The position numbers and the translations under genes are program-made. Source: Amphiscolops sp. MND2022 (Eukaryota). Taken from it: a DNA stretch of 64,000 bases. This document shows, piece by piece, positions 1-64,000 of this stretch; the stretch's first letter is position 1; the number at the start of each line of letters is the position of its first letter. The stretch covers positions 41,044,001 through 41,108,000 of the forward strand of contig OZ076419.1 of the NCBI GenBank assembly GCA_964187785.1, written 5' to 3'. The notes beneath the pieces are model-generated. The model was not told the DNA's origin and did not search any database. It saw nothing but the letters and a program-made list of their open reading frames with translations.

Positions 1-1209
1 CGGAGTATACGCACCGACAACGGCAGTTGTTTTAAAAGTACCCAAATCAAGGAATTCTGTAACAGAGAAATTATAAAACGCATTACATCCACACCGAATT
101 TACAAACCGGTACCGGCCAAGTGGAAAAAACCATACGGACAATTAAGTCGCTAACTAGAGCAAATATGGCGGACGGCCTAATATTTGAAAAGAGTGTTAA
201 CTTAGCAAATAAAACGATCAGACAAACAAACACCACACAGTAAATTAAACATGACGCCGTTCCAGATGCATTTCGGACAAAAACCTCGATCGGCGATAAC
301 TAATTTGATCGGACAACCTGAATGTCTCTTGTCTAATTGGAAAAAGGCACTGACCAATTACATTTCAGCTTAGCACAACGAAGCTCCAAATGTTTACAAT
401 AAACGATTCGGAAGGAGAAATGACTGATTACATCGTCCTCAACGACTCCAAGAATAACGCTAGATCGGTAAGACCGGAATTTAAACAGTACCAGTTTTTT
501 GAAAAGGAAAACAAACCGAACGCCATGAAATGCAGATGTAAAACTAATAAACTATTAACGGCAGTAAAAGATACTAAACATACTATAACTACATCTGAAG
601 GGAAAACAATACACAAAAAATTAGCGTCAGAACCGATAAAATTTCAGCTTTCAAGAAAACTGGAAGAAGGAAGAAAACCAACAAACGGATGCCGCAGATG
701 TGGAAAATTCTGCCAAAGAGAGTTCTGCGAAACACACAAAAGAGTCTGCGGAATACCAAAAAGCCCACAAGAACAGTTACATCCTACCGACAATGCCGCT
801 GAAACGATCCACATACGGTGATGTTATCACAGCTCATGCAGAAACGGACGCTCCAGAACCACAAGCCACTACACCAGCGGACGAACAACAAGAAGAACAA
901 AACCCCACTGCAGAGGAAACACAACCGAAGGAAGACAACACATCCGAAGCAAATCCACCGCTACCCACCACACCGATCCAATGCAGTACCAGCCACGGTC
1001 CGCGTCCGTCGCAGAGGGAAGATGAACAACAGACCGCACCGATACGCGCAACCGTTATTGCCGTCAGAAACGGGAATAACAAACAAAGAAAAAAGGTAAA
1101 ACCGAAATTAAAGTTGAAAAATAATAAAGTAACATTTGAACAATCAGCTGATCTTCGTAGATCAAATAAGATAAAGGGCACTACACGAACTGAGAAATTA
1201 GGAGGGTAG
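1..1209 (+). mobile_element. Degenerate Gypsy/Ty3 LTR retrotransposon, 3' part of pol (integrase core plus C-terminal extension), truncated by window start
   Basis: Frame 1 reads IRTDNGSCF...GQVEKTIRTIK (integrase second D and the E region). After a frameshift near 235 it continues HSKLNMTPFQMHFG. ORFs 390-821 and 700-1209 form a broken C-terminal tail ending at a purine tract (GAGAAATTAGGAGGG, ~1192-1206). Confidence 0.8.
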
Positions 1210-1569
1210 AGTATTTCTAATATTAGTCGTTTAGGAATCATCCCCAGCCCACTCCGAAGTTTCCTTACAACTCCCTTTCCGAGACTAAAGAAGGAGTGCA
1301 CACAACAAACGGGACAAATTACCAAGAAACCCTACGGAAGTCAGGACTGGTTTCCCTAACCACAGAAGGGGGAATGAGACGAAGATGCCATTCATATGGC
1401 CATTTAAGTTCAAAGTACCTGCCCATAGAAACATCGTTACCACATAGCATTCAGCGCTGGTGCTACATTTCAATACTGTTGACCTTCTAGTATACTTGAA
1501 ACTTGTAACGTGTTTTGTTGTGAGATTCTAGTTTTAATTCAACTTTTTATTATTCATCGGTCAATTACA
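1207..1569 (+). mobile_element. Candidate 3' LTR of the Gypsy remnant
   Basis: Directly follows the purine tract and ends in ...TTACA. It starts with TA rather than TG, and there is no second copy in the window to confirm it. Confidence 0.3.
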
Positions 1570-2659
1570 AAACATTCATGTAAAAAATTCCCCTTCAAGA
1601 GGGAAGGGCAACATGTGGGTGTTTTATTTGAAAAATCGGTACGACATTGTGCTTTTTAAAAACTCTCGCCTCTTTTCTGATCCCCCAACCGCATTTCTTC
1701 ATATATGCAAAATTCAAACTGATCTGATTAAAACTGATTTTTTTTCTATAACAGGATGTTAACGTCTATTAGAATGGTTTTTTGTACGAACAACTGTGAT
1801 TATGTTCGAAGTAACTGCTTTTTTACTCAACTAAGGTTGTTGCTTTTCTAACCAAGAATACTTGACTTCATGAGTAGAAATAGTGTGAACAAAGATGGTT
1901 TCTGAATTCTAAACTGTCACCCTGAAAATAAATCTCAGTTAAAATGTTTCTAGTTTACGTTCAAGTCTATTATTGTAATTTTTTCACAAATTTCAAAATT
2001 ATCTTTTGTAATAGGTGGAACAAAAAAGGCTCCTTTTCGTCCCCCCGTCCACACTTTTTAAAGAAAACACACTCACTCAACATAAAGGATTATATTTGAC
2101 TATATCATTCAATAATTCTTCAAATAAGTCAATTCCTTTGTTTTGTTGTCTCCACATGAACTTGAATTTGGTATAATTAATTGGAAAAACAAAAAACATC
2201 AAATTGGGGGGAAAGTTCCCAGAACAAAAACCACAGAAAAGAGCCAACTCTTCTGTTATCCTGCTATTTGGAAACCTTTTTGGCTCTTTTCTGTTGTCCG
2301 CTCACTGTCGAAATTTTTAATGAAAATTTTATAACAAAAAGACGACTGAAAACCAAAAAACTTCAATTTTAAATTTATTTCCAGGGTGACACTTTAGAAT
2401 GAGATACAAACTTTGTTCATACCATTTTTTTCTAACGTTACGTATTCTTGTTGAAGAAATCAACAGCTTCCTGTTTTGAGTCACAAAAAACAGTGAATAA
2501 GATCATAATTATAGTCAAAATGCGTCAAAAATGAAAATATTTTGTTCAGACAAAACTCTATTAGACGTTAACTTCCTGTTATGAAAAAATTTTTCAATTA
2601 GTCAAGTCTGAAATTTTTAAATCCAAGTTTTGGTCATCGGGGGACAGAAAAGAGCCCCC

Positions 2660-3744
2660 TTTTTAGTGGGCGCTTTTCCATTAAGGGAAAAATGCCCGAC
2701 TATAGCAGTGACTGTTTTTAGTCGGCGCGTTTTCCTTTTAAGGAAAAATGCCCGACTATAGCAGTGACCTTTTTTTTCTCTTTTTTTCTTCAGACTACAA
2801 TCCTCACACTGATCGGTCCACTTTTTACAATCCTGAGCAGAGCACCTGAGGTCAAGTCCGCCCAAGACAAACTTTACTCCAAAGGGTCCCCCTTTCATTT
2901 TTTTACTTTTTTAACGTAACCTACAATCCGGACGTGCCTCAAGGGTCCCCCCTTTGGATTTTTTTCGGCACTGTGCGACTTTTTTCCGAAAATTTTTTAA
3001 TGTCCCCAAAGGGTCCCCCCTTTGAGTTTTTTGATATTTTGCAACGGAATGTTTGGTAATAAATCCAGAAGGGTCCCCCTTTTACATTTTTCGGCACTAT
3101 GCGACTTCTTTTGAAAGAAAAATTTTTTCGAAATTTCAATTTTTTTCCAAAAGTGTTTTACGCTTTTTGAGCCTTAGATATAGCGCCGACTGTATACGTT
3201 CTCGTCTCGTTTTTTCTTCCGACCACAGACCTCACACTGATCGGTCCACTTTTTAGAGAAACTCCTGAAACCACAAAGACCAAGTGCCAAGTCTGGCCAA
3301 TGCGAACGTAGTGCAAAGGGTCCCTCCCCCTTTCATTTTTTACTTTTTTAAGGTAACCTACAAAACCGGACGACACTAAAGGGTCCCCCTTTTCGAATTT
3401 TTTCCGCACTGTGCGACTTTTGTCCGAAATTTTTTAATGTCTCAAAAAGGTCCCCTTTTCGTTTTTTCGATACTTTGCAACTGAATGTATGTTAATAAAT
3501 ACCAAAGGGTCCCCCTTTTACATTTTTCAGCACTATGCAACATTTTCTGAAAGTTTTTTCTGAATTTTTTTTGTTCTCAGTTCGGGAAAAAGTTGTTTCC
3601 GTGTCTTATCGAGCATGAAAGGCACTCTTTGGGTGTCTCAAAACTATCTTTGAGCTTTTCATTAATACGTCCTGGGCATATTTTAGAAACTTCCCGCTTT
3701 TTGAGCCTTAGATATAGCGCCGACTTTAGACGTTCTCGTCTTGT
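2660..3744 (+). mobile_element. Tandem copies of non-autonomous Helentron/DINE-1-like element (HINE family A)
   Basis: 5' TTTTTAGTCGGCGC (2715) with a partial inverted copy CCCGACT downstream. 3' GCGCCGACT plus a hairpin and TTGT(T)-like end at 3183-3211 and 3717-3744. Internal AAAGGGTCCCCC repeats. Confidence 0.75.
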
Positions 3745-3821
3745 AAGTCGGCGCTTTATCCTTTTAAGGAAAAATTGTAACGTCAGGCAAAAGACGTTGC
3801 AGAAGTTTTTGAAAATTTCGA

Positions 3822-5275
3822 TCAAAAATTCGAAATGTGCGACATCAAACAAGCACATTCAAGATGGCCGACCCGGCAGGTACGAAAACCGTAGAGGAAG
3901 CAAAATAAAGGCAAAACACCACCAGAGGATGCCACCCCACCACCCAGGAACGAGAATGTCCGAGATGTCATCACCCAGAAGCCGTGAGAATCAGGAATTC
4001 TGCCATCTGACAGCAAAAAGACAGGGTTTTGGCAGAAAAGTGCCAAATGAGACCATTGTGCCCCGAAGATGAGGAATGATGCCAGAGGCAGGAAGCTGAT
4101 GATCGCCACCGAAATGTAACTGTATACTTTATTGGGGCCTATCCCCACCTGTTTTGACTGTTTATAGCGTATTTGGATAATGTTTGACCTACTAGGTCCT
4201 CATTTTAGTCCTTATTCACTCATATAATGTATTTCAGTTAGACACCTTTTTGGACCTCGGAAGTATGTAGGAGATAGCAGGAACGCATTAGGAACCTAGG
4301 ATACGTTTTTACAGGCTTGTGGGGCGTGTCCGGACTTTGAGAGTGCCGGCACGTCGCTTCGGAGCTCTAACTAGAGAAGCCTCCTTAGACGTTAGAAAAG
4401 TCCCCCTTGGAGACCATTTTGGGATCAAAAACTAGTGTCTAGGAGTGTAGTAAGACAACGGTCTCCTGTTTAAGCACCCTAGGCATTGTCCCACTTCCGG
4501 GATGTGCGCCGCTAGCCGGACGTTACAAATGCCCGACTATAGCAGTGACCTTTTTTTCTTCAGACTACAATCCTCACACTGATCGGTACACTTTTTAGAA
4601 ACAATCCTGAAACCACCTAAGGCCAAGTCCGGCCAAGGCAAACTTAGTGCAAACGGTCCCTCCTTTCATTTTTTACTTTTTTAACGTAACCTACAAAACC
4701 GGCCGAGGCTAAAGGGTTTTGATTTTTTTCGGCACTGTGCGACTTTTTTTCGAAAATTTTTTAATGTCCCCAAAGGGTCCCTCCTTTGAGTTTTTTGTTA
4801 TTTTGCAACACAATGCATGTTTATAAACCAAAAAGGGTCCCCCTTTTACATTTTTCGACACTGTGCGACATTTTCCGAACGAAAAAATTTTTTCGAAAAT
4901 TTCAAGTTTTTTTCCAAAAAAAGTTCTGCGCTTTTTGAGTCTTAGATATAGCGCCGACTTTAGACGTTCTCGTCTTGTTTACACATACTTCACCTCATGT
5001 TAAAAATCATTTGAATCTCCATTTTTGGTTCACCTGCTGGTTTCGCTGAACAAGTTCTTCATGAAGTTCACTTCTCTGCTGCTCGGCGTGAAATTGGCTT
5101 TGCGGTATTGCGAAGAGAGCCAGCTGCGAATTTCTAGGGTTCTTTTTTGGCCAGCAAAGTGCGACCCAGATCTGTAGAGGCCGAATCGCCAAATTATGTT
5201 GAAAAAGGAGAAAAAGGAAAGGAGAAGAATTATTTTCCAGCCGAATCTTCGAACTCGCGGCACTCTCGTCATTTT
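3822..5275 (-). CDS. Two candidate exons (5275-5034, 4148-?) of an uncharacterised membrane protein gene
   Basis: Acceptor AATCAG| at 5276, donor CAG|GTGAAC at 5033 (phase 0), acceptor AAACAG|GTG at 4149 (phase 0). The join gives ...EELVQRNQQ|VGIGPNKVYSYISVAIISFLPLASFLIFG..., with several hydrophobic segments. No family recognised. Confidence 0.4.
4518..4979 (+). mobile_element. HINE family A copy, 5'-truncated
   Basis: CCCGACTATAGCAGTGAC start. 3' end GCGCCGACTTTAGACGTTCTCGTCTTGTT at 4951-4979. Confidence 0.75.
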
Positions 5276-7799
5276 CTGATTGTAAGATAATGTAATTTGG
5301 AAAATGCAATTAGATAAATTTTTTGAACTGAGATTTTCTGCAAACTCAATAATTTAATTGAAATTTTGGGTAATTTTCCAGTTGCCCCAACCATTGAGTT
5401 TTTGGATTTTTCATTTTTCCATTTGAGAATCTGAATTAAATTTGTATTTTGTGTAGCGGAAATGAGTTTCTGCAATGTTTCAATCCAAAGCAGTTCAGGA
5501 GTGGAACTGACCGGAAGTGAAGGGCATGCCAACATTTTTAAAACGTTGTTTTGTTCACTCTTCCAGCATAATGAATCTGTTCAAATTGGTTGATCTTTGT
5601 TCAATCAAAAAAAATGCTGTCAATTATTTACAAAATATAGCATTTTACACACCGAACGAAAATGCGAATGCGGCTCGGATATGCAATTAAAGCTATCCGA
5701 AAAAAAAGGAAATCAAGGGTTGGGGAAACTGGAATGGGAAACCAAATTTCGGAATCTAGGATGGTAAAAAAGTTATTGATGATTATGTGGAATGATTTCA
5801 AAAACAAACGAGGTGTGAAATCATTCGAATATCTAGAAATTCAGCACATGTTTCTTAAAATCAAATTGCTGACGTAATGTGATTTCGTTTTGTTTTACTC
5901 CCGGAGTCTCTCGAAGTAAGGGCCTTCGTCTCCGTTTTTTTTGGAAATGAATTGAATTTATTGCAAAAAAAGCTACAAAAGCATTTTCACTGACAATTTA
6001 TTTTTAGCTTTCATAATATTTTTCCTTGTTGAGTATACTAATTCTCATGAAAAAGCCGAACGTGTTTTTGAACTACGCGAATCAATTCAAAAGCAATCTG
6101 TTGCTTATCAAAAAGAAAAATATCGTTTCGAATTAAACTCCTTCGCATAAAAATCCTTTGCTATCACGAAATCTGATGTTTTGTGTTGACATTTGTTAAT
6201 ATTTTGTAGCCAATTTTTCTAGACTTTGAGTTGAAGGATTGTGAATTCTTCTGATCTTTCAGTTGAAAGTTAGTTCGTTTGAGGTCACTTTTAAGAACCG
6301 TATTGAGTGCCTAATTTTTATCCACAAAAAAACTGTTTCTCTCTAACGTACTCTTGCAAAACAATCTGTTTCTTTACTTCCCTTTTCAACGAGATATAGT
6401 CCCCAAAGACTATGTATCTTTCATAATCAATGTCATGAAGTGCATTTTTGGAAAATACGTAAAACAATATATAACCAAAAAAAAACAAAAATCTAACCAA
6501 AAACCCATTTTGAAATTAATTTCTATTTAATTCAGATATAAACTGCGTTCACATTATTTCGCTTCATAAAGTTACGCATTCTTGATCAGGAAATCAACAG
6601 CTTCAATTTTGAGTCACAAAAATAGTTAATCCAGGATCAATCCAGTCAAAGTACGTGAAAAAGATTTTGTTCAAACGCAAAAAACTTACGATAGAAGTTG
6701 CCTTTCAGTTGTGAAAAAAGATCTCCGAAAATGCCTGTTTTAAACGTCTTTGGAAAATTCATGTTTAAAAGTTCGCTTGTGAGAGGGGGAAACAGAGAAG
6801 ATACAAAACAAGTTCTTTGTCAATTTTTTTTCGAAGAATTTTTTTTGTTAGCGGTTTCATACTATCGTCGAGCAAATTTAACTTGCATCTAGCAACATAT
6901 CAAAACGCTGAACAGCAGCAAGGCTGCCACATTTGAGGTTTTTCTATCTTCTGAGAGTTTCTTGCTAAACGGCTTTCATTTCATCTGCAGAAACATTAGA
7001 TTTTAAGTGCTGGAGAGTAATATCTACTCGCAATAAAGTCTGGAATTTGAAAATATTTGAAAAAAATGCAAAATCATGAGAAGAATGTGTTCAGAATACA
7101 ACCAACACAAGTGCATCAACTGTAGAACCATTGCAATTCCTAACTTTCATAACACAGATTCAAGTGCCGTATCTTGTCCTTAGCTATTGAACTGGCTCAT
7201 AGGCCTTTAACTCGGTTGTGTCCGAACTAATCGCTGCTGACTACCTTTTAAATACTTTCGCCGCGTTTAAGTATTTGAAATCCCTAACAAGGTATACCAT
7301 GCAGCCCTAACAAGGTATACCGTTATTACATTCTATCATACCTGACTGTGGTAGTATGCAATAAGCAAAAGAGCAGTGTCAATCCCACTCATAGGCTGCT
7401 TTGAAAGACCTTGTTCATTGGAACTTTGAGTTGATTAATTGGTTTTCTTATCATTGCGAGCATAAGATCCTTCAGCTCAATGATTTCAGATTGGAGCGCA
7501 GTAAACTATTGCTCATAGATGTCGTCGATTTCAGAGATTTGGGACAACGCGTCAGTTTAAACGCTGACCTCATCGGTCCCTGCATTAGCGTCTGACATTA
7601 TATTATTGTCTTCAGTGGATTCAGAAACGTCAGCACCAAGTACTTTGCCGTAGCTGAGCTTTCTAATTCGTTTTATGATAACGTGAGGAAAGAGCGACAG
7701 ATTCAGTAAAAAACTTTGATTGGAGATGATTCAACGATGAAATTCTGTTTTATTGGGGCACGAGCTTTGCGAGATGCCCCTATGGTGACGTTTTTTTTC

Positions 7800-8720
7800 G
7801 CAGATTTCGTGACATGTGCCAATTTTTCAAACTTGTGAGGCCAATTTCACAAAACCCAGAACAGATACGGACACCAGGTTTTCGCTGAAAGTTGCGCAAG
7901 ATCCTAGGCTACATTTTCGCCGAAAAAAGTTTTCGAAACAAATTCGGCTTCATGGTTTTTTTTCAAAAGAATTTTTGAAAAAACGCTATTTTTGACTATT
8001 TTTCATATTTGATCCCCTATATCTCAGAACTGAGACCGAATACAGGGTCCATGGTTTCGTAAGTTGTACAAGCGTTTTATAGGCTACATTTTGGCCTCAA
8101 AATAACTTCAATTTTTTTTTCATACTTGGTGTTTTTGGGCAAAAAAGAGGACAAAAAATTTTTCGAAAAATTTTTCTCATTCGTAGCTCATATTTCTCAA
8201 AATTCATGAAAGATACAGAAACCATTCTCTTTTGAGAAAAACAGCATAGATATAGGCTACTTTTTGGACCAACAAAGTTACCGTCGTCAAGTATGACGCC
8301 TTCGTTTTTCTGCCCAAAAAAAATTCTTGGTTCTTTTTTCCTTGAGCTCGTATATCTCATGACCGAGACCAAATGTGGGGTTCAAAGTTTCGTTAATTTT
8401 ACGAGGCTTATGTAGGCTACGTTTTAGGCTAAAAGTGATGTCAAAATATTTTTCGCTCTGGATTTTTTAGCTAATAAAGTAAGGAAAAAATTTTCTGAAT
8501 TTTTTCCATTTTTTTCTAATTTGTAGCTGATTTTTCTCAGAACTGAAAATAGATACGAAAACAATTCTTCCTCACAAAGTGAGGCAAGTATGTAGGCTAC
8601 TTTTTGTACTATCAAAGTTTCCGTCACGAAGTATGACGCCTTCGGGTTCCTGCCAAAAATACATTTTTCATTTTTCAAAAAAAAATTTTCGTCAATTTTT
8701 AGTTCTTTTATCAAAATATT
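7800..8720. repeat. Diverged tandem array, unit about 160-180 bp
   Basis: Anchor TAGGCTAC recurs at 7905, 8080, 8253, 8413 and 8593. Units at 8253 and 8593 share CAAAGTT.CCGTC...AAGTATGACGCCTTCG. Confidence 0.65.
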
Positions 8721-9989
8721 CTCATCTGAGACTGGATAAGTTCACAAGGTTGTGGGCCCTGGTTCTCTATTGGTGTTTTGTTTTATTTACCTTCACTCTC
8801 ACTTGAAGTCAAATCAGGCAAATAGCACACTAATCTGCGCTAAGTTTCACAGTATAAGCTCGGATTATGTTTCAACGAGGCTTCAGAGTGGCTCTTTTGT
8901 ACTGGTGATAAAACTGTGATAAATGGATGGACTACTTTTTCTGATTCAAGTTTTTTTTGTTTACAGTGGTTTCCATTGAAGATAGTAGCGACAGATGTAA
9001 AGGCAATGAGTTAGGTCAAAAATGTTGCATAAAATACAAAAGTTAGGCCATGAGAATTCAATGAGAACGTCAAGTATTACAGATCAATTTTAGTCGACGA
9101 TGCTTGATAATCTCAAAGTAAATTTTGGCAGAGTTTCTTTACTGGTCAGTACAGTAATAAAAGTCCTAATGACTATACATTAGGCAGTTCTTGCTCGTCA
9201 TGGTCGAATGGTAAGACGCAATTCTTACCAAACAGCTCCTCCATTTGTTATTCTGTGTTGGTGCTAATTAGTACTCACGTCACAATCGGTCCGGGGTGTG
9301 AATTGTTGGTCCGTTGGCAAAACTCATTCGAAATCTACATATCTAATAAAATTTACGTGAATCATTAATTTCTCTGGTTCCGTAAAATAGCTGCATGGCA
9401 ATTTTTGTTGAGTCATATAAATACATGAATTTTTTACATGGAATGCACACAGAGCCAAAAACATCTAATATTCATCATCACAAAAACAAAATACATCACT
9501 GATGTATTAACAGTGGATTAAGCACATCTGATGGGGGAGAACAATGTCTAAATACAAAACAGTGCATTGACTTATTTTTTACTGAGTAAATTATTTCAGA
9601 TAAGTCTGTGATGCTTTTCAAAACAATTTGAGTTCGGTTCAACCCACCGATGATTTCTTCGAGATGAAGTTTCATTTCACTCGCAAATTGCAATTGAACA
9701 ACGGATGAAACAGACGCCTTTTCCTCCGTATAATCGAAAATTGATGTTTTTCATTTTATCAAAAACAATAGAACTAGTTTCGATCATATTGGCATGACAC
9801 CAAGTACGTCCCAATTGAACAAAGTATTCAAAGAAAATCTAGCAGACCACCGTTAAGCTCTGAGAGATTTGAAAATCAGTTCTACTTTTGCAGCACGCTC
9901 ACTTTTGAACTCAGCCGTTAGCTGTAACATGGCATGGTGCTGCGAGCTAGAAATCAACCTATAACGGGTATACACATGTTTTGGCAAGA

Positions 9990-11850
9990 CCGTGTCACCG
10001 GAAGACAGCGCGAATGGAGCAAATGAATTCAGCTATTTGAAATCGCTGGAAGTTTTAACAAGGGACGATACATCAACAAATCCGAGAAAAAGACCTGATG
10101 AGTGGAGCAGAAGCGTCCATAGCCCAGAAAAGGCCCTGAGTTTCCTGTATATTGCACTCTGCGAAGCTGTAAGGAGAACGTTTCTGGACCGAAACGCATA
10201 TACTGATATAAAAGCAGCCAACCTAAAATCTGTTACACGAATGCAACGAAGCATTTCAGAAGACAAAAAATTGACTGATGGATCCCCAAAAGTTCCTAAC
10301 CAAAAAACAAAAGAACGAAGAAACCGTTGAATACTTCTGGCATGCTCTAAGTGGGCTGGCTTAAAATTTGCTATTTTGGCACCCAAAACACCGGGTCATT
10401 CTACGATACCTTTGTATCAAATCTGAAATACACAATAGTTCAGGAATGGCTGTTTACCGAATTAGAAAACAACCTGGAAGAAACTCTAAAGTTCGCAATA
10501 GCATTCGAACAAGAAACCCAACAAAAGAGGACACTTTGTATAAAACCAACAAGCTTAATAAAACCCACATTCGCTGTAGAAAAGCGCATCGAATGTTACA
10601 AGTGCAGAGAAAAAACGATCTTCATGGGCTTCATGGGAAATCAAAACGTCTGCAAAGCCAAAAAAGAGCATTGCCCAAATTGTGAAAAAACGGGAGACTA
10701 TGCCCAATGTGAAGCCTAAAATAACGGCGACAAAGATGACCAAGGCAGCACCCCAGAAGAAGATGAATGCTGCCCAATCGAAAACCCCTGGAGCAGCTCA
10801 GAAGTCGAATCAGGAGAGGAAGTGGAAAAGTTTCAAAATGACAAAGGAAAAGCCACCCAAACAAAACCTTCCTACTGAAAGTTCAACAGGTAACTGAAGG
10901 GGTGGTAAGTGTGAAGTTAAGTGTGTAAACGATTCGCCGACTAAAGTGTTCACTGAACTTGACGAAATTGTTCTCGGCACGGACGCCTAAATGAGCACAA
11001 AATAAACAATTTGAAGAACATTGCACACCAAAAAAGCGGAAAAGGCGTTGCTTAACTATTCAACGTTAAAACTCTGTTGAAGGGAACTCGAAAATTCAAA
11101 TAAAAACGGGCAAATTGAAGAAGTAAGCGAAATAAAAGACAAAGTTTTCATACAGTCGCCAGTTGTTATCGTGAAAGGAGACAAAAATATAAACATAGAT
11201 GACGTCATAAGTATATAAGCGGAAACAATCACAGCTAAAGATGACCAAAAGCTCTGGTTCACTTCATTCGATCTAAAATATGCTTTACGGCAAGTTCGTT
11301 TAAACCCATAATTATCGAAACATTGTAATGTTGTAGTATGGGAGGAAAAACCAGAGGCATATACCGAGCGAATGATGGAAGACAATTCAATCGATTTTTC
11401 GATTGCTCTTGTTTTCATAGCTAATATTTTAAAAGTAACCAAAACCAAAAGAACCGAGCAAGACCATGAGGATAAAGTTAGATAGGTTTTTAGAAAACAA
11501 GATAGAAGTAAACTACAACTAATAGAAGAAAACAGCCAAATGGCGAGGAATGGAACAGAATGTCTTGAATTTAATTTTTGACAGAACGAAATGAAGCCAC
11601 AAAACGGAAAAATTCAAGGAAAAAGCTATAAAACGAAACCCAAAAATCCGAAGGACCAGATATGTATATCAATTGACAAAAATTCCACCCGGATTAGCTC
11701 AAACAACGGAACTTTTTAGAGTTTTACTGAAGCACCAAGGAATATGGAATTGGAAAGAAACTGTTAGCTGTAACACTAATCTGACTAACTACTTGACATT
11801 TTGACAAGTGCCGAAAATCATATCAGCCAAATATATTGCCAACTTTGTGA
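9990..11850 (+). mobile_element. Heavily degenerate Gypsy element (gag, zinc knuckle, RT remnants)
   Basis: Gag-like text (EKALSFLYIALCEAVRRTF; LEETLKFAIAFEQ), decayed double knuckle CYKC...CPNCEKTGDYAQC (10590-10715), and RT motif WFTSFDLKYALRQV (~11255-11300). Many stops and frameshifts. Confidence 0.65.
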
Positions 11851-13578
11851 TTTAACTGTTTTGAATTCCTGAGTTATTTTGAAGTATTTCATTGTAAACT
11901 ATAAAAATGAAGATTCCAAGCACTGAATGTGTAATAAGTAAGCACTGAATATGTAACTAAAAATTTCACGCATCAGGTAGTCGTTGTGGGTAATCTTTTT
12001 TTCGACGAGTTTTTACTCCGTTATTTTTCAACGAGGTACTCAGTGACAAGTTTTCCGTCCTTTGCCTTCAACGGTTTGCATTCGGTGAGTTGTTTCTGAC
12101 GAATTTTCCGCATACTGTTCATCCAAAATTGAGGAAACTGATTTGAAAGTAATTATTTTTATACATTTTCTCAAATACAGTATTCGATTGCACGAAGCTT
12201 CCTCTCTGGAACAAGGTGCAAGTTGATCAAAAACCATAATTTCATTAGGTTCTCGCTTTTTGATTCAGCTCATTTTTTACAAGGCACATAGTCTTTTTGG
12301 CACAAAAAAAATACAGCTAGTGTTCGGGGTTGTTTTTGTGAGAGCAAGATATAGAAATAGATGAAATGTCTATCATTGGGAACATAATTTATCGAAGAAA
12401 CACTGTATAAATGACACGCTGACTATCTTCCATTTGTAGTGATCACTCGGCGACTCACTTGTGGAAGAGTGCTGTGATTTTGTTCACTCCCTATTAAAAG
12501 TATTTTAACAGACTTAGAATAAGAATAACATAAAATAACAGAATTTTTGGATGTGATAAACATTATATTATATATTAATACAACAGCCAAATGAGTAAAC
12601 ATCCAAAACAAATGAGCGTAAGCCGAATAAGATTAACTTTTTGATTACCTTGGAAAACTGACAAACTGGAAACACAGTGGCACTGCAATAGTTTTCCTTT
12701 ACTCTGCTAATATGCCTTTAGGAAACAATCAGAAACCTTTCAGCCTGACTTCTTTGCCAAAGAGGTATTGGAATATTTTGAACTATAAAAATCTCTATTG
12801 ACTTGGAAACTAGGTCATACAAGTAGGTATACAGAGTTCAAAAATGTTTTCAGGTATAGGGCCCGACTATTAACTTTCTGTGAAAAATGTGCCCGACTAT
12901 TAGTTTTTTTTCGTCAGACAACAGACTTTGTTCACGCTTTCACTTGGCCTCGAATTAAGAAGGTCGCTTGACAAACAGGGTCGTTGGTTCGATCGAATCC
13001 GGTCTAAGAAAAGTTTTGTACGTATCCAAAAACTCTTTCAAATTTTACTAAATTTCAACTTCTAAAAGACGCTTTTCCAGCCCAAATGGTCGCATCTTTG
13101 GATTTTTCGGCAATGAGCGACTTTTCCGTAAACTTTTTTTCACAAATTTGGGTTTTTTGATGTTTTGAAGTTTAAGTACAAACAAACTTCATTATGTTGA
13201 GACGTTGCTGGGAAAACCTCACAGAGACGATAGTCTTTGTGCTCAATTGATTTTTTTCACCTATGTCTAGTCCCATAGATTTCTTACTCGTGGTGAGTTT
13301 GGACACCTGAGATTCGTCGCAAAATCCTGTAAAATTTTTTCTGACACTCCTGGAGTCCGATCCGAATGTAAAACTGAGGGAAAAATTTCAGCTCTCTTGG
13401 TTGACCTTCAAAGCACTCCGTGTTTTTAGTCGGCACCTTTTCCCTTAAGGAAAAAAGCCCGACTATTACATTGGGTAGTTTTTTTCAGCCTACAATCTCA
13501 CTCTGAATGGTCCAGTTTTCTTACAGTTCTTACAATCTTACAATTTTTACTTCACTTACGAAGTTGTATTTTTTACAT

Positions 13579-16500
13579 TGTCGTAAAGTGGTTTGAAAAG
13601 ATTTTGTTTTAAACTCAGTTCAATTTAGGTTCTCGTTTTATTTCATTATGGTCCGTACAATACAGTAAAATAATATTCAAAATAATAGTTGATACCAGTT
13701 AAAATACAAGTCTATTATGTAAGAGTTTACTTGAGTTCTTTCACCGGTCATCGGTAACGCATATTGAAAGTTTCCATTCTTCGGTGTTATATAACCGAAC
13801 CTCGGAACAAATGAAATTGAAGTAGCTTCTTCGGTAACAAACGGTAGTTGTTTACCGAATAACAACAAGTGACGATGACGTCACCACATCCCCTCTTTTA
13901 GTTGATTCATGCGAATCCTGCTTGATACTTCTGGGTTTGGGTTCGTAGTCGTTTCGGTCTATCATTGGTTATCGCAGTATGTTCTTCGGTCAGCACCGGA
14001 CTCAAGTTATCAGCGTTACTAGTCTTCAGGGTGACTGGATCTTGAATAGCATCATGTCCAATGTTTGGTTGATGTTCTACTTTCACTACGGTTGATGATG
14101 GTAGCGATGCGATTTGTCCGTCACTAGCCAAAATTGTTCGGTTGTTGTCATGAAGCCAGGCCGTGTTTCGTCCCTTCCGGATAATGTAAGTCAATTCTTT
14201 CGACTCATGGTTTGAAGTGGGTTTGTACATTACTTTTTCACCAACTTCATAAAAACCAACAACAGGGTTTCTCGAGTTTTTTCCAAGTAGTAATTTGGCA
14301 GGAGTGTCACCTCTAGCATTGGAAGAATTTCTGTGACTGAACAAAATTTTATCAATATAAGTAGTCAATGAACAACCAATGTCTTTATTGTAAAATTTCA
14401 GGCTTCTTTTCAATGTTTGAACAGCTCTCTCGGCCAGTCCATTGCTTCTCGGTGAATACAAAGGTGTGTCAATCTTTTTGCATCCTTTTGCTGCCAACCA
14501 GTCTTTCAGGTCTTTGGATACAAACTCCTCTCCGTTATCGGACACAACCGTATATGGTATTCCAAACCGAGAAAAGATTGATCGGAGACATCTGACCACG
14601 TTCCGCGTTGATCGGTCCGTGCACGGGAAAGCTTCCAGCCAACCGGACCCAGCATCAGCAATAATCAGAATGTTTCCGTGTTCTGCTTCATAAAGCCAGT
14701 CCATATGCAGTCTTTCCCATGGAGCGCATTCTTCCCATTTGTCAGTGAAATCAGTCAGTCTCGGTCGGTTTTTGCTGCATTCGGGACAGTTTTTGACATA
14801 TTGTTTGATATCGTTGTCCATAAAAGGCCACCACGCTTTATTTTTCACCAAGTTTTTCAAAGCATTGATTCCTTGATGAACGTCGTGAAATTTTCAATCA
14901 CTTGTTTTCGGAATGTATTTGGTATAAAAACTCTCGATCCATTATATATCAAGTCATTTTGTACTGTTAAGGCATTTGAAACATTCATAAAAGATTTCTC
15001 TATTTCGGTACAGTTTTTCCACTTACCGGTTCGGATTCGGTTCATCATCCGCTTTGTTAACTCATCCGACTGCATCTCTTTCCGTAACTTCTCGGCATCA
15101 ATCACGGGTTTCTCGAATGTAGCCATTGCTACCGCAACTAAGTCGTCTTCCTCGTCTTTGAACCGTAAGCGTGACATTGCATCGGCATGACCAATATCTT
15201 GACCGGGAGTGTATTGTACATCATAGTCATAGGCCATCAGAGTTATTGCCCATCGCGCAAGTCTCGCTGATACAACTTTCGGTATCTGGTTGCTCGGATT
15301 GAAGACATATTTTAGTGGCTTGTGATCTGTTTTCAAAGTGAACTTCCTCCCCAATAGAAATTGTTGAAGTCGTGTCACTGCGAAAGCTACAGCAAGAGCT
15401 TCCCGTTCAATATTGCTGTACTTCTGTTCTGCCGATGTCAAGTTTCGAGATAGGTAGATAACCGGGTGATCATTCTGCGTCAATACACCACCAAAAATTT
15501 TTTCGGATGCATCAGTTGTTAGAGTTACTTCTTTGTCCAATGTGTAGGGTTGTACCAATGGTTTGCTTGTAAGCTCATCTACCAGTGACTGGAATGCCCT
15601 TTGACATTCATCGGTCCACTTGAAAGGTTTATCTTTTTGCCGGAGTTCATTGATACACCGCGTCTTGACTGCATAGTTTGGAATCATTCGCCTAAAGTAG
15701 TTGATAAGTCCGATAAAAGCTTCAACTTCTTTGACATCCTTTGGTGGCTGCAATTGAAGAAGTTTTTGAACGTGTGTCTGTTCAGGCTTTACTCCTTCCG
15801 ATGAAATTTCATAGCCCAAAAAGGATAACGTTGTCGAGAATGATACGCACTTGTCTTCATTAACGGTGAAGTTCTTTGCTGCCAGCCGTTCTTTGACCGC
15901 ATTGTATCTTTTCCGGAGTTCGGCCTCGGTTACACCGAACAACAAGATATCGTCTTGATATGCGACGCAACCATCCAGTCCTTTGAGCACTTCTTCGATA
16001 GCTTGTTGGAAAATCGCCGCTGCATTTTTCAATCCTTGTTGTAACCGGGTGACTCGAAAGAGGCCTCGGGTTGTATTCACTATACACACATATTGCGATT
16101 TTTCATCAAGTGGAATTTGCCAATAAGCATTAGATAGATCAATTTTCGCAAAGAATTTAGCGCCTAACACTTTTGAGGAAACGGTTTCAATACAAGGGAG
16201 GGGGTAAGCTTCGGTACTAATTTTATCATTTACATGTACTTTTTAGTCAGCACACATTCGTAGTTTATCACCTTTTTCCACCCACACAACCGGGGAGCAA
16301 CTATCTACACCAACGGCTTCAACCGGTTCAAGAATTCCCAACAACAGTAATTCATCAATGGTTTTGTTGACTTTCCGTTCAAGTGGCAACGGTACCTTCC
16401 GTGCCGCGCAAAACATTGGTTTAGCATCGGGTTTCAATTTAATGGAAACTTTAGCACCTTTCACTTTTGGTAACTTTTCGGATACTTCTGCTTTGAAGGG

Positions 16501-18131
16501 CCGTTCAACGGACTCTTTGCTATTATTTATTACATCACGTCCCAACAAACCAAAATTTCTATCAGCATCAACATGAGCAATGTTTACATTAAGCTCTTTG
16601 TTATTATAAAACACTGTTGAGAAGAAAGCACCGAGATATTTCATTTTATGTTTGTCATTTGTTTCAATTCCGGTGTTCTTTTCGTCAAGTTTCGGTTGCC
16701 AAATTTGCTTCCACAGCTTCTTTGAAATCAGCGTCAGTGATGCTGCAGTGTCTTCCATCATTGGTATTTCTTTACCGTTCACTTTGATTTTCTCCATTGT
16801 ACCATTCTTGATATAGTCGGTATGCCCATTAAAATACGAATTGTCGGAGGTACTGCCATTGTTTTCTTCGATATTCGCTTCTTTTCCAACAAAATGGTTT
16901 GTTTGTTTCTTCACCCGAAACACTTTTCCGAAATGGTTCGGCTTCTTGCAGTTGTTGCATGATTTGCCGAAGGCCGGACAACTCCTTGGTTCATGCCTCG
17001 TTCCACATTTCGGACATTCTTTGGCTTTGTGGTGGATGCCGGTTGAAATTTTGCCACTTCAGGTTGTCTTCTTTCGTGATTGACCGTTCCGCGCAAAGGA
17101 AACTGTTTCATTCGGTTCGTTCTGTTTATTCACAAACTGTACAGATTGTTCACGCTGCTGAATAACCAACAAAATGTCGTCTATTGTAGCGTCCGGGTTT
17201 TGTTGAAGATGTTCCAAAACTTTTGCGTTCGGAATTTTGTAATCCAGCAATAAAACGTAACCGTATTATGTAAGCTTCGGGATCAGCGATAGTTTTCAAA
17301 TTACCGAACTCACAATATTGTGCTGCTTCTTCAGACGTGCCAGAAAATCCCCCGATAATTCTCCATTCCTCTGGGTAATAGCCACGAATTTTGTTTGTTC
17401 GGCAATAACAAGTCTTTTTCTCGGCTGCAGGTAATTTTCCAGTACCGTTTCAATTTCATTGAAAGCCATTGTTTCCACTTTTGTCGGTGCAACAAGCTAT
17501 TTGACTTTCATAAGACTTTCCACACCGCAACGGAAAAGAAATTGATCCGTTACTTGTAGATCGGCCGGTGTTGTTCTAGCTGCCGGTACATCTGCTTTCT
17601 TTTCCGCCCGACATCGTGCTCTGAATGCATCTTTCCAGGCTAGAGCAGCTTCGAGTTTGTGCAGATTAAGTTGCTTTTTTGTCTCCGTTGCTTGCATTTT
17701 GATAAGTCTACCGAAAGAATTGACTCTAATCTTCTCCCTTTTGATTGAAACGGAATAACGGTAAGAAATCTTGTTTCTTTTGCGATCAATTTTCAAATTT
17801 AAAGGAATTTCGGTGGTCTGGACACCATTTGTTGTAAAGTGGTTTGAAGAGATTTTATTTTAAACTTTAGGTTCTCGTCTTATTTCATTATGGTCCGTAC
17901 AATACAGTAAAATAATATTCAAAATAATAGTTGATACCAGTTAAAATACAAGTCTATTATGTAAGTGTTTACTTGAGTTCTTTCACCGGTCATCGGTAAC
18001 GCATATTGAAAGTTTCCATTCTTCGGTGTTATATAACCGAACCTTCGTAACCAATGAAATTGAAGTAGCTTCTTCGGTAACGAACGGTAGTTGTTTACCG
18101 AATAACAACAAGTGACGATGACGTCACCACA
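13579..18131 (-). mobile_element. Full-length Gypsy (Mag-like) LTR retrotransposon with two LTRs and 5-bp TSD
   Basis: LTRs at 13579-13888 and 17830-18131, both TG...CA. TSD TACAT at 13574-13578 and 18132-18136. PPT AAAAGAGGGGA at 13899-13889. PBS-like TGGTGTCCAG 2 nt after the 5' LTR. Domain order gag-PR-RT-RH-IN. Confidence 0.97.
13907..17480 (-). pseudogene. gag-pol polyprotein of the Gypsy element, disrupted
   Basis: Knuckles CPKCGTRHEPRSC and CNNCKKPNHFGKVF read in frame into PR (EDTAAS). Premature TAA at 16245-16243 (CAD*KVHVND). RT with YQDD (15960-15949), RNase H TDAS...EREALAV...TDHKPL. A 1-bp frameshift near 14890 lies before the IN HHCC finger. IN core LHMDW...VSDNGEEF...GLAERAV. 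Further frameshifts in gag. Confidence 0.93.
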
Positions 18132-18434
18132 TACATCATCTAAGAAACTCAACGGGGCCAAAGGGTACTCCCTTAGAGTATTTTCGGCTCTGAGACTTTT
18201 TTTCGAAAAAAAAATCACCGAAGGGCCCCCCTTCATTTTTTTGATATTTTCCGACAGAATGGATGTTGAAAAATCCCAAAGGGCCCCTCTCAGTTTTTTC
18301 GGCATTGTGAGACTTTTTTCAATTTTTTCATAAAAGGGTCCCCAATTCACCAATACTTTGTCATTTTGAAGTCCTTTTGCTATTATTGAGCCTTAGATAT
18401 GGCGGCGACTTGGGCCGTTCCCGGCTTGTTTAAA

Positions 18435-18730
18435 AATGCTTTCCTGGCAAAGATCTTAAAAGAGTCTTGCAATTTGCTACAAGATAATGCATCTTCCTTG
18501 GATCTCTTGAAAGAACCTTTGCTGAAACTGCATTCCTTTCAAGAGCCTTGCTAGCAATGCACTACTTGCAAAGATCTTACAAGATTCTTGCAATTGCCTT
18601 AAGGAGTCAGTTTCTTAACAACATCTTGCAAGGAAGGTGTTTCCTTGGAAAGTCTTACACAAGGATTTCATGTCCTCGTAAGATTTTTGCAAGGATTAAA
18701 TTTACTTGCAACATCTTTCGGAGAATGTAT
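18435..18730. repeat. CTTGCAAG-rich dispersed repeat (related copies at 39979-40145, 41800-41960, 42530-42680)
   Basis: Dense clusters of TCTTGCAAGA / CTTGCCAAG / GATCTTG motifs at all four loci. Confidence 0.55.
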
Positions 18731-19207
18731 TAAATCCAATAAATGAATTTTATTGCAAAAAATAACTGTATTTCAATTACAATAAGTTATAAATGATTTC
18801 GAAATATAATTACACGAATATGTATAGTAATTTGTCATTGATTTACCTGTAAAGCAGCAACGAAGGATAAAATTTGTACAAAATCGCGACAAGATTTCGT
18901 TACAAAGCTGTCGCTGCAATGAATTCAATAGTCGAGTTGGATCTTCGAGTTCGAAGATCTTTCCGTTTGATGCCAACTTGAGAAAATCTGAATTAAAGTC
19001 AAACATCCAAAGCATCACGTGAGGCCAAACGTACATGCACAGAGGTCTATACAAGGTCAGCGAAAGTCCAAAGTTCATTTATAACTAAGGTCAACTTGAA
19101 ACTGGTTCGGGTCAAAAGCAGCCCAAATTAGAGTTTGAAATGACGACGAGCAGAAGCTGAAAAGTGAAACTGCGATATAGAAAAGATGATAATAGTTTGG
19201 TCGCTTC

Positions 19208-22200
19208 CTATTGGCTAATGAAATGATAGCTTGTGATTGGTTGATTGTCGATGGACGAGTTGTTCGAAATTTTGAATAGCTTGAAGTTTTTGTTGGTTAG
19301 CACTACATCGACTGCTTGAGCCGACGTGAGAGGCGATTTAACTGCTTCGTTCAGCGGGTAGTTCTGATAATACTGCAAAGAATTGCTTTCCGAGTTCATA
19401 GAATCTTCCGAAACTTCTGAAACGTCTGTAAATCCAGGTCGTTCCGCATCTTCTGAACAGTTTGAGAGGTTAAACAGTTTGTTGATTGTTCTTTTTCGAC
19501 CGCTGACCTCAATTTTCTGGCCGCGGTTGAACGATTCCAGAAGAAGATAGTTTGAGCTGGAAAATTCCGACGGGGAGTTATGTAACTGTTTGTTGCGTAA
19601 TGTCTCCACCTCGTTCAACAGACCAGGAATATCGTAAAATTTGCAGTCTTGCACCAACTGGTCGAAGTCTTTGAAGTCTTCAGGTAGTTTTAGACTGTCG
19701 TTTCTGAAACATACGCACGGCTCTGCAAATTTAAATCCAAACTATTGATAAGTATGACTCAAAAGTCTTCAACCCGGAACCGTAAAACACAAAAAGTCAA
19801 ACCTAAACCTTAGTCGTTCTTTAGTTCACTAAAACTGTGAATGAATGATATTCAGCATGGCTTTTTCTAACTGGAAACATCAAAAAAGCAAATTAAGGAC
19901 TTCCCGATCGATTAAAACAAACTCGACCAAAAATTGCACAGTGCCAAAGAAACACCCAAAATGGAACCCTTTGATCTTTTACAGCTTTGCCATTCATGAC
20001 ATTGTAAAAAAATTGGACCCCCAGCTGAAATTAAACTCCGTCTTTTTGCTTGCTTCGGAAACCAACGTTGTGTAACTTTTAGGCCAACCAACTGTAATAT
20101 CGACCGCTCTATGCATTTTCATCGTATTCGCATCTGTCTTTAATTTAATACGTGACTATATTAGTCAGACATTTTCAGTTTTAACTAAAAGCGCTGGCTA
20201 TAAACACAAAGAGTCAAGCTAATTCCTAGATCAAAGCTTTTAATTGGCTCAAAAAATTTACCAGAGATCTTATACCTCCTGACCTATAAAATTTCTTGAC
20301 AACAAAGATCAATTGATGAAGCGTTTAAATTTCATCAATGACGTATATATACACCACTGATAATAGGACTTCTCTGCCTTTTAGAGTGTGGCCTTTTGCA
20401 TGTGCCAGATAGCATGATAGCTATTTGAGAGTTGGTGATAGTTTTTATGATACGTGGACGGGCGCAAGATTGTTCAATTTGCGAAATGTTAATGTATTGG
20501 GCAATTAGTCAGATTTTATCATATTCATGATTTTTTCTGATCAAACCCTATTTGATTGAATTTACTTCTATTGGATTTAATCATTGAATTATTCTCGAAT
20601 TCATGAAGTATTCACGATTGAATTCAACCTCAAGAACCTTCGAATAGCCCCTCAATTTCTTCGAATAGAAGTCGCGTCCGAATATAGGCCGCCCCCGATT
20701 AGAAGCAGTATTAAGCCTGAAAATTTCATCCTAAAAACTAGAGCTTACAGTATTTCTTCGAATATAGGCCGCGAAATCGCTAGGGAAAATTTTACAAGTC
20801 GCGGCCTGTATTCGAAGAAATACGGTAATTGTTTTTTAGTCGGCGCTTCATGAAGTGAAACGCGACTATACTAGTGACTCTTTTTTAATCCACACAAACT
20901 GACCAAAAGAGTTCTACCAAAAATTCTACAAATTTAATGGGACCAAATTGTACTATTTGGCACAGGGAACTGAACAATATTAGCGCAAGATACAAGACCG
21001 GACGAGACTAAGGGGTCCCCCTTCAATTTTTTGATAATTTGCAACAGAATGAATGTTAAAAAATCCCAAAGGGTCCCCCTTTCACATTTTTAGGCACTAT
21101 GAGACTGTTATAAATTCTATTTTTCCTCAACAAATATCCACCGAAAAAAGTTTTTCAATACTATCCAAAGTTTTGACGTTTTCTCCGAAGAAAGTTGCGT
21201 TGTGTGTCAGGACATTTCGTCCTATGCAATTTCAACCTATGCAATTTCAACCGCTGCCAATTCAACCGTTTACAATTTCAACCGCATGCAATTTCATCAG
21301 TTCACACTTTCAACCGTTTGCAATTTCAACCTACGGCAATTTCAACCTATCACACTTCCACCTAATTGCTCTCAAACCGTGCTAATTATGAAAGCCTTTA
21401 TGGTAATTAGTAAAGCTATAAAAAGAGTCCATCAACTAACAATAATCTTTCACACTATGAAATGTGATAATTACTTGCAACGTTTTAGTAGTATAAATAG
21501 CGAAGTAAACTGAATTGTAACTAGTCCACACAACAAGTCCGATAATTTTGAATCTCAAAGCTCAAAATGTTATTTCAAATCATAAAATCAAATAGAGGGG
21601 GCAATATTGCAGTACACAACGGTTACTGTTACAATCAAAAACAAGTCACTTCAAGTTGCATTCATTGGAGATGCACAAAATACTATTCAATTAAATGCCC
21701 TGCCGTTTTGAAGACAAACCAGAACGTGGTCATTAGTTTGAAAGACAGTCACACTCATGAAAGCGACCCTTCCGAGTGTAAAGCGAAAGAAGTTGTTAAC
21801 CAAATTAAACAGAAGTCAGAGTCATTGACACCAACGGTGGCCATAGCAAGTGAAATTTCGGTAATCTCCGACGAATATGCAATCCAGCTTTCATTGCCGA
21901 AAAAAGAAAATTTAATCAGAACAGCTTGCCGCAAGCGACAAAGAGAGAATAGAATTGACGCCCCAACCCCGATTGATCGCCATTTTGACATTCCAGAAGA
22001 ATTCAAAACTTTTCTTCTGAAAGACAGCGGAAAAGATGACAGCGAACGAATTTTGATGTTTGGCGATACAACAATGAAAAATTCGCTTAATTTTTCAAAA
22101 ACATGGCTACTTGATGGAACTTTCAAATTATCACCGGACAATTTTTACCAAATATACACAATCCACATCGAGTTAAAAGGTTTTGCACCCCCTTGTGTTT

Positions 22201-24029
22201 ATTTGCTACTACCCAACAAAACAGAAAAAACATTCCCGAATGCTTGAATTGCTCTGCGAAGAAACAAACGCCAAACCTGATCGCATCCTTGCAGATTTTG
22301 AAAAAGCAGCATTGAACGCATTCAGCAAAAAATTTCCCGATGCGAACCAGTTCGAGGCCGCTGGCGAAGGAGTGGCAAGGACAACTAACAGCGTAGAAGG
22401 ATGGCATTATGGACTTCAAGCTTATTTCACTGGCTCCCAACCAAACGTATGGTTGCTTCTACGGAATTTGGAGAAAGATTCGAAAATGCAGAAATTTGAA
22501 TACCTTCAAGAGACGACTGGAATTGTTTGCTCCAAGCGCCCCCGTTATGAAAAAATCAAAAAACAGATGCAAGTCATACAAAGTGGCTACACTTTCGAGA
22601 ACGTCTTGCCTCATTTGCGAGCAGTCGCCAACTTTAGATGAAAACAATGAACTATTTTGCTGCATTGATTTGTTACTTTTTTGATATGATTCATTTTTGT
22701 GAGTGTGTATTTGAATTTCGCGTTTTGCTCAATTCAATTCTTACAATGGGAATAATTTTTAATCAGTTACAATTAACTGGCACCCGGTTGCGTCCTCCCC
22801 CGGGTACCCAAGTTTGGCGCACTACTCCCCATAACTGCTCTTTGATGTAGCCACATTAGAACCATGCCCGTGAAACCACAAGAGCGTGACAGAAGAATCA
22901 GACCAACCTTTTAAAGGAGTAGCACTTGTCTAAGTTGTTAATTGTAACTGAATGTTTTTTAAAAATGAGGAATTTTAATAGCGTTTAACCGAAAACTTTC
23001 TTATCACAATTGTTCAGTCAGTTCACTTTCACACTTTCAAATAGACGTCATCGATGATAAGTTTTTGATCGCGAATAGCATGTTGTTGAATGCTTTTTCA
23101 AAATGTGTCATACGATTACATCATTCTGTCCTTTTCGTACATTGCAAATTTTAGTGCAACGAAAGTTTCCAATGCGTTCAATATTATGCGTCTTGACAGT
23201 TTGTGTGCTTTTTATTTGCCGCGCGTCGATTATGTTCAATTAGTTTTAGGACGTTCGCAAAGAACGCAACGACCTTGAACTAATTAAAATAGGTTGAAAT
23301 GGCAAGCGGTTGAAATTGCAAGCGGTTGAAATTGCATGCGGTTGAAATTGCGTGCGGTTGAAATTGCAAGCGGTTGAAAGTGTAATAGGTTGAAATGACA
23401 GCGGTTGAAATTGCATAGGTTGAAATTGCATAGGACGAAATGACATGTAATCTCACTAAAGAGGAGGGGTTTGAAAATATTGCGCTATATCCGAAGTTTT
23501 GACATTATATCCGAACTATATTGCGTTTCACTAAGGAGGACGTTCGAAAACAAGCGCACCCATTTGGTGCTTATATTCTAACACTAATTGGGACGAAGCG
23601 GAGGACTTCGCGCAAAAAAATCTACCGCGCCCAGTCCAGCAGTTTGGTCTCCCTTTGGAGTTTTTCGGGTAATGTGGAAGAGAATACTTGACGCTTTGAA
23701 GTCCTTTTGCTATTTTTGAGCCTTAGATATGGCGCCGAATTGGGCCGTTCCCGGCTTGTTCACACTACCTGAGATAATTGAGTACATGTTGAAACACAGA
23801 GGGGTCCCTGTCTATGACGTAACACTGACGGGCGGGGTCCCAGTTTGGTCCATTTTCGCCTGCACCCAGGGTGAGTTTGTGAAGAGTGCTCTCGGGCGCC
23901 TTCATCAGGGTGGCGTTGGCAGTGCAAAAGACGGAGCCCCCCACGTCTATTGAACAGAATGGTGAGGGGGGTAACTGCAAGGGAGAGAACTCGCCCAAGA
24001 TTTCCGACAACAGCTGCTGGTCACCACCA
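19208..24029 (-). CDS. KCTD1/15-like T1-type BTB domain, two exons (24029-23769, 19703-19208)
   Basis: TTGCAG| acceptor, AG|GTAGTG donor (phase 2) and TTTCAG| acceptor join to give SIDVGGSVFCTANATLMKAPEST...YVIDRDPSVFQHVLNYLR|NDSLKLPEDFKDFDQLVQDCKFYDIPGLLNEVE. Stop TAG at 19210-19208. Confidence 0.9.
21210..23445 (+). mobile_element. Mutator-like (MULE) DNA transposon with long repetitive TIRs
   Basis: Left CATTTCGTCCTATGCAATTTCAACCTATGCAATTTCAACCGCTG (21213) is the reverse complement of the right end (to 23442). Both TIRs are arrays of AATTTCAACC. No TSD found. Confidence 0.9.
21567..22641 (+). pseudogene. FLYWCH-MULE transposase, frameshifted and internally deleted
   Basis: FLYWCH (HNGYCY...HWRCTKYYSIKCPA...HTH), then DGTFKLSP...YQIYTIH, frameshift near 22230, ADFEKAALNAF, and RTTNSVEGWH. 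The CxxH and insertion domain expected between KKFPDA and RTTN is missing. Confidence 0.88.
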
Positions 24030-24698
24030 CTGCAAAACAATACATAATTGATTTCAAAATTGATATAATTTATGCATTTCATCAAAATCATGATAAGACT
24101 TCTTGTAGCCTTTATGATGAAACATATTCAATCAAAAACCAGATTTCTTAACTTTAAAATTCTGCTATGGAACTGTTGAAGCAATGGCGGCTATATTATG
24201 GGAATTTTTCGAAACTAGGGAAAAACGCAAGTAACGCCTGAAGGCCAAGGCAAATTCAAGGAAAACCATTGAACATGGAACGCACACCAAGTTTACTCCA
24301 AGATATTGACACTTGTGGCCAATGTTTTTCAATGGATGTCAACTAGAGTTCACAAAAAGACACCACTAAGTAAAGTTTTGACACCACTAATCAGCAATTT
24401 AACGGATTAGCGGCGAAGAATTTTTCAGCGGTTCTCTTAGCGATTACAATTTGCGGCAACTAATAGATGGTCCAAATTCGAAATTTCCTCGGATAAGTAT
24501 AAAAATTCTAGCTTCCTCCTTTTGTGCAAAAATGAATTACATCATCGTTTAAATTTCAACCATTCTTGAATTCAAACATTTATTAATTTGAAGAAAATTT
24601 TCAGCGAAACAGCAATTTTGAAGTTTGCGGTTTAGCAATTAAAAATTAGTGATGTGAAAACTCTGAGGCAAATTGACCTTTCCATAAATGGCAATGAC

Positions 24699-27191
24699 CT
24701 GTTATGGATGTTGTTTGAGGGGTCGCTATGGTCCCTGTTCGGAGCACCAGCAACCGATGCTGTTGACCTGTGGTCCATGACGTCACTACAATTGGTGTCA
24801 CTGCTGCAGCCCCCTAGAGAAGGAGAGTCGCTGCGCCCTCGGCTGTTGACACCCACTGCTGGGCCGCCCAGCGACTGGTGCGGGGAGACGTGGGTGCCAC
24901 TCGACAGTTGGTTCGAGTTGGGCGCGATCGGCTAAAAACACAGACTATATGGGTTCGGCACTTTAAAGAAGCTCTGCGTATATGGCATTTCTGAAACCAA
25001 ATTTCTTAAAGAAGCAATAAGGCAATACACTGTTTTAAAACAAAAACTGATAATTATTTAATTGGAGTGAGGAACTTGAAGTTAGTGGGAGAAAAGATTC
25101 AGCAATCTCATATAGCCTTTGATTGGGGCGCTTTTGTCTGGTAACCGTGAAGTCATCAAATTGGATGTCATCACGTGTGTGTGCTTGTTTTGGGTTAAAA
25201 AATTCGGAAAAGAGTTCTAGCATACCTTATACTGGCTTTTGATTTTGTTGATTGTGAACTGTTTCAACTGCTGTTTGTACTGGTTAAGAACTCTGGCTAT
25301 AGCCATATACTCTCTGCTTCCGGCGTACATCTTGTTTAAACTGCCTCTGGGCCTCCCTCTGGCTTTGGGTCCCCCAACACCCCCCAACCCCCCTCCAAAG
25401 GAACCCCCCGACCCCACCAGACGGGGACCAGGAAGGATGGCGGGGTAGCTCCTCAGGTGCTGCAGCGAGTTCAACTGACTTCCAGCCACGCCACCCAAAG
25501 TGACACCCCTTTTGTTGTTGTCATCGTGAGTAGACAGGTTGGGAGTCACCATGGTGGGGAGACATGAATCCGAGTCAGTCCTCGCTCCTGCAAAATCGTT
25601 TCGAAATAAAAACGGTTTTTCTCCCACATTTTTCTCGATTTGATTTTTCCTACTTTTATAAATTCTAGATCAGAGTCAGTTTTTTCCTACTTTTATAAAT
25701 TCTAGATCAGAGTCAGTTATTGTTTTTGGGTATTATTGGTTATTTGGTAATATGATTAGCCTAATAACATTCCAGGCGCTTGAATTATTGGGAATGTTCT
25801 GGAATTCCATCAATACCTGCCAGTTCCATTGCATGTTGTTTTCTCCATCCGGGAGGTCTGCCCCTCCGCTTGTATACTGCGTTGCTATTGGTGAATTTGT
25901 TCATGGTGTTCACTGAAATATATTACTAATTAGATAATTAATCTATTACTTAAATAATTAATGAAAAATTGTGGCATTGGTTACTCACACAATTGCAGCT
26001 AGTTTTGTTGCATTCAAATTGTTGCAAAATGTCATCGATTTTATGTTTGAGAGAATGAACTAAAATCCGTATAAAACTCAACCGGCATTGGTGATTGCTG
26101 AGCGTTTATTTTTGAAGCGTTGCATTTGACACTAAAAGTCTTGCATTTATAAACCTAATGAAAGTTTTCATGGTAAAGCTCAAATGAAATTGGAAACAAT
26201 TCGACCCTAAAAATATGTTACCTGAGACCTTAACACAACTGACTTTTAAGCCTTACATATCTGATCTTTGATCTTAACAAAACTGAACTTTAACCTTAAC
26301 AAAATTGACCTTTGACCTTAACACAACTGACCTTTGACCTTAACAAAACTGGCCTTTGACCTTAACACAACTGACCTGCGCTGCCATTGTTTGAAAATGA
26401 GTCATTGTGGTGGGTGGGGTTATCACTGTTATTGACAGGTATCTGTTGGACAACAGTGGCCGTATTAGCCCCAAATTCTCCCACACAATTGAAGCCCCCT
26501 TCGCCCTCTGTGCCCTCGCCCCCCACCAACTTCATGTAGGACTCCACCGTCTCCTGACACTGAGAGGTCAGGTCAACTGGCAGGTCACCGCCCGAGTCCA
26601 TCTCACACGAATCGAACTCACTCTCGTCTATCTCCAATCCACATTCGCCCTGGAAAACAATTTCACACAGTCAATCATTCAATTTCATCCAGTGGGACTG
26701 TTATTGACACTGTAGGGAAGCTCTGCAGCTTGTGCGGTCCTATTATTCATGTTTGAAAAGAAAAAGAAGGCAAAGAAGTAGAGTTTTGTCAATTTCATCC
26801 ATTCAAAACACACCTGTCAAACAAACAAACAAGCTGCAAAGTTGCTTCAAAAAAGTGTGCATTTTTTAATGAAATGACCAAATGAATTTTTTCGGTTTGA
26901 TTCAACTTGATTCCATTGGGTTGAGGTTGGATATTTAGAAACCAATTGTGCAGATACAGTTCAGACATAGCCCAGTATCCGGAACAGAAAACCCGGTTGT
27001 CTTACTCCTCTAGATGCGATGTCATCAAGCTTGTCCCTGAGGTGATCTGGGTACAAATTATTGATGCCCCCCTCGGAGACGGAAAAAGAGTCATCGGCGT
27101 TTGTACCCGTGACCCCAGTTGCCTCTTTGACCCCATTGATGCCCCCGTTGACACTGTTGGGGGTCAGAGCTCCTCCACTCAGAACCTCGCT
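24699..27191 (-). CDS. Four low-complexity exons with an AT-hook upstream of the BTB exons (27191-27006, 26649-26376, 25587-25226, 24931-24699)
   Basis: All junctions are GT-AG and phase-compatible (0, 1, 0, 2). The third exon encodes GPKARGRPRGS (~25369-25340). An alternative donor at 24678 has the same phase. Confidence 0.75.
25644..25718. repeat. Direct tandem duplication, about 37 bp x2
   Basis: TTTTTCCTACTTTTATAAATTCTAGATCAGAGTCAGT occurs twice back to back. Confidence 0.9.
26222..26378. repeat. Minisatellite, about 21-22 bp unit
   Basis: About six copies of CCTTAACA(C/A)AACTGACCTTTGA variants. Confidence 0.85.
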
Positions 27192-27280
27192 CTGCAACAT
27201 ACATGCAACATTGATGCAACATATATGCAACATGGATGCAACATTCATGTTAGACATAAGTTGAAGACATAAGTTGAAGG
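27192..27280. repeat. Short tandem repeats (ATGCAACAT; CATAAGTTGAAG x2)
   Basis: Five TGCAACAT copies at about 11-12 bp spacing next to the acceptor at 27192. Confidence 0.8.
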
Positions 27281-28575
27281 AAGACCAGAGTAACATTAAA
27301 ACTGATCAGAGGTGCAGTGGCACTCGGATATTTTCAGAACAAAATAGCACCCAAATGTAAAAAAAATAAATACAGTTTACGATGGAATACAATGCTCAAA
27401 GGCAATGTGAGGTGTTCCTGTGGCTGGAAATACATATTAGACCAAAACTATAAGTTTGACGTCTTGAAAAGTTCAGAAAACATCCAATTCTAAACAATAT
27501 TGGCGAAAAATGATGTAGGATTTAAATATAGAGGTTGCATCAAACCTACTGATGGAAACAAATTCATATTACTGATTGTGTGACTGGGCCGTTCATTTTT
27601 GCTAAGTTTGCAAAACAAAAAAAATAAAGTTTTAGGAACTTTTTAAATTTTATTACCCAGTAACTCAGAAACTACTGGTCAGAGGAAAACTCAAAAATTT
27701 TACAGCCTCGACACTGTTCTTCAGTTTTTCCTAGACGCATTTTCTGAAAATGTTTTGGTTAAAAATGAACTGGCAAAAATTGTTTTAACAAATTCAAAAG
27801 TGAAATTGTCTTCAACTTTTTGGTACTCTACAGTATTTGCATTCTTTTCCATAGTTTCTTCCCAGATGAAACTTGGAGATTAGTTGTTACGGTGTTAACC
27901 GTGTTCCGGATTTTATTCGGTTGAAATGAGCATTTTTAATTATTCTACTGTTCGGTACTGTTGATAAACATTTGTTAACCTACCAAAAAACTTTGTTCCC
28001 ATATGAGATCGATCATTATATAAAATAGCTCGTGAGAAAACATCAGTACTGCAAATGTCTCATTCCGCAGAACATACTAGCTTAGCTTCATAAAGACAGT
28101 CATCCTGTTTTTGAACAGCAATCTTATGGTGTTTTGAATAATGTGGCAGAGATCGTCTGAGATCTTGTTTACTAACAACCTGCTAAAAACCAAGTTGAGA
28201 GACACTCAATCAGTCTGTTTAAAGCATTTTTTACTGCCGTACGCGATCGATTACAACTATTTAATCTGTTCCTTTTAACGATGCTGTTAAAATTCAATAC
28301 ACCCAAGACCAAAAGTCACTTCCATAGTTGTAGAAAAAAGGCTCTCTTGAATGATTGCTTCAAGTCGAAAAACTTTCCACGAAATTCTTGCAAGCGAATG
28401 TAACGTTGCAAGCTTCAAACTGCACTGTTCTTTCAAGCTCTCAAAATTTCCAATATTTGTCAACAGATGTTTCAAATTAACTTTGAAGACTGCGATTTTC
28501 ATGATGGCAAATTAAGAATTTGACAATAAAAATTGGATCTTGTATTTCAGCAGCGTGGTGAGAAAGAATGCCCAC

Positions 28576-31500
28576 CATTTCCGGAAGTAGCTGATTGACC
28601 AAAACAGTGGCTCGTATAGAGTATCCGGTCCAGAGTTTGTTTTTATCCCAGCCCGCTTTCTCTGCTATGTTTTTCATGAAGTGCGCCAGATTGTTTTTCC
28701 CGATGGGCACTTTGGAAAACCACCTTCCGTTCTGAAAGTTGGCTCTTTTTTGTCACACCAACTCCACGCAAAAGTTTTTCGAACTATCATTAGTTTTGAA
28801 AAAAAAAAACAGAAACCCACAGATGTTCATCAAACGGATCTTGCTCCAGCTTCAGAATTATGGGAAATTGTCAGAAAATAGGATCAAAAGGTTTATCATC
28901 ATAAGAAATTTTCAAACATTAGACATGAGAATAATCCCTCAGCTGTGGTCTTTCCCTGTTAAATTTGCAAATTTGCCAAATTCCAATTCTATCCAAGAAA
29001 TCCAGGAGTTTCTTCCACACAATTCAACGACAAAAAATTAGACTACTTTTGGAGATATATTAATGGAAATATATTTATGGAGATATGATTTTTTTTCAAA
29101 AAATTGTCTGGAATGCAACAACTCCAAAATAACCACTACTGGTTCTTTGCCAAATGTGTTCTTTCAACAACAATTTTAAGATTTGTTATTGGAAAAAGAC
29201 CCTGTTGTGAAAAAAAGTGTCAACTTTTGAAAAATAACTTTGACTCTGGAAAACAAAAACGAGCCTGCATGTCCGTGCAAGGTCTGCAGTAGAAAGATTG
29301 GGCGCCAGGTGGAATTTTGGACATGTACAGCTTAATCAGACGCATAGGACAATTTGGGAGACCATTTGGGTGAATTTCACCCCTTTTCTGCAGAGAATAG
29401 TACCCCTTCAGCAGTTCATAGTTTTCGCGACGCTTCTCCACGTATTCAATCACTTCATTCGGAGGCATCCCTGGATAGTTGTTTTTACTTCCCTTCTAAG
29501 TTTGGAACTTCTCCCGCAAAAATTTTCAAAAATTTGGGTAAACAATTTTAGTAAAACTCTTGCAAAATGCTTCAATCTATTACTAAATGTTTCAGTTTCG
29601 AGGTCTAAATGATTCCAAAAAAGATGAGAAATCACATACCAGAGCCGCATGTGCGGTAAAAAAAAGTCGGAAACGAATTAAAATATTGAAAAACAAATTA
29701 CGTACTTCATTGTCATTTGGTCATTTTTGGACTAATTCTGGCTATGTTTCTCAGATGCCAGTCATACGATTTTGACGTCATTGAGCACACAGGAGCAACT
29801 TTGGGTGTAGAATGACTGTGCAAAATTTTATAAAAATAGTATGGACAGTTTGAGAAATTTGAAACTTTCATTGAAAGTTCGGGAGAAAAAAGGTACGAGT
29901 GCATAAGTAGTCAAAAATTTTTTCCGACTCACAAAAAGTCTAAAATCATATGATCTTTTTTATTGGTAATACTATAAACATGACATAGGGGAAGCAAGAA
30001 AGGCGTCCCTCGAATTTGTATCTGACTGGCAGCTCCCCACCGGAGACTTCGATGTTCGTCCCTAGATCTGAGGGCAAAATGTTTGGCCAGCAAAAAGTAG
30101 ACAGTGTGAATCAGAGTGGACGGGTTCGAATCCCCGAGGATGCCTTTTTTAGTCATGTTACTTTCCTCATTTAGTGCTTCAGCTTTCAGAAGTTTCAAAA
30201 AGACCCCAAGTAAATAATGCAATTTGACATTTTGAAGCCAAACCATTTTCGATGGTAGATAAGTTTGCTGAAAAATTGAATATACGCAGCTTGTTTTAAA
30301 CGTTTTTGATGTAGTCGAAATTCAGTTTGAAATCATTTGAATCTTCATGGAAAAGTTTCATTCGTGGGCGTTTAGGGTGTGAAAAACAGTCCAGACAGAT
30401 ACCGAAGGATTTCTTGATGAACTTTGAACCTGTCTTCAAAAAAAACAGCAGAGTTTTTGAAACCAGAGCCGCATATGCGGTAAAGGAGTCGGCTTAAGTC
30501 TTTTTCCTTCTGACTCGCTTTCGTTCGAATCGTATGAACAGTTTGTGAGAAAATCGAAAAAATCGAAAAATGACTGTTTTTTGGCCATTTTTGGGCTAAA
30601 TTTGGCTATGTTTCTCACATCCCAGCCATACGATTTTGATGCCATTGCACATATAGGACTCTAATATGGTGTAGCATAACTGTAGAAAATTTCGTTTGAA
30701 TCGTATGGACAGTTTTTGAGAAAAGCGAAAAAAGTCGAAAAATGGCCGTTTTTTGGCCATTTTTGGGCTAATTTTGGCTATGTTTCTCACATCCCAGCCA
30801 TACGATTTTGATGCCATTGCACATATAGGACTTTAATATGGTGTAGAATAACTGTAGAAAATTTCGTTCGAATCGTATGGACAGTTTTTGAGAAAATCGA
30901 AAAAAGTCGAAAAATGGCTGTTTTTTGGCCAATTTTGCGCTAATTTTGGTATGTTTCTCACATCCCAGCCATACGATTTTGATGCCTTTGCACACGCAGG
31001 GGCCCCTTTGGGTGTAGAATGACTGTGCAAAATTTCGTGAAAATCGTATGGACAGTTTTTGAGAAATTTGAAATTTTTATGAAAAGGTCGGGAGAAAAAG
31101 AAAAAAAAACAGCACGATTGCATAAGTAGTCGAAAATTTTTTCCGACTCCTAAAAAAGTATTCGTTGCTTATTTCATCAATTTTTTAATAGAAACTATTG
31201 TCACAGCTTAAGTTTTGTACCAAATGTCAGAATAAATTTGCAGTGCCGTTCGTTCGAAGTTTGTTATTTTTTTCATTTCCTTACATCAGTGCGAAATTGT
31301 TTTGTTTCCTCATTTTCCGTGCAATTAAGCAACATAGCTGCCATTCCTTTAAGGTAGAGCTCTTGTTCCATCTCTGGAGTTATCACTTCGGCATGTCTTT
31401 TCCCTGGCACGGGTGTACAATGAGTTATCTCTAGAGCCAGACTGTCGAGATATTCCAGTGTTCTGGCAAACTCTGGCTTTAGCATGTTGAAGTCTAACTC

Positions 31501-34500
31501 CATGCTAATCAAGCATCGTGTTTACAACAATCAAGTAAGTAATTAAGTATACAATCGTGTAATAAAAGAGTGGACCTTAATTTGATTTCAATATTTTGAA
31601 CACTTATTATATTTCCGGTGGTTATAAAGGTTTCGTTAAAATTTGTTTTCTAGTTTACATTGGCGCTTCTTTGAAGTTTTTGTGATAAACATTAATGAAG
31701 ATAGCGAATAATACCTCTATGAATCATGATTTCGACAGTTTGTAATTTAAAAAGATGACACCTCAAAAAGATTTCCAATTCGATTCCTTTTAATCTTCAT
31801 TTTCATCAGTGTCTGATGATTACAAAGTCAAACTTCACAATCATTAGTGCTCAAACATCCAGGGAAAACCGACATTCCTACCAAAATAATTTGCGTACAA
31901 GCAATAAAATTCGGAAATGGAACTGACTCTACGGAATAACTACTTTTCTTATTCTCAAGAAACTAAAAATTTGTTTAGCACAGGAATTTCCCGTGCTAAA
32001 TTCTTCCCAAGTTTTTGCGAATAATACTAGATGCTGATGGAATGCTAGGAAATACTTTCCACTTGGCATGAGGCGGGTTTCTCTGCCTGATGACGGGTGT
32101 TGAAAAGCAGGAGGACACAGGTTTGAATACCGCACTAAACTGAAAATTTTTGTTAGGCTAAGAGTGACCAAAGCGCCTCCTTTTAATTTTAAGCCACGGC
32201 ACTGTGACTTTTTGTGAACTTTTTTCAAAAGTAATCTTAGCTACTTTAGCAACATAACTTTCAGCAAGTACAAAGCATTTTTCGAGCCCAGCGGCCTCAG
32301 TGTTTGGCACAGAGCGACTTTCCGATGAAAATTATTTTCGCTAGTGTGAGATTTATGAGAGTCCTCTCAACGATCGTTCTTGAGCAAAATCTACGGATTT
32401 CTGTTACAAAATACAACTTCAAAATGCTCTATTTTCGGAATGTTAACATCATTCCCGAATTATATCGGATCTTGCGAGGACGAAGACAAAACAAATACGT
32501 TTTCTTGGATTTGCTTTTTCGGAACTCCTCTTTCATAAATGTATGAACTAGTAGGTTTCAGAAGAGTTGAGATTTTTTAGATCACGAAAAACCGATACTT
32601 TTTGTCAAAAAAATGACGATGGAAGATGTCAGATTTTTTTCAAGAAGTGTCCCAGCAAAATATATATGGCATATACATTCCCTGTTGTATTCGAAGTTTA
32701 CGTATGACAATAGAAGACAATTGAAAATATAAACTGAATCTGTTTTTAGTGTGCGCTTTTTGAGAAAAAAGTGCCCCATTTTCACAGAACTAAGTTTTTT
32801 GTCAGCATGGACTGGATGGTCCACTTTATTGTTCAAATTTGTTCAACTTCGTCAGTGATTTGATGTGGCCGTGAAGCAACTCTACAATGTATCTAGGGCC
32901 AAATTAAGTAGCAAAGGGCCACACTTTGAGGGTTTTCGACGCTATACGACCTTTTTTTGAATAGGTTTTTCGATGTTTTTAGTTACAAAAAAGTCTTTAC
33001 GAGTTCAAAAGCCGCCTTTCCAACTTTGACACTCTAAAATATACAAATATTTCATGAAAGCCATCTTGAGGATAATATTGATACTTTGAGATGGTTGAGG
33101 CTTGAGCGGAGCGCCGATTTTACACGTTCTCGTCTTGATTGATAGATTATAGAATAAACTAATCACCAGAAAGTAGTATAGACTGTGGAATGAGTTTAGT
33201 CTCTAGAGCTTACTGTTCTGACTTATAATGATTGACCATAAACTTCATTGCCATATCTACATATAGTATTTTTTTTTGCTTTCTTGGGTCATGCAGTAAA
33301 TGAAAGATACAAGTTTTACTTGCTTGAGAACCAGCTTCATGGAGAAGCCGCGGCTTTTGGTTGGTTATAGGTCTCAATAACCGCAGATACATCACCATCA
33401 AAGTGCGAATATTATTCAAGAGGCTCTGAGTCGATGGTTCAAACAACTCTAACAAGTTTAACCCTAATTGACCTGGGCGTTTTTGCAAATTTTCAAAAAT
33501 TCTGATTAGAAATTTTAATTCAATATCTCCACAACTACGCGTACCAGAGAAACGAACTATAGCACGTTTGAAAGATCTGGTATTGGGCTTTCATTTTGGC
33601 CAGGTGAGCCCCTGTCGCCGCGCGCCCTATTCTTTTTTTTTCGTGTTTTTTAGTTTAGTTTCTTTTTCCGGTATTACTGCTTCGCGTGGGGCTTGTAGTA
33701 ACAACAGGATATCATTGGGGTTTGCTGCACAAGGACTTGTTGTGGAAGGGTATGTGGTTGGTTTTTTCTATTGATCAAAGACTTGGGGAAACTGGATTTC
33801 GTCAAAAACTGAGTTTTGGGAAAGTGTAACCATTTTCTGTGCAAAAAAAAACATTTTTCTCGGATTTGAAGACATATTCACTTTTTCTAATGCTTGTGCC
33901 ACTCAAATCAATCTATGTATCAATGAACTTTTGAAAAAAAAACTGTGCTAGAGAGTATGGGCTGCTGGCAAAAGGAATCAGAAATTGAAAAAAGGTATGC
34001 TGCTTTAAAGTACCACTAGGTTAATTAGGGTTAAGTAATCTTTAAGTTGCAAATCCTATTTTTTTGAGGAAGATGGCTTTAAAATTTTAATGACTAGCTT
34101 GTGCTCCTAATTTAGGTTCTGAAAATATTTATTCAAGGTAATGCAGGTACGAATCACTGCAGGCAGGTACAATTTCAATGCAGCATGAACAATTTTGATT
34201 TCAACTTCACTTCGGTATGCAAGGAAATGAACCGAACTGTTTAAAATATGAGGAGTCCGTTGTAAACATGATGCCTTTTTATCATCATCTGCATCACATT
34301 GTAGAAGTAATGCAATTGTCTAACAGGGTAAGGTCTTCCGTCCTTTTTACATACACATTCCCATTTCCCCTCCAATTGTTAGAAAAACACTGAAGCAAAT
34401 TTCTGTCTCCTTTTCACTTTCTACAAATCAAAAACCCCTCAAAGCATTCACATTCCGACAAAACGTCTCCCAAAAATGCACTTTTTAAAACGCTATCATT

Positions 34501-36608
34501 GAAATTTACTCAAGGAAATGAACTTTCAAAATTTTCATCATCATTTCAACTTTCAAAAAGACGTTGAAATTTTTACATCGCCATGTAATCCAGTTGATTA
34601 GAATATGATAAATAATATGACTTCCTCCGGGTGTAACCTCTAGTGGAATCTGCTGGGAAGTTTTTCATGCTGCTTCCATGCACACTTTTCCTCACTAACG
34701 TTTCCTTACAAAACATGGAAATTTCTGAACACCCGCGTTTAAAGAAAACTTTGCAGGATTACAATGCAGCTTCCACTATTTAAATTAAAGCCGAGGACCA
34801 TGTTTCTTATTCCCATGTACTCCTTGTTTTGCATCCCCCAACACAAAAAACTTCTATTTTGAAAAAGGCTTTTACGAAAAATTTTAAATGGTTAACAATT
34901 TTTAATGGTTATAACAAGACATAGTATAATTTTCCAGCAAAAAAGGGCCCTGATTTTTCATATTATTGTCCAAAGTAGCAAAAATTCACACCTGGAACAA
35001 GCCGAAGTTGTATAGAAAGGTCCTTACCACACATTTTCCCCGCAAAAAAACGAAATTGGCAACTTTTAAATGCTCATCAATGTGAAAGATAGGATTATGT
35101 CAAATATTATTGCATAGGATTAAAATTCCATATAACTATGTCGACATAGTGGTATTTGAACCTTGTTTATTATTCCCCCGCTTGTAAAATATTTCCCTCT
35201 TTTTCAACGCTGTCAATCACTTTTTTCACACTTCATTTTGTTCAATAATTAACTTGAGTATTCACTGTTATTCAAATTGCACGCTGAATATGGCGCTACT
35301 TTGAAATCAATAAAGCGACTGAAGTTGATTTGCATTAAATTGGCGGTAAAATTGATAAAGTCTCAGCTGCATTTAAAAATAGATTTGATGCATAAAAAAA
35401 CTTCGATGCGCGGATTTGCTGCCAAATTTAGGATGTATCGTCTAAGCAGCTTGATAAAATTCAATTGAAACTGTGAAATTTTAATACATGGAAGTTGCCG
35501 CGATAGTTCTGTAAAATCATGATAAATTAGCTTGGCAACCTACGAAAACTTGTGAAAAGTTCGAACAGTTTCAATTAGGGACGTCATATTTTCGAGCCGA
35601 TCTATGTTTTTGTCATAGCTGTTTCACACTGTATTATCATTTCAGGAGTGATGATTAGTGGGGAAAGAGAAAATTTAGTGATTTTGCTCCCTTTTTGCGG
35701 ACTTCTGAGAAGAACAGGGGCAAAAAGTGATCTATATCGGGAGTGAACTTTGAGAACAGAGTTTTCAGTTCGCACACAGGGAGGCCTGGGTCTGCTTTCT
35801 GTCTGTTGCGGAGCCACCTACAATAATCTTTACCCCTAACCGTCCTTCCATCCCTTCCTCAACTGGCCCTCAAACCATGAAAACTGGAAATATTTTTTAA
35901 AAAGCAGCCTATATCTCATAAATGGGAAAAATTATTTCCCAGCTGCGTTTTTTTTCACAAACTAGGTGTACTCTTATTTTCAGTCAAAACGAAGTGTTTT
36001 TTAAACAGAATTCAAAGATGAAAAACATTTGCTTCGCAGAATTTCAGCTTGTGAAGGTTTTTGAAATTAACTTTTCTCGAAAAAGCACATCAAGTTTGAA
36101 CTTTTTGAGCAAGTTTTGAACCATTTGTTGAACTTTTTCATATAACAAAATTATTGATTCTGCGTTTTCACTTGTGTTGCTAGATTCACGAAGGAACATA
36201 TCCCGGTTGCGCGTGTCTCGTTAGAATTAAAAAAAAAACAAGATGATTTCTTTTCAAACTTGAATTATTTTTAGCAGTAAAAATCATTTTTCAATAGAAA
36301 ACTAACGAGAATCAATGTTTTTAATCTTTAAAATGTCAACTAGTGAACAATCAATTTTCCACGCACATCACGTTTTAAGGTGAATGTTCCAATTTTCACT
36401 GTAAAAATCATTGTTTAAAATCTTTTCGCTATATTTACGCTCAAAAAATCGTTGGGATTTTCATTTTTATTTTAGAGTATAAAAAAGCTATCCACGATGG
36501 TTGGTTAGGGATAAAAGATTGTACCTGATCCAGATTTTTTCAAGCGAATCTATGGCCCTTCTGGAGTTATCGCTCAATGGAGAGGAGAAGGTGTCACAAT
36601 TGTTGTAA
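28576..36608 (-). CDS. DUF3504 (Crypton tyrosine-recombinase-derived) domain, seven exons: 36608-36525, 35817-35691, 34342-34275, 31504-31347, 30143-30009, 29470-29265, 28731-28576
   Basis: The joined translation is continuous and family-typical: SDNSRRAIDSLEKIWIR|WLRNR...DHFLPLFFSEVRKK|DGRPYPVRQL...MQMMIKS|MELDFNMLKPEF...ITPEMEQELYLKG|ILGDSNPSTLIHTVYFLLAKHFALRSRDEHRSL...IQIRG|MPPNE...NCPMRLIKLYMSKIP...FYCRP...Q|NGRWFSKVPIGKNNL..FMKNIAEKAG...WTGYSIRAT. All phases agree. The start of the first exon is uncertain (36608-36659). Confidence 0.85.
29640..29930 (-). mobile_element. HINE-like family B, monomer (another monomer at 43090-43390)
   Basis: Inverted pair AGTCGGAAA (29665) / TTTCCGACT (29921). 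Hairpin CCGC-ATGT-GCGG (29645-29656) lies outside the 3' inverted repeat. Confidence 0.65.
30464..31149 (-). mobile_element. HINE-like family B copy with internal 172-bp tandem expansion
   Basis: Same ends as the monomer (CCGCATATGCGG...GAGTCGG at 30469-30492; TTCCGACTC at 31141-31149). Internal unit anchors at 30601, 30773 and 30945. Confidence 0.75.
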
Positions 36609-38429
36609 CTGGGAGACAAAACAGCATCAGTCATTTCGCACTCATTCATCTTTTCAGGCTTCCCAGATTATTAACAGCTTAAATTGCGTAACAGCTAGGA
36701 ACAATTTCTATCAATAATTCGAAAAATTCCTTAAAATTCAACTAATTTTCGTGATTCTATGTAAGTTAGATAAATAAGTGTAACTTTCGTTTACTCGCCA
36801 AAAAACTTCCATGTTTTCCATTTCTTTTAAAAGTGAGAATTGCCTCGATTTGTTGGGGGAAAGGGGTTGATATAAAGCTTCGGAAGTGACGTCATAGGGG
36901 CTTTAATAGAGGCGACCAGAAGTACTTCAAAGCGTCAAGCAATCTCTTTTGAAAAAAATTCTCAATCTCATGTAGCCAAAAAAAAACAGAAAGGGGACCC
37001 TTTGTGCCTAAAAAGGCTTTTTTCTTGCCAGATATGTAAAACGCCAAAGCTTTCTTCCTGTTTTATAATCCAAGACAGCCAGGAACCAGAGCGCGAAGCT
37101 TTTGTCAAATAAAATTTTTCGCAAAAACGTCGCAAAGTGTCGAAAAAACCCTTTGGTCCTAAAAACGCTTTTTCTACCCGAAAATATCAAAAAAACAAAA
37201 GCGGAGACTCTTTTAGAATACCGAAACGTTTCAGCAAAAAGGTCCCACAGTTCCGAAAATAACACTCAAAGTCCAAAACCGTTCGCCAAAATTGAATGGG
37301 TAGACCACAAAAAATTTACTATTTTTGTGGGAATTTTATGGTCACTTCGGCCGGAAAACCCGACGGAAAGTCACTATAGAAGTCGTGTATCATTTCATAA
37401 ACCGCCCAACTAAAAATCATCAGCATTGAAACTCGAACAAAAAAGGGCAATATGTAAATTGGATTGGTTCCAAAAAGTCATGTTTCGCATAAAAAGAGTT
37501 TTAAAAACACTTCAATTCCTAATCTTGGCATAAATATAAAAAGACGTTAAGAGAGTGTAATAAACTCGTATTGAAGTGAAATAATTAATATGAAAGGATG
37601 AAAAAGATACAGGGGGTTTAAAGAGAGCAAAGAGGACGCATTTTACAATTTATTGGATCATCATGAACATTTAAAATCTACCCAGGGTACGGGTCTGTGA
37701 TTGGTAACATCTGGATTTTGACGAAATTTTTGCAAAAAATGCAGTTTGATTCGTGTTTTATGGTAACAATGGTGTTTGCTGTTTTTACTTTTTATTGAAG
37801 GGGCTAATTCGTTGTATAAGACAGTTCTTTCTGAAAAGAACACTTACCCAACATGATGATTGGGGTTGAAGATTCAGGTAAAAATTTTTAGTTCTTTCTT
37901 CTTGCGATAGTAGTAGGTGTTTAATTATTGCCAATTAAATAGAAGAAACAGAGTTGCGTCATTTCTATGAGAAAAATTTGATTCAGATTTGCCCGATATA
38001 CTTAGTCATTTTACAAAAATATCATTTATTGATTTTATTAATTCTAATTCTTGAATTTCAATTATAAAATTTCAACAACCTACCTTTTTTGAGAAAAAAA
38101 AAACAAAAAACCCTAGCAGCGGTCAAACTCGGTGTTTCAAGCAGGAAAGAAAATTTGATAATCTGGGAGTTTTTTCTGTCTCACTTTCTTCTGTCAATAA
38201 GTGTTTCACAAAGTTTGCACGATGTTGATAAGAATTGAATGTGGAAAAGAGCTAGCTAATCATGAAAACTTCGTGACAATGAACAAAAAGTCAGTTGTAT
38301 GCATTTGTTAATGACTTCTAGTTTCGGTTTTTCAATTACACAAACCAATGGTCCGATATTTCACACCGTAATTGAAAACCACGTTTCCACTCAATGATTG
38401 ATTTTTTATGAAGTTTTCCACTAATACTG

Positions 38430-38667
38430 AACAAGACGCCCGCGGACCAGCGGGATATTTTCCGCCCCAAATCATTTGAGCAACAAAAACGTTTTAAGTC
38501 CAAAAATCCTTACAAATACATATCGCATGGAACTAAATTTATGTCAGTTGAATTCTGTGAATGTACTTCTTCATATTACGTAAACAATAATTCTTGGCAA
38601 ATTTTGTAAAAAAAACCCGTTTGATTTAAATATTTTCCTTTCCCATATGAAATATGGGCGGAAAATA
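38430..38667 (-). mobile_element. HINE-like family C element (~238 bp)
   Basis: 12-bp inverted repeat TATTTTCCGCCC (38456-38467) / GGGCGGAAAATA (38656-38667). On the minus strand the 3' copy is followed by hairpin CCCGC-TGGTCC-GCGGG and CGTCTTGTT. Confidence 0.55.
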
Positions 38668-39242
38668 ATAAGTTATCTAAAATTAAGTAATCTCATTAGG
38701 AGTTGAATTTAGCTGAAAGAAAAATGAATAAATAATCTGTTTTGCTAAATTGTGTCCCGATTCACTATTTTTGGGCTGTATAACCTAACAGATATTAATT
38801 ATCGGTTAAAAATATTGCATGATGTGTGTAATTTGGTCTTAATTGTAAAAATATGAATAATTTTCCTTGAACAAACACGCCTGATAGTCAAGGATATTTT
38901 TTCTACAAAAAGGAAAAGATTTTGCGAATGTTACCTCCATTTTGAACCTTTCATGAGTATTATTTTAAAAATTCTTTCCAGCCTTCCAAAAGTTGCCATT
39001 TGTTGCCAGAAATAATATTTAATTGGAATAATTTCAAATATCGAGAAACAAAACAAAAAATCAATTATTTCAACTTGAAATGCATCATAGTTTTTGGCCG
39101 ACAGATGTAACCATAATCTTGAGAATATTGAAACCTTTTTCAAAAGAGCTGAGGCCCGCGAAATGTGTTAACTTTTCATCTTCGCAGGACAAAATAACTA
39201 CTCGATAGTGATGATCTTTCAAACATTTTGTTAATAACTCAC

Positions 39243-39314
39243 CACATGGGAGATAGCGGTAGCGAATTGAAAGCGATTTTTTAGCCATGAGCAGCAGCAA
39301 AAAACTTGCTGGTA
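39243..39314 (-). CDS. Candidate 72-bp symmetric exon
   Basis: ATGCAG| acceptor and GTG|GTGAGT donor; open in phase 0 (YQQVFCCCSWLKNRFQFATAISHV). No homology support. Confidence 0.2.
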
Positions 39315-40828
39315 CTGCATATTTGTTGAACTTGAACAAGCCGAGAAACAAAAGTTCAATTTTGATACAGTACTTTAGATATAAAATAGACATATCCGAA
39401 TTCTCCAGTTATATGTTCAGTCATGAGCGATTTAATGTGACCAAAATAGCGAAATTCATTTCAAGTAATTTAGCAACTTTTTGAACCGTATTTTCTCAAT
39501 TTGTTTTTTAGTTTGCTTTAATGGAGATTAAAAACGGAGTATTAAACGGAATTAAACAGACCCTGAAAAAAAGACCGTTGCCTGATTACGAGACGTTTCG
39601 GTGTACAGATTTGATGAAGGTTTCAAGATCTTTCAGTCTGTCCGGCTCTTTTCATATCTCCATTCGTGTTATAACAAGCCGGGAACTGAACAAGTCGGCT
39701 CGCCGCTTGATACTCAAAAAAGCAGTCTTTTGATTATGCTCAAGGACAAATATTTAAAAACTCTCATCAACCTCACAGTACCAACGAATACCGAAAAAGA
39801 GCCTATTGAGAGTCGAAAACGCTTTTTCCTCGCAGAAAACATCAAATAAATTCAAATTCATGAAAAAATCCGAATATTTTTCTCGCAGAGTGTCGGAAAC
39901 TTAAATGCGCTTAAATGCAGGGGTCGAAATGTGCTTTTACACATCAGAAAATTTTTTAAAACCTGAAAATTGTCAACCCAGTGTTCGAAGCCATGGCATC
40001 CTTGCCAAGATCCATGGCAAGTTCCTTGGTAGCCTTGCCAAGATCTTGCCATGATCTTGCCATGATCTTGGCAAGGATGCCATGGCCATGCAAGATCGTG
40101 CAAAGGCTAACCATGATTAACCATGATCTTGGCAAGGGTTCCATGGTAACATTAGCGAAATTTTTGGAAAATTCAGAGCTCTTATTTTCAAATTGTAACT
40201 AGTATCTAAAAATTTATTGGGACCAAAAAACAGACATGTATAGGGTTAAACAGAAGAAAAATTGGTAGTCAAGACATTAAAGGAAAAATGTTTTTGCTCC
40301 AACCATTTTGAGTTTTTATTGCATTCTCGAACTTCAGTAATTAGAACCCGTTACCTCAATGGACCAGGCAATAGCATGATTTGCATAATTCTAAACAAAT
40401 CATAGCTAGAAAAGTTTTTTAGAGAAAGTTGCATAGCGCCAAAAAACTTGAAGGAAGGATCCTTCAAGCTCGCAAAACGATTTTTCCTGGCCGAAAACAT
40501 CAGAAAACTTGATGGGGGACTCTAGTGAAATGAAAAATTTTTTCAGAGAAAGTGCACACTGTAGAAAAAATCAAAGGACACCAAAAAGAAAAAAAACGTT
40601 CAGACCAGCAAAAGATTCGAACTCACAAATTCCTGCCTCCCAGCCACTGCTTTTATTCTCAGACATGCGCGCTGAGCACTGTGGAAAGTAAAGTCCGAAA
40701 GCAAAGGAGGTAGTTATACAGGTGGTTCAGTTTGAGATGGTCTTCAAAAAGCTATTCCTAGAGTGGACGCCGACTAAAAATCTTTTATTATTATTAAAAT
40801 TTTTATTATTCATTTACACTAAAACTAC

Positions 40829-41367
40829 TTTTTAGTCGGCACGTTTTGTAACAAAAAGAGTCCCCTATTCTTACAGAGGCAAGTTGTTTTTGTAAGAGCA
40901 CAGACCTCACAGTAAATGGTTCACTTTTACAGACTTTACCACTTAAGTTCTATAGGGCACCCACGGAGCCCAAGAAGGCTAAAGGGTACTCCATTTGAGG
41001 TTTTCATAGTATTTACCGTATCCTCGAAACTATTTCAGACCAAGGGTCCCACTCGTGTTTTTTTTCAGCACTGTGAGATTTTTTTTGAAATTTACTGCTT
41101 TCGAATTTTGCTTGTTTCCAGTAAGGTTATTATGTTTCAAGAGCACAAATGTCCCCCCTTATAGTTTTCGGCACTGTCAAGACGTTTTTTACATCAAATT
41201 GGTTTTTCTTCAATGTTTTCAGCCGATAGAGAAGCGTTTCCTAAACACGAAAAGCTTCCTTTAGTTTTTTTCGATATACTAATAATCGAGAGATTTAACT
41301 CTAAACCGCCCTGAACATATTTTGAAAACTTGAGCGGGCGCCGACTTGAGACGTTCTAGTCTTGTTT
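40829..41367 (+). mobile_element. HINE family A copy, complete
   Basis: TTTTTAGTCGGCACG at the 5' end; GCGCCGACTTGAGACGTTCTAGTCTTGTT at the 3' end. Confidence 0.7.
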
Positions 41368-44301
41368 GACAGTTACCAAAACACCTTTTTTGATTCTACT
41401 TTGATGACATTACATCATCAAAAATTGCATTATATACAATCATCTATTAGTTTATGCTTTATTAATTTTTCGAAATTTTCAAATACTTCCAAGCATGTTT
41501 ACTTACTTTCTAAGCACTTCTAAGGATTTTCATTATACATGAATTTACAGGAAACGTAAAGTTATAAACAGTTCTAGAAGTAACTCTTTCAATTCCCAAC
41601 AGATTTTTCAAATGAATTTCGTTTTCGAAAATTGTCAAGGTGCAAATTCAACAAGTTCCTCTGAAAGCATCCCAACTTTGAACTATAAGCTCTTATTTGA
41701 AAATAAAATACAAGTAGTAAGCAGCAACAACTGTTAATTTAAATACCAGCAAAGCTCCTGGCGAATGAGCGATCAGTAAACATCCGTTTGCTTTCCCAAG
41801 TTTGGAAGAAATTGAAGTCTTGTACATATCTTACAATTTTTTTTTACAAAATATCCTATTTTTGCGAGTTTCTTGCAAGCCGATGTCAGTCTTGCAAGAA
41901 CCTTGCGAGACCATGCAAATCTTGCAAGATGATATATTAGAATCTCACAAGATCTCACAGATATGACAACGTAGTCAATAGCTCCACCAATTGCTAAAAT
42001 AATCAATTTCATTAGTTTTTGTCCGGTTTTTTCCCAAAACAAAGTACGCCTATCATCAATTTCGTATCGTTCGGCCTAATTTCAAAGTCTTCATCGTGTA
42101 CAAAATATAAGAGGGTTATTTATTTTCAATGTATATCGAACCTGTGTTTCAAATGTCGGTTCTTTTATACAAAGAATAAGGTTTCAGACTGCATTACTAA
42201 AATCACACTTCTAGAAATATAATAGAAATATAATTCTCTCTAGAATTTGCATTTTCGATTCCTTCACATTTAAGAAGTGGAACTTCCTATCTATTCAGAT
42301 GTATTCATTAAGTCAATACCAAATTGACAAATGAAGTGACTGGAGTAAAATTTCTCTCCTCATTTATTAAAAAAATCTTATTTGAAAAATCTGAATAAAA
42401 AAGTCTGGAATCGCTCTTCTGATCGTACGTGAGAAGCAGAGGAGCGTAAGGGACTAGCGGAGTTCATGTTTCGGTAATGAGAGAACAATAAAGAGAACAC
42501 AACGAAAAGTTTTTGGGCAGCTCGAGAATTCTCTATCGAAGCTTGTAAATATCTTGAAAATTTGATACTTTGCCTTCCATATCTGGCAATTTCAATTACC
42601 TTCTTGTAAACACTTTGCAAGACAGTTCGCAAGAATAATGCATTGTCTTGCAAGGTTTTGCAAATTATTTTCAAGAATTGTATTTTTTCCAACCTGAGGT
42701 TATTTACTCTCTCATCTAGTTGCTAAGAGTTGAATAAATGAAAGGAGTACCATTTGAGAAGATCGATTTTATTTTTATAATTGATCCAGCGAATCCGTTA
42801 GGACGATCATGATTATGAAAAACAACACATTTGGCGGAGCAACGCCAGCCAAAACACTAGGGTGAGAAGTCGACCTTCGTGACATTACGCAAAGACTTTG
42901 AGGCCAACGTATAAAGCCCACCAATGCATGACCATTTGGTTGAAAAAATTTTGAAATATTTAGTTATGGGGGGATTGTATTCCAAAAAGTGCCGACTGCT
43001 CAAAAAGAAGAACTGGTCATTCGGAGTTCCTTTGACAAAAACAAGAAAATGAATAATATTTTTCTCCTTCTAGCAATAAATAGTAAATCTGAGCAGCATG
43101 TGCGGTGAAAGAGTCGGAAACGCATCAAAATATTGAAAAACAAATTACCTATTTAATTGCCATTTGGTCATTTTTGGACTCATTTCGACTATGTTTCTCA
43201 GATCCCAGTTATACAATTTTGATGTCACTGTAAACATAGGAGCATGTTTGACTGAAGAATGACTGCTGAATTTTATAAAAATCATATGGACAGCTTCTGA
43301 GATTTGTAATTTGAACAGTTTGAAATTTTCGTAGAAATGTCAGGAGAAAAAAGGTACGATTGCGTAAGTAGTCCAAAATTTTTCGGACTCCTAAAAATCT
43401 AAAAGTAGAGAGCGAATTTAATAAGCGGGAGAAGCATCAGAGGTACTCATGTGGAATCAGCTAGCCCCCGAGAATAGAAGTGATTGCAGCGAAACCTACC
43501 GTTATAGTTTAAAACATCCGATAGGATCGCCGCTTGTCGCTAGATTAGCCCAGGAGATTGCGGTCAAATCCGCGTAGTTGCCCTGGTTGAAACTGCTTGA
43601 ACTTTTTTTTACAAGTTTTTGTAGGTTACAAAGCTAACTTTTCATGATTTTATAAAATTCTCAAGAAGACTTCCATGCATTAAAATTTCACTGATTCAAT
43701 TTAACTTCATCAAGCTGCCTATAGAATGCATCCTCAATTTGGCGGTACTTCTGAGACACGACGTTTTGCAGGTTTCATTAGGATTCCATTGTAATTTTGA
43801 AAGCAGCTTTGGCCTTGAAAACTTTATGGCGGTTTTAATGCAGAATAAATTCAGTAACATGATAAGTTTCAAAGTAGCGTCATATTCAGCGTGCTATTTG
43901 ACTAACGGTGATTACATAAGGTACTTACTTGAAAAACTTACGCGTGAAAACAAAGTGATCGCAGCGGTGAAGAAGTGGAAATCTTCTCAGTTTTAATTGA
44001 AATATTGAAAGTTGCATTGTAATCCTACAAAATTTCTCCATGAGAAACATGCGTTCAGTATTTTCTACTAGATAGTATGTTTATCAAAAATATACAATCC
44101 CTGCATGGATGCAACGAGAAAAACTTTCCGACAGGTTCGACTAGCGTGTGCTCTGGAATCGACTTACATCCAGCGATGATAGATTTCATAATATGATTTA
44201 GGTTACTTTAAATGATTAATTTAGTTTAAAATTTACTTCAATGATTTTACAATTTCTTTTGATAAAAATTTTTCCTTGAGAGAGATAGTACAGAACTTTT
44301 C

Positions 44302-44352
44302 CTGTTGGCAGTTGGTTTGCTGAACCCCAGCGAAGTTGTAGGAATTTGATGA
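44302..44352 (-). CDS. Candidate 51-bp symmetric micro-exon (SSNSYNFAGVQQTNCQQ)
   Basis: Strong pyrimidine acceptor TCTCTGTTTCTTCAACAG| followed by CAG|GAAAAGT, a GA-type donor like the one in the DUF3504 region. Confidence 0.3.
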
Positions 44353-44598
44353 CTGTTGAAGAAACAGAGAAAGAAGCATTGTATGAAACATTAAAGGAGC
44401 ATTATCGAAGGATCCATATTGAAGGAGCATACATTAAAGAAAGGTTTGATTTTTTAAAACTCTGGTTGCAATATATTAGATGTGTTGGGGATTTTCCTGT
44501 AAAAGCCCAAAAGGTGCAAATTAAGGGAATTCACTGAAAACAAGAAACGACCTCTATTTGGTACAGTAAAATCCGTTACTCATAGCTAATAAATCGCG

Positions 44599-45077
44599 TT
44601 TTTAGTCGGCGCTTCATGAAGCGAAACGCGACTATATTAGTGACTCATTTTTTCAATCCACATGAACTGACCAAAATAGTTCTACCGAAAGTTCTACAAA
44701 TTTTGAAGGCACGAAATTGTACTATTTGGCCCAAGAAACTGAACTATAAGAGTTGTTTCTTTTTTAGCACACAAAACCGGAAGAGATTTAAGGGTCCTTA
44801 TTCCATAGTTTTTGGAACTGATACTTTTTTTCGAAATTTTAAATATTTTATGTTTTTAGTATTACGTTTTAATTTATGTTTTAATGTTACGACAGTTAAT
44901 CTCCAAATGGTCCCCCTTCAATTTTTGTGATATTTTGAAACAGAATGGATGTCAAAAAATTCCAAAGGATCCTCCATTTTTAGCGCGCCAATGTGTTTTT
45001 CGGGTACCGTGGAAGAGAATACTTGACGCTTCGAAGTCCTTCTGCTATTTTTGAGCTTATACCGTTCCCGGCTTGTT
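44599..45077 (+). mobile_element. HINE family A copy (3' inverted repeat deleted)
   Basis: 5' TTTTTAGTCGGCGCTTCATGAAG; 3' TTTTGAGC...CCGTTCCCGGCTTGTT. Confidence 0.7.
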
Positions 45078-45684
45078 CATATTACCCACGTACGAATTTC
45101 CTGCATTCAAGTTTCACTACTCATGGACGATACGCATACATAGTTTACAAAAATCATACAAATTTCTATCAGAATGCCTTTTTGAATTTCTAGCACACAA
45201 TGAAGTTTCCTATTCAGTCTTTTTGAATGACGGACAAGTTTATAGCAAGCCAAGCCACCACAAAGTGAAATTCATTCAGTCACTTTTTCGCAGCAGTGCA
45301 CATGTTTTATCTATTATAAAGCCGTCACCGAATATCACATCGCAATTAAAAAGCGTGACGTGTTTTCCGTGCTTTGAAAATTGTGCAATTTCAACCATTT
45401 CTGCGTAATGTTGCATTCATGTTTCATTCAAGCGCATGCGAGTTGAATTTCAAGCAAACAAGTAAAATTCTCTGCACTTGTGAAAATATTTTTGTCGATA
45501 CGCTATGAAACTTACAAACACGTCGCTGTTAATTTTTGAAGGAAGTGTTTCGAATGAATAATGTTCAAAGGAAATCTGGAGAATTTGTCTCTACCAACTT
45601 TTGTCGCTAAAATTGTGGATGTTGGTAAATGTAAATGTTCCAAGAGGCCAAAATGTTTTGAAAAATTAGAAACATATAAAGACG

Positions 45685-45864
45685 AACTCGGATAAAAGAA
45701 ACACGGATAAAAGAAACATTCGTATATAAGAAACGTTTTCACTCCTCCGATTTTATGCAAGTCAAACTTTCTACGTTAAAAGGACAACTGATAAAAGAAA
45801 CTATGGATAAAAGAAACTCTTTTCTCACCGCCCAATGAGTTTCTTTTATCCGAGTTTGACTGTA
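45685..45864. mobile_element. Tc1/mariner-like MITE
   Basis: AACTCGGATAAAAGAAAC (45685) is inverted relative to GTTTCTTTTATCCGAGTT (45839). The right end finishes TGACTG-TA. Internal GGATAAAAGAAAC repeats; left terminus decayed. Confidence 0.6.
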
Positions 45865-46231
45865 CTTTCTTTGAATTTTACTCGGTTTCAATCCGCCGCA
45901 TGTGTACATTTGATTGTATGATTTCTATAGGTATCAAATAAGTCAAATGCTAAGAAAAAAGAACGGAAAATCCATTAAAAGAATGGTTACATGTTATATA
46001 TATTTTTTCTGTTTGCACCTATTTTCACCTATTGTCTTTCACTCTTTAAAGATTTGATAAGATCTTGTTCATTCTTGCTTGAAATTCTCACTAAAATGTT
46101 GATCCTGTAAATGTCTTCTTAATCAGTGATGATCATTTTTCTGGTCATGATGAAAAAATAGTGCCGAGAAACGTAATTGAACCATTTAAGTGACGACAAA
46201 ACGAAATAGTTTGAAAATAAAGAGTTTCTAC

Positions 46232-46541
46232 TAGAGGTGTACCGGACAGGACTAATTGAAGCCAGATACCAACCGGACCGACCATTATCCGGGATTGATC
46301 AGAATTGATCAATGAATATGACAAAAAATAGAGTAAACGTTTGCTTGGAAATAGTGGGGAAATACTCTATTTTTTGTTCAACATCAAAATACCGAAAATT
46401 TTAGACTATTGTTCACAAATGATGACTCAAAAGTGGCAATAAATCAGAGAAATGCGATTATTTGCAAACCATTTGCCGAGCTGGATTCCGTCAAAAGTCC
46501 GGTCGGATACCGGACCGGACTTAATGTCCGGTATACCCCTA
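46232..46541. mobile_element. hAT-type MITE, 310 bp, with 8-bp TSD
   Basis: TIRs TAGAGGTGTACCGGACA / TGTCCGGTATACCCCTA. Flanks GTTTCTAC (46224-46231) and ATTTCTAC (46542-46549). Internal ACCGG repeats. Confidence 0.8.
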
Positions 46542-47413
46542 ATTTCTACAAATTGAAAGAAAGTGAAAAACTGGAGGTTTCATACAGCAAGTACGTTTCT
46601 TACAAAATTTCTTACAGGTACGGTTCCTTTTTTTACAAAATCAACTTTCTCCAACGTTACAGTATTTTCCTGGATTGAGTGTAAAATGGAAAAAGCAACT
46701 AGAGTTCAGGTAATGACTTCGTTAAAAAAAGTTGTATTCATATAAACTTCCAGAACCATCAATAAAATGTTTGATTATAGTCCATAAACTATTCGTTTAA
46801 ATTGATTAAAACTTTCATAAATTTTATCAAAAATTAGTTCAAACATAAATTTTTGTTTAACTTCCTTTTTTCTTTCGAAAAATAGAGCATAATCCCGATC
46901 GAAAACGTATTTGTTTAAAAAGTTCAAAACCTTTCGTTTTTTTTTGTGCTCAGAAACCGTGCGGGGATGAGAGAATATTTTCTCTTTTTTTACAGTTGCT
47001 CTTTTAAAAAACATGTCAGAACTGAAACTAATTTTCTTGTAACAATGTATGTGTTTTGTTGCACCGTTCACTGTGTTTCTTCATTTTGTGAAAGTCCCTA
47101 GAAAACGTCTAAAAGTTTAACAAATCGAGTAATTACTATAAAATGGCAATGTTTTAACTTGCTGCAACGTTGAAACAATTATGTTGATTTTTCTACAAGT
47201 TTTTGTGTTGAAGCTGGTTCATTTTGAATAATGAATCATTCGACTACTGAATATTTTAAATTATTTCATGCCTGGCTAACCAAGTAAAATTTTGAAAACT
47301 AAATACAAATTTACCATGTTGGAAACCAAAAAGTCTTCAGATACCTAAAACACTTTTTTGCATATGTGGATTTTTTTTCAAACTTTTGTTGTTCATTTCC
47401 ATGCAACAGGCTC

Positions 47414-47912
47414 TTTTTAGTCGGCGCCTTTTCCCTTAAGGAAAAAAGCCCGACTATTACAGTGGGTAGTTTTTTTTCTTTTTCAGCCTACAATCTCACT
47501 CTGAATGGTCCACTTTTTACAATTTGTTCATCTGTTCTGTTGTTCATCTTCGACTAAATTTCTGAAGCCGGAGAGCGGGGGTTCGATTCTCGCACTAAAC
47601 CATAATATTTTTATGCTTCTAAAAGTACAGCAGGTGAGACCAAAGGGTCCCCCCTTTGGGTTTTTTCGGCACTATGCGACTTTTTTTCGAAAATTTTCGG
47701 ATTTTATCAAAGGGTAACCCCTTGCATTTTTTTGAAGTTTTCGGTTTGTGAAAACGTTTAATGAGCCTGAATGGCCTCTTTTTGAGTTTTTCGGCATTGT
47801 GCAACTTTCTAAAAAAATACTTTTTTTCGAAAAAAAAATGTTTCCAATAGTTGTTCTTTGAATATTTTTGAGCCTTAGATATGGCGCCGACTTGAGACGA
47901 TCCCGTCTTGTT
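47414..47912 (+). mobile_element. HINE family A copy, complete (~499 bp)
   Basis: TTTTTAGTCGGCGCC...CCCGACT at the 5' end; GGCGCCGACTTGAGACGATCCCGTCTTGTT at the 3' end. Confidence 0.85.
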
Positions 47913-48881
47913 CAATATCTACACTGAAAGTTTTGACGTATTAAGTCTCCCAATCTGATATGGGATGTTTTTAAAACCAATTAGAAAAAGAATTTTGCTG
48001 CAATAACGAAACTGCAGTAACGAAAAGTAAGAAAATTTTTGCTCATTTATTTCGAATTTAGGAGAATCTTGGTGAGAATGTTGGAGTGGGGTCTGTAGAT
48101 AAAGTTGGGACTATACCATGGTGGAGACAGTTGGAAGTTTTTGCATGCCGCAGATGTGCATGAAGTGTTACTTTTTTGAAAACCTAGAAAATTCAATGAG
48201 CATCTGACAGTAAATCCTGTAGATTTACACTGGAGTTCCCCACCGTTGAAATTGAAATCCAAAATATGTTCTCCACTTTATTACCAACACGATCATGTTT
48301 TATTCACATTTTGATGAATGAAATACTCATCTGATGTAATCACAACTTCTCAAATAGCACGCTGAATATGGCGCTAGTTTTCTATGTATAACGAGATTGA
48401 AGTTTTTTTCCATTGATGTATAATGGAACCTGCAAAACTTGCTGGCTTGAAATTGCCGCCAAATTTTAGATGAATGTTTTGAACGTCGTGATGAAAGTCG
48501 AATACAACAGGAAAATTTTCGCTTTTTAGTTTGCGTGAGAATTTCTGAAAATCATTCGAAAAGTTGCTTGCAACTTTCAAGAAGACGTAAAAAGTTCAAG
48601 TACCTTCAACAAAGGTAGTCTGCCGCCTATATAGCAGACAAAAATTTTGGGATGAAACCTTTGTTTCATGACAGACTACTTGAGCTACCTGGAAATGACA
48701 ACATGATTTTTAAAAAGGCTTTACGGAAACTACAAAATTTGAATTACTTAGATTGTCTCTGCAAGCTTTTTGTTGAGATGGGAAAATAACTAGCTATTTT
48801 CTTAGTCATTAGACGTAAATAGCCAATATTCGCCTACCAGTTCAACGCAGAAGCTCAAAAAACATTTAACTAAGTTTTAAA

Positions 48882-51718
48882 TAAGACAGGAACGTCCAAC
48901 GTCGGTGCTAAATCTAAGGCTCCAAAAGCGCAGTTTTTAAAATATGCGTCGGACGTTTTAATGAGACAATCCCGTTTTCGAACCTCCGCCTCTTGCGTAG
49001 TAAAACGCACTATAGTTCTAACATAACGTCAAAAATTCGGACAGTATTGAAAAAACATTTCGAGGGTATATGTTTTTTAGTGAAATCCAGTTTGTTGCAA
49101 ATTATCAAAAAAATGAAAGAGGGACCCTTTGGAGACATTAAAAAATTTCGAAAGAAAATCTCACAAAGAAAAAAAGGGCGGGGAAGTCTCATAGCCCCGA
49201 AAAAAATTGAAAAGGGGGACCCTTCTGCTTTAGAAGGGTTTTTAGAGGCTTTGGATGCGGTAAAAATCAAGTACTAAGTTTGGTACACGTACTAATACTT
49301 TTGGTACGAGTGCATATTGCACAAAAAATGGTACATACAGGGTGAGCTCTTTGGTCTGACGAAAGACAAAAGAAAACGGGAAAGTCGGCGCTATATCTAA
49401 GGCTCAAAAAGCGTAAATTTTTAAAAATTATTGAAGAGGGGACCCTTTGAGCTTTTTGAAAATTAGGTTTGTTGCAAAATGAAAAAAATGAAGGGGACCC
49501 TTCGAGGACATTGAAAAACTTTAGAAAAAAAACGAAAAATGATAATTTTGAAACAGTCTCATCTTTCCGAAAAACTTGAAAGAGGAGACCCGTTGTGCTT
49601 TTTGAAACTTCAGTTTGCTGCAAAATGAAAAAATTGAAGGGGGAACCTTTGAAGACATTAAATATATTTTTCGAAAAATAAACACACAAAGCCGAAAAAT
49701 GGAAAGGGGGCTTTCTTCTGCTTTAGAAGGGTTTTTAGAGGCTTTGGATGCGTTCAAAAAGAAGTACTTAGTACGTTTGGTAAAAGTGCATAATGCACAA
49801 AAAGTGGTACATACATGGTGAGGTATGTGGTCTTACGAGAAAAAAAAAGAAAGCAAAACTAGCTACTGTAATAGTCGGGCACTTTTCACTAGAAAAGCGC
49901 CGACTAAAAACAGAAAAAAACTAGCCACTGTAATAGTCACGCACTTTTCACTAGAAAAGCGCCGACTAAAAACTAGATACTATAATAGTCGGGCACTTCT
50001 TTCAAGAAAAGCGCCGATAAGAAACACTCCATATCAATTCACCCCCCGTCTCATTCCTTTCGACTCATGTCATATTAATTTGTATTTAAATACAAGAGGT
50101 TCCGATGAAGAATCTCTGATCTAATTTCAGTAAAGAATTACAAGACGGGAACGTCGAACGTCGGCGTTAAATCAAAGGCTCAAAAGGGCAAAGATTTTGA
50201 AATATGCCCATAACGTTTTTATGCAAAACTCAGAAAACATTTTCGAAACACCCAAAGGGTGCCTTTCATGCTCGATAAGACTCGGAAACCACCTTTTCTC
50301 TAACTGGAAACAAAAAACTTGTCTTTTCCTGATGTTTTTTTCATTCAGAAAAAGCCGCAGAGTGCCGAAAAACCTATGGAGTCCTCTATGTTTCGTTTAT
50401 AATAAAAGTCGAGGGGGCTTCGATAAAAACAAATTGGGAAAAAGTCGCATAGTGCCGAAAAACGGCGGCCTAAAAAACAAAATTCGGATATAGCGTGCTG
50501 GTCCACTGAGAAAACCAAATTTCAAGACAAAAAATAAGCATTTTGAAAAATCTTGCAATGCTGAAAATTGTAAAAGAGGGACCCTTTGGGCGTTTTGAAA
50601 ATCCAGTTTGTTGCAAAATATCAAAATAATTAAGGGGACCTTTGGAGGCATTAAAGAATTTTCAAAAAAAAAACGAAAACGAGAATTTTGAACAGTCTCA
50701 TAGTGACGCAAAATGTAACACAGAGGCGAAGCGGTGCTTCGCAACACATGACGAAGACATTATTTTAATATGCGTATATATATTATTTTAATCGCATGCG
50801 TATATATTCAACAGTTCAACTTTGTTCAATAACGTCCCTATGGCACAGTGGTCAACACTTATGCCGTGCAATCGGGAGGCTGCAGGTTCGAATCTCTCAG
50901 GGGTTTTGGCTTTTGTCTAAAAGGCGCTCATTATGAAGTTGACTATTGTGGAAAAAAAACTTTCGTAGCTGGACTGCAATGCACATTGACTTCGTCATGT
51001 GCAAAAAGGGGAGCACTTTGCGCTTTTCAACATCCTTCTTTGTCATGATTTACATTATGCATACTATCTCAAAATTTCGTTCAAGTGTCCATGAAACAGG
51101 ACGTGGACCAATAAAAGACATCGAGCAATCACAGCGACTACGATGTGTGAGCCCCTGAGGCAGCAGATGATAACACAAGATTTATAAACTGAAGTAGAGT
51201 TCAGACAACTACTATACTCTGTTCTACCGTTCCTACATTTCTATTAAAGTATTGTAACTGTATACTAAACCTCTCTTTTCGCCTAACTTATCAACTTTGC
51301 TAACTCTACTATCTCTCTATTAAAATCTACTATCACCTCTTCTCACATTTTCTGAGATTATCTAAGGAGAAAACCCAACATCACTGAAGAAACTAAAATA
51401 ATGATAAAACAGATCGCTCTGCCATTCCCCCGTGCTACAAAAACCCTTTGGAGACGTCAAAAAATTTTCGGAAAAAGTCTCACAGTGCCAAAAAAATTGA
51501 AGGGGGCTCTTCAGTCTCGTCCGGTTTTTCAAATGCACTAAAAAGTTTCTGGTTGAAACAGGGACTCGAATCCGCAACCACTGGGCTCCGGGTTCCCCCT
51601 AAACCGATGAAAGTCTACTAAAAGTGCTACATACAGGATGAGCTCTGTGGTCTGGCGGGAACAAAATAGCCACTGTAATAGTCGGGCACTTTTCTCAGGA
51701 AAAGCACCGAGTAAAAAT
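48882..51718 (-). mobile_element. Cluster of partial and tandem HINE family A copies
   Basis: Minus-strand 3' ends near 48883, 49381 and 50140. Minus-strand 5' ends (GCGCCGACTAAAAA and variants) near 49898, 49960, 50011 and 51704. Many GGGGACCCTTT internal motifs. Confidence 0.7.
50834..50903 (+). pseudogene. tRNA-derived sequence (pseudo-tRNA or SINE head)
   Basis: A-box TGGCACAGTGG (50841) and B-box GGTTCGAATC (50885) at tRNA-like spacing. Acceptor and T stems pair poorly. Confidence 0.45.
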
Positions 51719-52000
51719 AGGAGTTAACTAATTTCCTAACAATAATCTCAACTATGATCTCTATTAGATGTTCGATCTTGGTACTTTAGAAATGTTTGGA
51801 AACAACAAAAAACAAAGTCCAACGGAAATAGTTTTTGAGTGTTTTTGCTCCATCAACCGAATAAGTTGGGAACGCGGTTATGCCTGGTTGACACCGCCGA
51901 TAACTTACGAATTATATGGATTTCCTAATAACTCCTAACCGGCGTAGAAATTAATTATAATTTGCAGTAGCAAATAATTAATGATTAAGCGTACACTAAC

Positions 52001-54985
52001 TTTGACCCCAGGTGAAATGACGTGATCATTGTCGTTCATATTCTGGTCTTGCATGTGTCTCAACCCAGACACGTAACTGGATTCCCCATCTGGATCCGAC
52101 AGTTTCTGGTCCTCGGTCGACACGTTTTCCCGGAAAACATCCGGTCCGGAATTCAGTTTCGGTTTTGTTTGTCTACCACAGTCTCAGGGATAACCAATTA
52201 TTTATTTGTCAGGTGTAATCAAAAGAGTCCTCGGTACTATTCTGATGTAAAAATATAGGATTCATTCAAATCATGATCCTCACAGTGGCGTAGTTTGAAG
52301 ATCTTGAATGGAGAGGCGGAAAACATCTTTATACAAGGAAAGAAGCTGGAATGTGAGAATTTTGAAAATTTCAAATCTCAAAAATTGGTTCGGTTTTCCG
52401 ACACATTCGTAACTACCGAGAAAGAAATTTATAAAAAGCTCCATGTAAGAACTAAATGATTTCAATCAGAAAATCTCATGAAATCCTACTTCTAAAAAGA
52501 TTTCAATCAATTCATGAAGTTATTAAATTGAAATTTTCCAAGGGGCGACCGGTCGCCTTTTTGCTGAAAATGCACTTATTCCGGGAAAAAAGTTTCAATG
52601 ACTATTGTCCGACAAAAATTTTTCGTTATGAAACTTGTAATGAAAACTAAACCTGTTTTCTTCGGCAGTAGATTTATATGAAACATAAATTATTGGCGTG
52701 ATTATGGGCGCCAGATCGGAAAAAAAATTGAACTCATTTTGCGTCTGAACCGAGAGTGTTTTAGATGAACGTTGTATCTATATTATTTAATTTTTGTCCA
52801 ATTTTATCTTCAGGAAATATTCTATTTTCACACTACAAAACCTGAAAATTCTAGGAATTTAGTTATTTCAAATTAGAGACTCACTAAAAAAACTGATGTT
52901 ACTTCTAGATATAAACTTTTCCAATTTTCTGAGCAAAAACATAGAAACTCTTCGCAAACGCAATTTCAAAATTTCGAAGTTAATTACAAACATGCCGGGA
53001 ACGGCCCAAGTCGGCGCCATATCTAAAGCTCAAAAATAGCACAAGGTCTTCAAAGTGTCAAAGTATTCTCTTCTAAAGTGCCCAAAAGTTGGACCGAACT
53101 GACGCGCCGGGTGGCCGCTACCGTGGGTCCCTGGCGCGCTAAAAGGGGGGACCCTTTCGGATTTTTTAACATCCATTCTGTTGCAAAATAACAGAAAATT
53201 GAAGGGGGACCCTGTGAAAGCTTAAAATTTTTCGGAAAAAGGCTCATAATTCCGAAAAGGGGGACCCTTTAGTCTCGGCCGGTATTGTATGTTACGCTGA
53301 AAAAAGGAACAACCTTTTTAGCTCAGTTCTCTGGGCCAAATGGTTCAATTTGGGCCAATTTGGTTCAAAATTTTGTAGAACTGTCTAGAATTATTTTGGT
53401 CAGTTCGTGTGGATTGAAAAAAGCCACTAGTATAGTTGCGTTTCACTTCATGAAGTGCCGACTAAAAATGAAGCGTAGAATGTTGTATTTTCTGTATTTT
53501 CATTGGTCATGCCTGAACATGGTTGAGTCCTGGGCAGAAGCAACTGCCGAAGTGGGACTCGATGACGTCATGCTAGACGACGAGTTTCCATTGGCCAGGG
53601 CGGCTGACGTCACTTGCAGCAGATTGGCTACGGCGGCGGCAGTTGTCGTGCTGAGTGGGCCTGTCTGAGCTGCTAACTGTTTCAACATCTGCTGCTGTTG
53701 TTGGATCAGAAGTTCACTTGAAGACACCGGATTTAATTTATCACATGTCATGAAAAGAGAACAAACTAAAGATGTCCATTGAAGATTTTACAGAGAACTA
53801 CCATTTTTACGAATAATAAGCGCTGGAATGGAGAAAAGTAGCATTTATCGGTTTAATAGCGTTTTATTTGACCCGTTTATTTGGGACTGAAATCGTCAGA
53901 CTATTACAGTTGATTTTTAAAGACCGACAAAATTGTGAGGTCCTTAATTTAAAGGTTGGGCGGCCGATATGGTAGTCGGCGTGTTAATAAGCCAGTTTAC
54001 ATAGTGGCTTCCGAAGCAGAAGAACGGAGTTTGATTCGCCCTGGGGTTCAAACACTTCTACTTCAGTGGCCAGTGACAAAGCTGTATGGAACCTCTCATG
54101 ATTTTTTAATTCCATCAAAGGGTTCCCTCCCGGTTTGTTTTGAAATTTTGAGTCGAAAGAGAAAAAGAATTTTCAATCCTGAAAGGTATTTTTCGGCAAT
54201 ATACGATTTTTCCGAATTTGCACGAGAAACAGCCATTTGGCATAATTGAAAGAGTTGGCTCTCTCTGTGGGCCTTAAGCGGGATGCCGACTTTATCGTCG
54301 TTATATAAAACTGTTATCTGAACATTGAATAATGACGCTTTTATCTGAAGTATATATAAAATATAAAAACTATTTCAATTTGTTCTCAAAAACTTTGGCG
54401 TTACGGGTTGTCCGGGTCTATAGATCCCTTTGAAGTTTATCGAAAATATTGAACCCGTAATTGAACATGAACAGAAATTTATGAATTTCTGTTATAACAC
54501 ATACAGTTGGTGATACGAATATAATGCATGAAATTCTGATATAACGTATATAGTTATGAGGTATTATGGTTAATACCATGCGAGTTTTCCACGAACTAGA
54601 GGTGAGGAAAATCGGCTACCTTGAATCGGAAAATAACGCGTTCCATTATACTTCTTTCAGTGACAATATTTATTAAGAAGTATTCGATTTTTTCGTCCCG
54701 AAAATATATTCCAATGAAGTGAAATCAACAAGCGAAATCATCATAATTTTCAGTGTCGTGGCCTTTTAAATCCGGTGCTTGCCTGTAATTGGTTGACGAG
54801 GCGGTCGACTTGCCGAACTGTTGGGAGCTCTGCACGAAGTTGTTGGCGTGCGTTCCGAAGGGAGACCCGGCTGGGTTTTGTTGGGAGAATTTTTTGGACT
54901 TGATTTCGAATTGGTAGCCACAGCCACAAGCACGTTTGGCACTTGGGTGCATGGTACTGCAGTTAAGACACCGCTTCAGACCCAT
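52001..54985 (-). CDS. Three exons (54985-54783, 53716-53513, 52172-52001): UPF0547/C16orf87-like zinc ribbon followed by Q/S/A-rich low-complexity sequence
   Basis: MGLKRCLNCSTMHPSAKRACGCGYQF (C-x2-C-x10-C-x-C-G). Donors CAG|GCAAGC and CAG|GCATGA (GC, phase 2) and AAA|GTTAGT (phase 0). All phases are compatible. Confidence 0.65.
52989..53468 (-). mobile_element. HINE family A copy, complete (~480 bp)
   Basis: GCCGGGAACGGCCCAAGTCGGCGCC at the left (3' end); GTGCCGACTAAAAA at the right (5' end). Confidence 0.8.
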
Positions 54986-55699
54986 CGCGAGAAGAAATCT
55001 CTTCTAACTCTGTACCCTGGAATCAGAAAAAAATTAGTCATCAATTAGGAATCCAATAAAAAATTTCAAAAATATGTTCATGTAATTGAGATACAACATT
55101 ACGCTGAAACGATCTGCTCGTTTCTAGAAAACAGTGAATTTTTTTCAAAAAATGATAAGACGCTCTCAATGACAAACAGACGCTTATAGACAGGTAGATT
55201 TTCAGTTTTTCCTACTCAAAAGTCAGTAAGTTAATTTTATCATCAATAATATGAAAGAAAGAAAGAAAAATCTTGATAAAGGAATTAAAATATTGAAACT
55301 GATAATCAAAATTTGCATCAGCCGCAAGAGATGATAAAACTGCAGCAGTTACTGCCATGTAAAAGTTAGCAAACTATCAGAATTAAATTAAATTATTAGG
55401 ATCCAATCAATAAAAAACCATCATTGGATCGAATTGTAGTAGAAAAAGGGTGCTCTGAAAACATGGGTTCGAGTCGTGTCAGTCTGTGGTAGGAGATCAC
55501 TAGAGCCTCCAACCCAGACAGAATATTTAACATCTAAACAATGACCGCTACTTGAAGATAAAAACTAATTGACAAAGTACAAACTTTTCAGAACATTAGA
55601 CTGTGTTTACCTTAGATTCGGATAGCTGTTTTATAAATTCAGCGAAATTAACTTGAATATATTATTCTAGAACCTTTGAACATTTTCCCAAATTCATAT

Positions 55700-57700
55700 T
55701 AACCAAGAATACAACATGGCGCAGACAGCATCAACTTAAAACTCCACAAACCAAGAACCCAGTAGCCATACAAGGTGACCCGCGTGACGGGGCGAATATC
55801 GCTATCAATCCCAACCAACATCGCTATCCATCCCGATATTTTAGCACGGTTGAAACGAACACAAAAAAAAGATTTTTTTCAAACTACAAGCATTCGACAA
55901 CAAAAACCCGGAGCAAAGGAAACGTCTTCTGGACATAGAAAGAAAAAGTGGCTTTCATAAGATCACAGGCGAAGAATAAAAAGTGGCGCAATTCATTACT
56001 GTAATCACGGTTAAAGACCTGAAAAAATACTAGAGAAAACTGAAGAAACGACCGAAGCCTTCCTAAAAAATACTACTAGTGTACTACTAGTGTACTAATA
56101 GTATACAACGACACATACGAGAGAAAACACGATAACCGAAACTCGGAACTTAACATAAAAACAGAACCACAACAACAGACACAGAGTAATCAACGCAATG
56201 ACACAACAAAAGCAGATGTTTCGCAAAAGACGGGTTGAAACAATTGCGGAGTCAACAATCGGGACCCAACACACCAATGCCCAGCAAAAGTAGTGAAATG
56301 CAAAACTTGCGAAAAAGAAGGACATATTAAGAGGGTGTGAAAACCAAAAGCCAATCAACTCCTGATTGAAGAAACAAAGACAGCAGACGAAAACGATTCT
56401 GAGTCACACAATTCATCATGGAGCAAACCATCAACATAACATTAACAACAATTCTGTACGGTTAACTTAAACTTAAAAGGCACGGATTCAACATTCACGG
56501 TGGACACTGGTTCTGCAAAAACAACAAGCATCTCAAACAAAGAAGCAACCGATATCATGCACAAAAACACAAAACTAAAAAAACTGAAGAAGTACATGGG
56601 CCTCCAACGAAACAATGTCGAAGTCCTGGAAAAAACGTGAAAGTATAAAGCTCAAAAGTACTACAAATGGAAAGGACAGGGTGAAGGATTTACAAATCGA
56701 ACTAGATTCACCAAACATCAGAAAAACGCAAATACACAGGTTTTGGCGAGACCAATACCGATCCATTCACAGGGCGCTCAGGAAAAAAGCTCGGGAAACT
56801 TATCCTGCAAATAAGCACATCGAAAAGCAAATGACGTCAAGCGAATCCTTCATATTACCCGCAGTATCAACGAAAAAAAATCCATAACGAGCCAGGAACG
56901 GTCCAAGTCGGCGCCCACTAAAAGCTCAAAAACAGTAGATTATGCTCAAAGAAAAGTTTTGAAAACTCTTCATCAACCTCACAGTACTGAAACTACCCAA
57001 ATGATCTTTTTAGACTCGAAAAACGCTTTTCCACAACAGAAAACATCAAAGTTTGAAGGAAAATCTTACTTTCGATTTTTAAATCATTTAGGCTCTCAAA
57101 GCGCTTGCCTTAGCCTAAAACATTAGAAAAAGTGAGAAAAGGGACACTGTGTTGAAGTTCTGTTCCCGATAAGTTGCACAGTGTTTGAAAAACCCAATAC
57201 GAGGACACTTCGATCTACTCGTTTTGCGAACGTAGAAACGTCACAAATGAACATCGCTGAACTGTGACACATTTCTTTTTCACCGAAAACATCGCTTACT
57301 CCAAAATCATGGCAGAGACCAAAGCATTTTACTGGCGGGATTTGGAGTACAACTTCTTTGATTAAAGAAGCGAAATGCTGTACGGCAGCAGGTAAGAACT
57401 TGAAATTACAAATCCCGTCCACGGAACAATGATTTACAACCATTGCAAACAAAGAAGTACAATAAGATTTTATCGGGAATTAACCGGGATATGGGAAAAT
57501 TAGCATTTTAATGTTCGTAGACATATACAGCAAATGGCCTATGGCAAAAATATGCCAAAATCAAACTGCAGATACGGTAAAATTGCTCGAAAAATACCAC
57601 TGATTGAATGAAGTAACAAAAACTTTGGGAACGGACAATGTGACGGCATTTACCGGAGAAAAATTCAATCAAAAAAATTTACCAAGAAAAACAGTCACAA
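55700..57700 (+). mobile_element. Degenerate, internally deleted Gypsy element with a HINE 3' end inserted at ~56885-56930
   Basis: Knuckle CPAKVVKCKTCEKEGHIKRV* (~56275-56340), protease FTVDTGS (~56495), IN finger AFYW...KCCTAAGKNLK, and IN core MFVDIYSKWP...TDNVTAF (~57510-57650). Numerous stops. Confidence 0.75.
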
Positions 57701-60461
57701 GCTTGCTGATTTTGTAGATGGCATCCGCACAAAAGAAAAAAAATCAAACGTTAAAAAAATTATTGGAACGAAAAAGTAAGACGGAAAGGTTTTCTCAAGT
57801 TATGATTCCACTTTTAGTGGGTACCGGATCAATGAAAAAACTTACTCTTATCAAAACTTGCAGAAGTCTACGTCAATTTTTCACACTTCTCTTCTTTATT
57901 GGCGTCACTTTTTCAAATGCGGCTAGCGGGAGCTTGCAGCTAAAATAACCAGCCAAAAATTTAAAATTATGCTCGGTAGAATGAATATCCCTATAAACAA
58001 GCAGAATTTAAAACATCTGAAGTTTGTTCAATAACTGAAACTATAAAAGCTGAATATCGGAAATTGTAATTTGTAAATTGTATATTGTGAAATTGTAGAT
58101 ATTGTATAATTTCAGAGCCAGCGGGTCTGGATTTTGGCGCGTTTGTTGATTGCATAAAATGAAAATTTGCGATCTGGGGCCCTGTAAAAATTTGGGAATT
58201 GTGTGTAGCAGTGGTGGCGGTGAGAAAGAGTAAGTGTAATAATGGTATTATAAGAAGGATAAAGTAAAAATGTGGCAAAATTACCTGCACTTAGTAGTCG
58301 TCGGCTGGGATTGAGTTGAGGCACGATAGCTGGAGCTGCGCCTTGCTTGCACGCAACCAACACACAAGTATAAAAGAACAGAGGGAAAATTGGCTGGCCT
58401 AGGAAGTAAAACGGGGGAGAAAAGCGGAGAAAAGCAAGCCTAACTAAGGAAAAATAGTAGTGGAATTGGAATAAAAAAATAAAAAATTCTGGAAATGTGC
58501 AATTGCAATCATGTTCACTTCTTTCTCATACTCGTCGCTAGTTGCGGCAAAATAATGGCGGGAAAATAAAATTGTGGAGAGGAAATGGCTGGGGCTATTT
58601 AGCCGGTTAGATTGACTGGGAAACGCGAGTCAGGGTAAAATTATGGAAATATGTTTATGCCCTTACCCTTTTGGGGCCGTCGGTTGCACTTGTTGGGCTC
58701 GGGTTCAGTTGGGCTAAAAGGGCCCGAGATGCTATGACTGCAGGGGGGAAAGCAAACAAACTGGGTTGCAAGGACGAAATGTGGAAAAATCAAAGATCAG
58801 CCCTGGACGAAGTGGAAACAACTTGGGAAAAATTGAGGGAAAACAGGGCGGGCGGCTGTAAAAACGGGAAAATGTAAAAACGTAACAAAAAAGGAAAAAT
58901 TATTTGTTAGGTTGAAATAGGTTGAAAAAATAGTTGCGATGGTCGCTAGGTGAGTTTCGCGGGTGTATGCTAGAGTTTTACAGGGAGAGGTTTTACAAGG
59001 TGATGAATATACTTATATTAGAGGTGCTACAGGTACATAAGTATAGGGAGAAGAGTAAACGCGGCGGCATTGTGTGGATACAGTATTTCGAGACCAGGAA
59101 TGATTCGGTCGGTGTGGGGACAGCAGAGATAGATGGAACTGCGCGGAATGGAATAAAATAAAGAAAGCAGGCAACAGGAATAGGAATAGGAAAATGGAAT
59201 CCAGAAGAACCAAAATTAAAAATAAGAGAAATTGAAATGATATAGAAAATAGATTTTGTCTTTTCTCGTTTATGCGCCACTGCAGTGAAATGAATTGAGA
59301 TTTGCCGCCGCCGTGCCACCAAATTTGTTTCTGTGCCGGCCGCCAAGCCGTGGAATTACACAATTCCCATTTTATAGACAATGTATATGCGCGTATATAT
59401 TATATGTATATGGTAGAACGAAAAGAAAAGCAATAAAATTGGTCGCTAATGTAAAAGAAGATAGAATTTCTTTTCGAGTCAGCTTTTCGTCAAAATAAAA
59501 TATTTTAAAAAAGAGCTTCGTTTAAATTTATATTCTAAAATAAATACAGCATTGTTACTTTACATGTACATATATTACCGTCGGTTTTACTGTCTTTCAT
59601 ATACACTCTAAGCAAAACAAGTCTTGACAAAATTGAAAAAGCTCAGCAGTTCACTTTATTTCATTCTATTTTCAAGCTATATTCTATCTATATAAAAAAT
59701 AAAGTGCCTCAACTAAAAATCGATCGTGGCACTCCATCGCATATCGATGCACGCTGGCCCGAAAAGCAGAAATACACGAAAGACAGCAGCAGCACAAAAA
59801 CACCATTTTTCCTCATATTTCTACTCCATTTTTCGTCTTTTCCTCTTTTTATTCGTTTTTTAAATTTACATTCTTCTTTACTTTATATTCTGTTTGTATA
59901 ATATTCTTTCTTTCTAGCTTCATTCGCTCTAAATTTCAGAACAGCACGCTTTTATTTCGGCTTGTAATCACTCCACGAGCAATTGATCCGAAGTGCTCGC
60001 AAGTAATCCAACGTGCCGGTCGTGTCTGTTTAGTGATGCTCGGCAAAAGATTTCAGCCGGCGCATCAGCGATCTGCGATGTGATTGGACACGATGTTGTA
60101 TATGTTAAGGTGCTGAGCCGAGTGCGTAACTAGAATTGAATGAAAATTTAGAGAAAGCCTGAATGAAATAAATTCTTTTTATTGCGGCTTGCGCGCTTTC
60201 TTTCGTAGTTACAGGGACTACTAGCTACTAGTGTGTTACTTTTAATGTATCCGCATAAATTGCCTGCATTCCTAGCTATATCCCAGAAAAACATGGCTCG
60301 ATCAATTATTTTCTGAAGCTGTAATAAAATAAAATAAGAAAAGAACCAATTCAACAAAAATCTGCTTGCGTATAACGGCCGATCAGTCTAATACAGAGAA
60401 AGAGTTTTCTACATACACTACAGTAATATAACTATAGTTACAGGAGTAGAAATGAATTTAC

Positions 60462-60476
60462 CTTCGCGGCAGCCAT
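60462..60476 (-). CDS. Candidate first coding micro-exon MAAAK
   Basis: AAAAATGGCTGCCGCGAAG|GTAAAT: A-rich start context plus a strong donor, in a repeat-poor region upstream of the minus-strand gene. Its target acceptor is not established. Confidence 0.25.
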
Positions 60477-62123
60477 TTTTGAAAAATTGGCCAACAAATA
60501 TAGCCCACATTTCTCATTTCCGCGACTAGGCAGCCCCAAATTTCAGAGGAATATCAATTTATGGCCCACTGCTATTTTCTTGATATTTAACTCTTTTTTC
60601 CAACCAACCTTTCGCTTTTATGTTCTTAGCCTGCCTGTTTTTGCGTGTGTTTGCAGGGGGGTTCGCGCGCGACGGTCGCGGTGGAAATAATTCGAATCAG
60701 TAGAGAGAGAAAAAGAGGAAAAAGCCAGCTGCACAAAGGAGGAAATTCGAATACGGTTGGCGCGAATAATTTTAAATTTAATTCTGTTGGGAAATTTACA
60801 ATTATTTGACTTGCCTCTAAAGCAAAACAGGCGAAGTTGCTGAGGCTAATGCTTTAATGGTTGTTATACACTGGTAAAATCTAAGTTGCTTTTCTAATGC
60901 TCAACTTACACAAATTCTATCAGCATTTTCGTCTACAAATTTTCTGTTTTCGGTCTAGCAAATAATTGTTAGCACCTAGCACAAAATAGTAAAATATGCA
61001 CCTACTTTTTAGGCAATAAGGCAAGTGCGTGTTGTAATGTTCAACTCATAAAATAGTGCTGCAAAACGTGTTAAAAAATGATAATATTTACCTAATTGAT
61101 CCGAGCGAGGCTTTGTTGGTTAAATTTTCAAATTAAAACTGTACACAATGGAGGAAAGCGGTTGAGTGAAATGTCGCAAATTTGCTAAATTGTTGGTGGC
61201 AAATTCTAAATAGAATAAAATGTGTGCCTGAATTTAATAAATGAAGCACTATTTAGTTCGATCGTTTAAGCATTGTGTTTTATTTGAGCCGTGTTAGTGT
61301 GTATATATAAATAGAAAATTAGTCGATAAAATTTCCCGAGTGGCTTGCGTTTTGTGTTTATAGTTAAAATGAGCTGAATTATAAATTCTCTGTATTTTCT
61401 ATTCTTTGTATCCGATATAACAGAAATTCTGTTTTAAGAAATATTAAATAAATTCATTCATTCATTCTAAATCCATTCTCTTCTGTAGACATGTTCGCAT
61501 GTTTAATTCAATATTCTCAATTCAACGGCCACTTAAACCTCTGCCATTCAAACCTTGTCATGAAACGAACGAACGAATCGAATCGAAACGAAAGCAACGA
61601 AACTAGAAACCAAATGAATTCCACACAACTCAACAGTTTCAAACAGCACGCTGAACATAATCGCTCCACAACCGCCGCCACCATCGATTACGTAATAATA
61701 TGCAGTACATTCTTGATAGTTGTTAGACTTTCTTTTGATCTAGACAAAACACCAGCCAACGACACTCACACTTGAGTCTGTCACAAGTGGTGTTAGTCTT
61801 CACGCCAAGGTCGTGAACAAGGTATGAACGCAGTGTGATAACATCAGCAATCATCGCACGAGATTTGAGAAAACACAAGTTAAATCATAGGCTGTGTTTT
61901 AACGGCTAATTTTCGATAGGGTTGTTAAACCATGGTACACCTTGTTTCGGACCCCAACACGAAAGCGCATTATTCCTTAAAAATATTTCAAAATCTCGAA
62001 GATGAAAATTTTATATGGTTACAAATGCTTAGACGAATATCTCTACAGGGGTTTTGACACTTCCACCGAAAATTACCCAAATTTTTGATATTGTAAAAAA
62101 AGCGAAAATTCATGCCATGGAGC

Positions 62124-63995
62124 CAGAGATTGGAAATAATGCAATGACAATATTATTGTAGCTATGCATTAATTAAATGCGAGTCGAAAACAGAGTCATT
62201 AATTTAATGCATTTATTGCATTTAATGCAGCAATAACAATCGATTATTCATTCAGCATTTCTTGAACAACAGATAGTCCCCAAAACTGCTTATTCATACT
62301 AAGAAATAACTGGCCTTCGATTCGAAGTTTTCAGGCAACAAAGCATGGCGGTGCTCTCCAAGGAAAATTTTAGCTTTACTGAAAAAGCGCTAAACTTTGT
62401 TAGAAGTTGGCGGCACCAAATCGACATCCTGGTATAAACTGTTCTTGGCGCGGGCTTCATCGAGAAGGGCTGAGGCGGAATCCGCGGTGGCGACAGCATC
62501 TTGCACTCCTTTTTCGAATACGGTCATTGCCAAGCTTTCATCGTCGTTAAGTGCTCCCTTCCGGGAAATTTTCACCAAACCGGTCTCGAAAATTGGTGAA
62601 AATATGATACCCGCCGATATCGAGAGATAACTCGAAATTTCGGGGTACATTGAGCCAAATTCCAGTAACAGTCCGTCAAATAGGATACGCGTGTCAGCCA
62701 TTGTGGTATCCTCTCGTTGAAGCCGTTTAGAAACAGTCTCAAAATTTCCAAGAACTTCAAGAAGGGCGTTCCTGTAGAGGGCATGGTAGCAGTGCTAGTA
62801 AGCTGTCATCTAAGTCTGTAAGGTAGTCCTTTAAATGAAAGAATCGTGATAACATGTTGTAGCAAGACGCCCAGCGTGTCTCGTTTTTCAGGACTGGTCG
62901 AAGATCTGTCTTTGTCCGTAACGTCGCTGAAAGTGTCAAAGAAGAAAGTCTGACCATTAATTTTTGAATCATATCCATCTCGACTGAGTAAAATGCAAGC
63001 ATTTTCTTCATGGCCAAGTTAAGTCGATGGCTAGCGCAGCCTATCATCGGAATGCTCAGTTTGCGCGCAATGGTTTTATTGAGATTTTCGTTATCACTTA
63101 CGAGAAGACCCCGAGAGTAAATTCAATAAAGTTGATATGACTGTCTGAGTCAAGTGAAGTTTCGTCGTAAAGTGGCGAAAACGCAAGTAACGGAGCTTCT
63201 TGTTTCGCTTCCTTGTTGGGGTAAAGGCAAAAATTCCGACATAATGAGTTGAAGTCGACGTTTCGCTCCAACCGTCTATTAAAATGCCAAACTTGTCTGG
63301 AAGAGACTCTCTCACCTTGCATTCCACCTTTTTAACCATCTTTTTAACGTATTCGGTAAGCGATCTAGAATAAAAGGAATCAAGGTTGCTGTATTTCTTT
63401 GTCGACTCTCTATCGCAAAAATTAAACGGTAAACCTGCTGAAGTAACCCAGTCTAACAAGCCATAAACACGTTTCGTTTTATCGCTCGGCAAAGGCTGTG
63501 AAAAGGGTAAAGCCGGGAAGTACGAATTAACTTCTTCCCTGAAGTTCTTGTGAGAAGTTCTAATATGCTCCATTAAGTTGCCATATCCGCGTTTTGCATC
63601 TTGTTTCCTTGTTTTTTTGCACACCGTCAATCGTATAGATCTGAATCTGCACGGCGCTTGAAATAGAACTGCACAATGTCCTTGTTTGACATGTTAAACA
63701 GGGAAGCAAACGACGAGATACAACACGCAGAAATTTTCAATTTACTTACTTTACAATAGTAGCAACAAAGCAGTGTGAACAAACGCCACTCAGCTCACGC
63801 GCGAAGTGAACAGGAAGAACGCATCTCATTGGCTGACGCAATCGTTCAATCTGAAATAGACTACTCCCGGCGTATTACGCAATAATTGCCCAGCTTGCAT
63901 TCATTAAGTGGTATTGTCCAATTCGTCACATTAATTAAATGCCAATGTAATTAATGTCATTAATTGGATTAGCATTTAATACTTTCCAATTGCTG
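62124..63995 (-). mobile_element. Full-length hAT DNA transposon (1872 bp)
   Basis: TIRs CAGAGATTGGAAA (62124) / TTTCCAATTGCTG (to 63995). Left flank CATGGAGC (62116-62123). Right flank CATGG runs to the window end, consistent with an 8-bp TSD. ATTAAT/TTAATGC subterminal repeats. Confidence 0.85.
62244..63692 (-). pseudogene. hAT transposase, multiply frameshifted
   Basis: ATG at 63692; BED-like finger (TVCKK...NLMEHIRTSH); LIDGWS; SDNEN; GCASHRLNLA; TRWASCYNMLSRF; PPTSNKVERFFSKAK; ends ...NKQFW...E*. Fragments correspond to ORFs 63094-63630, 63098-63322, 62757-63047 and 62390-62701. Confidence 0.88.
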
Positions 63996-64000
63996 CATGG

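What the first reader, a model, noticed from the sequence alone, without database searches (positions are those of the whole stretch)
19208..36608. Crypton-derived DUF3504 domain apparently fused to an AT-hook and a KCTD1/15-like BTB domain in an invertebrate-type genome
Seen: seven exons rebuild a DUF3504 domain on the same strand as, and about 1.4 kb upstream of, the exon chain ending in a BTB domain. Donor ATG|GTGGGC (28575, phase 0) fits acceptor TTGCAG|AGC (27192, phase 0), giving one open frame. Known (from memory): DUF3504 genes such as ZMYM2-4/WOC, QRICH1, KIAA1958 and the long KCTD1 isoform are domesticated Cryptons, and DUF3504+BTB is the vertebrate long-KCTD1 architecture. The BTB here resembles KCTD1/15 (IDVGG...PES...YVIDRD...LPEDFKDF). 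Inference: either the fusion is older than vertebrates, or it arose twice. The DUF3504 motifs (LGDSNP..L..TVYF....FALR...EHR.L) look to me more ZMYM/QRICH1-like, which would favour convergence.
Basis: partly seen in the sequence, partly recalled or inferred. Interest (0 to 1): 0.88.

Follow-up and report, generated by a model that had tools for sequence, protein, structure and literature searches.

The report
Crypton-derived gene beside KCTD gene
A tamed transposon gene (DUF3504, Crypton-derived) lies just upstream of, and probably inside the transcription unit of, a divergent KCTD1/15-type gene with AT-hooks in a marine invertebrate. The arrangement echoes the origin of the long vertebrate KCTD1 isoform, but nothing shows that the two are spliced into one protein, and a related species lacks the arrangement.

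Summary
On the minus strand, seven exons (36649-28477) rebuild a DUF3504 protein. It is colinear, with no gaps at the exon joins, with intronless 368-370 aa homologs. Seven further exons (27191-19208) encode two AT-hooks, a KCTD-type BTB domain and a KCTD1/15-like tail. The proposed GT-AG join (28576 to 27191) exists and gives an open 960 aa frame.

The fusion is not shown. No RNA data exist for this organism. Without the join, the DUF3504 frame ends 33 codons later and gives 357 aa, the normal size of this stand-alone family. In a related species the KCTD ortholog has no DUF3504 within 10 kb upstream, and its DUF3504 homologs sit at other loci. Any fusion is therefore lineage-specific, not older than vertebrates.

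Three points keep a fusion plausible. Conservation with the relative begins exactly at the proposed acceptor. Exon 8 has no Met. A short conserved 5' element lies 140 nt before that exon in the relative, but 1.8 kb upstream of the DUF3504 start codon here, which puts the DUF3504 gene inside the KCTD 5' region.

My odds are 0.55 for separate products, 0.4 for a fused isoform and under 0.03 for an ancestral fusion. An earlier first-reader note of this scan on this same stretch of DNA (s1-193562: five non-GT donors) is confirmed here by homology.

The parts
38430..38467 (-). Conserved GC-rich 5' element, GGGCGGAAAATAT.CCG..GGT..CGGGC.GTCTT. It is a putative promoter or 5'UTR piece of the KCTD-like gene. 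It lies 1.8 kb upstream of the DUF3504 ATG.
   Evidence: blastn against the relative's L007 9990-10027: 82% over 39 nt, E=0.09 for the whole search space. The local alignment score of 39 beats all 300 shuffles. The 13-mer occurs once in the window. In the relative it holds the ATG, 147 nt before the exon-8 homolog.
36525..36649 (-). DUF3504 gene exon 1. ATG at 36649; donor CAG|GTACAA, phase 2.
   Evidence: Family HMM positions 5-27.
35691..35817 (-). DUF3504 gene exon 2 (N-terminal SAM/QRICH1-like part). Non-GT donor AAAAAG|GG.
   Evidence: HMM 21-70, E=4e-10. The join is colinear with P0003.
34275..34342 (-). DUF3504 gene exon 3. Non-GT donor AAAAAG|GC.
   Evidence: HMM 64-92, E=6e-7..
31347..31504 (-). 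DUF3504 gene exon 4. Non-GT donor AAAG|GA.
   Evidence: HMM 91-145, E=7e-9. Three synonymous SNPs.
30009..30143 (-). DUF3504 gene exon 5 (GILGDSNP...ALRSRDEHRSL). Non-GT donor CGAG|GG.
   Evidence: Pfam DUF3504 E=1.9e-8. HMM 137-191, E=3e-24. Two synonymous SNPs.
29265..29470 (-). DUF3504 gene exon 6. Non-GT donor CAG|GC.
   Evidence: Pfam E=6e-4. HMM 189-263, E=2e-24. phmmer hits P0002 and P0003 at 52-55% identity.
28477..28731 (-). DUF3504 gene exon 7. Family homology ends at 28591. If that donor is not used, the frame runs on to TAA at 28479-28477, giving 357 aa.
   Evidence: HMM 255-305, E=7e-20..
27192..28476 (-). Spacer, or the proposed fusion intron. It holds AATAAA motifs near 27915 and 27650, an ATGTTGCAT x5 microsatellite just before the acceptor, and an ORF open from 27305 with an ATG at 27296.
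   Evidence: No conservation with the relative upstream of 27199.
27006..27191 (-). KCTD-like gene exon 8 (SEVLSGGALTPNSVNG...). It has no Met. Donor GGA|GTAAGA.
   Evidence: Ortholog in the relative. DNA conservation starts at 27199.
26376..26649 (-). KCTD-like gene exon 9 (acidic region, LEIDESEF...).
   Evidence: 75% identity to the relative.
25817..25912 (-). KCTD-like gene exon 10, with AT-hook 1 (KRRGRPPGWRK).
25226..25587 (-). KCTD-like gene exon 11, with AT-hook 2 (KARGRPRG) and the conserved helix SREYMAIARVLNQYKQQLKQFTINKIKSQYK.
   Evidence: 59% identity overall and 97% over the last 32 aa to the relative.
24699..24931 (-). KCTD-like gene exon 12 (Ser/Gly-rich linker).
   Evidence: It is contiguous with exon 13 in the relative.
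23769..24029 (-). KCTD-like gene exon 13, N-terminal half of the BTB_2 domain.
   Evidence: Pfam BTB_2 E=1e-12. KCTD1 is the best PDB hit, E=5e-7.
19208..19703 (-). KCTD-like gene exon 14: C-terminal half of the BTB, a KCTD1/15-like tail, and the stop at 19210-19208.
   Evidence: A profile built with the relative hits only KCTD1 and KCTD15 below E=1e-4 in the PDB (E=1.4e-5 and 6e-5). It is 70% identical to P0018.
18746..18888 (-). Conserved end of the KCTD-like 3'UTR, running up to the poly(A) signal.
   Evidence: 86-88% DNA identity to the relative.
21567..22641 (+). FLYWCH/MULE transposase ORFs inside the last KCTD intron. They are not part of the gene.
   Evidence: Pfam FLYWCH E=7e-11, MULE weak.

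Best explanation
Two real coding units under purifying selection lie head to tail on the minus strand.

(1) A domesticated Crypton-type tyrosine-recombinase gene. It has an N-terminal SAM/QRICH1-like part and a DUF3504 domain, and it has lost the catalytic His and the Tyr region. It is split by six introns, five with non-GT donors. Read on its own it gives a complete 357 aa protein, like its 368-370 aa stand-alone homologs.

(2) A divergent KCTD1/15-type gene. Its long N-terminal extension carries two AT-hooks, so it is presumably a DNA-tethered BTB oligomer.

The DUF3504 gene entered, or was kept only in this lineage in, the 5' region of the KCTD gene. It sits between a conserved 5' element and the first conserved coding exon. 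I take separate proteins as the default output. On that reading the DUF3504 mRNA ends after the TAA at 28477, and the KCTD mRNA starts either at the in-exon ATG at 27296 or at a small upstream exon that skips the DUF3504 exons. A fused isoform through 28576 to 27191 remains possible.

Shown: both gene models, selection on both, the absence of this arrangement in the relative, and the non-GT donors. Inferred: the transcript ends and the role of the 5' element.
For: DUF3504 gene:
- The seven exons are colinear with intronless homologs and have no gaps at the joins.
- The stand-alone frame of 357 aa matches the family size. The nearest Atlas clusters are 350-380 aa.
- The family C-terminal tails are not conserved, so the short tail here is not abnormal.
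- SNPs in the DUF3504 exons are 6 synonymous to 1 non-synonymous.

KCTD gene:
- SNPs are 8 synonymous to 3 non-synonymous.
- The relative's ortholog has exons 8-10 as one 214 aa ORF starting with ATG. There is no DUF3504 in the 10 kb upstream or in the 21 kb intron.
- The relative's two DUF3504 homologs are intronless and lie on other contigs without a BTB neighbour.
- In both species the frame upstream of the exon-8 acceptor is open and holds ATGs.

The proposed join:
- The donor ATG|GTGGGC is a weaker match than the seven GT donors that homology or frame supports at this locus.
Against: - Conservation with the relative, at both protein and DNA level, begins exactly at the proposed acceptor: TTGCAG|AGC here against TTTCAG|AGT in the relative.
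- Exon 8 has no Met but is clearly coding, with many synonymous differences.
- The stretch upstream of the acceptor is not conserved, is hydrophobic and Cys-rich, and is partly microsatellite. It looks like an intron.
- The conserved 5' element lies upstream of the DUF3504 gene. Its ATG in the relative is ATC here. KCTD transcripts may therefore have to pass through the DUF3504 exons.
- A DUF3504 gene directly upstream of, and on the same strand as, a KCTD1/15-type gene is unlikely to arise by chance.
- No RNA data could be obtained either way.
Confidence: 0.55

Rival explanations
1. Lineage-specific fusion, convergent with vertebrate KCTD1 isoform b. Transcription starts near the conserved element at about 38450. 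DUF3504 exons 1-7 are included, exon 7 uses the donor after 28576, and it splices in phase 0 to exon 8. The product is a 960 aa protein with an inactive recombinase-like DUF3504 domain, two AT-hooks and a KCTD1/15-type BTB. A DUF3504-only form could arise by polyadenylation after the TAA.
For: - The joined frame is open for 960 aa.
- Conservation starts exactly at the acceptor, and exon 8 has no Met.
- The acceptor GTATGTTGCAG|A resembles the exon-14 acceptor GTATGTTTCAG|A.
- The conserved 5' element lies upstream of the DUF3504 gene, and its ATG is lost here.
- The donor sits 15 nt after the end of family homology.
- Vertebrates provide a precedent (PMC3212892).
Against: - There is no transcript evidence.
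- The donor is mediocre, and 2 of the 4 nearby GTs are in phase 0 anyway.
- The stand-alone frame has the normal family length.
- The relative lacks the arrangement.
- The 5' element match is marginal over the whole search space (E=0.09).
- A third in-frame option exists that skips the DUF3504 gene: ATG 38475 plus 16 codons, then TCA|GTATTA.
Confidence: 0.4
2. Ancestral fusion: the DUF3504 + KCTD1/15 architecture predates vertebrates, and this locus is the ortholog of vertebrate KCTD1b.
For: Only the shared domain order and the KCTD1/15-like BTB and tail.
Against: - A related species with the orthologous KCTD gene has only 147 nt between the 5' element and exon 8, and no DUF3504.
- The DUF3504 here groups with local intronless paralogs at about 45% identity and with Crypton-type recombinases.
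- No vertebrate DUF3504 protein reached E<=1e-3.
- The vertebrate domain lies in one exon and is dated after the KCTD1/15 split (PMC3212892).
Confidence: 0.02
3. Decayed transposon: the DUF3504 pieces are the wreck of a Crypton copy broken by insertions, not a gene.
For: Introns 4 and 5 are full of very high-copy repeats. Several introns carry short direct repeats at both ends (AAAAAG|G; AG|GGAYGCCT). The catalytic residues are lost.
Against: - 357 codons stay open across seven pieces.
- Every join is exact against the homologs.
- All intron ends are AG|G...AG.
- SNPs are 6 synonymous to 1 non-synonymous.
- Conservative substitution patterns are seen against the homologs.
Confidence: 0.03

Closest known systems
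Vertebrate KCTD1 isoform b (long KCTD1; Kojima & Jurka 2011, PMC3212892)
   Same: A Crypton-derived DUF3504 unit lies upstream of, and on the same strand as, a KCTD1/15-type BTB gene. The recombinase catalytic site is degenerate. An in-frame splice into the KCTD exons is possible.
   Different: - The DUF3504 here is split into seven exons; in vertebrates it is in one.
- The fusion is not shown here.
- The arrangement is absent in a related species, so it is not inherited from a common ancestor with vertebrates.
- The KCTD part here has a roughly 400 aa extension with two AT-hooks.
- The C-terminal domain falls below the Pfam KCTD1-15_CTD cut-off.
Animal Crypton tyrosine recombinases and stand-alone DUF3504 proteins of 350-380 aa (molluscs, cnidarians)
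   Same: Same domain order (N-terminal SAM/QRICH1-like part, then DUF3504/recombinase), same size, and 36-46% identity to P0002, P0003 and P0013.
   Different: Six introns where the homologs are intronless. His becomes Tyr in the H-x-x-R box, and there is no recognisable GH...Y region. P0013 and P0011 keep theirs.
KCTD1 / KCTD15 (AP-2 repressors, pentameric BTB)
   Same: The BTB_2 domain, the LPEDFKDF motif and the start of the C-terminal domain align only to KCTD1 and KCTD15 among solved structures.
   Different: It is very divergent: about 38% identity in the BTB N-terminal half, with KCTD5 scoring almost as well on that half. It has a long N-terminal AT-hook extension that I do not know from KCTD1/15 (not searched beyond one relative).

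Membership tests
DUF3504 (PF12012), Crypton-derived | Match to the Pfam DUF3504 model above its gathering score | tested here: met
   Exon 5 alone scores 34.9 bits against the 29.7-bit cut-off, E=1.9e-8. Exon 6 adds 20.3 bits. The joined protein could not be submitted as one sequence.
DUF3504 (PF12012), Crypton-derived | Colinear with Crypton-type tyrosine recombinases, including the N-terminal SAM/QRICH1-like part | tested here: met
   Alignment with P0002, P0003, P0008 and P0013. A homolog-only HMM covers positions 5-305 of 382 in exon order. The homologs carry Pfam QRICH1 + DUF3504, with or without Phage_integrase.
DUF3504 (PF12012), Crypton-derived | Catalytic tetrad R-H-R-Y incomplete (domesticated, not an active recombinase) | tested here: met
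   GYSIR stands in place of GHSLR. No homolog of the GH...Y box was found in exon 7 or downstream.
KCTD1/KCTD15 subfamily | T1-type BTB domain (Pfam BTB_2) | tested here: met
   E=9.6e-13 on exon 13.
KCTD1/KCTD15 subfamily | KCTD1-15 C-terminal domain (PF20871) | tested here: inconclusive
   The window exon 14 gives no hit. The relative's P0018 gives E=0.021, 15.4 bits, below the 27-bit cut-off but spanning profile positions 10-95 of 97. The AlphaFold model was too poor to use, mean pLDDT 37.
KCTD1/KCTD15 subfamily | Closest solved relatives are KCTD1 and KCTD15 rather than other KCTDs | tested here: met
   The exon-14 profile hits KCTD1 at E=1.4e-5 and KCTD15 at 6e-5. The next natural family is at 0.12. 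On exon 13, KCTD1 is best (4.7e-7), with KCTD5 close behind (8.9e-7).
Long KCTD1 architecture (DUF3504 and BTB in one polypeptide) | Both domains on one mRNA and in one reading frame | not testable with these tools
   An in-frame GT-AG join exists. No RNA run holds this locus: X1, X3 and X6 are DNA, and X5 has nothing on the exons.
Long KCTD1 architecture (DUF3504 and BTB in one polypeptide) | Arrangement shared by descent (present at the orthologous locus of relatives) | tested here: not met
   In the relative's contig ctg87990 there is no DUF3504 in the 10 kb upstream of the exon-8 homolog or in its introns.
AT-hook | R-G-R-P core flanked by basic residues, and conserved | tested here: met
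   KRRGRPPGWRK and PKARGRPRGS. Both cores are identical in the relative. The Pfam AT_hook model was not scanned for on its own.

The most novel reading that the evidence does not exclude
A second, independent capture of a Crypton-derived DUF3504 domain by a KCTD1/15-type gene, here in a marine invertebrate. It would give a 960 aa protein with DUF3504, two AT-hooks and a BTB, made through newly gained introns, five of which have non-GT donors. That would be convergent with vertebrate KCTD1b, and it would suggest that DUF3504 and the KCTD1/15 BTB have a functional affinity.
Probability: 0.38. Interest if true: 0.78.

Novelty: new member of a known kind. Interest (0 to 1): 0.5.

Why it matters
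The function of DUF3504 is unknown. The only known case where it is joined to a BTB domain is the long KCTD1 isoform of jawed vertebrates, explained by one Crypton insertion upstream of KCTD1.

Here a different Crypton-derived gene, under purifying selection, sits in the 5' region of the KCTD1/15-type gene of a distant animal, and it does not do so in that animal's relative. If the two are spliced together, the same domain pair arose twice. That would argue strongly that the pairing is functional, and it would offer a second system in which to study it.

If they are not spliced together, the locus is still a clean example of a recently domesticated recombinase gene that gained six introns. It is also a warning that same-strand adjacency with an in-frame GT-AG is not evidence of fusion.

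Tried and rejected
- RNA evidence. Two run searches gave only DNA-like runs of the organism and one seawater metatranscriptome. Laying them on 25700-31600 gave no exon coverage and no splice joints.
- JGI metagenome scans. I searched for relatives of the N-terminal exon and for the spliced exon-8/exon-9 junction. Neither found anything.
- The search for homologous proteins. The relative's BTB exon gave no hits. The ORF in the high-depth stretch gave only itself. The repeat at 28261-28654 therefore could not be delimited. A self-blast of the window found no second copy.
- AlphaFold on exon 14 with a two-row alignment gave mean pLDDT 37, so no fold search was made.
- I first read the tail after the proposed donor (VGILSHH...IF) as a remnant of the recombinase GH...Y box. 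I dropped this, because the homolog-only HMM stops at 28591.
- The all-canonical GT-AG alternative for intron 4 (donor GAT|GTAAGG, acceptor TTTCAG|CAA) was rejected. It inserts about 50 residues that no homolog has.
- Synteny between the window and the relative's two DUF3504 loci: none.
- A conserved upstream coding exon for the KCTD gene: none was found in 37 kb of the window against 10 kb of the relative.
- CpG profile: uninformative.
- A phylogeny with vertebrate KCTD1b, ZMYM, QRICH1 and KIAA1958 could not be run, because none of those sequences was returned by a tool.

Full report
WHAT IS THERE

All features lie on the minus strand.

The stop-to-stop frames and the DNA give two exon chains.

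Chain 1 has seven exons: 36649-36525, 35817-35691, 34342-34275, 31504-31347, 30143-30009, 29470-29265 and 28731-28477.

Pfam DUF3504 hits exon 5 at E=1.9e-8, above the family cut-off on that exon alone. It hits exon 6 at 6e-4.

A phmmer search of 1.84 billion representative proteins with exon 6 gave only 13 hits. The best were two 370 aa proteins, P0002 and P0003, at 52-55% identity. They carry Pfam QRICH1 + DUF3504. More distant hits, P0013 and P0011, also match Phage_integrase and keep the GHSLR...GHRS...Y boxes.

The spliced window protein aligns with these intronless proteins from the first Met onward, with no gap at any exon join. An HMM built only from the homologs hits the seven exon ORFs in order, covering HMM positions 5-305 of 382. 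Homology ends at 28591.

The seven-exon reconstruction is therefore right.

It needs non-GT donors at introns 2-6 (GG, GC, GA, GG, GC, each after an exonic AG). An earlier first-reader note of this scan on this same stretch (s1-193562) had listed these. Homology now confirms them.

The only all-canonical alternative, at intron 4, would insert about 50 residues that no homolog has.

Chain 2 also has seven exons: 27191-27006, 26649-26376, 25912-25817, 25587-25226, 24931-24699, 24029-23769 and 19703-19208.

It uses only GT-AG introns. It encodes an acidic region, two AT-hooks (KRRGRPPG and KARGRPRG), a conserved helix, a BTB_2 domain (E=1e-12) and a tail.

ARE THEY FUNCTIONAL GENES?

Three DNA runs of the organism and a second assembly of the same species (L008, 99.7% identical) give polymorphisms.
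- In the DUF3504 exons, 6 are synonymous and 1 is not.
- In the KCTD chain, 8 are synonymous and 3 are not.

Both chains are therefore under purifying selection in the frames given. The reading as a dead transposon is unlikely.

The recombinase site is degenerate: GYSIR stands for GHSLR, and there is no GH...Y box. This is the DUF3504 condition.

WHICH KCTD?

On exon 13, KCTD1 is the best solved relative (4.7e-7), with KCTD5 close behind (8.9e-7).

A two-sequence profile of exon 14 hits only KCTD1 and KCTD15 (1.4e-5 and 6e-5). The alignment runs into the first strands of their C-terminal domain.

Pfam KCTD1-15_CTD is the top, full-length but sub-threshold, hit on the relative's exon (E=0.021).

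I accept 'divergent KCTD1/15 type'.

THE RELATIVE

The exon-14 search found one relative, P0018, at 70% identity, in ENA assembly ERZ26859043. I walked its contig upstream.

The ortholog there is built as follows:
- Exons 8, 9 and 10 form one 214 aa ORF that starts with ATG.
- Exon 11 is separate.
- Exons 12 and 13 form one exon.
- Exon 14 is separate.
- A Polinton-like element sits in the 21 kb intron after exon 10.

Neither tblastn nor the family HMM finds any DUF3504 in the 10 kb upstream of its first coding exon or in its introns.

The relative's two closest DUF3504 genes, P0002 and P0003, are intronless. They lie on other contigs with no BTB neighbour. With the window protein they form an unresolved trio at about 45% identity.

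A truncated paralog in the window's own species (L009) lacks introns 2-4 and has a GT intron at another position.

The DUF3504 gene next to KCTD is therefore specific to this lineage.

The vertebrate domain lies in a single exon and is dated after the KCTD1/15 split (PMC3212892). The one Atlas cluster met here that carries DUF3504 + BTB_2 + KCTD1-15_CTD is all Chordata.

Together these rule out, for practical purposes, a fusion older than vertebrates.

IS THERE A FUSION HERE?

The donor ATG|GTGGGC (exon ends at 28576) and the acceptor TTGCAG|AGC (exon starts at 27191) exist. The joined frame is open for 960 aa.

Against the fusion:
- Without the splice, the frame ends 33 codons later and gives 357 aa. 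That is the size of this stand-alone family: 368-370 aa homologs, and Atlas clusters of 350-380 aa.
- The family tails are not conserved in any case.
- The donor is weaker than the seven supported GT donors at this locus.
- 2 of the 4 GTs in that tail are in phase 0, so an in-frame GT is only weak evidence.
- The frame upstream of the acceptor is open, with ATGs, in both species.

For the fusion:
- Protein and DNA conservation with the relative begin exactly at the acceptor.
- Exon 8 has no Met but shows many synonymous differences, so it is coding.
- The stretch before the acceptor is not conserved, is hydrophobic and Cys-rich, and here is partly an ATGTTGCAT microsatellite. Exon 8 therefore looks like an internal exon.
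- The only conserved non-coding block upstream is a GC-rich element. In the relative it holds the ATG, 147 nt before the exon-8 homolog. In the window it lies at 38467-38430, 1.8 kb upstream of the DUF3504 ATG, and its ATG reads ATC. This match is marginal over the whole search space (E=0.09). It does, however, fall at the one place in the relative that matters.
- The 3'UTR end of this gene is also strongly conserved (86-88%), so conserved UTR pieces are plausible here.

If the element marks the KCTD 5' end, the DUF3504 gene lies inside the KCTD transcription unit, in the sense orientation. KCTD transcripts must then include or skip its exons.

A skipping model is also in frame: ATG 38475, 16 codons, then TCA|GTATTA.

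No RNA could be brought to bear. The runs that hold the locus cover the introns evenly and are DNA. The one metatranscriptome has nothing on the exons. The JGI scans found nothing.

VERDICT

The anatomy is confirmed. The fusion is open. My odds are 0.55 for separate products, 0.4 for a fused isoform (alone or alongside separate forms), and the remainder for other readings.

What is secure is this: a domesticated Crypton-derived gene, with five homology-confirmed non-GT introns, sits in the 5' region of a KCTD1/15-type AT-hook gene in one lineage only.

That is an independent replay of the first step that Kojima and Jurka proposed for vertebrate KCTD1b. One RT-PCR would show whether the second step, splicing into one protein, has also happened.

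Noticed in passing
window 35690-29264 (minus strand introns 2-6 of the DUF3504 gene): Five consecutive introns have non-GT donors (GG, GC, GA, GG, GC), each after an exonic AG. They are confirmed by gap-free colinearity with intronless homologs. All six introns of the neighbouring KCTD gene are GT-AG. The second base of the intron-5 donor (30007) is polymorphic, GG or GA, in three DNA runs. Several introns carry short direct repeats at both ends (AAAAAG|G; AG|GGAYGCCT), as expected for recent intron gain at AG|G sites.
   Followed up: partly
L006 5230-20199 (relative, contig ctg87990): A Polinton/Maverick-like element of about 15 kb fills the intron between the exon-10 and exon-11 homologs of the relative's KCTD gene. 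It has a double-jelly-roll capsid gene, a protein-primed DNA polymerase B, an rve integrase and a dense one-strand ORF array. The same intron is 229 nt in the window.
   Followed up: no
window 27006/26649, 26376/25912, 24699/24029 compared with L006 2689-3333 and L004 6531-7190: The window's KCTD gene has three introns that the relative lacks: there, exons 8-10 and exons 12-13 are each one exon. Taken with the six introns of the DUF3504 gene, either the window's lineage gained many introns or the relative lost them.
   Followed up: partly
window 30428-31215 and 29640-30033: Introns 4 and 5 of the DUF3504 gene hold an extremely abundant repeat. Summed word depth reaches about 1e6 against a baseline of about 55. 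It forms tandem units of about 170 nt and has GAGTCGGAAAAA-type ends.
   Followed up: no
window 28261-28654: Word depth is 80-120 times the baseline in three DNA runs, across the tail of exon 7 and the start of the spacer. No second copy exists in the window and no related ORF exists in the protein collection. The limits and nature of this repeat are unknown. If it reaches 28590, the proposed donor and the TAA both lie inside a repeat.
   Followed up: partly
window 18746-18888: The last 143 nt of the KCTD-like 3'UTR, up to the poly(A) signal, are 86-88% identical to the relative. That is more conserved than most of the coding sequence. There is no Rfam match above noise.
   Followed up: partly
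window 38656-38668 (+): A second copy of the GGGCGGAAAATA motif, with one mismatch, lies in inverted orientation 190 nt from the conserved 5' element. It is E2F-site-like and may mark a bidirectional promoter.
   Followed up: no
window 21567-22641 (+) and 13907-16923 (-): FLYWCH/MULE transposase ORFs lie in the last KCTD intron. An LTR-retrotransposon pol (protease, RT, RNase H, integrase) lies downstream of the gene.
   Followed up: no
L009 9404-10327 (same species, assembly ERZ25074608): A truncated DUF3504 paralog with about 50% identity. It is contiguous across the positions of introns 2-4, has one GT-AG intron at a different position (ATAG|GTGTTT ... CAAAAG|GT), and has no exon-7 homolog.
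   Followed up: partly

Follow-up and report, generated by a model that had tools for sequence, protein, structure and literature searches.

In most eukaryotes, introns beginning with GA or GG are vanishingly rare, and the known exceptions are one copepod and the appendicularian tunicates. Non-canonical introns in the latter were reportedly described by Denoeud et al. in 2010, and in the teleost introns of Lin et al. 2016, the paired sequences are said to be simple repeats, (AC)n/(GT)n, with canonical donors. In the copepod Eurytemora affinis, GA/GG donors, preceded by an exonic AG and carrying A at +3, account for near 10% of introns (Robertson 2017, PMC5714493). The introns described here share with these a G at +1, A or G at +2, an obligate exonic AG with A at +3, lineage-specific positions, and a canonical U1 5' end, and automated gene models would break at them in the same way (PMC5714493). 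However, the host is of another phylum, near the acoel Convolutriloba macropyga; GG is no rarer than GA (in a small sample), and the class also takes in weak GC donors. RNA-seq supports the copepod cases, while the introns here are predicted from DNA. No donor-associated sequence feature was noticed in Eurytemora, where end pairing is not discussed (PMC5714493), whereas here the ends of the non-GT introns pair and their pyrimidine tracts are weak. The introns of appendicularian tunicates (G*-AG and others; PMC13326754) are similar in that many are non-GT, most are lineage-specific, and U1 is canonical, but the phylum again differs, both intron ends vary in Fritillaria, and the paper says nothing of intron ends forming hairpins or carrying inverted repeats (PMC13326754).

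Introners (Gozashti et al. 2022, 10.1101/2022.06.06.494994; PMC12130899) are likewise lineage-specific, with inverted terminal complementarity, short border repeats, and an insertional origin that is also plausible here. They occur, however, as many near-identical copies across genes, whereas the four termini tested in this work are single copy, and a consistent target-site duplication was not found here. The introns of euglenids and hemistasiid diplonemids (PMC12621601), for which a MITE origin has been proposed, show the same extensive end-joining base-pairing, short direct repeats at the borders, and poor fit to U1. Unlike the present introns, which are found in an animal and in which AG/G...AG is invariant (a slash marks the splice site throughout), they lack conserved dinucleotides at their ends and are believed to be U1-independent. 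In the structure-dependent introns of teleosts (Lin et al. 2016, PMC4691745), pairing near the splice sites replaces the 3' signal (U2AF2 binding). The introns here are similarly nuclear and paired, with weak pyrimidine tracts, but their arms are unique to each intron and many of their donors are non-GT.

The gene analyzed here lies on the minus strand of the window, by which we mean the whole 64,000-nucleotide stretch of DNA. What is new is that end-joining helices and weak pyrimidine tracts are tied to lineage-specific, mostly non-GT introns. We lean, with modest confidence, towards reading the locus as a working single-copy DUF3504 (Crypton-derived) gene with six lineage-specific, helix-assisted spliceosomal introns, five of which are non-GT. 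The predicted model has seven exons and six introns (Table 1) and runs from ATG to stop over 357 codons without an internal stop. A complete protein requires the removal of one canonical GT intron and of five others whose first two bases are GG, GC, or GA; all six are bounded by AG/G...AG, and their excision restores the unbroken frame. The 357-residue product tiles intronless homologues gap-free and nearly end to end, with start and stop at homologue positions, and is 46–50% identical to homologues bearing PF12012 (49.6% over 282 aa, E 3e-105, for P0002; aligned over 336 aa for P0003). Against the PF12012 profile, exon 4 alone reaches 30.6 bits, over the cut-off of 29.7, while exon 5, aligned to another stretch of the profile, stays below that value (19.6 bits, E 0.001), and the match of exon 6 is marginal (12.2 bits, E 0.19). 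The exons contain no stop or frameshift. The locus is single-copy in the genome, where exon 3 is unique and where many other DUF3504 copies carry stops or frameshifts. Among the variants listed between the DNA-run contigs and the window, 4/4 exonic ones are synonymous third-position changes (about 0.006 expected under neutrality), and the introns flanking those exons are more variable. A search for RNA runs from this organism found none, and in the protein searches run, neither this gene nor an orthologue was represented by an annotated protein or one derived from a transcript. The BiP of the genome is 94% identical to that of C. macropyga, its closest named relative.

Table 1. Exons and introns of the predicted DUF3504 gene, and a predicted intron of a neighbouring gene. 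The lower position of each of introns 1–5 is its last base, and each of these introns ends in AG.
Feature	Window positions	Strand	Description	End pairing, border repeats and interior
Exon 0	36525..36649	-	start ATG 36649-36647; in-frame TAA TAA just upstream; aligns to P0003 N-terminus	
Intron 0	35818..36524	-	canonical GT-AG, CAG/GTACAA...TTGTAG/G, 707 nt, lineage-specific position	helix of ~21 bp flush at either end (arms 36523-36503 and 35841-35819); duplex energy of -27 to -34 kcal/mol, z about -5.9; in whole-intron MFE fold, nt 2-25 pair with last 27 nt
Exon 1	35691..35817	-	ends ...FFSEVRKK, phase 0	
Intron 1	34343..35690	-	GG-AG, AAG/GGAGCA...GTAAAAAG/GAC, 1348 nt	arms about 35680-35653 and 34377-34348, p=0.04; 7-nt repeat AAAAAGG at each border
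Exon 2	34275..34342	-	DGRPYPVRQLHYFYNVMQMMIK, phase 2 at end	
Intron 2	31505..34274	-	GC-AG, AAG/GCATCA...GATTAG/C, 2770 nt	helix of 16-18 bp from +1; arms 34274-34257 and 31530-31512; 8-nt tail before AG; true 3' end ranks first as partner out of 1788 windows spanning 9 kb, p=0.001
Exon 3	31347..31504	-	SMELDF...EMEQELYLK, phase 1; 2 variants listed, both synonymous	
Intron 3	30144..31346	-	GA-AG, AAG/GAATGG...CTAAAAAAG/GC, 1203 nt	weak, 31340-31326 with 30164-30150, p=0.32; 5-nt border repeat AAAGG; very high-copy repeat at 30460-31156
Exon 4	30009..30143	-	ILGDSNP...QIQIR, phase 1; DUF3504 core; 2 variants listed, both synonymous	
Intron 4	29471..30008	-	GG-AG in assembly, GAG/GGACGC...ATCCAG/GGATGC, 538 nt	30008-29987 with 29515-29472, p=0.03; border repeat AGGGA(C/T)GCCT
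Exon 5	29265..29470	-	MPPNEV...FYCRPCTDMQ, phase 0	
Intron 5	28732..29264	-	GC-AG, CAG/GCTCGT...CTTTCAG/AAC, 533 nt	helix from +1; arms about 29264-29221 and 28776-28741; 9-10 nt tail; true 3' end is best partner in 9 kb, p=0.004
Exon 6	28477..28731	-	runs through stop codon 28479-28477	
Predicted intron, neighbouring gene	53717..54782	-	GC-AG, CAG/GCAAGC...TCTTCAAG/T	

Donors and acceptors were evaluated by scoring all in-frame pairs within ±36 nt or more against the intronless homologues. A sequence-only reading of this DNA had placed five non-GT junctions in the gene, each after an exonic AG, and with the donors read on the minus strand all five fall where it put them. It was also right that intron 1 offers no GT before the next in-frame stop: GG-AG scores best (125), the best GT-AG (103) loses VRKK, and the other non-GT option, a GC at 35687, adds one residue. 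Canonical alternatives for introns 3 and 4, to which it pointed, do exist (GT at 31333 and at 29984, respectively) and do insert residues, eight with the best GT of intron 4 (96 against 114 for GG-AG) and ten with the best GT of intron 3 (134 against 150 for GA-AG). Judged by these alignments, the GG at 35690, the GA at 31346, and the GG at 30008 are forced by homology. In intron 2, GC-AG is best (105), and a GT-AG rival of the same length, overlooked in the earlier reading, scores 98 (donor 34267, CAT/GTTTAC; acceptor AG ending at 31498). In intron 5, GC-AG (156) preserves the family's eight-residue spacing from FYCRP to W, and joining a GT at 29260 to an AG whose last base is 28743 gives a score of 158 with five added residues.

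The dinucleotides were checked for assembly errors in contigs from two samples, which together supplied four DNA runs. The GG of intron 1 is matched in all four runs, and the GC of intron 2 and the GA of intron 3 are matched in the three runs of one sample. The donor of intron 4 never reads GT, but the contigs of all four runs have GA instead of GG (window position 30007, C>T), making +2 polymorphic for G/A. The non-GT dinucleotides are not assembly slips.

Inspection of ten U1 loci, a check that had been proposed, gave a canonical 5' end, the UUACCUG core being kept in all ten and 7/10 reading ATACTTACCTG. The three variant loci keep the ACCTG end, which pairs with exon positions -3 to -1 and intron +1, preceded by the A that pairs with T at +2; a change enabling U1 to pair with a non-T base at +2 was found in none of the ten loci read. 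U12-type introns were considered and rejected, the 5' motif /RTATCCTT and the branch motif TCCTTAAC being absent from the intron ends, where the donors read GGAGCA, GCATCA, GAATGG, GGACGC, and GCTCGT. The parallel that the earlier reading drew with Eurytemora stands: as in the copepod (PMC5714493), an exonic AG is always present, and 4/4 GG/GA donors here carry A at +3. The proposal of a relaxed 5' splice-site code relying on the exonic AG fares less uniformly. Donors forced by homology do always follow an exonic AG, but the relaxation is not general among the introns of this genome: 15/15 actin introns at conserved positions are GT. Similarly, the exonic AG accompanies 7/7 non-GT introns but is unlikely to be the only compensating signal, because all seven are lineage-specific and have an end helix and weak pyrimidine tracts.

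These comparisons draw on a small, non-random sample of 24 introns, in which nine at lineage-specific positions (seven non-GT, two GT) are set against 15 at conserved positions in actin. The lineage-specific set consists of introns 0–5 and three introns from an actin paralogue and a DUF3504 paralogue; its two GT members are intron 0 and L024. Non-GT introns make up 7/24 of this small and biased sample, all seven at lineage-specific positions, and the actin paralogue (L048), which is from the same genome and unrelated to the DUF3504 gene, contributes one GG-AG and one GC-AG intron. In the nine lineage-specific introns, the first 10–20 nt pair with a segment 1–11 nt upstream of the acceptor (weakly in intron 3), whereas the 15 conserved introns lack end pairing. 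When the true 3' end is ranked against all other windows, Fisher p is 2e-10 for the nine and 0.82 for the 15. Pairing of the first 40 with the last 40 nt averages -17.8 kcal/mol in the seven non-GT introns versus -8.1 in the 15 conserved GT introns (p=2e-5), and whole-intron MFE folds pair the ends in 6/6 short introns. Inverted arms of 12–20 nt are found at the DNA level in intron 2, L048_1, L048_3, intron 0, and the predicted 54782 intron. Between -20 and -4, pyrimidine content averages 0.42 in the lineage-specific and 0.63 in the conserved introns (p=0.001), and the exonic AG is present in 9/9 of the former versus 9/15 of the latter. Helices that cover +1 would have to open for U1/U6 binding and could hinder rather than help splicing.

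Second copies of intron 0, intron 5, the donor side of intron 2, and the termini of L048 intron 3 were found nowhere in 1.07 Gb. The donor-proximal 230 nt of intron 2 are single copy, and multicopy parts of the four introns tested are limited to nested interior repeats. Because the tested termini of these four introns are single copy, no introner family was found, and the same result argues against recent transposon relics. At the 8-bp target-site duplication length of hAT elements, the flanks of the best arms match in 22/80 (27%), which equals background, and exon and intron tails match at 36% vs 27%, which is not significant. The border repeats are AAAAAGG, AAAGG, AGGGAyGCCT, and AGGT.

On the sequence evidence, the non-GT introns are likely to be real and to belong to a young class with structured ends. 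The major spliceosome would remove them by reading the donor from the exonic AG, G1, and usually A3, with any base tolerated at +2. The terminal helix would join the donor to the branch/acceptor region and so offset weak binding of U1 and U2AF. Taken with the border repeats, the helices suggest that the introns originated by insertion, although no parent repeat family was found. A broader generalization, which we put forward only tentatively, is that the acoel young-intron class is defined mainly by an end-joining helix and AG/G...AG instead of GU and a pyrimidine tract, with GG, GA, and GC routinely accepted by the major spliceosome where RNA structure pairs the splice sites.

Splicing could also take place at the same non-GT donors with the helices as idle leftovers, namely the inverted end-repeats of a transposon (a hAT/MITE-like 'introner'), in which case the odd donors would be whatever the element end or the duplicated target supplied. 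The inverted end complementarity, with a 3' tail of 8–11 nt in introns 2 and 5 and in both L048 introns, would fit such an origin, as would the four border repeats and the lineage-specific position of every such intron; introners are known in two animal groups, copepods among them, and a MITE origin has been proposed for the end-paired introns of Euglenozoa (PMC12621601). We nevertheless regard it as rather unlikely, given the single-copy termini, the flank and tail matches described above, and end sequences that vary between introns. Moreover, arms of 13–21 bp have stayed near-perfect, yet the repeat nested within the same intron is only 75–80% like its relatives. Far less probable is splicing solely at nearby canonical GT donors, giving a protein with small insertions, deletions, or substitutions. 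The GT options of introns 2–5 would allow it, those of introns 2 and 5 scoring close to or above the GC donors, but intron 1 lacks a usable GT (the upstream one deletes the conserved VRKK), the options in introns 3 and 4 insert 8–10 residues into the best-conserved DUF3504 motifs, and that of intron 2 needs a distal AG and a very poor donor. The helix geometry, too, suits the GC donors.

A decaying pseudogene, broken by insertions and with nothing spliced, has a similarly slim chance. The many defective DUF3504 copies in the genome and the transposon debris inside the 'introns' are what it would lead one to expect, but removing six AG/G...AG interruptions yields an intact 357-codon frame at a single-copy locus, the exons are free of stops and frameshifts, and the listed exonic variants are all synonymous beside more variable introns. 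We give least credence to non-spliceosomal machinery that recognizes the helix, as proposed for the non-canonical introns of euglenids and diplonemids. End pairing with short border repeats, as in Euglenozoa, would agree with it, as would weak pyrimidine tracts and a very weak U1 match at GGAGCA, GCATCA, and GCTCGT; yet every intron has the spliceosomal hallmarks of G at +1, 3' AG, and exonic AG, and this structural class also has members that begin with GT (intron 0 and L024).

If the broader generalization about acoels holds, these introns would parallel, in an animal, the structured non-canonical introns known from Euglenozoa and would possibly offer a snapshot of new introns gaining spliceability. 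A third, unrelated animal lineage would show repeated evolution of relaxed +2 recognition, and the link between helix and weak pyrimidine tract offers a testable mechanism for donor tolerance and for how newly gained introns become spliceable. The place of xenacoelomorphs in animal phylogeny is much debated, and phylogenomic and evo-devo studies draw on their gene sets; software for gene finding or read mapping that is restricted to GT/GC will truncate or split such genes. The helix rule is useful in practice, as an in-frame acceptor of a neighbouring gene was found by sequence alone: for the predicted 54782 intron, which was left out of the statistics, the acceptor was located from end pairing, CACCGGATTTAA pairing with an exact complement that ends 9 nt before the AG.

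The gene that holds the donors under study is read from the minus strand and belongs to the DUF3504 family (PF12012); its exon 4 is by itself enough to exceed the curated cut-off. The sequence-only reading had placed five consecutive non-GT donors here (introns I1 to I5), and direct reading of the minus strand recovers all five junctions, each preceded by an exonic AG; an AG also closes every one of these introns at its 3' end. We infer splicing at these donors. Together with the canonical intron 0, they join seven exons into 1074 nt encoding 357 residues in a frame without interruption, from an ATG with in-frame stops ahead of it to a stop codon at 28479-28477. The product aligns nearly end to end with intronless homologues of 370 residues (49.6% over 282 aa, E 3e-105, for homologue P0002; 336 aa aligned for homologue P0003), and, when all are aligned together, the exon pieces cover these homologues with zero gaps or overlaps at the junctions. 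Only one copy of the gene is present: exon 3 has no second match in the genome, and exon 5 shares 46% identity with its nearest relative. An exhaustive representative search with exon 5 gave no match above 55% identity, a word search with its open frame gave no match at all, and a profile built from the homologues and exon pieces retrieved three ENA proteins only. An Rfam search of the window returned no matches.

Introns of the DUF3504 gene in window coordinates, with I1 to I5 read directly; a slash marks the splice junction and joined-peptide scores are in brackets
Intron	Position	Strand	Junction	Non-GT pair	GT alternative
I0 (canonical; connects the upstream start-codon exon)	36524 to 35818	minus	CAG/GTACAA to TTGTAG/		
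I1	donor 35690	minus	AAG/GGAGCA	GG-AG, best (125)	best GT (103), loses conserved VRKK
I2	donor 34274	minus	AAG/GCATCA	GC-AG, best (105)	equal-length GT-AG (98), donor 34267, acceptor ending 31498
I3	donor 31346	minus	AAG/GAATGG	GA-AG, best (150)	best GT (134), +10 residues within the LYxKG-ILGD motif
I4	donor 30008	minus	GAG/GGACGC	GG-AG, best (114)	best GT (96), +8 residues
I5	donor 29264	minus	CAG/GCTCGT	GC-AG (156)	GT at 29260 with upstream AG (158), +5 residues

Whether the non-GT donors are forced was judged by enumerating all in-frame donor/acceptor pairs around each junction and scoring the joined peptide against five intronless relatives. On the scores of the GT alternatives, the three donors with a purine at +2 (I1, I3, and I4) are firmly predicted, and for I2 and I5 the GC donors are preferable without being the sole possibility. 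For I1, the enumeration agrees with the earlier claim that no GT precedes the next stop and that the upstream GT would delete VRKK; a GC donor three bases further adds one residue. The GT alternatives at 31346 and 30008, said to add about eight residues, both exist and add 10 residues in I3 and 8 in I4. The equal-length GT-AG pair of I2, absent from the sequence-only reading, combines a poor donor with a distal AG and yields MMIKRHHLDF, compared to MMIKSMELDF from GC-AG. For I5, the GC-AG pair preserves the family spacing of 8 residues from FYCRP to W. Three of the five claimed donors thus stand firm, and two have canonical competitors. U12-type, recursive, and twin-intron readings did not fit the sequences.

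Run searches with the locus and with intronless actin found no RNA runs of the source organism; the only hits were its DNA-like runs, plus minor fractions in metatranscriptomes from soil and the sea. Contigs from four DNA-like runs (one study, two samples) were compared with window 29860-35859. Difference-free contigs span the donors of I2 and I3 in three runs and that of I1 in every run. At the I4 donor, all four runs have T where the assembly has C at 30007, giving GA rather than GG on the gene strand, and +2 of I4 is therefore a purine polymorphism, never T. Genomic reads showing GT had been named as a refutation; the contigs show GG (I1), GC (I2), GA (I3), and GA (I4), and no GT. Among the variants listed, the four exonic ones (30028, 30076, 31378, and 31411) are by codon count all synonymous at third positions, for which the probability under neutrality is ~0.006, a modest piece of evidence, and variants are more numerous in unique stretches of the flanking introns than in the exons. 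Within 29920-30444, the contigs of both samples, in all four runs, disagree with the assembly at ~13 positions, and in the adjacent blocks the three runs of the first sample are identical to it; the assembly probably carries a divergent haplotype in this segment.

The tally of donors elsewhere in the genome (G000, with C numbers for contigs and L numbers for loci) covers actin-family and DUF3504 loci; tubulin and HSP70 loci were located but left out. With an intronless actin as guide, 19 introns were solved in nine actin-family genes, 17 of them GT-AG. The other two, GG-AG (CAAAAG/GGATTT) and GC-AG (CTCAG/GCAAGG), occur in the divergent actin paralogue L048, at positions not common to other actins. 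Most apparent junctions in DUF3504 paralogues proved to be frameshifts rather than introns, and the junction in L011 is too poorly conserved to be placed. A strong GC donor, CAG/GCAAGC at 54782, occurs in a neighboring minus-strand gene whose coding sequence is of low complexity.

What sets the unusual introns apart is the pairing of their ends: the first 10–20 nt are complementary to a segment ending 1–11 nt ahead of the acceptor AG. I2 has a helix of 16–18 bp from +1 with one mismatch, I5 and both non-GT introns of L048 pair from +1 or even from the exonic AG, and intron 0 has ~21 bp flush with both ends. The duplex energy between the first and last 40 nt averages −17.8 kcal/mol in the seven non-GT introns (I1 to I5 and the two of L048), compared to −8.1 kcal/mol in fifteen conserved-position GT introns of actin genes (p=2e-5). 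Of 1788 windows in the 9 kb downstream, the one pairing best with the donor region of I2, and likewise with that of I5, lies immediately ahead of the acceptor defined by homology. When the true 3' end was ranked among all windows, the combined p was 2e-10 over the nine novel introns and 0.82 over the fifteen conserved introns; I3 is a weak case (p=0.32). Predicted whole-intron folds pair the ends in all six short introns. Used as a predictor, the pairing leads from the putative GC donor at 54782 to an in-frame acceptor at 53717; the second putative GC donor, at 53512 (CAG/GCATGA), has no convincing partner within 9 kb. Since the helix also occurs in both novel-position GT introns (intron 0 and one in the DUF3504 paralogue L024), it tracks lineage-specific introns and not the donor dinucleotide as such, and every non-GT donor seen belongs to this helix-closed class. 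Novel introns also have weaker pyrimidine tracts than conserved ones (0.42 vs 0.63, p=0.001) and more consistently follow an exonic AG (9/9 vs 9/15). The relaxed 5' splice-site code proposed for the organism is partly supported: +2 is evidently free in a class of young introns closed by a helix, whereas the conserved introns of the genome do not share this freedom. GTAA motifs near the 3' ends are no more than complements of the donor-side TTAC in the helices. In the second sample, C>T at 31517 falls within the 3' arm of the I2 helix, opposite 34270, the +5 base of the intron, where that sample's contig has eight differences whose identities are not listed.

The closing helices may be working RNA structure or, less probably, mere relics of transposons. 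Inverted ends, 3' tails that in some introns measure 8–11 nt, and border repeats (AAAAAGG, AAAGG, AGGGAyGCCT, and AGGT) suggest an insertional origin of the helix-closed introns. No second genomic copy was found, however, for introns 0 and 5, for the 230 nt on the donor side of I2, or for the termini of L048 intron 3; the end sequences vary between introns, and the likeness of exon tail to intron tail is not significant. Nor was a consistent target-site duplication found, the 2–10 nt flanks of the best inverted arms, including the 8-bp ones, being at or near background. Junction microhomology is only marginally longer in novel than in conserved introns (4.0 vs 2.9 nt, p=0.05) and is given no weight; the arms' wobble mismatches, 6 sense vs 3 antisense by hand count, are uninformative. 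Known introners need multicopy families (10.1101/2022.06.06.494994; PMC12130899), whereas the termini tested here are single copy. Euglenozoan non-canonical introns (PMC12621601) share the paired ends and border repeats but lack conserved dinucleotides, and teleost introns in which structure replaces U2AF2 binding (PMC4691745) are a partial parallel only. Thousands of sequences are 75–80% identical to a repeat nested within L048 intron 3, and near-perfect arms within unique sequence older than such a diverged repeat give a hint that the helix may be under selection.

The copepod parallel drawn earlier holds for the donor pattern: in Eurytemora (Robertson, PMC5714493), too, the exonic AG is obligate, +3 is A, the introns are lineage-specific, and U1 is canonical. 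It does not hold for the host, which is no copepod. The host's intronless BiP and that of the acoel Convolutriloba macropyga are 94% identical, compared to 80–83% for the remaining named animals, from various phyla (lower for a few models that are fused or partial). The acoel Symsagittifera roscoffensis has a published genome of 1.10 Gb and 36.7% G+C, compared to 1.07 Gb here, with 33–42% G+C in the window; its genome paper does not mention unusual donors, and a literature search found no report of them in acoels. Variant U1 5' ends, suggested as a check, offer no explanation: seven of the ten loci read carry ATACTTACCTG at the 5' end, and none has a change able to pair with a non-U at +2. The variant ends are ATATTTAAACCTG, ATTCTTACCTG, and ATACTTACTTG at L019 (G000 C13:49602042), L020 (C12:24071965), and L021 (C7:41249350), respectively, all still ending in ACCTG. 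Many U1 copies are clustered on contig 12.

Some further features of the loci were observed. The DUF3504 gene (28477-36649) has its own start and stop and corresponds in full to the 370-residue homologues, so that no fusion with AT-hook and BTB domains need be assumed; 19208-28476 adjoins it, and GC-rich exons at ~26500-27200, whose GT donors are ordinary, may be part of another gene. A further DUF3504 exon match lies ~10 kb past the window's end (C11:41118330-41118461). L002-L004 (G000 C3:2082695-2085130), three DUF3504 matches spaced 993 bp apart in one open frame of 1055 residues, are a tandemly repeated intronless unit; other copies contain stops or frameshifts. The divergent intronless actin L034 (G000 C1:85049071-85050189) has 6–10% of its sampled words in metatranscriptomes from soil, leaf litter, and the sea, which probably reflects nothing more than conserved actin sequence of other organisms. 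A very high-copy repeat occupies 30460-31156 in intron 3 and ~29693-29937 in intron 4, with 172-nt tandem units (three full and one degenerate in the former, one in the latter) and shared end segments (29886-29937 resembles 31105-31156). Summed over contigs, its depth exceeds the single-copy level about 10^4-fold, and contigs break off at its intron 3 limits, 30460 and 31156.
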